A DNA stretch of 22,186 nucleotides. Origin: Tumidithrix helvetica PCC 7403. GTDB taxonomy: Bacteria; Cyanobacteriota; Cyanobacteriia; Pseudanabaenales; Pseudanabaenaceae. Below are positions 1 through 22,186 of this stretch, one piece after another. The position numbers and the translations under genes are program-made. The notes below the pieces were generated by a model. That model searched no databases and was not told the origin of the DNA. It saw only the letters and a list, made by a program, of their open reading frames with translations. Positions within the stretch are counted from its first letter, which is position 1. Each line of letters starts with the position of its first letter. Where the stretch lies: NCBI RefSeq assembly GCF_965232925.1, contig NZ_CBDDRA010000004.1, forward strand, positions 4,222 to 26,407, written 5' to 3'.

Positions 1-319
1 ACAGAGTAGCACTATGCAACAGCCGATGGTTCCAGTAGTAGAGATAGTCAACCACAGCGAAACTGAATAGGAAACTCAAAAGTGGTGACACGATGAGGCA
101 GCCCGATTGACTCGGTAATAGCCATTGATAGGTCTGAGCCAGCAGCGTTATCTGTAAAAGCGGAATAAGAACGCCCTGAATCGCCAACCCCGCAAGATCT
201 AGCAACCATTCCTCGCCGCTTTTGGTTTTGATTTGCGTGCGCCCCACTCGATTCGCCCAGGTCAGTGCCATCAGCCCCCAAAACGTTACAAAAACTGGAA
301 ATTGGATGAGGTAGGACAT
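1..319 (-). CDS. Fatty acid hydroxylase / sterol desaturase superfamily membrane di-iron protein, N-terminal part only (gene continues past the left edge)
   Basis: Absent from the ORF track because there is no stop in the window. The ATG is at 319..317, 4 nt after the stop of the Rieske gene. My manual translation stays open down to position 2: MSYLIQFPVFVTFWGLMALTWANRVGRTQIKTKSGEEWLLDLAGLAIQGVLIPLLQITLLAQTYQWLLPSQSGCLIVSPLLSFLFSFAVVDYLYYWNHRLLHSATL. Hydrophobic helices are followed by DYLYYWNHRLLH, the first histidine box (HRxxH) typical of this family. Confidence 0.7.
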   Translation of the reverse strand, partial: MSYLIQFPVFVTFWGLMALTWANRVGRTQIKTKSGEEWLLDLAGLAIQGVLIPLLQITLLAQTYQWLLPSQSGCLIVSPLLSFLFSFAVVDYLYYWNHRLLHSATL

Positions 320-323
320 GCCC

Positions 324-1352
324 TTAAACCCAAAATGTCACGGATACTGACCGATCTGGCAATTCACGCGGATCTTTTCCCTGAGCGATCGCTGCCCGAA
401 TCGATTCCACAAATACATGAATGGTATCCGCAGGTGTATGGGCAAACTTCGTGCCATACTTGGCGATCGCTTCTCCCTGAATGCCCAAAATTTTAATGTC
501 TTGATGAATAATGCGCTGAGCCGTCCACCATACCAGCGGACGCGCCAGTTGATTCCAAAGACCATAGTTGTAGGTAACATCGGTGTAAACCAGCGTGGAG
601 AGTTCGGTTTCGGGAATGGATTGACTCGTAATCAGGAGTTGGCGATCGCGCCCTAAGATATATTCCACAGAGGTGATATTGGGCATATAAAAGCAATCCC
701 GATGTTTAATTTCCGCACCCTGTCCGTTTAAAAATCGAGTATACCAGCCCAGATTATTGGTTTCATGGTGATATTCCACCAGTACAGCCCCCTGCCGTCG
801 TTCCACCTGCATCGCTAGCTGCTGCTGCCTTGCTGTGCGAAAGATGCCTGGATGTACAAAGGCAGTGTGAGGAATATCGATAAAGTTCTCAACACAATTG
901 GTGACATTATTGGCAAAACGATTGATCGTCCGCACCGTCTCCCAGCCTGTTTCACGATAGTGCGGCATGGCAAAGGGGCGCGATGACTTTGGTGTGGCGC
1001 TCAAGCGCACGTAGATATAGCCATCCTGCTCGCAGGTGTCGTACCGCTTTACCTGTCTGGATTTTTCCTGTTTGAACGCAGTGCCCTCGGCGGGTATAGC
1101 AACGACATTGCCCTCGCGATCGTACACCCAGCCGTGATAAGGACATTGCAAAGTGCCTTGACAGACTTGTCCCTGAGATAAACGACTGTGGCGGTGCAAG
1201 CAGCGATCGCGCAATGCTACTGCCTGTCCATCCTTGTCGCGAAATATCACGAGCCATTCATCCAAAATTATCCGCGCTAGTACCGTATTAGGGCGCAAGC
1301 GATCGCTTAAAGCGACAATGTACCAAAAGTCCTCGAATCCCATGCCTGTCAT
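324..1352 (-). CDS. Rieske [2Fe-2S] non-heme iron oxygenase, alpha-subunit-only type (PaO/Tic55/phthalate-family-like)
   Basis: Rieske motif CLHRHSRLSQGQVCQGTLQCPYHGW (CxH...CxxH). Mononuclear-iron motif NCVENFIDIPHTAFVH (ExxxDxxHxxxxH). I place the start at ATG 1352 (MTGMGFEDFWYIVALSD...), which forms an ATGA overlap with the ferredoxin stop (1349..1351). The 92 extra N-terminal residues of the 434-aa track ORF are low-complexity and overlap the ferredoxin gene. Confidence 0.85.
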   Translation of the reverse strand: MTGMGFEDFWYIVALSDRLRPNTVLARIILDEWLVIFRDKDGQAVALRDRCLHRHSRLSQGQVCQGTLQCPYHGWVYDREGNVVAIPAEGTAFKQEKSRQVKRYDTCEQDGYIYVRLSATPKSSRPFAMPHYRETGWETVRTINRFANNVTNCVENFIDIPHTAFVHPGIFRTARQQQLAMQVERRQGAVLVEYHHETNNLGWYTRFLNGQGAEIKHRDCFYMPNITSVEYILGRDRQLLITSQSIPETELSTLVYTDVTYNYGLWNQLARPLVWWTAQRIIHQDIKILGIQGEAIAKYGTKFAHTPADTIHVFVESIRAAIAQGKDPRELPDRSVSVTFWV

Positions 1353-1639
1353 CCCTCTAGTTTGCGAATCTCCAGATCCGCAGTGAGTTCGATCTGACAG
1401 GCTAAACGTGCATGGGCATGATGGGGAGCCAAGGTGTCTAGCAGTTCTAATTCCTCTGGCTTGGGGGGAGGGATCTTGCCCGTTATCTCCACAAGGCAGG
1501 TGCCGCAAATCCCAGTCCGACAACCAAATAGCACAGGGGAATTTTGAATCGTCAGATGCTCCGACAGGTTTTCTTGGAGGGCTAGGGTAATCGATGGGAA
1601 TTTTGTGCCCGGAAAGTGAATTGTGCAAAGATCAGACAT
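1349..1639 (-). CDS. [2Fe-2S] ferredoxin, probable dedicated electron donor of the oxygenase block
   Basis: Cluster-binding pattern CRTGICGTC (Cx4Cx2C) plus a distal Cys in ARLACQ. Small size. Start taken at ATG 1639 (MSDLCTIHF...), giving an 8-nt overlap with the upstream stop; the alternative ATG at 1666 gives 105 aa. Confidence 0.8.
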   Translation of the reverse strand: MSDLCTIHFPGTKFPSITLALQENLSEHLTIQNSPVLFGCRTGICGTCLVEITGKIPPPKPEELELLDTLAPHHAHARLACQIELTADLEIRKLEG

Positions 1640-2822
1640 CGCCAACACCTTGGTGCTGTCGCTCAAACACCTGAAAAGCTTGGCGTTGCCTTGCCAAATA
1701 TTGGGGAATGGAATTGGCTGCCATTAACGACATTTCCCGATTAATTTTCCAGAGATAATCAAGGGGTTCGACATAAACACGGTAGGATTGCATGGCTTCT
1801 TGGTGGGTTTGATAGCTGCGGTGTAACCCGAGAGTCTCCTCCGTAAAACATTGTCGCATCATAGCTCTGGCTTCGGCAGCTTCCATGCTAAAGATCGGCG
1901 ATCGCAATACCTCATAAATCTTGGCATATAGGGCTGGGTCGTACCAAAAGATGCCGTTGATTGCTGCCGAGAAATGATAATGATCGCGCTGACAGCCCTT
2001 CACGCCCATATTGGCTACGAGGGCTTCAAACGCAGTGGGCGGAGGCAGACAAGTTCCAATATCGTGGGACAGGATCGTAGAACTGTTGAAGTGAAAACTC
2101 TCATCCAAAAAATGATAGTAGGAAATTTTGGCAGGAATGGGAGCATTGTCTGGGTCGGGGTGCTTTTGGTAGTACTGGCTGAGTTTGTGTTGTACCAATT
2201 TGCCATTCAGCGTGCGAATGCCGCGCACTGTGAAATATTGGCAAGCGAGAAAGGTATTGTTGGCAGAAATTAAGCCGAAATATTGGAGTTGTAGCTTTTT
2301 CCACCAGGTTTTCAGGGCAGTGGTATCGGCATAGACCATGGTTTCGGTGAATGGTCCCCGCATCGGATAGGTGAAAAGGTGCCGTCCAAACAGCGCTCGT
2401 TCCACATCCCTAGACACGGTGCGGAAAGCGTGGATGTGGGCGCGTTCCTGAGAGGATTCTAAATCTAAGGTGTCGCAGACTAAACGAAAGTCCTCTTGGG
2501 CGTAAAGTCCAGCGGCACTGGTCTGGTTAAAAAAAATGGTCGCAATTTCGGCGGAAATAATTTGGGAATAATAGGCTACCCAATAAAGTTGGTTGAGTAC
2601 CAGCCGTTGCGATGGACTTGCCTGTTCCCACACAGGCGTACCGTATAGGAGCGAGAACTCTTCAGGATTCCAATACTCATTTTTGCAAGTGTCATAGCAA
2701 AAAGACTGCGCGGCTTCGTCCATCGCGGCGGTGCGATCTTGCTGCCGATTGCGCCTGTAGTTAATCTGAAGTTTGCCATAGGTGGTGGCGTTGTCAGAAA
2801 GTTTCTGGATGGCTTGGTTCAT
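1632..2822 (-). CDS. Soluble diiron-carboxylate oxygenase, AurF (p-aminobenzoate N-oxygenase)-like family
   Basis: IISAEIAT ... 34 residues ... SQERAHIH gives E...ExxH. YYHFLDESFH gives HxxxExxH, the same spacing as the second-half metal ligands of AurF. Start taken at ATG 2822 (MNQAIQKLSD...), 22 nt after the upstream stop, with GGGGAA about 8 nt upstream. The track start at 2885 would overlap the upstream gene by 41 nt. Confidence 0.75.
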   Translation of the reverse strand: MNQAIQKLSDNATTYGKLQINYRRNRQQDRTAAMDEAAQSFCYDTCKNEYWNPEEFSLLYGTPVWEQASPSQRLVLNQLYWVAYYSQIISAEIATIFFNQTSAAGLYAQEDFRLVCDTLDLESSQERAHIHAFRTVSRDVERALFGRHLFTYPMRGPFTETMVYADTTALKTWWKKLQLQYFGLISANNTFLACQYFTVRGIRTLNGKLVQHKLSQYYQKHPDPDNAPIPAKISYYHFLDESFHFNSSTILSHDIGTCLPPPTAFEALVANMGVKGCQRDHYHFSAAINGIFWYDPALYAKIYEVLRSPIFSMEAAEARAMMRQCFTEETLGLHRSYQTHQEAMQSYRVYVEPLDYLWKINREMSLMAANSIPQYLARQRQAFQVFERQHQGVGDV

Positions 2823-2844
2823 AGGATTGTTCCCCAAATTGTCT

Positions 2845-3756
2845 TCACAGGCATCGATCGGGCGGTAGCGGTTCAAAGGCACCACGTTCTGCTAAAGCTT
2901 GCACAATTCCAACTGCGGTTTCGCCTCGCATCAACGATCGCAACAATTGTAGTCTTTTGCCACTGTGGGTTTCAGTCCCTAATTCTTGTAGGATTTGAAT
3001 TTTCTGCGATCGCGTCAGATGTCCCTTAACCTGCTCGATCGCTCCCACCACACTTTGCGGCCCCACCTGCACCATCCGCAAAAATGTTGCTAGCACATCG
3101 GCAATCGCGGCGTGACTTGCTGTGGATCGAGCCATTCGATCGAACAGCGTGAAACCCGTGCTATGGTGACGGGCTTCGGCATGGAGGAAGCTAGAAAACA
3201 GATCGGACAGCCTGCGATCGCCACAGGTTTTAGCTAATTGGCGGTAGTGACCGATCCCCCAACCTTCTAGGACTACCTGAACGACAAAGAGAAGTACGGC
3301 TTTGTCCGCACCATTCACGACATCTGCTAATAGGCGCAAAAAAGGACGATCGCGACTATCTGGTTCTGGAACTGGCAAAAAATGTCCGATTTGACTGAGA
3401 TGGGTGGCTTCATCCGCTGCAAATAGTGCGTATAGCATACGCTCCTCCACCGTTTCTGCCAACAGCACCATCTTTGCCATGTAGCCAACTCCCGCTTTCT
3501 CAATGAAATAGGCTTCTTCTAGCAAGCTCTGATTGGCAAGCTGAAGTATGGTGATTTGTTCTATGTCATCTGCGTCTTGGAATAATTTGACTCGATCCAG
3601 ATTGAAAAATGGCGCGTTCCAGTAAATTCCTTGGGCAGAGGTGTGAATCCCGCGATCGCCACGCTCCTTTAGTGCTGCCGCTAATATTCTTTGCAATGGG
3701 CGATCGTCCTTGGCATGGGGTAAGTCCAGACCAGCAATTCTAAGATCTAAGCTCAT
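2845..3756 (-). CDS. Ferritin-like diiron-carboxylate protein with two E...ExxH motifs, function unknown
   Basis: LLEEAYFIE ... about 35 aa ... ADEATH, then VLEGWG ... 30 aa ... HAEARHH. This is the classical six-ligand four-helix-bundle diiron signature. The ATG at 3756 overlaps the upstream Rieske stop as ATGA. Confidence 0.7.
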   Translation of the reverse strand: MSLDLRIAGLDLPHAKDDRPLQRILAAALKERGDRGIHTSAQGIYWNAPFFNLDRVKLFQDADDIEQITILQLANQSLLEEAYFIEKAGVGYMAKMVLLAETVEERMLYALFAADEATHLSQIGHFLPVPEPDSRDRPFLRLLADVVNGADKAVLLFVVQVVLEGWGIGHYRQLAKTCGDRRLSDLFSSFLHAEARHHSTGFTLFDRMARSTASHAAIADVLATFLRMVQVGPQSVVGAIEQVKGHLTRSQKIQILQELGTETHSGKRLQLLRSLMRGETAVGIVQALAERGAFEPLPPDRCL

Positions 3757-4862
3757 GGGACTTCCCTATCCTCTAAAGCAAGAATGGCAGAAATGGCATT
3801 GTGTGATGGCAAGGGAGGAATATCGCCGCTCTCATCCTGTGGAACGGGTTCCCAAGTCGCCCATGCGATCGCTTTCTGCTGATTAACATGTTGCATGAAT
3901 TGCAGAATGGATCGATCTGCGAAGGTGGGAGTTTTGAGATCGAACTGAATGGTTTGAAACACTTGCGTATCGCCCTTTGCAAAGTAATTACCCACCTGCT
4001 GCGTTAACCACAGTAATATGCGATTTAACGCCCACCCCAAGCAGCCAGCGCGCTTTGGGGTCATCAAAATGGTTTGCCCTTCGGTTTTATTGCCCGCGAT
4101 CGGTCGCAGGGCAAACATAATATAAAAGTGCAGGAAATCAGGCCCCAAGGTTACAGTTCCCGTACTGCCATACCAGTAGCACATGCTGTAGGTGACGGCA
4201 TTGCGGTAGAGAGGGCGAATCAAACGAATCAGCCACGATTCATTTCCTCCCTGCGTGATATTGTTAAATGCAATCGCGTTTTCATGAAGGATTGATTTGT
4301 CAAACACGATCTCTAAGGGAAGATTGTGAACTGTGTTGAAGTGATGAGCATCGATCGCATTGATCAGCAACACATTGGGGTGACAGTTTTTCACAAACCG
4401 AGAACCCAAAACAGAATCCAAGTCGATTCCTTCTAATTCGGGCGCATAGGGCAGCGCGCGTGGTGTTGCTTCTCCCACCCAAACCCAGACCAAACCATAG
4501 ATCTCGGCAGTTCGCCATATTTTTACGCATACGGGTAGCGGTTTTTCGAGTGCGGGCACATCTAAGCAGATTCCTTGCGCGTCATACTTCCAATTATGGA
4601 AAAAACAGCGAAGGTCATCACCATCTACCCTACCCTCGGCAAGATGTGCTCCCATGTGCGGACAATAGGCATCCATCGCTACAGTCTGACCGTTCGCGCC
4701 CCGATAAATTGCCAAATCTCTGCCCATCAGTGTTACGGCTTTCACTTTGCCCACTGGTAGCGATCGCGAAGGGATTGCCCAGTACCAACCTGGTACAAAT
4801 TGTGTTGAGCTATTGAAGTTCAGGTTGGTACTCACAAGAGGTAGAAGTAGCTCCGCAGTCAT
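3753..4862 (-). CDS. Rieske [2Fe-2S] non-heme iron oxygenase (second, divergent copy)
   Basis: Rieske motif CPHMGAHLAEGRVDGDDLRCFFHNW. Catalytic iron motif NAIDAHHFNTVH (DxxHxxxxH). The N-terminus (FVPGWYWAIPSRSL) is typical of alpha subunits. No beta subunit is present nearby. Confidence 0.85.
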   Translation of the reverse strand: MTAELLLPLVSTNLNFNSSTQFVPGWYWAIPSRSLPVGKVKAVTLMGRDLAIYRGANGQTVAMDAYCPHMGAHLAEGRVDGDDLRCFFHNWKYDAQGICLDVPALEKPLPVCVKIWRTAEIYGLVWVWVGEATPRALPYAPELEGIDLDSVLGSRFVKNCHPNVLLINAIDAHHFNTVHNLPLEIVFDKSILHENAIAFNNITQGGNESWLIRLIRPLYRNAVTYSMCYWYGSTGTVTLGPDFLHFYIMFALRPIAGNKTEGQTILMTPKRAGCLGWALNRILLWLTQQVGNYFAKGDTQVFQTIQFDLKTPTFADRSILQFMQHVNQQKAIAWATWEPVPQDESGDIPPLPSHNAISAILALEDREVP

Positions 4863-4863
4863 C

Positions 4864-4891
4864 CCTAAAGCTTATGTCCTAAAGCTTATGT
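4864..4891. repeat. Perfect tandem duplication of a 14-bp unit (CCTAAAGCTTATGT x2) in the 39-nt spacer between the receiver gene and the first Rieske gene
   Basis: Read directly: 4864-4877 and 4878-4891 are identical. Each unit contains the palindrome AAGCTT. On the coding (minus) strand the repeat ends 1 nt before the Rieske ATG (4862). Confidence 0.9.
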
Positions 4892-4901
4892 CAAGACAAT
4901 C

Positions 4902-5282
4902 CTAAACAACATTCTTAATCGTTTCTAACAAGCTGAGGGTACAAGCACCCTTGTCACAAAACGCATCGATTGTCGCACCATTCTCCGTAGCACGAGCTTT
5001 ACCGCCCTCTGCCGCAGAGTAAGCCACAATTTTAATATCGGGATATTGACTTTTAATATAACTAGAGGCTGCCCATCCATCCATCACTGGCATATGCAAA
5101 TCCATCACAATCAGGTCAGGATTGCACTTTTGAGCTTTGGCGATCGCTTCTTTGCCGTTGCTTGCCACTTCCACAGCTTTAATATATGACTGACGCGAAA
5201 GGGCGAGCTTTAACGTACATCTGGTTAACTCGTGGTCATCAACCACTAAAACACGTAAAGGAGATGTTTTTGTGGATGTCAT
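4902..5282 (-). CDS. Stand-alone response-regulator receiver (CheY-like) protein
   Basis: LRVLVVDDHELTR (acidic pocket), DLIVMDLHMPVMDG (phospho-acceptor Asp), KIVAYSA and a conserved Lys region. At 126 aa it has no output domain. Confidence 0.85.
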   Translation of the reverse strand: MTSTKTSPLRVLVVDDHELTRCTLKLALSRQSYIKAVEVASNGKEAIAKAQKCNPDLIVMDLHMPVMDGWAASSYIKSQYPDIKIVAYSAAEGGKARATENGATIDAFCDKGACTLSLLETIKNVV

Positions 5283-5440
5283 AGCGGCTTATTAAATTTA
5301 CTAAAGAGCAAAAATTTTATGTAAACTACTATACTTTCTTTACCTTGAAACGTCTTCTACCGCAAGTTGTATAGTTCCTGCGTAAAAATACTTAGAAGTT
5401 AGAGCTATCTTAAGATTAACTACTAATTTTAGAAGACGAA

Positions 5441-5460
5441 GGGGTGATATATATCACCCC
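5441..5460 (-). terminator. Perfect 20-bp palindrome GGGGTGATATATATCACCCC, probable terminator after the IMPDH gene
   Basis: Lies about 100 nt downstream of the stop at 5558. On the minus strand it is followed by TTCGTCTTCTAAAATT. It also separates guaB from the promoter region of the receiver/oxygenase block. A 9-bp inverted repeat (CGTCTTCTA 5351-5359 / TAGAAGACG 5430-5438) flanks it. Confidence 0.45.
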
Positions 5461-5557
5461 CAAAAACATCATATTTTGGTTAGCCAATGGATTAAGGGGC
5501 TAGCAGCATATTTATACGAATGCATCGCCCTTACACCTAACTTATCCCGAACTGACG

Positions 5558-6721
5558 CTACTTGCCCATACCAAGCTGCTGTGCCTTTTGATAGACTTTG
5601 CCCTCCGTGAGCAAAGATGGTGCGACTACAACTTCTACTTGCTGCATTTCCTTGAGGTTTTTTGCCCCCAAGGTTCCCATACTGGTTTTGAGTGCGCCCA
5701 GCAGATTATGCGTACCATCATCTAAGCCAGCAGGTCCGCGTAAAATTTGCTCGATCGAGCCTGTTGTGCCGACACGAATGCGCGTACCGCGAGGTAAAAC
5801 AGGGCTAGGTGTTGCCATACCCCAGTGAAAACCGCGCCCTGGAGCTTCTTGGGCTCTGGCGAAGGGCGAACCAATCATCACACCGTCAGCACCACAAGCG
5901 ATCGACTTACAAATGTCACCACCTGTGATTAAGCCCCCATCGGCAATAATCGGAATGTATTTCCCAGTTTGGTCGTAAAAATCATTTCTAGCCGCCGCAC
6001 AGTCGGCGATCGCCGTTGCTTGTGGTAGCCCAACGCCCAACACCCCTCTCGAAGTACAGGCAGCACCAGGTCCAATGCCAACCAAAATACCTGCGGCTCC
6101 AGCATTCAGCAGTTGTAAAGTCACTTCGTAAGTAACGCAGTTGCCCATCACTACAGGAATCGGCATCTTACGGCAAAACTCTTCTAAGTTTAGAGACTGT
6201 AAGCCTTCCGCAGAGATATGTGTGGTGGAAACAACCGTAGACTGAAGAAAGAACAGGTCACAGCCTGCTTCTGCTGCGAGTTGACCGTATTTTTCTGCAT
6301 TGGCGGGGGTGCTACTGGCACAGGCGATCGCGCCGCGTGCCTTAATCTCGCGAATCCGTTTCTGAATCAATTCTGGTTTGACTGGCTCGGCATAGAGTTG
6401 TTGCATCAAGCCGACAAATTCGGTCACACCAACCGAGGCAATCTTATCGAGAATTGGCGCAGTGTCTTCATAGCGAGTTTGGATGCCATCAAGGTTAATG
6501 ACGCCAAGGGCACCCAATTGCGATAGCAATACTGCCATCTCAACGTCAACAACACCATCCATGGCACTGGCAATAATCGGGATCTCCCGCTTGATGCCAC
6601 CGATCTCCCAATATGTATCAGCAACATTGGGATCGAGTGTAATGTTTCCTGGAACTAAAGCGATTTCGTCAATGCCATAGGCTCGCCGCGCCGTTTTACC
6701 ACGCCCAATATGAATATCCAC
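5558..6721 (-). CDS. guaB: IMP dehydrogenase family protein, short GuaB3-type without CBS domains
   Basis: N-terminus [35 protein letters not shown], catalytic-loop-like [43 protein letters not shown] start at 6721. 387 aa. Confidence 0.85.
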
Positions 6722-6756
6722 TGTTTTGCTTACCTATTTTTGAGTCAGATTAAGTC

Positions 6757-6786
6757 AGCCTAGCAGAGCAAAATGATCGCTGTCAA
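6757..6786 (-). promoter_or_regulatory. Candidate sigma70-type promoter for guaB
   Basis: On the minus strand: TTGACA (6786-6781), an 18-nt spacer, then TAGGCT (6762-6757), about 35 nt upstream of the GTG start. Pattern match only. Confidence 0.25.
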
Positions 6787-6951
6787 AACCTTCTCCCTTT
6801 AGCCTTGCTGCTAATTGGTTGCGGTCGATAAAGCCACTCTAAGGAAAGTATGGCTTTTGATGTTCTGCTAAATAGTGCATGAGTGGTGGACGCGCAAACG
6901 CGAGCGCAGCAGATTCAACATCACAAAAGACGATGCGTTTCACTTGTATTT

Positions 6952-8238
6952 CTAAACCAAAGCGAAATTGGAAACTGGAACGGCATGGCTTAAAAATTGT
7001 AGGGCTTCTGCCAAAAACGAGCTTGCCTGTAGGCTTGATGTTACATGCGCAGGAGAAGAAACGGTTAAAGATAGCCGATCGCCTAGGGTGGCAACCCCAA
7101 CAATCCGCTCTTGTTCCATCCCAGCCATCACAGCAGGACCATAAAGTGATTCGATTTGGAGTGAGCCAAACTGTTGCTCTAGGTTCAATCGTCCTAGATT
7201 GGTCACCAAGAGATCGTAGCCATACTGTTGCTGCATTCCCTGTACCATTACTTGTGCCGAGGGGAGCGTGGCGATCGCGGCTTGGCGGGGTGGGATGACC
7301 TCAAATAATCGGTGTAGCATCATTGCCTCAGATAATTGGGACTTGAACGATCGGGCAATCTCCCACAAGGTTGAATCAAATGGCAACTCGTGGTTGGTCA
7401 GCCCATAGGTGATATACAGTCCCACGGCTTCCCCCACAGTTGGCATCAGATGCGATCGCACGTTAATCGGTGACAGACATTTAAGCTGAGACGATGTAAC
7501 TCCCTTTTGACCTGCGAGAGCGAGTAAAAATGCGGCAGCGATCGCGCCATGCACGCTCGTTTTTTGCTCTCGGCAGCGATCGTTTAACGCCCAAGTCAAC
7601 TCAGCGGACAACAGGGCAGTGCGGATATGCGGACGCGGACGGGTAGACACCTCCGTACTATACCCAGATGACAAGGCTTCCTGCTGAGGAGTTCCTGCAG
7701 GGGGTGCTGACAATTTTTCGTCCATGCTTGGCACGACGGATTCGATTGGGAAAGACTCAGATAGCTCCCTTGTCATGGGTAAACGAACGACTGGCAAATC
7801 GGACTCTAATCCTTGCACAATATCGCGAATTAAATAGGCAACTGACATTCCATCTGCGATCGAGTGATGGCAGGTCACAATTAGCTCTGAGCAGATGTCG
7901 GATTGTAGCAGTACAACTCTAGCTAGGGGAGCGATCGCCCAATCAAAGGATTTCGACATTTCCACTTCTAGCTCTCGCTGCCACTGTAGGTCATCTTCTC
8001 GCAGAAGTACGCGTAGGGGAATTTCAGCATTCTGCTCGACAAACTTGGGTCGTCCAGACTTGTCCAGCTCAATGCGTACTCTTAGCAGGGGGTGCAGCTG
8101 TTGAACTCGTGTGAGGGACTGGCGAAGTCGATCGATACTAAATTTGTTACGGATTTTGGCACTGAGGGCAAAATGTAGGGGATGAACCTGGTCATACAAC
8201 CAAAATGAATGCTCAAATGCTCCAAGATGACGCTCCAT
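6952..8238 (-). CDS. Stand-alone condensation-domain / PapA5-like acyltransferase
   Basis: Catalytic HHxxxDG motif in VTCHHSIADGMSV (residues 124-130). About 428 aa, the size of a single C domain. No A or T domain is fused. Confidence 0.75.
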   Translation of the reverse strand: MERHLGAFEHSFWLYDQVHPLHFALSAKIRNKFSIDRLRQSLTRVQQLHPLLRVRIELDKSGRPKFVEQNAEIPLRVLLREDDLQWQRELEVEMSKSFDWAIAPLARVVLLQSDICSELIVTCHHSIADGMSVAYLIRDIVQGLESDLPVVRLPMTRELSESFPIESVVPSMDEKLSAPPAGTPQQEALSSGYSTEVSTRPRPHIRTALLSAELTWALNDRCREQKTSVHGAIAAAFLLALAGQKGVTSSQLKCLSPINVRSHLMPTVGEAVGLYITYGLTNHELPFDSTLWEIARSFKSQLSEAMMLHRLFEVIPPRQAAIATLPSAQVMVQGMQQQYGYDLLVTNLGRLNLEQQFGSLQIESLYGPAVMAGMEQERIVGVATLGDRLSLTVSSPAHVTSSLQASSFLAEALQFLSHAVPVSNFALV

Positions 8239-8405
8239 TGTTGACGCTCCTAATAACTAAAATTGAAAGCCCTGCGATCGCCACTGTTGCACCGACTCCA
8301 TCATGATCTCGGTGCAAACCTTGTTGTGTGGGCTTCTTAGTGGGATATACGCGGCTTCATTGGCAATGGATCTGTTGGAGGAAATTAACTTGTGCGTGGC
8401 GCTAC

Positions 8406-9626
8406 TTACGGCAAATTTGCAGGGGTTCTCGCAAAGTTCGCTGGATCTTGATCGCGCCGATGCTGGACGGGAATGGGCGTGCCCTGACCATTACCGTCCA
8501 AAGCAGCCGTTTTTTCCAAGGCTTCCCTTAGGCGTTTGGCGGCATAGATCGACATGTCACGGGGTACGCTGATGCGATCGCGTAAATAGCGCAGAGCAAT
8601 ATCAGAACCTTTTGGCGGTATACAGACTTCGCCTGTCATCATCAGGGTTAGTGCACAGCGCAGAGCTTCATCAACTAAGCGGTCATCGGCGGGGTTGACG
8701 CGAATAATATTCGTGCGATGTTTGAGCATCCGTTGCAATGCCTCAGTTCGGGAGGTTTCGGGCTCTGGGTAAGTCACATCTGGCAGACCATCCCAAGGAC
8801 CGCAATCCACTCGTTCCTTATTGAGTAGCGTTTGGGGTTCGCCATTTTCCCAACAGCCTCCCATTTGGGGGGGGAGATCGTGGGCGTGGGTATGAAAATC
8901 GCTCTGCGTGCCGCGATAGGTGGATCGGCTTTCCATCGCGGCAAACCAATCTGCCAAGCGAGGATTCTCTTCCCTGAGAGAATAGCCCTTGTAGTAGTAA
9001 AGACTGGCATTCATGCGTTCGACATAGGGTGTAAAGATGACATCCGCAGTCCCAAATTCTTCCAAAAAGTAGGGACCTGGGGTGCTGCCTAGGGCACTCT
9101 CAACCATCTCAACTACGCCGATAAATTGGTCGCGATGGCGTTGCTCTTCTTTGAGCGATCGGGTTGGTTGGCAAAGCCAAGAGCACCATGCTCGAAATAG
9201 CAATCGCTCTAGTCGTCTTAGGGGGAGCACAGTGGGGTCTTCCATACCGCGCCCCAAAATGCCAAACACCTGTTCTAGGGCGATCAAAATATCATCGCTT
9301 TCCTTGATAACGCGACCGTCTAGCGCGATCGCAGGGAGCATTCCCGATGGCACAATGCGCTTGTACCAGCTTTCTTTTTCGCCATAGCAAAACATCGTGA
9401 CTTTTTCGATGCGATAGGGGATCTGCTTTTCTTCTAGCCACAACCAGATTTTCTGACAGTAGGGGCACCAGGCATGGTTGTCACGATAAAGCGTCACCCG
9501 CGCATCAGATTCGGTATGACCAAATAGACGCAACCGCGCTTGGGCATTGGTGGGACCATTGACGGGATCGACTTGAAAATCTGTGAGTGCTTCTAGTTCT
9601 TGCCAGCTTAAGGGGGCGATCGTCAT
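8406..9626 (-). CDS. Glutathione S-transferase family protein with a glutaredoxin-like CPYC N-terminal domain
   Basis: [33 protein letters not shown] ... [18 protein letters not shown] is a thioredoxin-fold GSH-binding pattern. It is followed by a long helical C-terminal region. Confidence 0.65.
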
Positions 9627-9675
9627 GGGTATCCTTAATTAGTTCAAAGTTCTTGACTGAATCTCAATTTTAGAC

Positions 9676-9705
9676 AATAAAAAAGGATCTATAGATTTCA
9701 GATCC
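9676..9705 (-). terminator. Rho-independent terminator downstream of the EEP gene
   Basis: On the minus strand: stem AGGATCT, loop GAAATCTAT, stem AGATCCT, followed by TTTTTTATTG. It lies about 65 nt after the stop at 9770. Confidence 0.6.
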
Positions 9706-9769
9706 TGTGGGGCAGGTAGAGCGGTGATACGCCTAGATGAGGATTATTGGAATTGCCTGACCTGCATGA

Positions 9770-10735
9770 CTAATCGTCGTTTTTGTCCGAGCGAAAGATG
9801 GCTCTGACGGGGAGATGATCGGAAACCTTTTGGAAATAGTCGCGATCGCTAGCAAAGCCCAAATCTTTGACAGGATCGAGAATTTGAATCGATTGCGGCA
9901 AATACTCAGCTTCTGCGCCTTTAGCGCCTTTAGAGACGGCAATGTGATCGATCGCGCAGCCAGTCCCTTTATTTGTGAAACGGGGGCGACCGTTGGCATC
10001 GGTAGGCATGCCACGTCTTTTCAGGCAGTTATAGGTAGCATCGGTTTCAAGGCTGCGGGTGAGAAATAGGAGGGGTCCATCTTTCAATCCGCGATTTTGG
10101 GCTGCCCATGTCGGACTGTTAAAGTCACCCAAAACCACTAAATCGGGATCGGATTGGGTATTGCGCTCGTAGGCATCCACTTCAGCGCGCATCACATCGC
10201 TTTGTTGCTGACGAATCTCATCTGCGCCCTTATCGCCACTACCCTTTTGATGCACGACTACTAGGGTGAAATCAAAGCCATTGCCAACTTTGAGATAGGT
10301 AACTAGGGGCGATCGCAGGGTTCCCGTTACATTCACGCGATTCCACTCCGTTACCTTGTTGGCAGCGATCTGATCGCTGCGGTAAAACAGGGCAATTCTT
10401 TGCTTATTGCCTGACTCACCCAGTAAAAACTCCCAACGGTGAGATTTATTCAGGGCTGTTTTGAGCTTTTCGGCAGCGATCGCACTGACCTCCTGTAAGC
10501 CAATCGCATCAAAATTGCGATCGATAATTTTGGCGAGGGTTTCAACTTTTGCTGCCTCTTGCCCGTCAAAATTCTCGACATTGTAAGTCCCAATCCGAAT
10601 CTGGCTTGGTGCTGAGGACGAGCAGGCAGTCAGGCAAAGCACGCTCAGACAAAGCCCCAGCAAAAAACTCAGTCCATGCTGAAATATTTGGTGATGAGGA
10701 AAGCCTGCTGAGAGAAACCTTAAGCGTAATGACAT
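9770..10735 (-). CDS. Endonuclease/exonuclease/phosphatase (EEP) family lipoprotein
   Basis: Signal peptide with a lipobox (LSVLCLTACSS). EEP hallmarks: IRIGTYNVENF, IGLQEV, VVLGDFNS, IDHIAVS, SDHLPV. Confidence 0.8.
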   Translation of the reverse strand: MSLRLRFLSAGFPHHQIFQHGLSFLLGLCLSVLCLTACSSSAPSQIRIGTYNVENFDGQEAAKVETLAKIIDRNFDAIGLQEVSAIAAEKLKTALNKSHRWEFLLGESGNKQRIALFYRSDQIAANKVTEWNRVNVTGTLRSPLVTYLKVGNGFDFTLVVVHQKGSGDKGADEIRQQQSDVMRAEVDAYERNTQSDPDLVVLGDFNSPTWAAQNRGLKDGPLLFLTRSLETDATYNCLKRRGMPTDANGRPRFTNKGTGCAIDHIAVSKGAKGAEAEYLPQSIQILDPVKDLGFASDRDYFQKVSDHLPVRAIFRSDKNDD

Positions 10736-10753
10736 AAAACCCTAGATTGGCGG

Positions 10754-11083
10754 TTAAGATCCGCGTCCAAAGCGAACCTCGTATACCTCTTCTTCTTTTT
10801 CGGTGACAACTTCTAGATCTGATTTGGGGTAGGAAACGCAGAGTAAAACATACCCTTTGGCATCTAAAGCTTCACCCATGCCGCCTATGCCCATACCTTT
10901 ACTTTGATCGACTTCGCCAGAAATTACCTGAGCCGCGCAGGTCGTACAGACGCCTGCGTAGCAAGAGCAGGGTAGGTCTACGCCTTGCTCGTGGGCAGCG
11001 TCTAAAATCGATTGGGACTCAGGTACGGCGATCGTGTAAATTTGACCTTGATGGTTCAGCTTTACTGTGTAGGTCTGACTCAT
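10754..11083 (-). CDS. Plant-type [2Fe-2S] ferredoxin with an internal insertion and a C-terminal extension
   Basis: YTVKL..., CSCYAGVCTTCAAQVISGEVDQ, LLCVSYPKSDLEV. Compared with canonical PetF of about 98 aa, it has extra GMGIGGMGEAL and a VYEVRFGRGS tail. Confidence 0.85.
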   Translation of the reverse strand: MSQTYTVKLNHQGQIYTIAVPESQSILDAAHEQGVDLPCSCYAGVCTTCAAQVISGEVDQSKGMGIGGMGEALDAKGYVLLCVSYPKSDLEVVTEKEEEVYEVRFGRGS

Positions 11084-11226
11084 ACAGATAGTTTTTTAGA
11101 AAATTTTTCCTTTCAATTGTAGTGACTTCTGGGAAGCATCGATCGATCCCCACATCGCTTAAAAGAAATGGTAGCCTTAATAATTAGTTACACATCTCAG
11201 ATATTTCGTTGGGCGATCGACATACT

Positions 11227-12483
11227 ATGTTGGCAAATAGTTGGCAAATTCCAGATCTAGAGACCTTAAAGCGAGAATGGCGGGATGCCGATTTCGGTCT
11301 CTTACTTTTTCCGATTTTTCTAACTATTTTGGGTGGTATTGCCATCTACAGTGCTGATTTTAACGCCAAACAGACTAACTGGTGGCAGCATTGGGTCATG
11401 GGTGGTATTGGGTTGGGGATTTTGGTGGCGATCGCGCGATCGCATTACGATCGACTACTGCGCCTACACTGGATTACCTACGCCATTACCAACATTTCCC
11501 TCATTGCCGTACTGCTGGTGGGCACATCGGCGCTGGGCGCAGAACGATGGCTGAGTATTGGTGGCTTTAATCTCCAGCCCTCCGAGTTTGCCAAGGTCGG
11601 TGTAATTATTTCACTAGCGGCGGTGCTGCACAATCGCCCCATTCAGCACCCTATGGATATTTTAAAAGTGGTGTGGGTGGTGATTCCCCCTTGGATTTTG
11701 ATCTTTTTACAGCCAAATTTGGGTACAGCGCTTGTATTTGCGGCAATTACGATTGGTATGTTGTATTGGGCGGGTGCGAGTTTAGGTTGGCTAGTGCTGC
11801 TAGGGTCGCCGATTATTTCGGCAATTATTTTCACGATTTACGTACCTGTATGGATTGGTTGGGTAGCATTGATGGGCGTAACGGCTTGGTATTCTCTACC
11901 TTGGATTCGCACGATTAGTACGATCGTGGCGGTGGTTGTAAACTTGGTTGCCGCACAGGTGGGGCATATTCTCTGGGGGCTGCTGCATGATTATCAAAAG
12001 CAAAGGCTATTGCTGTTTTTAGATCCTAGCCAAGATCCTTTAGGCGGTGGCTATCACTTGATTCAGTCGCGGATTGCGATCGGGGCAGGGAAACTCTGGG
12101 GACAAGGTTTGATGAAGGGGACGCAGACGCAGCTCAACTTCATTCCTGAGCAGCATACCGATTTTATTTTCTCGGCGATCGGCGAAGAGTTTGGCTTTAT
12201 CGGTTGTATGTTTGTGCTGATTACGTTTCTGGGAATTTGTTGGCGGCTGTTGGCGATCGCGGTGAGCGCTAAAGATAACTTTGGTTCCTTAATTGCGATT
12301 GGCGTATTTTCGTTTATTTTGTTTCAAACCTTTGTCAACATCGGCATGAATATTGGTGTTGCGCCTGTGACGGGCATTCCGTTGCCTTGGTTGAGTTACG
12401 GTCGGTCGGCGATGATTGCCAATTTCATGGCGATCGGGATCGTCGAGTCCGTCGCTGCCCACCGTCGCACGATCAAATTTTAA
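11227..12483 (+). CDS. rodA: SEDS-family peptidoglycan glycosyltransferase, RodA-like (FtsW/RodA/SpoVE)
   Basis: Multi-TM protein with SEFAK, QSRIAIGAGKLWGQG, IPEQHTDFIFSAIGEEFGF and PLPWLSYGRSAM. I prefer ATG 11227 (MLANSWQ...) to the TTG at 11209 used by the track. Confidence 0.8.
   Translation: MLANSWQIPDLETLKREWRDADFGLLLFPIFLTILGGIAIYSADFNAKQTNWWQHWVMGGIGLGILVAIARSHYDRLLRLHWITYAITNISLIAVLLVGTSALGAERWLSIGGFNLQPSEFAKVGVIISLAAVLHNRPIQHPMDILKVVWVVIPPWILIFLQPNLGTALVFAAITIGMLYWAGASLGWLVLLGSPIISAIIFTIYVPVWIGWVALMGVTAWYSLPWIRTISTIVAVVVNLVAAQVGHILWGLLHDYQKQRLLLFLDPSQDPLGGGYHLIQSRIAIGAGKLWGQGLMKGTQTQLNFIPEQHTDFIFSAIGEEFGFIGCMFVLITFLGICWRLLAIAVSAKDNFGSLIAIGVFSFILFQTFVNIGMNIGVAPVTGIPLPWLSYGRSAMIANFMAIGIVESVAAHRRTIKF
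11428..11443. repeat. HIP1 (GCGATCGC) octamers, here two back to back; an example of about 40 copies across the window
   Basis: GCGATCGCGCGATCGC read directly. My manual scan found about 40 exact GCGATCGC sites in 22 kb, a signature of cyanobacterial genomes. Confidence 0.9.
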
Positions 12484-12611
12484 AAATATAGATTTTAAAA
12501 TTTACAGCAAATTCGCTTCAAAAGCACCAGAGGCAGAAATCCAAAACCCAATGCGGGGCTACGCCCTGTGACCCAGTCTCGTGGTGAATGGGCTCAAAAA
12601 CTGCTGTAGGT

Positions 12612-12827
12612 TTATAGCCACCCCATCCAACTTCTAAAATTTGCCCAAAAGCGATCGCCTAACCGCCAAGCTAGCAAACCACAAATGATGCCGCCGATTA
12701 AAAAGCCCAGCAAAGGCGATCCTGAATAGCTTATAGATCCAAAGAAACCGACAAGACCACCGATGAGAAAGCCGCAGCCAAATCGAACCATAAAGGTTTG
12801 CATGTCAAAGCGTTTTGGAGAAGACAT
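12612..12827 (-). CDS. Small glycine-zipper membrane protein (hypothetical, two predicted TM helices)
   Basis: 71-aa ORF with FGCGFLIGGLVGFFG and LLGFLIGGIICGLLAW hydrophobic segments. No family recognised. Confidence 0.45.
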   Translation of the reverse strand: MSSPKRFDMQTFMVRFGCGFLIGGLVGFFGSISYSGSPLLGFLIGGIICGLLAWRLGDRFWANFRSWMGWL

Positions 12828-12964
12828 GAGGATTTTCCTTGTTTCAGTAGAATGTCTTAGCGCAATCGAAATTTCACATACCTTACTTGATGTAAGCGTC
12901 TTTTGTCACTTTATCTAACCGATACCAATTCCAAGTAAATTTGCAAAAGATCTGGATTTGAGTT

Positions 12965-12985
12965 CCGCGCGTAGCGCGGTTTGTG
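12965..12985 (+). terminator. Orphan terminator-like hairpin CCGCGC-GTA-GCGCGG followed by TTTGTG
   Basis: Perfect 6-bp GC stem with a 3-nt loop and a T-rich tail on the + strand. There is no + strand ORF upstream, and it sits about 120 nt upstream of the SIMPL gene start. Confidence 0.3.
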
Positions 12986-13100
12986 AAAATGGTATGAATA
13001 GACAAAGATGGAATAGGCGCGATCGTTGAGATTTATTGCAGCCTGTAACTAACAACGCAGGTTTACGTCAAATGTTGCAGTAAGAATTTTCGTCAAAACT

Positions 13101-13865
13101 ATGCTGACAGAACCCAATGCCTCGCCTGCCAAACCAGCCTTTCAATTTCCGCAACTATTTAGTGGGATGCTCGCGCTGTCGATCGCCCTTCTTGGTAGTG
13201 CATATCTAGCTGGCAATGCCCTGCGATCGCTGCGATCCAATGATACTTTAACCGTGATAGGCTCTGCTACCCGCCCAATTCGTTCGGATTATGTAGTTTG
13301 GCGTAGCTCCGTTTCTAGCCAGCAAGCCACATTGTCTCAGGCATACCAAGAACTCAAACGCCATACAGAACGAGTACAGACTTATCTCAAAAGCAAAAAT
13401 ATCCCTAGCTCAGCGATTTCTATCAGTGCGATCGATACCCAACCCATTCCTGAAACCACGAGTAGCGGAGCCCAAACTGGAAAAACCCTAGCCTATCGAC
13501 TGGTTCAACGATTTGAGATTCGTTCCAATGCCGTTGATGACATTACTGCGATCGCCCGTTCCAGTACAGATTTAATTAACGAAGGGATTCCCTTTACTTC
13601 TGAACCACCTGAATATCTCTATACCCAACTCAGCCAGTTGCGCGTAGATATGATTTCTGAGGCGACAAAGGATGCTAAAGCTAGAGGCGATGCGATCGTC
13701 AATGTTTCTGGTAGTCGGCTTGGCACAATTCGTAAAGCGGAAACCGATGTGTTCCAAATTACGGCGCGACATTCTACGGAAGTCAGCAACAGTGGTTCGT
13801 ACAACACAACCTCTATCGATAAGGATATTCGGGCTGTGGTTGCGATTACCTTTGCAGTCGAATAA
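13101..13865 (+). CDS. SIMPL-domain (DUF541-like) periplasmic/secreted protein
   Basis: N-terminal hydrophobic anchor (LFSGMLALSIALLGSAYLAG). Then LTVIGSATRPIRSDYVVWRSSVS...AYQELKRHTERVQTYLKSKNIP...ISISAIDTQPI, which fits the SIMPL pattern. Confidence 0.6.
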   Translation: MLTEPNASPAKPAFQFPQLFSGMLALSIALLGSAYLAGNALRSLRSNDTLTVIGSATRPIRSDYVVWRSSVSSQQATLSQAYQELKRHTERVQTYLKSKNIPSSAISISAIDTQPIPETTSSGAQTGKTLAYRLVQRFEIRSNAVDDITAIARSSTDLINEGIPFTSEPPEYLYTQLSQLRVDMISEATKDAKARGDAIVNVSGSRLGTIRKAETDVFQITARHSTEVSNSGSYNTTSIDKDIRAVVAITFAVE

Positions 13866-13950
13866 GCGTTGGTTGATTGATGGTGTTTAGATTTACAACG
13901 TTGCAAATACGGCACTAAGATCGAAACTTGCTAGGATGCTATCGCAGAGC

Positions 13951-14296
13951 CTAGTTGAAATAACTGAATCGGACTTGTGAGGTGTCGATCGATGATAATC
14001 TCCGCCGATACCACGCTCAACTTAGATCTCGACGAACAAAAGCAACTTTACGCCAGTTTAGGGATTGCGGAATATTGGGTAATTGATGTGAAGGGAATGC
14101 GGCTCTTTTCTTTGCCTTTGGTTTGGGGGTAGCGGGTGTGTATGAGACCATCGAAGTTTCGCAGGTACTGAAGGGATTAGCGATCGCACTGATAGAAAAA
14201 CCCCTCGAACGCTTAGCCACAGAAACGAATACAGCCGTCTCGAATTGGTTAATGCAGCAGTTGCAAACAGAGTTCCCATCTGGCAAGAAAGATTAG
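13951..14296 (+). pseudogene. Decayed Uma2-family (DUF820) endonuclease remnant: C-terminal half only, split over at least three frames
   Basis: Frame fragments: LVEITESDL* (13951-13980); MIISADTTLNLDLDEQKQLYASLGIAEYWVIDVKGMRLFSL...* (13992-14132), which carries the family's K..Y...GI.EYWviD signature; then GVYETIEVSQVLKGLAIALIEKPLERL... to the stop at 14294-14296 in another frame. The N-terminal ~100 aa are missing. Confidence 0.5.
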
Positions 14297-14485
14297 TTAA
14301 TTGCAATGCGTAAAAACGAATAATAAAGGTACATTCATGTTGTTTGGCTTTGTTATATGGATATCTCAAACCCTTTCACAAGCAAGATTCTCAATGGGAT
14401 GAAAGCTTTATTGATGAGCCCTTGTCTATCAATTCTTCTAGAAAATCTGACTGAATGATACAACAAAACCCGAAGAATCACTTTT

Positions 14486-14938
14486 CTAAAGAAAAGTACC
14501 TAAATTTCTTAGCTCTTTCAGATTTTGACAAAACTGGATAAATCTCGATGTTGCATTTGGATTGCTTCCAATTAGTTGAGTTAGGGTATCTGCTAACATA
14601 TCTCGTCTCTTTTTCATAGCCAAGTAACTTTGACGTCCACCTTCAAAATTGGATTCAATCAACTCGTACGGAAATTGATCGAGTAGGAAGTTGAATATAT
14701 GCTCGGAAATTCGTAAATAAGCTAATCGCTTAAAGTATCGATTCATGTATTTAGACTCAGTCCGATGAACTTGAACCGAAGCTCTATGACCATCTCTGTA
14801 GGATTCATCTTGAATTACAAGACATCCTTTCTTATTGGGATTGTCTTCTTGACAAGAAAGGGTAATCTGTTCCAGAATTTCTAAATAAGTTTCTAAAAAT
14901 TCTTTGTAATTTCTAGCTTCCATAGTTGGTAATTCCAT
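14486..14938 (-). CDS. Hypothetical protein (orphan, in a visibly AT-rich segment)
   Basis: 150-aa ORF with no competing ORF. Predicted helical, no recognisable family. No HIP1 sites in or around it. Confidence 0.5.
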   Translation of the reverse strand: MELPTMEARNYKEFLETYLEILEQITLSCQEDNPNKKGCLVIQDESYRDGHRASVQVHRTESKYMNRYFKRLAYLRISEHIFNFLLDQFPYELIESNFEGGRQSYLAMKKRRDMLADTLTQLIGSNPNATSRFIQFCQNLKELRNLGTFL

Positions 14939-15051
14939 TAAGTTGTGGCTCTATACTTTCCACAACCATTGAAACCGATTGTATCAGTAATAATCATTTA
15001 CTGAAATCCTCTGTTTTAGATGCGATCTCGTTCGTTTTGAGCCAATTGACG

Positions 15052-16338
15052 CTACAAACCTGTAACTGGGGGTAAGTGGGGGGCAGAGATAAAGAAGCCC
15101 GTTAAAAAGCCCATAATCGTGGAGAAAGCTACCGAACCACCGCCGAGTTCGTAGGCTTCGGGCATCATCGTGCTGGCTAACATTGCCAAAATGGCTCCAC
15201 CTGACACAGCCTGAGCGAGAGCCACCACTAGCTCGGAAGTGTTTGCTGCTAGTATATTTCCCAAGAGCGCACAGAGTCCGCTCAGTACAATCACACCTGC
15301 CCAAAGCAAAATAATCCGAAGATTTTTTGTGCCTGCTTGCTTCATGCCAATCGAGCTAGAGAGCGCTTCAGGGAAATTAGAAATAAACACTGCCATCAAA
15401 AAAGACCAACCCACATGCCCTGGTTGCGCCGTCATCCCAATCACCGTGGATTCGGGAATGCCGTCAATTAACGTCCCTACCAAAATCGCCAAGGGAGCCG
15501 AACTTTTCACCAGCCCTTGAATCATTTTTTGTTCTTCGGAAGGGGAGAGATCGATTTCCACGCTATCGATCGCTTGCTGCCGCCACAGGTCTAAATTTTG
15601 CTCTGCCTCAGCTCTTGATGCCGTCGTCGATCGCAGTCGCTTGGCTAGGGCTCGACTGAGCGCATTGGAAATACTGGGGGATTTCAACAGCACATCATCG
15701 AAATGCTCTTGTTTGAGTTGATAGACATCCATATCTGTACTCGCCACCACTGTGGCCGATCGCGGTGCGCTGTTCAGCAATGCCATTTCACCAAATACCT
15801 CCCCTGCGCCAAGGGTCGTCATCACCTTTTCCCCTTTCTTCACCTCAGCTTCACCATGGATGATCATGTAGAATGAATCCCCCTGATCGCCTTCATGAAA
15901 GAGGGTTTCACCTTCCTTGACCGTGATTGGTTTCAGCAAAGGTACGATCGCTTGGGCTTCTGAAGGCGGCAAATTTTGCATCACCTCGACATGGGCAATG
16001 CGATCGAGCACATCACCCGTTTCTTCTTGGCGGTGTTCAAACAAATAGCGGCGGCGAGAAGAAGCTTTACGCAAAAAGCCCCCTTTATCATCGACAAAGC
16101 GGGTAATACCAATAAATAGCCCCCCACCAATCAAAAAACCGATCAACAGGGGTAAAAAGCCACTTTCTCGATAAGCACTAATGGTGGTTTCAAAGGCAAG
16201 CGCAGACAGTAACGTACCACTGCCAAATGCCATAATTGCGGCGGATAGGACTCGGCTCGGTTGCCAAACAATGCCCAGCAACGCACCCAATCCCGAACTC
16301 AACGCTGCCAGTAATCCCTGAAGAAAAGCATCTAGCAT
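15052..16338 (-). CDS. ZIP-like (ZupT/GufA-like) membrane protein with a cyclic-nucleotide-binding domain inserted in the central cytoplasmic loop
   Basis: About 3 N-terminal TM helices. A cNMP-binding beta-roll (FHEGDQGDSFYMIIHGEAEV ... GEVFGEMALLNSAPRSATVVA). C-terminal TM bundle with ZIP-like motifs LIDGIPESTVIG and AVFISNFPEALSSS. Confidence 0.7.
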   Translation of the reverse strand: MLDAFLQGLLAALSSGLGALLGIVWQPSRVLSAAIMAFGSGTLLSALAFETTISAYRESGFLPLLIGFLIGGGLFIGITRFVDDKGGFLRKASSRRRYLFEHRQEETGDVLDRIAHVEVMQNLPPSEAQAIVPLLKPITVKEGETLFHEGDQGDSFYMIIHGEAEVKKGEKVMTTLGAGEVFGEMALLNSAPRSATVVASTDMDVYQLKQEHFDDVLLKSPSISNALSRALAKRLRSTTASRAEAEQNLDLWRQQAIDSVEIDLSPSEEQKMIQGLVKSSAPLAILVGTLIDGIPESTVIGMTAQPGHVGWSFLMAVFISNFPEALSSSIGMKQAGTKNLRIILLWAGVIVLSGLCALLGNILAANTSELVVALAQAVSGGAILAMLASTMMPEAYELGGGSVAFSTIMGFLTGFFISAPHLPPVTGL

Positions 16339-16453
16339 AGGTATCTACTTAGAACCTAGATATTCTATCGCGAGTCCTATCGGAGTTTCTGTTCGTTACG
16401 TCTTAAAATTATCCGCGATCGCCAGTTTATTTTCATTAAAATTCCTATGAATC

Positions 16454-16483
16454 GGGCATCTAGTGCGATCGCACTAGATGCCC
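16454..16483 (-). terminator. Perfect 30-bp palindrome GGGCATCTAGTGCGATCGCACTAGATGCCC centred on a HIP1 site; probable terminator after the A-T-TE gene
   Basis: Read directly. The 15-bp arms are exactly complementary. It lies about 58 nt downstream of the stop at 16541 and upstream of the ZIP-cNMP gene start (16338). The T-tract on the minus strand is weak (GATTCATAGGAATTTTAATG). Confidence 0.45.
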
Positions 16484-16540
16484 AAAATACTGTTCTTGGC
16501 GAATTATATGGAGTTTGACAGCCCAAACAATATTTTGCGA

Positions 16541-19150
16541 TCAAACATGGGCATAGAGTTTTGGACGATATCGGCTTTGGGCTCGCTCTAAACAGAGATT
16601 AAAATCTTTTGCCAATGCTGCGACATGGGGTTCCTGAAACATCAATGGATGAGATCCAGGTACATCAAACATTTCCAGTGGTTCAGAAGTCCTTTTGCTC
16701 CAAGATTTATAATGCGCCACGATCGCCCATTCTTGGTAAACCTCGCGATCGGTAGGTTGAAAGAAGGTGATTTTTCCCGAATAAACCGATGGGTTATAGA
16801 TCTTCGTCGCCTCTCGATGCGCCGCAATCAGCTCTGAGTTTCGTAAAGGATTGGCAATAAACTCAATTGCAGTAGATTTTTGAAAATACTTAGCGACGCG
16901 ATCGTATAAATATTGGAAGCCAAACTGAAGCGTATAACGGAAGTGACGGGCAACCTTTTGATGCAATCGAAAAGGCTGGCGATCGCCCTCGGCAAAGGTA
17001 TCAAATAACGCCAACAGCGCTACCTCTTCATGATTTCGGTGTAGTTGTTGGGCAATCTCAAAGGCAACAAGTCCACCAAACGAATATCCCATCAGGTAAT
17101 AAGGTCCCTCTGGTTGAATTGTCCGAATCTCGGCGAGATAGCGTTCAGCCATGGCTTCTACCGTACTTAGGTGTGGCTCTTGTTTGTTATACCCCTGCGC
17201 GACTAAACCGTAAAAGGGCTGATCGGAACTTAAGTGATTGGCAAACTGGCGATAGCACATGGCTCCGCCGTAAACATCATGAATTCCAAACAACGGGGGC
17301 TTACTACCATCTGGCTCGATCGCAAGGAGCAGAGAGTGCGTGTCAAAGGTTGATGTTTCTTGTTGCGCGAGAATATTGGCAAGATTTGCGATCGTCAGCG
17401 TTTTGAAGATGGTGTCAGGAGCCAAAACGGTATTAAAAGCTTTTTCAATTTGAGTTAGTAAGCCTACTGCCTGTAGCGAATCTCCTCCTAAAGCAAAGAA
17501 ATTATCGTCAATACCAATCTGTTCGACGCCCAACACATCAACCCAAATTGCGGTTAAGGTTTTCTCAACGGAGGTCTTGGGGGCTACAAATTCCTGCTTG
17601 AGATGAGATGCCAAGACTTGAGCTAGCCCAATTCGCTGGACTTTTCCATTTGTACTCTTTGGAAGGTCGTCTAGGAATACAATTTGACTGGGAACCTTAA
17701 AGCTGACTAATTGTGTAGAGGCAAATTCTCGGATTTCTTCGACTGTAGCCGATATGTAAGGCTTTAAAACCACGGCAGCGGCAATGTCTTCACCCAAGCG
17801 AGGATGGGGTACGGCAAACGCCACTGCTTGGGCAATCTTTGGATGTTTTAACAGCACTTGGTCTATTTCGTTAGGAGCAACTTTTTCACTACCGCGATTG
17901 ATTAATTCCTTAATGCGACCGATCAAAAAGAGATAACCATCCTCATCCAGATAGCCCCGATCGCCTGTCCTAAACCAACCATTTGTAAACCCTTGACTAT
18001 TTGCCGTTGGATTTGCTTCATAGCCGTTAAAGACATTGGCTCCTTGCGTGACAATTTCTCCCGCTTGATGGGGCTGTAAGAAGTTACCAGTTTCATCCAC
18101 GATCGCAATTTTGGTATTGACGGCTCTACCGACCGAGCCAACTTTGCTCTGAAGTGGTGGAAGGGAATGACAGGCAATCTGATAAGCTTCTGTCAATCCA
18201 TAGGCTTGCGTAAAGGTTGCACTAAAAGTGTTTTCTAACTCATAAATCAAATCGGAAGAGATGGCAGCAGAAGATGAACGGATTAATCGCAACGAGCACT
18301 GACGCAGATCTCGATCTTGCTGTTTTGCCGCAGCGATCGCGGCTTGATGCAAGGTGGGGACAGATGTATACCAAGTCGGTTGGAACTCTTCTAGCCAATC
18401 AAAAAAGTGATTTGGGTTAAACCCAGGTGTGGAAACGACACTCGCACCAGCACCGATCGATGACAATAAGGCTCCCAATAGTCCATGACTATAAATGAGA
18501 GGCATGACGATCAGACCGCGATCGCTCGGTTGCAAGTTCAATGCCAAGCGAATATTCCTTGCGGCGCTACAGAGATTGAGATGGGTCAGTGGAACTATTT
18601 TGGGCTGTCCTGTCGTACCCGATGTATGTAAAATCAGAGCTTGGTCATTGGGTTCTATAATATGCGGCTCAGGTGCTGGTTGACTAGCTTCTCCAGCTAA
18701 TAGAAAACAGCCTGCATCTCGATCTTCTAAAGGAATTAGTTCAATGATTTTAAGTTGGCAAGCCTTAGCAGCCTCTCTAGCAGAGGGGTTTAGCCCTTCT
18801 CTAACAATCAGGAACTTAATCTTAAAAGTGGTAAAATATCGTTCGAATTCCGCTTGGGTAAATCGAGGGTTTAGGGGAGCGCTGACCGCACAAGAGCTAA
18901 TAGCAAGGAAGGCAACTGCCATTTCTGGACTCTCTGGAAGCACAAGGGCAACGCGATCGCTTCTACCCACACCCATTCTTCTGAGTATCTCTATGGTTCG
19001 ATCGATCTGAATCTTCAAGCTTCCATAGGACAGAGGATCTCGAGACGGAGCAAGTATAGCCGTTGCTTCTGGTGTTTTTTTATCCCAAATAGCCACCATT
19101 TCATAGATAGTTGAGAACTCTGCATTAGGATTGGCGTTCAATGTGTTCAT
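16541..19150 (-). CDS. NRPS-like tridomain enzyme: adenylation (ANL) - thiolation (PCP) - thioesterase
   Basis: A domain: LHTSGTTGQPKIV, YGLTEA, GEIVTQGANVFNGY, WFRTGDRGYLDEDGYLFLIGRIKELINRGSEKV, PKSTNGKVQR. PCP: FFALGGDSLQAV (Ser558, codon about 17477-17479). TE: GYSFGGLVAFEIA (GxSxG, Ser690). Confidence 0.9.
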   Translation of the reverse strand: MNTLNANPNAEFSTIYEMVAIWDKKTPEATAILAPSRDPLSYGSLKIQIDRTIEILRRMGVGRSDRVALVLPESPEMAVAFLAISSCAVSAPLNPRFTQAEFERYFTTFKIKFLIVREGLNPSAREAAKACQLKIIELIPLEDRDAGCFLLAGEASQPAPEPHIIEPNDQALILHTSGTTGQPKIVPLTHLNLCSAARNIRLALNLQPSDRGLIVMPLIYSHGLLGALLSSIGAGASVVSTPGFNPNHFFDWLEEFQPTWYTSVPTLHQAAIAAAKQQDRDLRQCSLRLIRSSSAAISSDLIYELENTFSATFTQAYGLTEAYQIACHSLPPLQSKVGSVGRAVNTKIAIVDETGNFLQPHQAGEIVTQGANVFNGYEANPTANSQGFTNGWFRTGDRGYLDEDGYLFLIGRIKELINRGSEKVAPNEIDQVLLKHPKIAQAVAFAVPHPRLGEDIAAAVVLKPYISATVEEIREFASTQLVSFKVPSQIVFLDDLPKSTNGKVQRIGLAQVLASHLKQEFVAPKTSVEKTLTAIWVDVLGVEQIGIDDNFFALGGDSLQAVGLLTQIEKAFNTVLAPDTIFKTLTIANLANILAQQETSTFDTHSLLLAIEPDGSKPPLFGIHDVYGGAMCYRQFANHLSSDQPFYGLVAQGYNKQEPHLSTVEAMAERYLAEIRTIQPEGPYYLMGYSFGGLVAFEIAQQLHRNHEEVALLALFDTFAEGDRQPFRLHQKVARHFRYTLQFGFQYLYDRVAKYFQKSTAIEFIANPLRNSELIAAHREATKIYNPSVYSGKITFFQPTDREVYQEWAIVAHYKSWSKRTSEPLEMFDVPGSHPLMFQEPHVAALAKDFNLCLERAQSRYRPKLYAHV

Positions 19151-19467
19151 AGATTTACAAGAAAAACAAGTGGTGCCAAGACTTAAATTGTTTTTCGTAC
19201 AATATCCATTTCCCCAAGCGAAACTAGCCCAAAGCCCTGCACTAAAAGTACATGACTTAAGGTGTTACACCCCTTAAAAGCGGCACTATGACTACTGTAC
19301 AAAACTAAATCAAGCAAAGAACTCCCCAATGCATCCCGACTTTTAGGATGGCGATTTTACAAATTTATTGGGTTTTTAGATGCCTTAATATTGAGTGCTT
19401 GACATCTTTTTACTCTAAGCCATTTGTACTACCTTATCAACTGTATTTAGTTAGTGGATAGTCATTC

Positions 19468-19502
19468 AAAAGTTATCTAAAAGTTATTTGAAAAGTTATC
19501 TA
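19468..19502. repeat. Three direct copies of AAAAGTTAT(C/T)T spaced 11-12 bp apart, a candidate protein-binding array in the 515-bp divergent intergenic region
   Basis: AAAAGTTATCT (19468), AAAAGTTATTT (19479), AAAAGTTATCT (19491), read directly. The array is followed immediately by a HIP1 site. Confidence 0.8.
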
Positions 19503-19665
19503 TAGCGATCGCGAATCATTTTTTTGAATTCCGTTGAGCAGGACTATCTAAGAAAGTCCATTTTACATTGGGAAGATTTAGGATTTCATTCAGCAATGTT
19601 ATGATGATTGGCATCCAAGTTATAGAAATACGGCTATATATTGATTAGGCTGCGAGGCTGAAGGG

Positions 19666-20097
19666 ATGGAAGAGTTGCTAGAATTGCGGACTTTGCTGAT
19701 GGGTGGGCATATCACCGATGCTCTGTTGTTAGTCGATGAGATGACTGAGATGAGTAAGGATGACAAGCTGAATAAAATTTATAGCTTTGCCAAGGTCTTG
19801 CTGCTCCATCTCATTAAACAACAGGCAGAAAATCGCACTACGAGGTCGTGGGATCTGTCGATCAAAAATGCGGTTAGAGAAATTCAGCGGACTAATCAAC
19901 GGCGTAAGGCTAAAGGGAATTATTGCGAACCTTTTGAATTGCGCGAGACGATAGAAGATGCCTATGACATCGCGTTAGACGCGGCGGCGGGTGAGGTTTT
20001 TGAGGGGAGATATGAGGCTGATGCTCTGGGGGCGATGGTCGATCGCGATCGCACGATCGATTATGCGATCGCTTTAATTTCTGGAGATGATGCGTGA
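19666..20097 (+). CDS. DUF29-like helical protein (tentative)
   Basis: VDEMTEMSKDDK...LLLHLIKQQAENRTTRSWDLSIKNAVREIQ...EDAYDIALDAAAGE resembles the DUF29 pattern (EEIESLGK...LLGHLLKW.YQP..RSRSW..TI...R..I...AY..A...AA.ET). It lacks the usual N-terminal YxxDFYxW segment. Confidence 0.5.
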   Translation: MEELLELRTLLMGGHITDALLLVDEMTEMSKDDKLNKIYSFAKVLLLHLIKQQAENRTTRSWDLSIKNAVREIQRTNQRRKAKGNYCEPFELRETIEDAYDIALDAAAGEVFEGRYEADALGAMVDRDRTIDYAIALISGDDA

Positions 20098-20158
20098 GCG
20101 ATTGAGGTAAATTGTCGATCGCGATATACTAAAAATCACAAATTTCTTAGATTTTTAT

Positions 20159-20578
20159 ATGGCAGATCCAGTAACGCTCACAGCCGCAGGTATAGCCGCT
20201 TTAGCTTTTGACAAAGCTTTTGGAAAAACAATCGAAAAATTGACTGAGGGGGCGATCGCGAAAATCACCCCTTTGCTTACGAGTTTGCAACAAAAGATTC
20301 TTGCTCGGTTTAAGGGAAATCCTAAAGCTGAAGATGCTGTCTTAAAAGAAGATGTGGAACGAGTCGCTGCTTATTTGCAAGTGATGATGGATAACGATCC
20401 TAAGTTTGCTCAAGAGGTCGAACAACTTGCTACGGAAATTCATCAAGAGATTAATATTGGTGAATTTGAAGATAACAGCAGTATGACGCAAATCAATCGA
20501 GATCAGAGTACTAACTATCAGACTAAGACAGGGTTGGGAAATACTAACTATTTTGGTGGTACGCATCATCATAGTTGA
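20159..20578 (+). CDS. 139-aa helical protein with a hydrophobic first helix and an Asn/Gln/Gly/Thr-rich tail; possible detached N-terminal effector/adaptor module of the downstream STAND NTPase
   Basis: MADPVTLTAAGIAALAFDKAFGKTIEKL..., a helical middle, and the tail QINRDQSTNYQTKTGLGNTNYFGGTHHHS. The TGA stop at 20576-20578 is in frame with the NB-ARC coding frame that follows. Confidence 0.6.
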   Translation: MADPVTLTAAGIAALAFDKAFGKTIEKLTEGAIAKITPLLTSLQQKILARFKGNPKAEDAVLKEDVERVAAYLQVMMDNDPKFAQEVEQLATEIHQEINIGEFEDNSSMTQINRDQSTNYQTKTGLGNTNYFGGTHHHS

Positions 20579-20641
20579 CCAGAGCCGTCTGAGTCGGGGG
20601 CGCGGACAAAGTTAGAGGCTCCCAAGATAATTCCTAGTAAC

Positions 20642-22186
20642 GTGCGACAGGGTTCCAAAAACTTTGTAGGGCGAGAGGAAGAACTTGCAGAAATTCACGC
20701 AACACTGCAAGAGGGGCAGGGTGTCATCGTCTGTGCGGTGGAGGGTATGGGTGGTGTCGGTAAGACCGAACTTGCCCTGCAATATGCGACTCGCTATCAA
20801 CAGGAATATGTGGCGCGGTACTGGTTGTCCTTGCGAGAGATGGGATTGGCTCAGGCATTGGTGACTATGGCTAGTCCTTATCTTGCCTTACCCGAATCGA
20901 TGCAGTCAGCTAGCCTAGACGAACAAGCGGCATGGTATTGGCAAAACTGGTTGCCTGAGTCTGGCAAGTTATTGGTGATTCTTGATGATGTGCCAAATGC
21001 GGAGAGCATTCCTGATCTGGCGATGCCCATCGATCCGCGTGTGCGGGTGTTGGTGACGACGAGAGAACGGGAATTGAATGTGGGTTTTGAGTCTGTGCCT
21101 CTGGATGTGCTGTCAGAGGGCAAAGCACTGGAACTGTTAAGGAAAATAGTTGGCGCGGCAAAGGTAGATAAAGAACTTGTCACCGTCAAGGAGATTTGCG
21201 AAACTCTGGGCTATTTGCCTTTGGGTATAGAGTTAATCGGTGAATATCTAAGCAAAAATCGCTTTCTGACTTTTGCCAAGTTACAAGAAAGGTTAAACCT
21301 AGCTGATGAATCAATTGCGCGGGAACGCAAGCATAGGTTTTATGCCCATCGTGGTGTGGAAGCAGCAATCCAACTGAGTTGGGATGATATCAGTACTGGC
21401 TCTCAGAGAGTGGCGATGTTGTTAGGACTGTTTGCTCCTGTTGAGATTTTGTGGGAGTTGGTGGAAGCAATTGGAGCAAATGCCGAAATTACGGAAGCAG
21501 AACTCAATGAGGCTAGAGGACAGCTAGACAGTTTGCATTTAATTCAACCAATTGATGAAGAATGTGACTTTTATAAGATTCATACCCTAGTCCGCGAGTT
21601 CTTTCGTGCCAAGCTATTGAAAGCAGAAGAAAATTGTCAGTTTCGGCAAGCATTTGTAACCAGTTTGCTGAGAATTGCTAAACAGATACCCCAATCACCA
21701 ACGCAAGATCTGATTGCAAGGGTAGCTCCTGCTATTCCTCATTTAGATTTGTTGAGTCGCGAAATGCTGGGTGATATTCTCCATCTTGAAGAAGACTTGT
21801 CTTGGGCATTTATAGGAATTGCGTGGTTTTACGAAGGGCAAGGAATCTATGCACTGGCGGAAGATCCATGTCAAAGATGGTTGAAAGCTACCAAAGAACT
21901 GTTAGGTGATCGCCATCCCGATGTCGCGACCAGTATCAACAACCTCGCATTGCTGTGCTATTCGCAAGGAAAATATGAAGAAGCGGAACCACTACTTAAA
22001 CAAGCAGTGGCGCTGTTTCAAGAACTGTTTGGTAATCGCCATCCCAATGTCGCGATGAGTCTCAACAACCTCGCAGCGCTGTATCGTTCACAGGGTAGAT
22101 ACGAAGAAGCGGAATCACTGTTTAAACAAGCGCTGGCACTGTGGCAAGAACTGTTAGGTGATCGCCATCCCGATGTCGCGACCAGT
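20642..22186 (+). CDS. NB-ARC (STAND, NLR-like) NTPase with C-terminal TPR repeats, 3' end beyond the window, start uncertain
   Basis: Absent from the ORF track because there is no stop in the window. The frame is open from 20579 to 22186. FVGREEELAEIH, Walker A GMGGVGKTELA (20744 onward), Walker B LLVILDDV, RVLVTTRE, GLPL-like GYLPLGIELIG, then 42-aa TPRs (HPDVATSINNLALLCYSQGKYEEAEPLLKQA...). The first canonical start after the upstream TGA is GTG 20642. There is no in-frame ATG before the P-loop Met at 20747. Confidence 0.85.
   Translation, partial: MRQGSKNFVGREEELAEIHATLQEGQGVIVCAVEGMGGVGKTELALQYATRYQQEYVARYWLSLREMGLAQALVTMASPYLALPESMQSASLDEQAAWYWQNWLPESGKLLVILDDVPNAESIPDLAMPIDPRVRVLVTTRERELNVGFESVPLDVLSEGKALELLRKIVGAAKVDKELVTVKEICETLGYLPLGIELIGEYLSKNRFLTFAKLQERLNLADESIARERKHRFYAHRGVEAAIQLSWDDISTGSQRVAMLLGLFAPVEILWELVEAIGANAEITEAELNEARGQLDSLHLIQPIDEECDFYKIHTLVREFFRAKLLKAEENCQFRQAFVTSLLRIAKQIPQSPTQDLIARVAPAIPHLDLLSREMLGDILHLEEDLSWAFIGIAWFYEGQGIYALAEDPCQRWLKATKELLGDRHPDVATSINNLALLCYSQGKYEEAEPLLKQAVALFQELFGNRHPNVAMSLNNLAALYRSQGRYEEAESLFKQALALWQELLGDRHPDVATS
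21896..22186 (+). repeat. 126-bp (42-codon) tandem TPR coding repeats with near-identical DNA
   Basis: GAACTGTTAGGTGATCGCCATCCCGATGTCGCGACCAGT occurs identically at 21896-21934 and 22148-22186, 252 bp apart. The intermediate unit at 22022-22060 differs at a few bases. Confidence 0.85.

Follow-up and report, generated by a model that had tools for sequence, protein, structure and literature searches.

Gene Organization of the Locus

The analyzed DNA is a 22,186-nt window from Tumidithrix helvetica PCC 7403, and the block under study occupies positions 1–5282, where all genes lie on the minus strand. The open reading frames encode, in transcription order, a receiver (4902–5282), a Rieske oxygenase (Rieske 1, 3753–4862), a ferritin-like diiron protein (2845–3756), a CylC/AurF-like diiron protein (1632–2822), a 2Fe-2S ferredoxin (1349–1639), a second Rieske oxygenase (Rieske 2, 324–1352), and a membrane His-box protein that starts at position 319 and leaves the window. 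A 39-nt spacer (4863–4901) separates the receiver from Rieske 1. Downstream of it, Rieske 1 and the ferritin-like gene share an ATGA overlap (3753–3756), followed by a 22-nt gap before the CylC-like gene (2823–2844), an 8-nt overlap with the ferredoxin gene (1632–1639), a further ATGA overlap between the ferredoxin and Rieske 2 (1349–1352), and a 4-nt gap before the membrane protein (320–323). The oxygenase genes are thus joined by overlaps of 4 or 8 nt or by gaps of at most 22 nt, and a scan of the sequence found no terminator-like sites between the operon genes. From this packing, the oxygenase genes at 1–4862 are a tightly packed operon with its own ferredoxin, predicted to be co-transcribed in PCC 7403. 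The genes, the junctions, and the spacer repeat described below had all been reported in the first-pass annotation, and each was found again at the same coordinates. The metal-binding motifs are all intact, in line with catalytic competence.

The Receiver Gene and the Upstream Region

The first gene encodes a CheY-like stand-alone receiver of 126 aa (Pfam Response_reg, 1.8e-19), and its phospho-acceptor residues DD, D, S, and K can all be read in the translation. The spacer between the receiver and Rieske 1 holds ACATAAGCTTTAGG, read on the minus strand, as a perfect tandem repeat (14 nt × 2.1, 4864–4892); no second copy of this repeat occurs elsewhere in the window, and no terminator was found in the 39 nt by the scan for terminator-like sites. 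An AT-rich intergenic region of 275 nt (5283–5557) lies 5′ of the receiver gene on the same strand. No convincing sigma-70 site emerged from a consensus scan of this region; judged by position only, it most likely holds the promoter of the block in PCC 7403.

The receiver had been proposed to belong to the system and possibly to control it. Its strand, its distance of 39 nt, the lack of an intervening terminator, and the complete set of phospho-acceptor residues are in line with this proposal. However, the receiver is present in none of 82 related loci (0/82), and its orthologues in related Pseudanabaenaceae are situated in other genomic contexts; those with 91% and 76% identity adjoin a rhomboid gene, and their 20-kb loci contain no oxygenase operon. 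Similarity to the receiver loci of the relatives stops at the receiver stop codon, and in a Pseudanabaena relative, the position equivalent to the spacer is occupied by a terminator hairpin. Judged by this gene context, the receiver is a bystander adjoining the operon and not a conserved component of it. It is probably co-transcribed with the operon in PCC 7403, where its transcript may read through into the downstream genes.

The CylC-like Diiron Protein

The protein at 1632–2822 is a predicted CylC-like dimetal-carboxylate (ferritin-like diiron) enzyme of 396 aa with a precomputed PF28091 CylC-like match. Its start at ATG 2822 corresponds to the NCBI protein of 396 aa, although another gene caller chose GTG 2885. 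The sequence matches a Tumidithrix helvetica PCC 7403 protein at 100% identity and homologues from several cyanobacterial orders at 69–81%; in the related loci, it is present in 82 of 82 with a median identity of 78%. It contains the motifs QExxH (Q125-E126-H129) and HxxDExxH (H237-H244), together with E92, which is invariant across the family. The ninth signature residue is Q211, where longer family members carry Glu, and an insertion found in aligned family members of 450–470 aa is missing.

In the earlier reading, this protein was an AurF-like diiron oxygenase. An identity as an AurF-type N-oxygenase is not supported, as the Pfam AurF match reaches 17.8 bits against a threshold of 29.6 and the signature is QExxH instead of the AurF Asp. 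The AlphaFold2 model (pLDDT 89.9) finds CmlI, AurF, and acyl-ACP desaturase as its best folds, all weakly. The arylamine N-oxygenases AurF and CmlI share the superfamily and are the top structural matches (CmlI probability 0.98), but they match weakly (E >= 0.16, TM 0.4–0.58, 13–15% identity), the AurF second-sphere Asp is Gln in the Tumidithrix protein as in the CylC homologues, and no aromatic-amine pathway genes lie near the operon. The protein is therefore better read as a halogenase homologue of the CylC-like, Rieske-associated clade. The first-pass version as a whole, a novel seven-gene cassette under receiver control with an AurF-type N-oxygenase and four unrelated oxygenase folds, draws on the weak AurF match and on the receiver; it has largely failed the conservation tests, its cluster had already been described (PMC4284462, PMC8406957), and it is very improbable.

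Compared with the halogenases CylC, BrtJ, and NocO, the Tumidithrix protein shares the diiron ferritin-like fold, QExxH, HxxDExxH, and the first Glu ligand. In contrast, it is shorter and only ~30–35% identical to the 450–470 aa representatives, its Gln replaces a Glu that is essential in NocO, and its locus lacks an ACP or FAAL partner. Halogenation by this enzyme is doubtful because of the Gln at the ninth signature residue and the missing insertion. It is doubtful also because we know of no chlorinated lipid reported from Synechocystis 6803, which carries orthologues. The CylC-like enzyme would chlorinate the substrate or, given the Gln variant, hydroxylate it.

The Ferritin-like Protein and the Ferredoxin

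The protein at 2845–3756 (303 aa, sll0265 orthologue) belongs to an uncharacterized family and has sub-threshold Pfam matches to Ferritin_2 and MiaE; in the profile search, the ferritin-like and AurF models gave sub-threshold matches only (E ~0.002). Its motif E...ExxH...E...ExxH, formed by E81/E86, E116xxH119, E164, and E194xxH197, is invariant in 29 homologues, and the protein occurs in 78 of the 82 loci. Neither sequence nor profile searches returned a PDB relative, hhalign found no relation to the CylC-like family, and the AlphaFold2 model was too poor for use. The motifs and the sub-threshold matches nevertheless suggest placement in the ferritin-like diiron superfamily, where the structural model of the CylC-like protein also places that enzyme. 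The oxygenases would then represent three superfamilies and not the four unrelated folds previously counted.

The ferredoxin (1349–1639, 96 aa; Pfam Fer2, 1e-8) shows the cysteine pattern Cx4CxxC...C, is present in 79 of the 82 loci, and is of the Fed6 (ssl2559) type, an assignment based on PMC4284462 and on Table S4 of PMC8406957. NocO, a characterized CylC homologue, requires ferredoxin together with ferredoxin reductase and NADPH in vitro (PMC12101540), so that a ferredoxin electron supply is likewise expected for the Tumidithrix protein and the Fed6-type ferredoxin is presumed to be the electron donor to the oxygenases. It would be reduced by FNR or photosystem I and would supply the diiron centers and the Rieske clusters with electrons one at a time.

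The Rieske Oxygenases

Rieske 1 (3753–4862, 369 aa; Pfam Rieske, 1e-22) is the sll0264 orthologue, with the motifs CPH...CFFH and DAHHFNTVH, and is found in 76/82 loci at a median identity of 74%. Its nearest solved structure is KshA, a 3-ketosteroid 9alpha-hydroxylase (1e-22), followed by SxtDIOX and SxtT. Rieske 2 (324–1352, 342 aa; Pfam Rieske, 1e-22, and VanA_C, 8e-10) carries CLH...CPYH and ENFIDIPHTAFVH and is found in 68/82 loci (median identity 72%); its nearest solved structures are SxtDIOX, DdmC, and NdmA (~1e-20). With its VanA_C-like catalytic domain, it is of the alpha3-type monooxygenase/demethylase kind. The link of Rieske 2 to Synechocystis sll1297 follows from synteny and from Table S4 of PMC8406957, where the corresponding gene of Calothrix NIES-22 is mapped.

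Both proteins share the Rieske cluster and mononuclear-iron motifs of the alpha3-type monooxygenases (KshA, SxtT/SxtDIOX, DdmC, NdmA), which are likewise single-subunit enzymes of ~340–370 aa receiving electrons via a ferredoxin or reductase. However, the similarity covers only the N-terminal 170–290 residues (E 1e-20 to 1e-22), and since the regions that bind the substrate do not lend themselves to comparison, these relatives give no indication of what the substrate is. The substrates of the nearest solved Rieske relatives are steroids, alkaloids, and aromatic ethers, which stands against a fatty-acid reading.

A catabolic or recycling pathway might be considered here, in which demethylation, hydroxylation, and alpha-oxidation would serve the oxidative trimming of a lipid, either a bulky isoprenoid or a branched one, such as chlorophyll-derived phytol/phytanic acid, a hopanoid, or a sterol-like compound. 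The best NCBIfam match of both Rieske proteins is SdmA (sterol 4beta-methyl monooxygenase), Rieske 1 is nearest to a steroid hydroxylase and Rieske 2 to O/N-demethylases, sterol and sphingolipid oxidases belong to the FA_hydroxylase family, and fuller versions of the cluster also encode a GT2 weakly similar to HpnI, an amidohydrolase, and an Mpo1-like alpha-oxidation dioxygenase homologue. These similarities are, however, at family level and under the curated cut-offs, none of these three additional genes is present in the Tumidithrix operon, and its surroundings hold no thiolase or beta-oxidation genes. Such a pathway is decidedly improbable.

The Membrane Enzyme and the Genes beyond the Window

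The last gene (1–319) contributes the first 106 of 247 codons of an FA_hydroxylase/sterol-desaturase family membrane His-box diiron enzyme. The 106-aa fragment has no Pfam match on its own; it contains the first His box, NHRLLH, and matches the N-terminus of a 247-aa protein on the overlapping contig L001 at 100% identity. The full-length protein matches FA_hydroxylase (1e-24), possesses the three His boxes HRLLH, HQVHH, and HAWHH that are typical of this membrane family, which supports a lipid-type substrate, and occurs in 58/82 loci. After the remainder of this gene, L001 continues in equally tight packing with a membrane hexapeptide transferase, which has a hydrophobic N-terminal stretch (56/82 loci), and a GH3 acyl-acid amido synthetase (Pfam 5e-29; JAR1/GH3.12, 5e-12; 49/82 loci). 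The previously noted lack of a scaffold-forming enzyme is thus an effect of the window edge, with the GH3 protein as the candidate for this role.

The bacterial GH3 enzyme OlsH makes N-acyl ornithine from a free fatty acid (PMC12493201). The best NCBIfam matches of the GH3 protein and the FA-hydroxylase are OlsH (34 bits, cut-off 620) and OlsE (55 bits, cut-off 475), respectively. As in the OlsH/OlsI/OlsE ornithine-lipid pathway of planctomycetes and rhizobia, a GH3-type amido synthetase adjoins an acyltransferase and an FA_hydroxylase-family enzyme, a likeness that suggests N-acylation of an amino acid by a free fatty acid and subsequent hydroxylation. There are also differences: the scores are far under the family cut-offs, so that the aminolipid idea is an analogy and not family membership; the Tumidithrix acyltransferase is a hexapeptide-repeat protein and not an alpha/beta hydrolase; and the ornithine-lipid pathways in the cited work contain no Rieske or soluble diiron enzymes.

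A reading of the cluster as a conserved physiological pathway for making or remodeling a phosphorus-free aminolipid of the membrane (N-acyl amino acid type), induced at low phosphate, would draw on these matches, on the established OlsH chemistry, and on the high sequence conservation. Furthermore, the Synechocystis orthologues of Fed6 and Rieske 2, ssl2559 and sll1297, are up 32-fold without phosphate in a PhoB-dependent manner (PMC4195498, PMC11126600). However, the strong phosphate response is confined to the ssl2559–sll1297 unit and may stem from read-through of the sll1291 chemotaxis-like operon, while sll0264–0266 change 0.5- to 1.4-fold and sll1510/1511 by no more than 2.5-fold (supplementary table). 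Besides the low Ols scores, an OlsI-like partner is absent, and a pathway of this kind is unlikely. To our knowledge, such aminolipids have not been reported from cyanobacteria.

Conservation and Proposed Function of the Cluster

Relatives are present in 304 species-representative genomes, and the core order of Rieske, ferritin-like, CylC-like, ferredoxin, Rieske, and FA-hydroxylase genes is kept in most of the 82 related cyanobacterial loci, which bears out the claim of a single system. The gene order, at first taken as unrecognized, corresponds to the fed6 "cluster f" drawn by Cassier-Chauvat and Chauvat in 2014 (PMC4284462) and to the "Rieske-containing" clusters with a CylC homologue, the most abundant class in the survey by Eusebio et al. 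2021, BMC Genomics (PMC8406957). This class is an orphan with no product known for any member (PMC8406957), and a search of a literature collection found no later product assignment.

The Tumidithrix operon shares with this class the ordered genes for Rieske, ferritin-like, CylC homologue, ferredoxin, Rieske, sterol-desaturase-family, and acyltransferase proteins, a single CylC homologue, and the absence of a carrier protein, its proteins being 63–78% identical to those of the catalogued clusters. In contrast, it has two Rieske genes instead of three or four, lacks the conserved 243-aa unknown protein that precedes Rieske 1 in 72/82 loci, having the receiver gene in this upstream position, and has no nearby genes for the Mpo1-like 2-hydroxy-fatty-acid dioxygenase homologue (55/82) or the amidohydrolase (42/82) that fuller versions add. 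By gene content, it is a reduced copy of the conserved fed6/Rieske-containing CylC-homologue cluster.

Its listing among biosynthetic gene clusters (PMC8406957) raises the alternative of a specialized-metabolite cluster, in which a chain derived from a fatty acid would be chlorinated by the CylC homologue, as for cylindrocyclophane, columbamide, and bartoloside, and the other oxygenases would decorate the halogenated product. The PF28091 match and eight of the nine NocO-essential residues, including QExxH and HxxDExxH, are consistent with it. On the other hand, Gln211, the missing insertion, and the lack of ACP/FAAL set the protein apart from every characterized CylC-type halogenase, the clusters were not recovered by CORASON (PMC8406957), and their occurrence in 304 species representatives, at 63–78% identity and in fixed synteny, is unusual for a strain-specific natural product; we regard this alternative as possible but rather doubtful.

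We consider it fairly probable that positions 1–4862 hold the first six of eight genes of an operon that is a reduced, orphan cluster of this class and oxidizes a lipid, the receiver being a bystander. Transcription would run from Rieske 1 through the ferritin-like, CylC-like, Fed6-type ferredoxin, Rieske 2, and FA-hydroxylase genes to the hexapeptide transferase and GH3 genes. The Tumidithrix operon and two annotated loci (PCC 7113 and PCC 6304, both named in PMC8406957) contain no carrier protein or FAAL, a point also made for Rieske-containing clusters in PMC8406957. A free-acid, lipid-type substrate is favored because of this absence, because the GH3 protein is related to acyl-acid amido synthetases and OlsH/OlsE are the best NCBIfam matches, with OlsH using a free fatty acid, and because fuller clusters hold the Mpo1-like homologue and the amidohydrolase. 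The substrate would be a free fatty acid or fatty-acid-derived lipid without attachment to a carrier protein. The GH3 enzyme would adenylate a carboxylate and couple it with an amine that is probably an amino acid, and the membrane-anchored transferase would add or move an acyl group. The membrane His-box enzyme, together with the soluble oxygenases, would then functionalize unactivated C-H bonds by hydroxylation, desaturation, or demethylation. Successive oxidations of a lipid-like substrate with possible halogenation had been anticipated in the first-pass annotation, and the literature proposes likewise (PMC8406957).

The cluster type is thus already catalogued in hundreds of cyanobacteria. 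Most likely, it serves to oxidize a free fatty-acyl or N-acyl-amino-acid lipid in ferredoxin-driven steps that may include a chlorination, and the 63–78% identity of the operon proteins across orders is more in keeping with a conserved physiological pathway than with a typical natural-product cluster.

Architecture of the oxygenase operon

The oxygenase operon of Tumidithrix helvetica PCC 7403 (1–4862, minus strand) is a new, reduced member of an already known orphan cluster class. All genes and junctions that the first-pass annotation had listed on the minus strand of 1–5282 were confirmed by open reading frames and sequence. Read leftwards on this strand, a stand-alone receiver (4902–5282), whose Pfam Response_reg domain was confirmed, is separated by a 39-nt spacer (4863–4901) from the gene of the first oxygenase, Rieske 1 (3753–4862; Pfam Rieske, 1e-22), which shares an ATGA overlap with the gene of a ferritin-like diiron protein (2845–3756). 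Across a 22-nt gap lies the gene of a CylC-like diiron protein of 396 aa (1632–2822; PF28091), followed over an 8-nt overlap by a 2Fe-2S ferredoxin gene (1349–1639; Pfam Fer2) and over an ATGA overlap by that of the second oxygenase, Rieske 2 (324–1352; Pfam Rieske, 1e-22, and VanA_C). A 4-nt gap then leads to the FA_hydroxylase gene for a His-box membrane protein, whose first 106 codons form the left end of the window.

Rieske 1 and Rieske 2 each contain the CxH...CxxH cluster motif and the DxxHxxxxH mononuclear-iron motif. In both soluble diiron proteins (CylC-like and ferritin-like), the Pfam matches are sub-threshold, yet the ExxH pairs are intact. Two gene callers gave the CylC-like gene different starts, a GTG at 2885 (417 aa, with a 41-nt overlap with the upstream gene) and the ATG at 2822 (396 aa); the latter is supported by the NCBI annotation of 396 aa for a 100% identical protein of T. 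helvetica PCC 7403, and the homologue alignment agrees.

A metagenome contig overlapping the left edge of the window (L001) provides the leftward extension that the first-pass annotation had proposed, including the rest of the FA_hydroxylase, which at full length has 247 aa and three His boxes (Pfam, 1e-24). Downstream are genes for a hexapeptide-repeat transferase of 210 aa, whose N-terminus is hydrophobic, and for a GH3 family protein of 513 aa, the three genes being joined by overlaps of 4 nt and 26 nt and followed by a convergent gene; therefore, the unit comprises eight genes, with the receiver as an extra. The lack of a scaffold-forming enzyme noted earlier for the window is due to its edge, which hid the transferase and the GH3 protein, the likeliest scaffold builders. 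The operon carries an intact set of one ferredoxin, two monooxygenase-type Rieske proteins, two soluble diiron proteins, and one membrane diiron protein, with operon-like packing and strong synteny. A scan for promoters and terminators gave site counts not above those of shuffled sequence, and an Rfam scan of the whole window returned no RNA family.

Relationship to a known orphan cluster class

The gene order, initially reported as unrecognised, was drawn in 2014 as "cluster f" around fed6, consisting of a hypothetical gene, a Rieske gene, two hypothetical genes, fed6, a pobA-type Rieske gene, and a sterol desaturase gene (PMC4284462). It was classed by Eusebio et al. in 2021 as the "Rieske-containing BGC", in which CylC homologues were found more often than in any other context (36 of 95 clusters), with no known product and no carrier protein, and with substrates suggested to come from fatty-acid metabolism (PMC8406957). 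The Synechocystis orthologues listed in Table S4 of that work are sll0263–0266, ssl2559, sll1297, and sll1510–1511 (PMC8406957), and no later functional assignment of the class was found in the papers searched. Two comparison loci of the present analysis, those of PCC 6304 and PCC 7113, are named in the same paper, and the CylC-like protein is 71–75% identical to their homologues. The Tumidithrix copy has two Rieske proteins, within the range of two to four in the class; likewise, it possesses a single CylC homologue of the Rieske/PriA-associated clade and no carrier protein or fatty-acyl-AMP ligase, neither of which was found in 1–5282 or on L001. The adenylation-PCP-thioesterase gene at 16541–19150 is 11 kb off and is absent from 82/82 loci.

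When each species was represented by a single genome, a relative was found in 304 genomes, model strains included, and the 80 best are all cyanobacteria. These 80 relatives, with two loci found by protein identity, form the set of 82 loci in which genes were counted by tblastn with the proteins of the window. The CylC-like gene is present in all 82, the ferredoxin in 79, the ferritin-like gene in 78, and Rieske 1 in 76, followed by Rieske 2 (68), the FA-hydroxylase (58), the transferase (56), and GH3 (49). Order and single strand are kept nearly always, the FA-hydroxylase, ferritin-like, and ferredoxin genes following the order of the window in most loci, and the median identities of the proteins are 63–78%. 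This synteny upholds the earlier reading of the genes as a single system.

Fuller clusters contain upstream extras, namely a 243-aa protein (72/82), a third Rieske protein (59/82), an Mpo1-like protein (55/82), an amidohydrolase (42/82), and occasionally GT2 and SnoaL-like genes, none of which occurs in the window. The 243-aa protein (7153–7884 in the comparison locus L002), which has no Pfam or NCBIfam match, is encoded directly upstream of Rieske 1 in most clusters, a position that maps to Synechocystis sll0263 (Table S4, PMC8406957). In two other comparison loci (L060 and L067), the SnoaL-GT2-amidohydrolase-Mpo1-Rieske 3 and FA-hydroxylase-transferase-GH3 blocks move or flip as a whole relative to the core; these shifts suggest that the cluster is made of three sub-modules.

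The receiver and the spacer

The first-pass annotation treated the receiver as a component of the system, with control that may run through a phosphorelay, a reading that conservation does not bear out. The receiver is a neighbour of the operon in 0/82 loci, and its orthologues adjoin a convergent rhomboid gene both in a close relative (91% identity) and in Pseudanabaena (about 76%), with no oxygenase operon within their 20-kb loci. A role as regulator was rejected on these grounds, and the receiver is, judged by its genomic contexts, a bystander outside the system.

Homology of the receiver region to the loci of its relatives ends at the stop codon. Following the receiver orthologue, the Pseudanabaena locus L086 contains a clean terminator hairpin (10379–10440), and the same place in the window (4863–4901) is occupied by the tandem repeat noticed earlier, which was confirmed as a perfect 14-nt duplication at 4864–4892, unique in the window and leading straight into the start of Rieske 1. 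This arrangement suggests that a rearrangement fused the receiver and oxygenase transcription units, and read-through from the receiver into the operon is possible in PCC 7403.

The CylC-like and ferritin-like diiron proteins

The protein encoded at 1632–2822 had been labelled AurF-like. Its precomputed Pfam assignment is PF28091 (CylC-like), a small family with 149 clusters at 50% identity among 1.84 billion representatives, and the AurF label gives way to it. An AurF/CmlI-type N-oxygenase was rejected, as the Pfam AurF score (17.8 bits) falls below the gathering cut-off (29.6), the AurF-type ligand and second-sphere set is broken by Gln125 in place of Asp and Gln211 in place of Glu, and the structural matches are weak. 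A model built on the family alignment (pLDDT 89.9) gave CmlI, AurF, acyl-ACP desaturases, and R2-like oxidases as the best Foldseek matches in the PDB, all of them weak, and a profile made from the CylC-like alignment matched nothing in the PDB. The predicted fold is a ferritin-like diiron fold without a close solved relative, Foldseek confirming the superfamily only. The named distant family members are all cyanobacterial (Moorena, Gloeobacterales, and Westiellopsis); CylC homologues also occur in non-cyanobacterial contexts (PMC8406957).

Residues E92, E122, E126, H129, H237, D240, E241, and H244 are invariant in an alignment with diverse representatives. The halogenase motif set is present, with QExxH as Q125-E126-H129, HxxDExxH as H237-D240-E241-H244, and E92 as the first Glu ligand; Q125 is the sole residue of this set that varies in the family. 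Both motifs, with two further residues, are essential in the halogenase NocO, in which the ninth signature residue is a glutamate (E252), corresponding to the metal ligand E196 of AurF and replaced by Gln in a small subset (PMC12101540). The CylC-like protein has Gln211 at this position instead of the glutamate of CylC/NocO halogenases, an equivalence inferred from the column of an alignment in which NocO/CylC and AurF themselves were not identified. Gln211 is invariant in 12 clade members, and Glu is aligned with it in representatives of 450–470 aa; the Gln211 clade also lacks an insertion present in these longer proteins, which spans several tens of residues. No cognate ACP or acyl-activating enzyme was found in the operon or the related loci. 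Compared with proven halogenases, the protein differs at one essential position and is without a carrier-protein partner.

For the ferritin-like protein, an AF2 model from 29 close homologues reached a pLDDT of 47, sequence and profile comparisons with the PDB gave chance matches only, and hhalign found no relation to the CylC-like family. It probably belongs to an uncharacterised ferritin-like family unrelated to that of the CylC-like protein.

Proposed pathway

In the proposed pathway, the dedicated ferredoxin would deliver electrons to all oxygenases; NocO requires a ferredoxin and its reductase in vitro (PMC12101540). The substrate would be a free lipid carboxylate, not a carrier-bound chain, which GH3 would adenylate and then amidate, and for which OlsH, the maker of N-acyl ornithine, offers a precedent (PMC12493201). 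The best NCBIfam matches are far under the equivalog cut-offs (OlsH for GH3, 34.2 against 620 bits; OlsE for the FA-hydroxylase, 55.3 against 475 bits), and the likeness can be used as an analogy of function only. The hexapeptide transferase and the His-box enzyme would work at the membrane, GH3 and the membrane transferase together could start from a free acid and build an N-acyl scaffold, and the soluble enzymes would oxidise unactivated positions, the CylC-like enzyme by chlorination or, given Gln211, by another reaction. The nearest solved Rieske relatives, KshA, SxtT/SxtDIOX, DdmC, and NdmA, are compatible with a substrate other than a fatty acid, for example, an isoprenoid lipid.

A rival explanation, a link to phosphate starvation, draws on the Synechocystis ssl2559–sll1297 unit (the Fed6 ferredoxin and Rieske 2 orthologues), which is induced 32-fold in the absence of phosphate, an effect that depends on PhoB. 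This unit begins in a chemotaxis-like operon, and the other orthologues are barely phosphate-responsive (supplementary table); the link is limited to the unit and ranks as a weak rival. On iron deprivation, sll0266 is down. The essentiality of Fed6, claimed in 2014 (PMC4284462), is left out of the argument, as a later study deleted the gene completely.

Neighbouring genes

The PapA5-like, GST-like, GuaB3-type, and adenylation-PCP-thioesterase neighbours were rejected as parts of the system, being present in 0/82 loci. Upstream of the operon on the same (minus) strand are a GuaB3-type IMP-dehydrogenase-related protein (5558–6721) and a GST-like protein of 406 aa, its C-terminus bearing a long extension (8406–9626). 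The PapA5/condensation-like acyltransferase (6952–8238, minus strand) has an HHxxxDG motif, and the stand-alone adenylation-PCP-thioesterase protein (16541–19150) is encoded on the minus strand; the two could form a separate acyl-transfer system. Meanwhile, a plant-type 2Fe-2S ferredoxin is encoded at 10754–11083 (minus strand; Fer2, 2e-17), the window having two ferredoxins, one of them in the operon. The membrane protein at 15052–16338 (minus strand) shows an odd pairing of a cyclic-nucleotide-binding domain with a weak, sub-threshold C-terminal match to ZIP transporters. In addition, the GC content of 14001–15000 is 0.38, compared with 0.45–0.52 elsewhere, and an ORF of 150 aa (14486–14938) has no Pfam family.

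Biological significance

The cluster class is among the most widespread unassigned oxygenase systems of cyanobacteria. The Tumidithrix copy alone adds little, the interest being in what the widespread operon makes; its eight genes may suffice for a minimal version of the cluster. It is conceivable, though improbable, that the Gln211 clade is not composed of halogenases and performs other diiron C–H chemistry on free, not carrier-bound, lipids, and that the operon, carried by about 300 cyanobacterial species, leads to an undiscovered class of oxidised N-acyl-amino acids (aminolipids) with a physiological role, for example, in phosphate limitation. If the CylC-like enzyme does use free substrates, it would be an attractive biocatalyst, a point already made in PMC8406957. 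The aminolipid reading, if true, would mean that a membrane lipid pathway has been missed in a very well studied phylum.

Follow-up and report, generated by a model that had tools for sequence, protein, structure and literature searches.

Gene organization of the locus

The window, i.e., the whole stretch of 22,186 nucleotides that was analysed, encodes a CylC-like dimetal-carboxylate protein of 396 aa (1632..2822, minus strand), an orthologue of Synechocystis sll0266 that belongs to a clade marked by Gln211 (see below) and the only CylC-like gene found genome-wide. It is a real open reading frame with a supported start at the ATG at 2822 (M1), given that a GGGGA Shine-Dalgarno-like element is located 9-13 nt upstream and that the orthologues start at the equivalent site; an upstream GTG at 2885 was rejected as an over-extension. 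The surrounding cassette genes in the window are all encoded on the minus strand as well. The gene of a 2Fe-2S ferredoxin of 96 aa (1349..1639), the presumed electron donor, starts within the CylC-like gene, overlapping its stop by 8 nt (ATGTCTGA), and the ferredoxin stop is in turn overlapped (ATGA) by the start of a gene for a Rieske oxygenase B of 342 aa (324..1352). For the latter, a 434-aa ORF with a TTG start was considered an over-extension and the 342-aa version was taken. The 5' part of a gene for a membrane protein of the fatty-acid-hydroxylase/sterol-desaturase family (247 aa in full) is found at 2..319. On the other side of the CylC-like gene, a second ferritin-like diiron protein of 303 aa (2845..3756) and a Rieske oxygenase A of 369 aa (3753..4862) are encoded. 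The ferritin-like protein has the canonical ligands E86, E116xxH119, E164, and E194xxH197, where E86 was assigned by position and E81 is invariant too. A fold search with its AF2 model gave generic ferritin-like matches only, with a PaaA-like ring-oxidation protein on top (E 7e-3) and none at E 0.001. Past the window edge (locus L002), the cassette continues with a transmembrane hexapeptide acyltransferase, a GH3-family adenylating enzyme, and a third Rieske protein.

At 12 out of the 13 loci examined, the ferredoxin gene comes after the CylC-like gene, and this position is kept across phyla; a Fer2 gene is also found after distant CylC-like genes in Moorena and in a Gloeobacterales-like contig. 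At no locus examined did the cassette contain an acyl carrier protein (ACP) or a FAAL. Other genes of the window were considered as cassette members and discarded: counterparts of the condensation-domain, IMPDH-like, and GST-like genes were absent from the five other cassette loci compared, and a receiver gene is not conserved, with a single weak partial match (L007). An A-T-TE gene is also present in the window (16541-19150), ~14 kb away from the CylC-like gene.

As described by Eusebio et al. (2021, BMC Genomics 22:633, PMC8406957), a 'Rieske-containing BGC' lacks carrier proteins and encodes one CylC homologue, a protein of the sterol-desaturase family, and between two and four Rieske proteins. 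The cassette corresponds to this description, with three Rieske genes, a fatty-acid hydroxylase, a single CylC-like gene, and no carrier protein, and has in addition the ferredoxin, ferritin-like, hexapeptide acyltransferase, and GH3 genes. As in that study, the clade is sister to the other CylC homologues and has a few non-cyanobacterial members. The same work catalogued the cassette, whose Synechocystis counterpart carries sll0266, and flagged the apparently carrier-free clade as attractive for biocatalysis. By clade and neighbourhood, the gene studied here matches the sll0266-type CylC homologues of the 'Rieske-containing' and 'PriA-containing' clusters of that work, and no essential difference was found to the sll0266-type homologues (sll0266 is listed in SI Table S3 of Wang et al. 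2025, Biochemistry 64:2173, PMC12101540); it is a new orthologue. Both sll0266 and its Cylindrospermum counterpart were among the homologues screened for expression by Wang et al., with no activity reported. Concerning sll0266 itself, a single microarray table was found in the literature, in which the gene is down-regulated upon iron deprivation. For the cassette product and for diiron halogenase structures, our literature search retrieved nothing newer than 2025.

Family assignment

The protein had originally been predicted to be AurF-like, acting either as an N-oxygenase or as a relative of the CylC/BrtJ-type enzymes with an altered first coordination sphere. The second option is the one that holds. 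Pfam PF28091 ('CylC-like'), an accession for which no mention was found in the literature, is the precomputed assignment for the identical protein (P0002). A phmmer search against 1.84 billion representatives recovered a small family of 149 matches, in which the full-length CylC-type proteins were hit with E 1e-40 to 1e-60 and 28-35% identity. The Pfam AurF model (PF11583), on the other hand, reaches 17.7 bits against a cut-off of 29.6 and covers residues 70-159 only. In the phylogenetic tree, the protein nests among the CylC-like sequences, at a clear distance from the AurF-like group.

At the structural level, the AF2 model (pLDDT 92.3, pTM 0.91) shows four long core helices that hold the mapped NocO-equivalent residues, with no acidic residue in helix 3. 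No match was found with Foldseek in the PDB at E<0.001, where no structure of the CylC family is present, and the nearest solved folds were CmlI and AurF (E 0.03-0.2, TM 0.40-0.58; probability 1.0 for CmlI 5hyh and TM 0.48/0.58 for AurF 2jcd). A sequence search of the PDB gave no match for the protein alone, and the family profile matched CmlI only (E 1.1). Like AurF and CmlI (PDB 2JCD, 3CHH, 5HYH), the protein has a ferritin-like core of four helices and the three-His pattern E...ExxH...HxxxExxH; it differs from them by the sub-threshold Pfam score, the genomic context, and the ligand set. Six of the seven AurF ligands are present, as the equivalent of E196 is Gln211, and in the second sphere Gln125 replaces Asp135, while D240, the equivalent of D226, is kept. 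Orthologues are labelled 'p-aminobenzoate N-oxygenase AurF' in NCBI and UniRef; these names are automatic transfers, and the main outcome for the gene is a correction of its annotation. From its sequence, the protein is assigned as a ferritin-like dimetal enzyme of the CylC-like family, sll0266-type clade, with a cofactor that is most likely diiron.

Metal-site residues and the helix-3 glutamine

The motifs first noticed by eye are present at the metal site. The helix-1 ligand E92 (codon 2547..2549, minus strand, in SAEIAT) corresponds to NocO E94 and AurF E101. It is followed after 34 residues by E126 of the QExxH motif (2436..2450, minus strand, QERAH), in which E126 and H129 are ligands and Q125 is the second-sphere residue. 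The HxxDExxH motif (2091..2114, minus strand, HFLDESFH) provides the ligands H237, E241, and H244, with D240 in the second sphere. The original prediction also stated that the helix preceding this last motif has no Glu, and this was confirmed: Asp and Glu are absent from residues 167-222 (56 residues), which span the entire predicted core helix 3 (190-219). The helix had, however, been ended too early, before KLVQHKL, which holds Gln211 (codon CAA, 2190..2192, minus strand) at the canonical helix-3 carboxylate position, equivalent to NocO E252, CylC E283, and AurF E196. The Pro/Asp-rich loop HPDPDNAPIPAK, taken at the time for an insertion, turned out to be the usual link between helices 3 and 4 in this family; it is shorter by one residue than that of the CylC-type proteins, and P228 and P230 are conserved family-wide.

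The correspondence with NocO was established by setting primer-derived NocO peptides into the family alignment. This places NocO E94, Q128, H279, and H286 on E92, Q125, H237, and H244, and NocO E252 on Q211, with the equivalents of E129/H132 and D282/E283 assigned via the common QExxH and HxxDExxH motifs. In the alignment, E92, Q125, E126, and H129 are invariant. By eye, the Gln of 'ACQYF' had been taken as the equivalent of E252, which was discarded since the alignment puts E252 on Gln211 in 'KLVQHK'. A profile-profile alignment to relatives, among them two proteins that exceed the Pfam AurF threshold, likewise pairs Q211 with their Glu (probability 99.7%, E 1e-26), and the distance from Gln211 to E241 is 30 residues, next to 31 for both NocO E252-E283 and AurF E196-E227. 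Eight of the nine NocO-essential residues are kept, and the ninth is Gln211.

[quoted passage not shown] 2025, PMC12101540). The replacement of the helix-3 Glu (NocO E252/CylC E283) by Gln211 is therefore compatible with membership in the CylC-like family. The residues E-E-Q-E-H-R-Q-H-H-D-E-H at sites 92/122/125/126/129/200/211/212/237/240/241/244 are identical in 120/120 of the orthologues listed, so the pattern does not result from chance. The metal site is predicted to be ligated by no more than three His (H129, H237, and H244) and three Glu (E92, E126, and E241).

Gln clade versus Glu relatives

Gln211 is found in 120/120 of the orthologues listed, in both representatives of the Gln type (P0122 and P0124), and in the 13 cassette-linked copies; the organisms concerned belong to Cyanobacteriia, Obscuribacterales, Caenarcaniphilales, Alphaproteobacteria, Bdellovibrionaceae, Planctomycetota, and Elusimicrobia. 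The equivalent position is Glu in all of the 18 remaining CylC-like representatives. The Gln sequences form a monophyletic group (SH-aLRT 100), which is set apart from the Glu-bearing relatives by a long stem branch. As the AurF-like outgroup has Glu or Asp, Gln is assigned from the alignment as the derived and not the ancestral state. Along with the swap, Phe197 stands in place of Tyr, Thr204 in place of Asn, and F245/N246 in place of TT. Only two positions switch completely between the clades (100%/100%), Glu to Gln211 and Asn to Thr204, and these share one helix-3 face with Phe197. In addition, the Gln clade has ~30 residues at target positions 150-180, where the CylC-type halogenases have 71-93; the insert of the carrier-protein-dependent halogenases (about 40-60 residues, between core helices 2 and 3) is missing. 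In its genomic setting, the clade is consistently found within the Rieske/ferredoxin/fatty-acid-hydroxylase/acyltransferase/GH3 cassette.

The relationship to the CylC/NocO/BrtJ halogenases (Nakamura et al. 2017; Wang et al. 2025) can be defined by the common Pfam family, the level of identity, both motifs, the eight essential residues, and the predicted 3-His/3-Glu site, to which a similar ferredoxin dependence can probably be added, since NocO activity needed ferredoxin, ferredoxin reductase, and NADPH (Wang et al. 2025, PMC12101540). What separates the Gln-clade protein from them is the Gln in place of an essential Glu, the shorter region between core helices 2 and 3, and a cassette with no FAAL, ACP, or PKS context. 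For this clade, the carrier-tethered fatty-acyl substrate that had been suggested by analogy to CylC/BrtJ is not supported, considering that both the ACP/FAAL genes and the insert are missing.

An orthologue is present in only ~35 of the 401 sampled Cyanobacteriota genomes, and also in non-photosynthetic lineages and other phyla, and for that reason a role as housekeeping pigment or lipid enzyme, considered from the 72-81% identity across orders, was dropped. The Gln variant is a catalogued, functionally uncharacterised branch of the CylC family; the initial observation was correct and, for the most part, already described: the clade and the cluster were reported in 2021, and variation between Glu and Gln followed in 2025. 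Added here to these reports are Gln211 as a fixed clade marker across phyla, the co-variation of Phe197, Thr204, and F245/N246, the absence of the halogenase insert, and the translational coupling of the CylC-like, ferredoxin, and Rieske B genes.

Proposed function and alternative explanations

CylC-type enzymes chlorinate unactivated sp3 carbons, and their use has been hampered by the need for carrier-bound substrates and by poor solubility. The best overall explanation for the gene, to which we would give a little better than an even chance, is a CylC-like dimetal enzyme of the sll0266 type, fed by ferredoxin and acting on a carrier-free substrate, with a slight lean to halide transfer. With the neutral Gln211 at the helix-3 carboxylate position, one of the irons would have an open site, which has also been proposed for the CylC/NocO halogenases; that the site is open and that Gln211 faces the metals is based on homology and helix spacing. 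Electrons would come from the translationally coupled 2Fe-2S ferredoxin, and the reduced cluster would activate O2 and take a hydrogen from an unactivated aliphatic carbon. The substrate would be an intermediate, either free or associated with the membrane, that the GH3 enzyme, the membrane hexapeptide acyltransferase, the fatty-acid-hydroxylase-family protein, the three Rieske oxygenases, and the second diiron protein produce and oxidise further. The substrate class is a guess. GH3 enzymes also act on aromatic acids and, together with the PaaA-like nearest fold of the ferritin-like partner, this means that by analogy an aromatic acid may be the substrate.

The fate of the radical is where the interpretations diverge. 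Halide transfer, possibly as a cryptic chlorination, is the outcome to which we lean slightly, over hydroxylation or desaturation, with a probability that we place just short of even. Synechocystis 6803 has the gene, and we are not aware of any organochlorine lipid from this organism, which counts against halogenation. Its strongest competitor, to which we assign an appreciable probability, clearly below one half, is that the Gln clade consists of hydroxylases or desaturases, in which the scaffold and the electron supply are unchanged and the loss of the essential Glu and of its polar neighbours would redirect the radical to OH rebound or a second hydrogen abstraction. Such a reaction would suit a cassette that otherwise comprises oxygenases only. 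The complete switch of Gln211 and Thr204 on the helix-3 face of Phe197, the long stem branch, and the six other O2-activating enzymes of the cassette, in which no halide-related gene is found, argue for such a change. The inactivity of NocO E252A, from which it follows that the Glu matters for halogenation, points in the same direction, as does the suggestion that the halogenases descend from hydroxylating diiron enzymes (Wang et al. 2025, PMC12101540). On the other side, the characterised CylC-like members are all halogenases, the Gln is derived, with Glu or Asp in the AurF-like outgroup, and a neutral Gln should promote anion binding at the cluster. Also, the hydroxylases and desaturases known to us have four carboxylates, and none of them has a 3-His/3-carboxylate site. 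The strict Gln, together with Phe197, Thr204, F245/N246, and the long stem, fits a changed reaction as well as a retained one.

N-oxygenation of an amine by an AurF/CmlI-type enzyme, for instance of a conjugate that the GH3 enzyme forms with an amino acid, appears highly improbable. It would agree with the database names of the orthologues, with CmlI and AurF being the closest solved folds, and with the three-His pattern common to N-oxygenases (Wang et al. 2025, PMC12101540); the names, however, are automatic transfers, the Pfam AurF match is sub-threshold and limited to the first half, the PDB searches gave no sequence match for the protein and no Foldseek match at E<0.001, the equivalents of both E196 and Asp135 are Gln, and the tree places the protein inside the CylC-like family. 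Equally hard to sustain is a non-catalytic, metal-delivery, or scaffold subunit that serves a neighbouring enzyme, for example Rieske B or the ferritin-like protein. The tight coupling to the neighbouring genes and the rank of the CylC-like protein as most or second-most conserved of the cassette in every comparison could speak for it; against it, none of the six ligands and neither of the second-sphere residues varies from phylum to phylum, as is characteristic of a functional metal site, and a dedicated ferredoxin gene comes next.

Implications for the CylC-like family

A bolder and rather unlikely proposal is that Gln211, Phe197, and Thr204 define a functionally distinct, cross-phylum CylC-like subfamily working on a free substrate, in which a halide or a substrate carboxylate would replace the missing carboxylate. 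Its members would be either the first carrier-independent diiron halogenases, which would carry out cryptic chlorination as part of a widespread lipid pathway, or natural 'switch' variants that reveal how the scaffold selects halide or hydroxyl transfer. Conservation of the cassette extends from cyanobacteria into several other phyla (Alphaproteobacteria, Bdellovibrionaceae, Planctomycetota, and Elusimicrobia MAGs) and, unlike the CylC-type halogenases, the Gln-clade enzymes apparently need no carrier protein. With an invariant Gln beside the proposed open halide site, the clade represents a natural experiment on the hypothesis of Wang et al.

Gene organization and cassette context

The longest reading of the CylC-like ORF begins at GTG 2885, but ATG 2822 is the supported start, since it is preceded by a GGGGA element, lies 22 nt past the stop of the upstream gene and is where the orthologues start. 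The gene (1632-2822, minus strand) thus encodes 396 aa. Its stop shares 8 nt (ATGTCTGA) with the start of a 2Fe-2S ferredoxin gene (1349-1639, 96 aa, start ATG 1639), whose stop shares 4 nt (ATGA) with the start of Rieske oxygenase B (324-1352, 342 aa, start ATG 1352). Given these overlaps, the three genes are translationally coupled; the mechanical ORF calls for Rieske B (TTG 1628) and the ferredoxin (TTG 1666) were too long. Upstream on the same strand are a ferritin-like protein (2845-3756, 303 aa) and a Rieske oxygenase of 369 aa, and the first ORF of the window is the start of a gene for a fatty-acid-hydroxylase-family membrane protein. The contig left of the window adds a membrane-anchored hexapeptide acyltransferase, a GH3-family adenylating enzyme and, on the opposite strand, a third Rieske protein. 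Next to this third Rieske gene and near the contig end, a 151-aa ORF (L002:113-568) matches the N-terminal domain of the contact-dependent-inhibition immunity protein CdiI (E 8e-19). The genome holds one CylC-like family member in total.

By BLAST of ORFs from loci around orthologues, the same gene set (Rieske A, ferritin-like, CylC-like, ferredoxin, Rieske B, fatty-acid hydroxylase, hexapeptide acyltransferase and GH3), often joined by Rieske C, was found in every lineage examined bar one locus. These lineages comprised other cyanobacteria and a second class of the phylum, as well as MAGs labelled Obscuribacterales, Caenarcaniphilales, Hyphomonadaceae, Caulobacterales, Bdellovibrionaceae, Planctomycetota and Elusimicrobia. 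In the one exceptional genome, only the trio of Rieske A, ferritin-like and CylC-like genes is present, matching the literature description of the Synechocystis 'PriA-containing' cluster, which includes a diguanylate cyclase/phosphodiesterase gene (PMC8406957). An ACP or FAAL gene was absent from all 13 cassette loci examined. The CylC-like protein ranks first or second in conservation within the cassette in every comparison. Of 401 genomes sampled from the phylum, about 35 have the orthologue, which is therefore accessory and not core. The receiver-domain gene upstream (4902-5282) is probably not a cassette member, since it had no match in five other loci searched, save a weak partial one in L007. 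One contig with a Gln-clade gene (L022) is labelled 'MAG: Klebsiella pneumoniae isolate MH-21oct19-35'; its identity figures equal those of another contig, binned as 'uncultured proteobacterium', which makes mis-binning or mislabelling the probable source of the name.

Distant family members of the Glu type, in Moorena and on a Gloeobacterales-like contig, likewise have a ferredoxin gene directly 3' of their own, which supports the ferredoxin as the dedicated reductant. These are short, insert-less proteins with their own Fer2 gene next to them (L010:10001-11576, Moorena producens; L011:10001-11511, Gloeobacterales-like), and the Moorena pair adjoins a PUFA-synthase-like PKS (KS, KR/DH, PfaD) and a PapA5-like condensation protein.

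The cassette corresponds to the 36 'Rieske-containing BGCs' described by Eusebio et al. 2021 (PMC8406957), each of which combines a single CylC homologue with two to four Rieske proteins and, in most cases, a sterol-desaturase-family protein; none has a carrier protein and none a known product. With the Synechocystis 'PriA-containing' clusters, they make up the sister clade of all remaining CylC homologues, and the corresponding similarity-network cluster includes a few proteobacterial and Melainabacteria sequences (PMC8406957). The gene adds a member to this known orphan clade. The Synechocystis orthologue sll0266 and its Cylindrospermum counterpart were among the homologues tried for expression by Wang et al. 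2025 (PMC12101540).

The ferritin-like neighbour carries a canonical diiron 2-His/4-Glu ligand set, and there is no variation at E81, E86, E116, H119, E164, H170, E194 and H197 from cyanobacteria to Planctomycetota. Its model is confident (pLDDT 86); a fold search with it gave no close solved relative, the best being a PaaA-like ring-oxidation protein (4mud, E 7e-3).

Assignment to the CylC-like family

Nine residues (E, QExxH, E, HxxDExxH) were defined in the CylC-type halogenases, every one of which is needed for chlorination by NocO (Wang et al. 2025, PMC12101540). Six are iron ligands, while Q128, E252 and D282 are non-ligands, because iron was kept in their Ala variants (PMC12101540). The Glu that corresponds to AurF E196 is predicted to point away, so that a site is left open for chloride (PMC12101540).

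Pfam AurF matches only residues 70-159 (17.7 bits versus a cut-off of 29.6), an NCBIfam search gave no match and PDB sequence searches found nothing significant. An identical protein has the precomputed annotation PF28091, named 'CylC-like'. Searched exhaustively with phmmer, 1.84 billion representatives gave 149 matches in all, including full-length proteins of 430-470 aa at 28-35% identity (E 1e-40 to 1e-60). When NocO peptides reconstructed from the SI mutagenesis primers of Wang et al. 2025 were put into the family alignment, E94, Q128, H279 and H286 fell on E92, Q125, H237 and H244, and E252 on Gln211. Profile-profile alignment with a more distant group, of which two proteins exceed the Pfam AurF threshold, likewise placed Gln211 opposite their Glu (probability 99.7%, E 1e-26). 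Judged by homology, the protein belongs to the CylC-like family and keeps eight of its nine signature residues, the ninth being Gln, in line with the CylC-type alternative of the original prediction. The other alternative, an AurF-family N-oxygenase as the orthologues' database names say, was rejected given the sub-threshold AurF match, the Gln at the equivalent of AurF E196 and the CylC-like homology; N-oxygenation is very improbable.

Numbered from M1 at 2822, E92 sits in SAEIAT, QERAH is Q125-E126-x-x-H129 and HFLDESFH is H237-x-x-D240-E241-x-x-H244. A confident AlphaFold2 model from 69 sequences (pLDDT 92.3, pTM 0.91) has four long core helices (70-107, 113-145, 190-219 and 229-258). As residues 167-222 contain no Asp or Glu, the entire third helix is without a carboxylate, so the earlier by-eye reading that no Glu precedes the last motif in that helix was right. 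The Pro/Asp-rich loop that had been taken as inserted is instead the ordinary helix 3-helix 4 connector; it has one residue fewer than the CylC-type connector and a P-x-P common to the whole family. The sequence points to a metal site with a 3-His/3-Glu ligand set, Q125 and D240 in the second sphere and no fourth carboxylate. Foldseek with the model gave no match reaching E 0.001, and even the closest solved folds are remote (CmlI, E 0.034; AurF, TM 0.48/0.58).

Elsewhere in the family, two metagenome contigs (L008:7542-8717 and L009:169-1344) encode a Glu-type protein of 391 aa (P0136) immediately upstream of genes for an ABC transporter and three ATP-grasp ligases of the MvdD type, in whose midst lies a 54-aa ORF. 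The setting is that of a graspetide/microviridin-like RiPP and suggests that the substrate of a CylC-like enzyme may be a peptide and not a fatty acyl chain.

Gln211 as a clade marker

The 12-site pattern is the same in 120/120 orthologues listed (72-81% identity). Gln is found at 211 in all 13 cassette-linked copies from the examined loci and in the Gln-type representatives P0122 and P0124, and Glu in 18/18 other CylC-like representatives. With the AurF-like group as root, a maximum-likelihood tree shows a monophyletic Gln clade (SH-aLRT 100), with a long stem and very short internal branches, beside a separate clade of insert-bearing CylC-type proteins (SH-aLRT 99), in agreement with the tree of Eusebio et al. 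2021.

Only Glu to Gln211 and Asn to Thr204 switch completely (100%/100%) between the Gln clade and Glu-type proteins; Tyr to Phe197, Leu to Gly207 and TT to F245/N246 are near-complete. The switching positions group on one face of helix 3 (F197, T204, G207 and Q211; window 2190-2234) and just past ligand H244 (F245 and N246; 2085-2090), which looks like concerted second-sphere remodelling. Positions 197, 200, 204, 208 and 211 follow helical periodicity, and this face appears to have lost a polar network. Also, the stretch from target position 150 to 180 is about 30 residues long in the Gln clade, against 71-93 in CylC-type halogenases. New here is that Gln211, its companion changes and the missing insert strictly mark the cassette-linked clade across phyla.

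Possible reaction outcome

A diiron cluster reduced by the ferredoxin would activate O2 and take hydrogen from an aliphatic carbon of the substrate, which may be a cassette-pathway intermediate, either free or membrane-bound; the context is a ferredoxin coupled to the CylC-like gene and the absence of a carrier protein. Halogenation has, in our view, close to an even chance: the characterised family members are all halogenases, the neutral Gln should, if anything, help anion binding, and we know of no hydroxylase or desaturase with a 3-His/3-Glu ligand set. Oxygenation or desaturation is a serious possibility, somewhat short of even, considering that the Glu essential in NocO is strictly replaced in the Gln clade, that its polar neighbours change along with it and that the rest of the cassette consists only of oxygenases. 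Also, no organochlorine lipid is, to our knowledge, known from Synechocystis 6803. A non-catalytic role is highly unlikely. The Gln211 clade is a clean test case for the open-coordination-site hypothesis.

Follow-up and report, generated by a model that had tools for sequence, protein, structure and literature searches.

A predicted stop-codon readthrough cassette links a Bell/BASS9 effector and an NB-ARC/TPR sensor in one cyanobacterial reading frame

The end of the analysed window (the whole stretch of DNA, 22,186 nt from Tumidithrix helvetica PCC 7403) is best explained as a Pseudanabaena-like cyanobacterial amyloid-signalling NLR system written as one recoded frame. Comparison with related loci suggests, with a probability that we put at about three in four, that programmed stop-codon readthrough at this locus yields an abundant free executioner and a rare Bell-BASS-NLR sensor bearing the identical motif. 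An earlier note on this DNA had placed a 139-aa ORF (ORF1) and an NB-ARC frame in the same phase across a TGA-C junction, and this is borne out: base 20579 is a C, and the ORF1 frame stays open for 536 more codons after the TGA, up to the window end (Table 1). The note listed three explanations without choosing one, and the comparative data support the last of them, leaky termination at UGA-C with the free module in abundance and the fusion in small amounts.

Table 1 Features of the predicted readthrough locus, in window coordinates.
Feature	Position	Strand	Basis or remark
ORF1, 139-aa effector (Bell-like domain and BASS9-like tail), stop included	20159..20578	+	ATG 20159, TGA 20576-20578
Bell-like alpha-helical domain, residues 1-104	20159..20470	+	predicted structure, N-terminal motif
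BASS9-type amyloid-signalling tail EDNSSMTQINRDQSTNYQTKTGLGNTNYFGGTHHHS, Q/N/G-rich, C-terminal	20471..20575	+	alignment with bass_09
Putative recoded stop UGA with +4 C	20576..20579	+	conservation of junctions
8-nt spacer CCAGAGCC, family consensus CUANAGYC	20579..20586	+	conservation
Predicted H-type pseudoknot	20587..20623	+	covariation; 8 nt past stop
Pseudoknot stem S1	20587-20591 GUCUG with 20603-20607 CGGAC	+	comparative pairs
Pseudoknot stem S2	20596-20601 GGGGGC with 20618-20623 GCUCCC	+	read by hand
In-frame linker PEPSESGARTKLEAPKIIPSNVRQGSKNFVGR, first 32 codons past stop	20579..20674	+	without conserved start codon
GTG, sole canonical in-frame start candidate ahead of NB-ARC domain	20642..20644	+	not conserved
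NB-ARC NTPase domain, P-loop GMGGVGKT at 20744-20767	20675..21385	+	Pfam PF00931, E 1e-18
TPR sensor repeats, cut by window end	21794..22186	+	Pfam TPR_12 E 7e-45, TPR_10 E 7e-33

A genome scan for loci was made with alignment A3, and the readthrough layout proved common to 44 related cyanobacterial loci with 40 distinct junctions. It consists of a stop (UGA, twice UAG), a C at +4, a conserved 8-nt spacer and an H-type pseudoknot with compensatory changes. The 44 loci stem from independent isolates, metagenome-assembled genomes and metagenomes, and form at least 10 clusters below 60% identity, which we count as lineages; their carriers range over Pseudanabaena, Nostocales, Leptolyngbyales, Coleofasciculaceae, Phormidesmis and others. 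Stop, +4 C and frame are kept in 39 of the 76 family loci analysed, and also in a 94% relative of the window (L001). Small-protein identity among these 39 readthrough-type loci falls to about 38%, and in every one of them the frame is open from the stop onward, over 96 to 938 codons or as far as the contig reaches. An exact-pattern scan of metagenome contigs found two loci, both of them informative. One protein, P0116, had been considered a sense variant with Trp at the stop position and was rejected; its DNA (L088) reads TGA, the gene caller having used code 4, and is one more readthrough-type locus.

Conservation around the stop is concentrated on its 3' side. The +4 C is present in 40 of 40 distinct junctions, 29 of which read UGA-CUA; the stop itself is UGA in 38 and UAG in two (L074 and L075). 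Within the strongly conserved spacer, +5 is U in 36/40, +8 is A and +9 is G in 38/40 each, and +11 is C in 40/40, whereas positions -9 to -2 before the stop are variable. Five further ORFs in the window end in TGA, followed at +4 by T, A or G, never by C. TGA thus acts as an ordinary stop in this organism, and reassignment of the codon was rejected. Frameshifting was rejected as well, as the sensor ORF lies in the zero frame and no slippery site is present.

The structure predicted beyond the spacer rests on covariation. Across 38 junctions 87.6% of cells were paired, compared with at most 49% when the partner was slid, and the covariation score was reached by none of 500 shuffles. Pair types across junctions included UA (18) with CG (15) and CG (16) with GC (10) and UA (4) in S1, and GC (23) with CG (6) and AU (23) with CG (4) in S2. 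The pattern was detected in 31/39 readthrough-type loci, in 0/37 canonical loci and in 1–3% of controls, and a covariance model recovers the window at 49 bits along with loci outside the training set. The stems are short (S1 only 5 bp, S2 4–6 bp), and the pseudoknot is weakened in eight readthrough-type loci, some with short downstream ORFs or downstream ORFs lacking a recognisable domain (L010, L011, L052, L078 and L085), which may be decaying. A nested minimum-free-energy fold of the window favours a different hairpin; the method cannot represent a pseudoknot, so comparative pairs were used instead. MAFFT puts a 3-nt insertion in the wrong place, and the window's S2 coordinates were therefore set manually. 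Rfam returned no credible match across the junction. The pseudoknot lies in translated sequence and peptide constraint could be part of its conservation, and the 'conserved peptide' LQSPERERAKLNPP may in turn be a mere reflection of the RNA.

ORF1 has 59 homologues of 86–162 aa, and 633 matches to its family profile were found. In its N-terminus MADPVTLTAAGIAALAF, position 3 is acidic and a hydrophobic helix comes next, and the family consensus, MEPVTLTAA.IATLAF, fits the 'MEPIS' motif of Bell/Hell N-termini (bioRxiv 10.1101/2024.11.07.622273). An AlphaFold2 model shows a helical bundle over residues 9–104 with pLDDT mostly about 80–90, and a tail of beta strands at low confidence. That tail aligns with tails of the type MTQxNxDNAKGWQTKVEGGTAYI, which Dyrka et al. 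2020 list under bass_09 in their Table S2 (bioRxiv 10.1101/2020.01.06.895854). L051 has a canonical pair of the same BASS9 sub-type, and its NLR begins MNDQTNYGGTNYQVNTGENNTNIF. No Pfam model matches the 139-aa protein, Foldseek of its model against the PDB gave nothing significant (generic helical bundles only), and PADLOC found nothing for the protein and no defence-system model, with a weak generic TPR match only (2.6e-5). The Bell assignment was made from sequence features, with no structural match; on these features, the ORF1 protein is a Bell-like domain with a BASS9 tail, the effector half of known Bell/BASS-NLR gene pairs in filamentous bacteria. The earlier note had remarked that a start at GTG 20642 would leave the STAND protein without the usual N-terminal effector or adaptor domain; the N-terminal module is, more specifically, a Bell-like domain plus BASS9 motif and not a generic effector or adaptor.

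The NB-ARC match covers residues 33–269 after the stop, and full-length relatives run for 757 (L001) and 827 (L009) codons past it. A strong coding signature marks the NB-ARC start (226 third-position differences vs 117 and 56). Between pseudoknot and FVGR the linker shows a modest third-position bias (87 differences vs 53 and 58), and these statistics carry little weight because the linker is only modestly coding-like. The distance from stop to FVGR is 23, 24, 28 or 32 codons across loci, and indels have therefore preserved the frame. The segment IPSNVRQGSKNFVGREEEL is kept in paralogous NLRs of the window's sensor that have their own N-terminal amyloid motif (P0207, P0208, P0211, P0212 and P0213), and the motif lies upstream of the segment in all paralogous NLRs that contain it. 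HIP1 sites (GCGATCGC) number 41 in the 22.2 kb, the last at 20252–20259. The report that the NB-ARC/TPR part contains none was accurate, and the final 1.93 kb has 0 against about 3.6 expected (Poisson P about 0.03); as support for foreign origin the count is correct and the argument only weak.

Could the sensor instead be translated from a start of its own? Two separately translated genes, with the NLR initiated at GTG 20642, at a near-cognate codon or by termination-reinitiation, and with the RNA structure regulating coupling, mRNA stability or NLR translation, would be an unlikely arrangement on the present data, if one with points in its favour. Gene callers do annotate two genes, the window has GTG 20642 with ATA and ATT codons just upstream, and cyanobacteria often initiate without a Shine-Dalgarno sequence. 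Bell/BASS and NLR, moreover, are usually encoded by two genes in tight linkage (Dyrka et al. 2020, bioRxiv 10.1101/2020.01.06.895854). Candidate starts, however, differ even between 94% relatives: GTG 20642 is GTA in L001 and in L007, and the GTG chosen by the gene caller in those two loci is GTA in the window, at 20666. The claim that GTG 20642 is the only canonical start holds for the sequence upstream of the P-loop region, but a second GTG lies at 20738, three codons 5' of the P-loop Met (ATG 20747). Initiation at GTG 20642 would remove part of the conserved IPSNVRQGSKNF segment. Most NB-ARC loci have no in-frame ATG, GTG or TTG until past FVGR, where the first is a conserved Leu codon (codon 38) or the P-loop Met, and four loci (L058, L077, L079 and L080) have none ahead of that Met. 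Independent initiation also gives no account of 44 junctions that are all in frame, open and varying by whole codons only, and it would leave a sensor without an amyloid motif to address its effector. The split effector and sensor pair proposed earlier is right in one half: what the locus mainly makes is surely the free 139-aa protein, but its sensor has no conserved start.

The two remaining alternatives seem much less credible. UGA might encode selenocysteine or another special residue, with the hairpin as a SECIS-like element; bacterial SECIS elements are stem-loops a few nt past the UGA, as here. We consider this very improbable. L074 and L075 keep the entire structure with UAG, the single natural variant with a sense codon at the stop position (L089) encodes Glu (GAG) there and not Cys, the site falls in a variable linker and not in an active site, and Rfam has no match. 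An obligatory UGA with Cys in homologues, by which bacterial selenoproteins are recognised, is contradicted by these UAG and Glu variants. That a nonsense mutation broke a once-continuous Bell-NLR gene, or that the stop is an error of sequencing or assembly, was the first of the earlier note's explanations and is rejected as having a negligible chance of being correct. In its favour, the family does include continuous Bell-BASS9-NB-ARC-TPR proteins (P0138, verified on DNA, and P0135). In the 44 loci from Pseudanabaena to Nostocales, however, the stop is conserved with its +4 C and frame relation. Stop and context recur in independent isolates and in metagenomic sequences, together with a covarying RNA structure that is absent from continuous fusions and canonical pairs.

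Programmed readthrough agrees, by contrast with independent initiation, with how sensor and motif are distributed over the family. In readthrough-type loci the sensor continues the effector frame without a break after the stop and has no amyloid motif of its own; when the ORF1 tail is locally aligned with the 150 residues that follow the stop, the window scores 22, and such tail-versus-N-terminus scores span 16–36 in readthrough-type loci. In at least 31 of 37 non-readthrough loci the sensor starts at an ATG of its own and has a separate motif copy (scores 53–142); of the rest, two score 36–41, another two do not rise above background, and the last two lack a long downstream ORF. The pseudoknot/readthrough layout and the canonical two-gene layout are thus either/or. 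The same cassette also follows a divergent Bell protein (a second system in L045, 'L045b') and an alpha/beta-hydrolase-like effector (L091 and L092), and it also stands ahead of NACHT, kinase and other modules. It seems likely that UGA-C, 8-nt spacer, H-type pseudoknot and linker form a portable cassette across cyanobacteria, by which one frame would give an amyloid-activated executioner and, through rare readthrough, an NLR sensor with an identical prion-like motif, and which would couple several Bell types or an alpha/beta-hydrolase to NB-ARC, NACHT or kinase modules; this would be the first such bacterial cellular case and a new amyloid wiring.

The occurrence and frequency of readthrough, the inserted amino acid, amyloid templating and a role in cell death or anti-phage defence are matters that we infer. 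Most ribosomes would stop at UGA-C and release the free 139-aa effector, and a minority would decode UGA by a near-cognate tRNA and continue in frame into a Bell-BASS9-linker-NB-ARC-TPR sensor with the same amyloid motif as the effector. Once triggered, the TPR/NB-ARC sensor would oligomerise, and its clustered motifs could nucleate an amyloid fold that templates the free effector pool and so activates the Bell domains. Being membrane-targeting, activated Bell domains would damage the membrane, and the infected cell would die. Readthrough would stand in for the sensor-side motif copy that canonical Bell/BASS-NLR pairs require, and would set a low sensor-to-effector ratio. The earlier note mentions neither this replacement of the motif copy nor the pseudoknot. 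Its efficiency might possibly respond to infection or stress, tuning the alarm threshold. UGA readthrough in bacteria has been reported at 1–6% (PMC13517186).

The locus resembles the Bell/BASS-NLR pairs of the BASS9 class (Dyrka et al. 2020) in its small protein (about 140 aa), whose N-terminal part is a Bell-type domain of helices, in a C-terminal Q/N/G-rich motif of about 25 aa homologous to bass_09 entries that include a Pseudanabaena pair, and in a collinear adjoining NB-ARC/TPR gene on the same strand of a cyanobacterial host. It differs in having no second motif copy at the NLR N-terminus and no conserved NLR start, the NLR frame being joined to the effector frame through a predicted leaky stop and pseudoknot. 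The screen of Dyrka et al. 2020 required paired motifs, and a readthrough class would therefore escape scoring; neither a stop codon nor readthrough appears in its text (bioRxiv 10.1101/2020.01.06.895854). In HET-S/NWD2 of Podospora anserina and Bab/Agp of E. coli, a short amyloid motif on the sensor acts as template for the same motif of an executioner that is helical and targets the membrane (HeLo/Babybell), in regulated cell death or abortive infection (bioRxiv 10.1101/2024.11.07.622273); there, unlike here, sensor and executioner are separate genes, each with a motif copy. The predicted extended product has the helical executioner domain, NB-ARC and repeats of 'all-in-one' Bell-NLR fusions, of which P0135 and P0138 are natural cases in the present family, and of plant CC-NLR resistosomes. 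Unlike in those, that product would be minor beside a large pool of free executioner, and its amyloid motif lies between the executioner and NB-ARC parts.

The closest parallel to the signal itself is viral. Gag-pol of Moloney murine leukaemia virus has a stop, an 8-nt spacer and an H-type pseudoknot at +12, and makes an abundant short and a rare extended product (PMC13517186). The window's pseudoknot likewise starts at +12 after an 8-nt spacer, as in this Beier-Grimm type III signal. It differs in that it would act on a bacterial ribosome with RF2/RF1 in place of eRF1, in UGA-C in place of UAG-G, in a much smaller pseudoknot (about 37 nt against 50 nt), and in belonging to a putative cellular immune gene and not to a viral polyprotein. 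Alphavirus nsP3/nsP4 shares UGA with +4 C, the UGA-CUA context and sense-codon variants at the site (compare L089). At the phage Q-beta coat/A1 junction bacterial ribosomes read UGA at a few per cent (PMC13517186). Unlike the present case, alphavirus and Q-beta signals are viral and have extended stem-loops or no structure. In the searchable literature, which covers few subscription journals, we found no report of such readthrough, whether for cyanobacteria, NB-ARC proteins, amyloid signalling or Bell. To our knowledge, pseudoknot-stimulated readthrough has no precedent in a bacterial chromosomal gene, and for programmed readthrough in bacteria we know of hardly any cases beyond phage Q-beta and some isolated genes.

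If confirmed, readthrough here would be a family-wide case of structure-stimulated stop-codon readthrough in bacteria, and the retroviral solution of stop, 8 nt and pseudoknot would have arisen independently in bacteria. Such virus-style recoding, if true, has not yet been described for bacterial immune genes, and the system is directly open to testing in culturable carriers, among them Tolypothrix tenuis PCC 7101 and Scytonema sp. HK-05. Some database proteins are code-4 artefacts that read UGA as Trp, and hundreds of NLR genes in carrier genomes would probably be annotated with arbitrary internal starts. For the family, confirmation would mean a second design of amyloid-signalling NLR pathway, in which one motif copy serves effector and sensor, the shared copy ensures a perfect templating match, and the sensor-to-effector ratio is set at translation.

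The 139-codon ORF and the NB-ARC frame lie, as the earlier note described, in the same phase and are split by a single TGA-C. Past the TGA the frame stays open for 536 further codons, up to the window end, and encodes NB-ARC (Pfam E 1e-18) and TPR repeats (Pfam TPR_12 E 7e-45). GTG 20642, claimed as the only canonical start, is indeed the sole in-frame ATG/GTG/TTG between the stop and the P-loop region, with a second in-frame GTG at 20738, three codons ahead of the P-loop Met (20747). TGA is an ordinary stop codon in Tumidithrix helvetica PCC 7403 and terminates five other window ORFs, with C at +4 (the first base after the stop) in 0/5. The reported absence of HIP1 sites was confirmed (41 in the window, none after 20259), but is a weak argument for foreign origin (P ~0.03). 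Two of the 41 sites are adjacent, at 11428-11443. Positions 324-19150 are cyanobacterial chromosomal context and encode, among other genes, two Rieske oxygenases.

Coordinates of junction features and neighbouring genes in the window
Feature	Position	Strand	Basis
Small ORF, 139 codons	ATG 20159 to TGA 20576-20578	+	ORF reading
+4 base after small-ORF TGA (C)	20579	+	
Pseudoknot stem S1	20587-20591 with 20603-20607	+	comparative pairing
Pseudoknot stem S2	20596-20601 with 20618-20623	+	comparative pairing
Stand-alone A-T-TE NRPS-like gene	16541-19150	-	
Condensation-domain protein	6952-8238	-	
FtsW/RodA	11209-12483		

The small protein has no Pfam or PADLOC match, and Foldseek returned no related solved structure. 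Its family is large and cyanobacterial (59 word-indexed and 633 profile matches), with members mostly ~140 aa long. Family members begin MEPVTLTAA.IATLAF (MADPVTLTAAGIAALAF in the window), with the acidic residue and hydrophobic helix reported as the 'MEPIS' motif of Bell/Hell domains (bioRxiv 10.1101/2024.11.07.622273). AlphaFold2 models residues 9-104 as a confident helical bundle and residues 105-139 as a beta-prone tail of low confidence. This tail, MTQINRDQSTNYQTKTGLGNTNYF, can be aligned to MTQxNxDNAKGWQTKVEGGTAYI, which Dyrka et al. 2020 (Table S2; bioRxiv 10.1101/2020.01.06.895854) list under bass_09, with a Pseudanabaena pair among the entries. Together, the Bell-type N-terminus, helical model and bass_09 tail mark the protein as the predicted effector half of a Bell/BASS-NLR amyloid-signalling system, rather than an orphaned N-terminal domain.

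A comparison of orthologues, proposed in the earlier note, revealed that the stop is conserved. Among genomes, the best match (94% protein identity) is L009, a metagenome-assembled Pseudanabaena genome (L-numbers denote DNA loci compared with the window, P-numbers protein-database relatives). In this 94% relative (L001-L008, L009) the TGA, the C at +4 and the frame are identical to the window, and the candidate starts differ: GTG 20642 is GTA in L001, and at the GTG chosen by the gene caller as the L001 start the window reads GTA. Scanning one genome for each species yielded 79 loci, 76 of which were analysed. In 39 the small ORF ends in TGA-C, or TAG-C in L074 and L075, and the frame continues from the stop for 96 to 938 codons or up to the contig end, mostly for hundreds of codons into NB-ARC/TPR. 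These readthrough-type loci, a few of which appear degenerate, span Nostocales, Leptolyngbyales, Coleofasciculaceae, Phormidesmis and other groups. Their small proteins can be as little as ~38% identical, and they form no fewer than 10 clusters at 60% identity, or 15 at 70%. The distance from the stop to FVGR, which opens the NB-ARC region, is 23, 24, 28 or 32 codons; indels have therefore occurred, but only as whole codons. FVGR precedes the first in-frame ATG/GTG/TTG in most NB-ARC loci, and L058, L077, L079 and L080 have none ahead of the P-loop Met. The FVGR-to-P-loop stretch is coding-like, with 226 third-position differences against 117 and 56.

Across 40 distinct junctions, sequence is variable upstream of the stop and conserved downstream (+4 C 40/40, +5 U 36/40, +8 A 38/40, +9 G 38/40, +11 C 40/40). 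A 5-bp stem (S1) begins at +12; its loop contains a GGGA-type stretch that base-pairs with UCCC ~9 nt past the stem (S2), forming an H-type pseudoknot. Among 38 distinct junctions, pairing holds in 87.6% of cells versus at most 49% with the partner slid, and the covariation score was reached by 0/500 shuffles, for stems that are short and in which RNA and peptide constraints are entangled because the pseudoknot sits in translated sequence. Double-sided changes occur in both S1 (UA18/CG15 and CG16/GC10/UA4) and S2 (GC23/CG6 and AU23/CG4). The strict S1+S2 pattern is present in 31 of the 39 readthrough-type loci versus 0 of the 37 others; shuffled or random controls show it at a rate of 1-3%. 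Relative to the consensus, the window pseudoknot has one additional codon in the loop and one in the third loop. A junction covariance model recovers loci on which it was not trained (L001, L088, L091, L092, a second site in L045, and L089); Rfam holds no such family. The MoMLV gag-pol signal has this geometry too (stop, 8-nt spacer, H-type pseudoknot from +12), and the UGA-CUA context is that of alphavirus readthrough (PMC13517186). The nested minimum-free-energy fold of the window favours an alternative hairpin at 20577-20595 (GACCAGA...UCUG.GUC) that takes in the final two stop-codon bases (GA) and is not conserved at the other loci compared.

Nearly all 37 family loci lacking the pseudoknot are textbook canonical pairs, in which the NLR carries an ATG and a motif copy of its own, the latter at the extreme N-terminus or behind a ~50-aa helical extension. 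Examples are L028 (MNQSNQDNAKGWQTQVEGG...PPNNIPYRGVANFVGR) and L051 (MNDQTNYGGTNYQVNTGENNTNIF), the latter with the motif sub-type of the window. Aligning small-protein tail with NLR N-terminus gave scores of 53-142 in at least 31 of the 37; of the remainder, two reach 36-41, two stay at background and two lack a long ORF downstream. Sensors of the readthrough type give background scores of 16-36. The post-motif segment is homologous between the two classes, and sensors without their own motif and start always lie in frame after a putatively leaky stop with a pseudoknot. The window segment IPSNVRQGSKNFVGREEEL...GMGGVGKTELALQYA is common to paralogous NLRs, all with an amyloid motif upstream, which in P0207 is the exact BASS9 string of Pseudanabaena sp. 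SR411.

We consider programmed stop-codon readthrough at the Bell-BASS9/NLR junction the best-supported reading of these comparative data, with a probability of about 0.75. Independent initiation of the NLR, with a regulatory role for the RNA structure, is unlikely: it leaves unexplained the invariable frame, open from the stop, the whole-codon indels, and the missing starts and motif, and initiation at GTG 20642 would truncate the conserved IPSNVRQGSKNFVGREEEL...GMGGVGKTELALQYA segment. Insertion of selenocysteine at the UGA is far less probable still, since the UAG variants and a natural sense variant encoding Glu, not Cys, contradict it. A pseudogene or assembly error, including the recent nonsense mutation once entertained, is effectively excluded by conservation of the stop.

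The sense variant is found in L089:1501-2682 (junction ~1947-2004), listed together with L090, where GAG occupies the stop position. L089 keeps most of the pseudoknot sequence, and its downstream part is a transmembrane segment plus GUN4 domain, with no NLR. P0116 was considered as a Trp-bearing fused orthologue and rejected: its DNA (L088:488-1648) has TGA, which the metagenome gene caller, applying genetic code 4, translated as Trp, and P0158 is probably the same artefact. Continuous Bell-BASS9-NB-ARC-TPR proteins do exist (P0135 and P0138, the latter confirmed on its own DNA). The P0138 gene (L093) is flanked by a PNP_UDP/TIR gene and a TIR gene, in what looks like a defence island.

The TGA-pseudoknot cassette is not restricted to Bell domains, as it links an alpha/beta-hydrolase-like effector (DUF676, 21.8 bits) with a Q/N-rich tail to an NB-ARC protein in L091:1599-2587(-) and L092:3726-3760(-). 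Among nine further loci (L012, L040, L072, L082, L010, L011, L067, L078, L085) it precedes NACHT, Ser/Thr kinase, NB-ARC+APAF1_C or TM+TPR modules, and also several 137-243 aa ORFs without known domain. Some of these loci show a weakened pseudoknot and may be decaying. L045:8784-10423 (covariance-model match 9165-9227) holds two adjacent systems, a canonical Bell-BASS9/NLR pair and a divergent Bell-like ORF (MDPITVATIALM..., tail TVINQGKLAEKIGFVFQGGYNPVKIEKFEL) followed by TGA-C, pseudoknot and in-frame NB-ARC. Separately, the two-ORF module, 94% identical between L001-L008 and the window, has different neighbours in each. In the metagenome relatives it is preceded by HigB-like toxin and HTH genes and followed by XisH/XisI; in the window (compared at 19666-20097) it is preceded by a DUF29 gene. 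Because these surroundings differ, the module is suggested to move as a unit.

Stop codons and readthrough go unmentioned in both Dyrka et al. 2020 and the 2024 preprint 'Amyloid signaling in antiphage defense' (bioRxiv 10.1101/2024.11.07.622273). The 2020 screen demanded paired motifs, so the readthrough-type class would not score in it, and its table lacks a second tail type identified in the present analysis, QNVYGG...APVIQGGSGHxITF. The full-text literature searched, which covers few subscription journals, holds no report of such readthrough. We hypothesize that termination at the TGA would yield a free Bell-BASS9 executioner and rare readthrough a Bell-BASS9-NB-ARC-TPR sensor with the identical motif. 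If HET-S/NWD2, BASS pairs and Bab/Agp are a guide, the sensor, once activated and oligomerised, would seed the amyloid fold and draw in the free executioner, leading to membrane attack and cell death. The system is probably Bell/BASS-NLR amyloid signalling rewired via a virus-like recoding signal.
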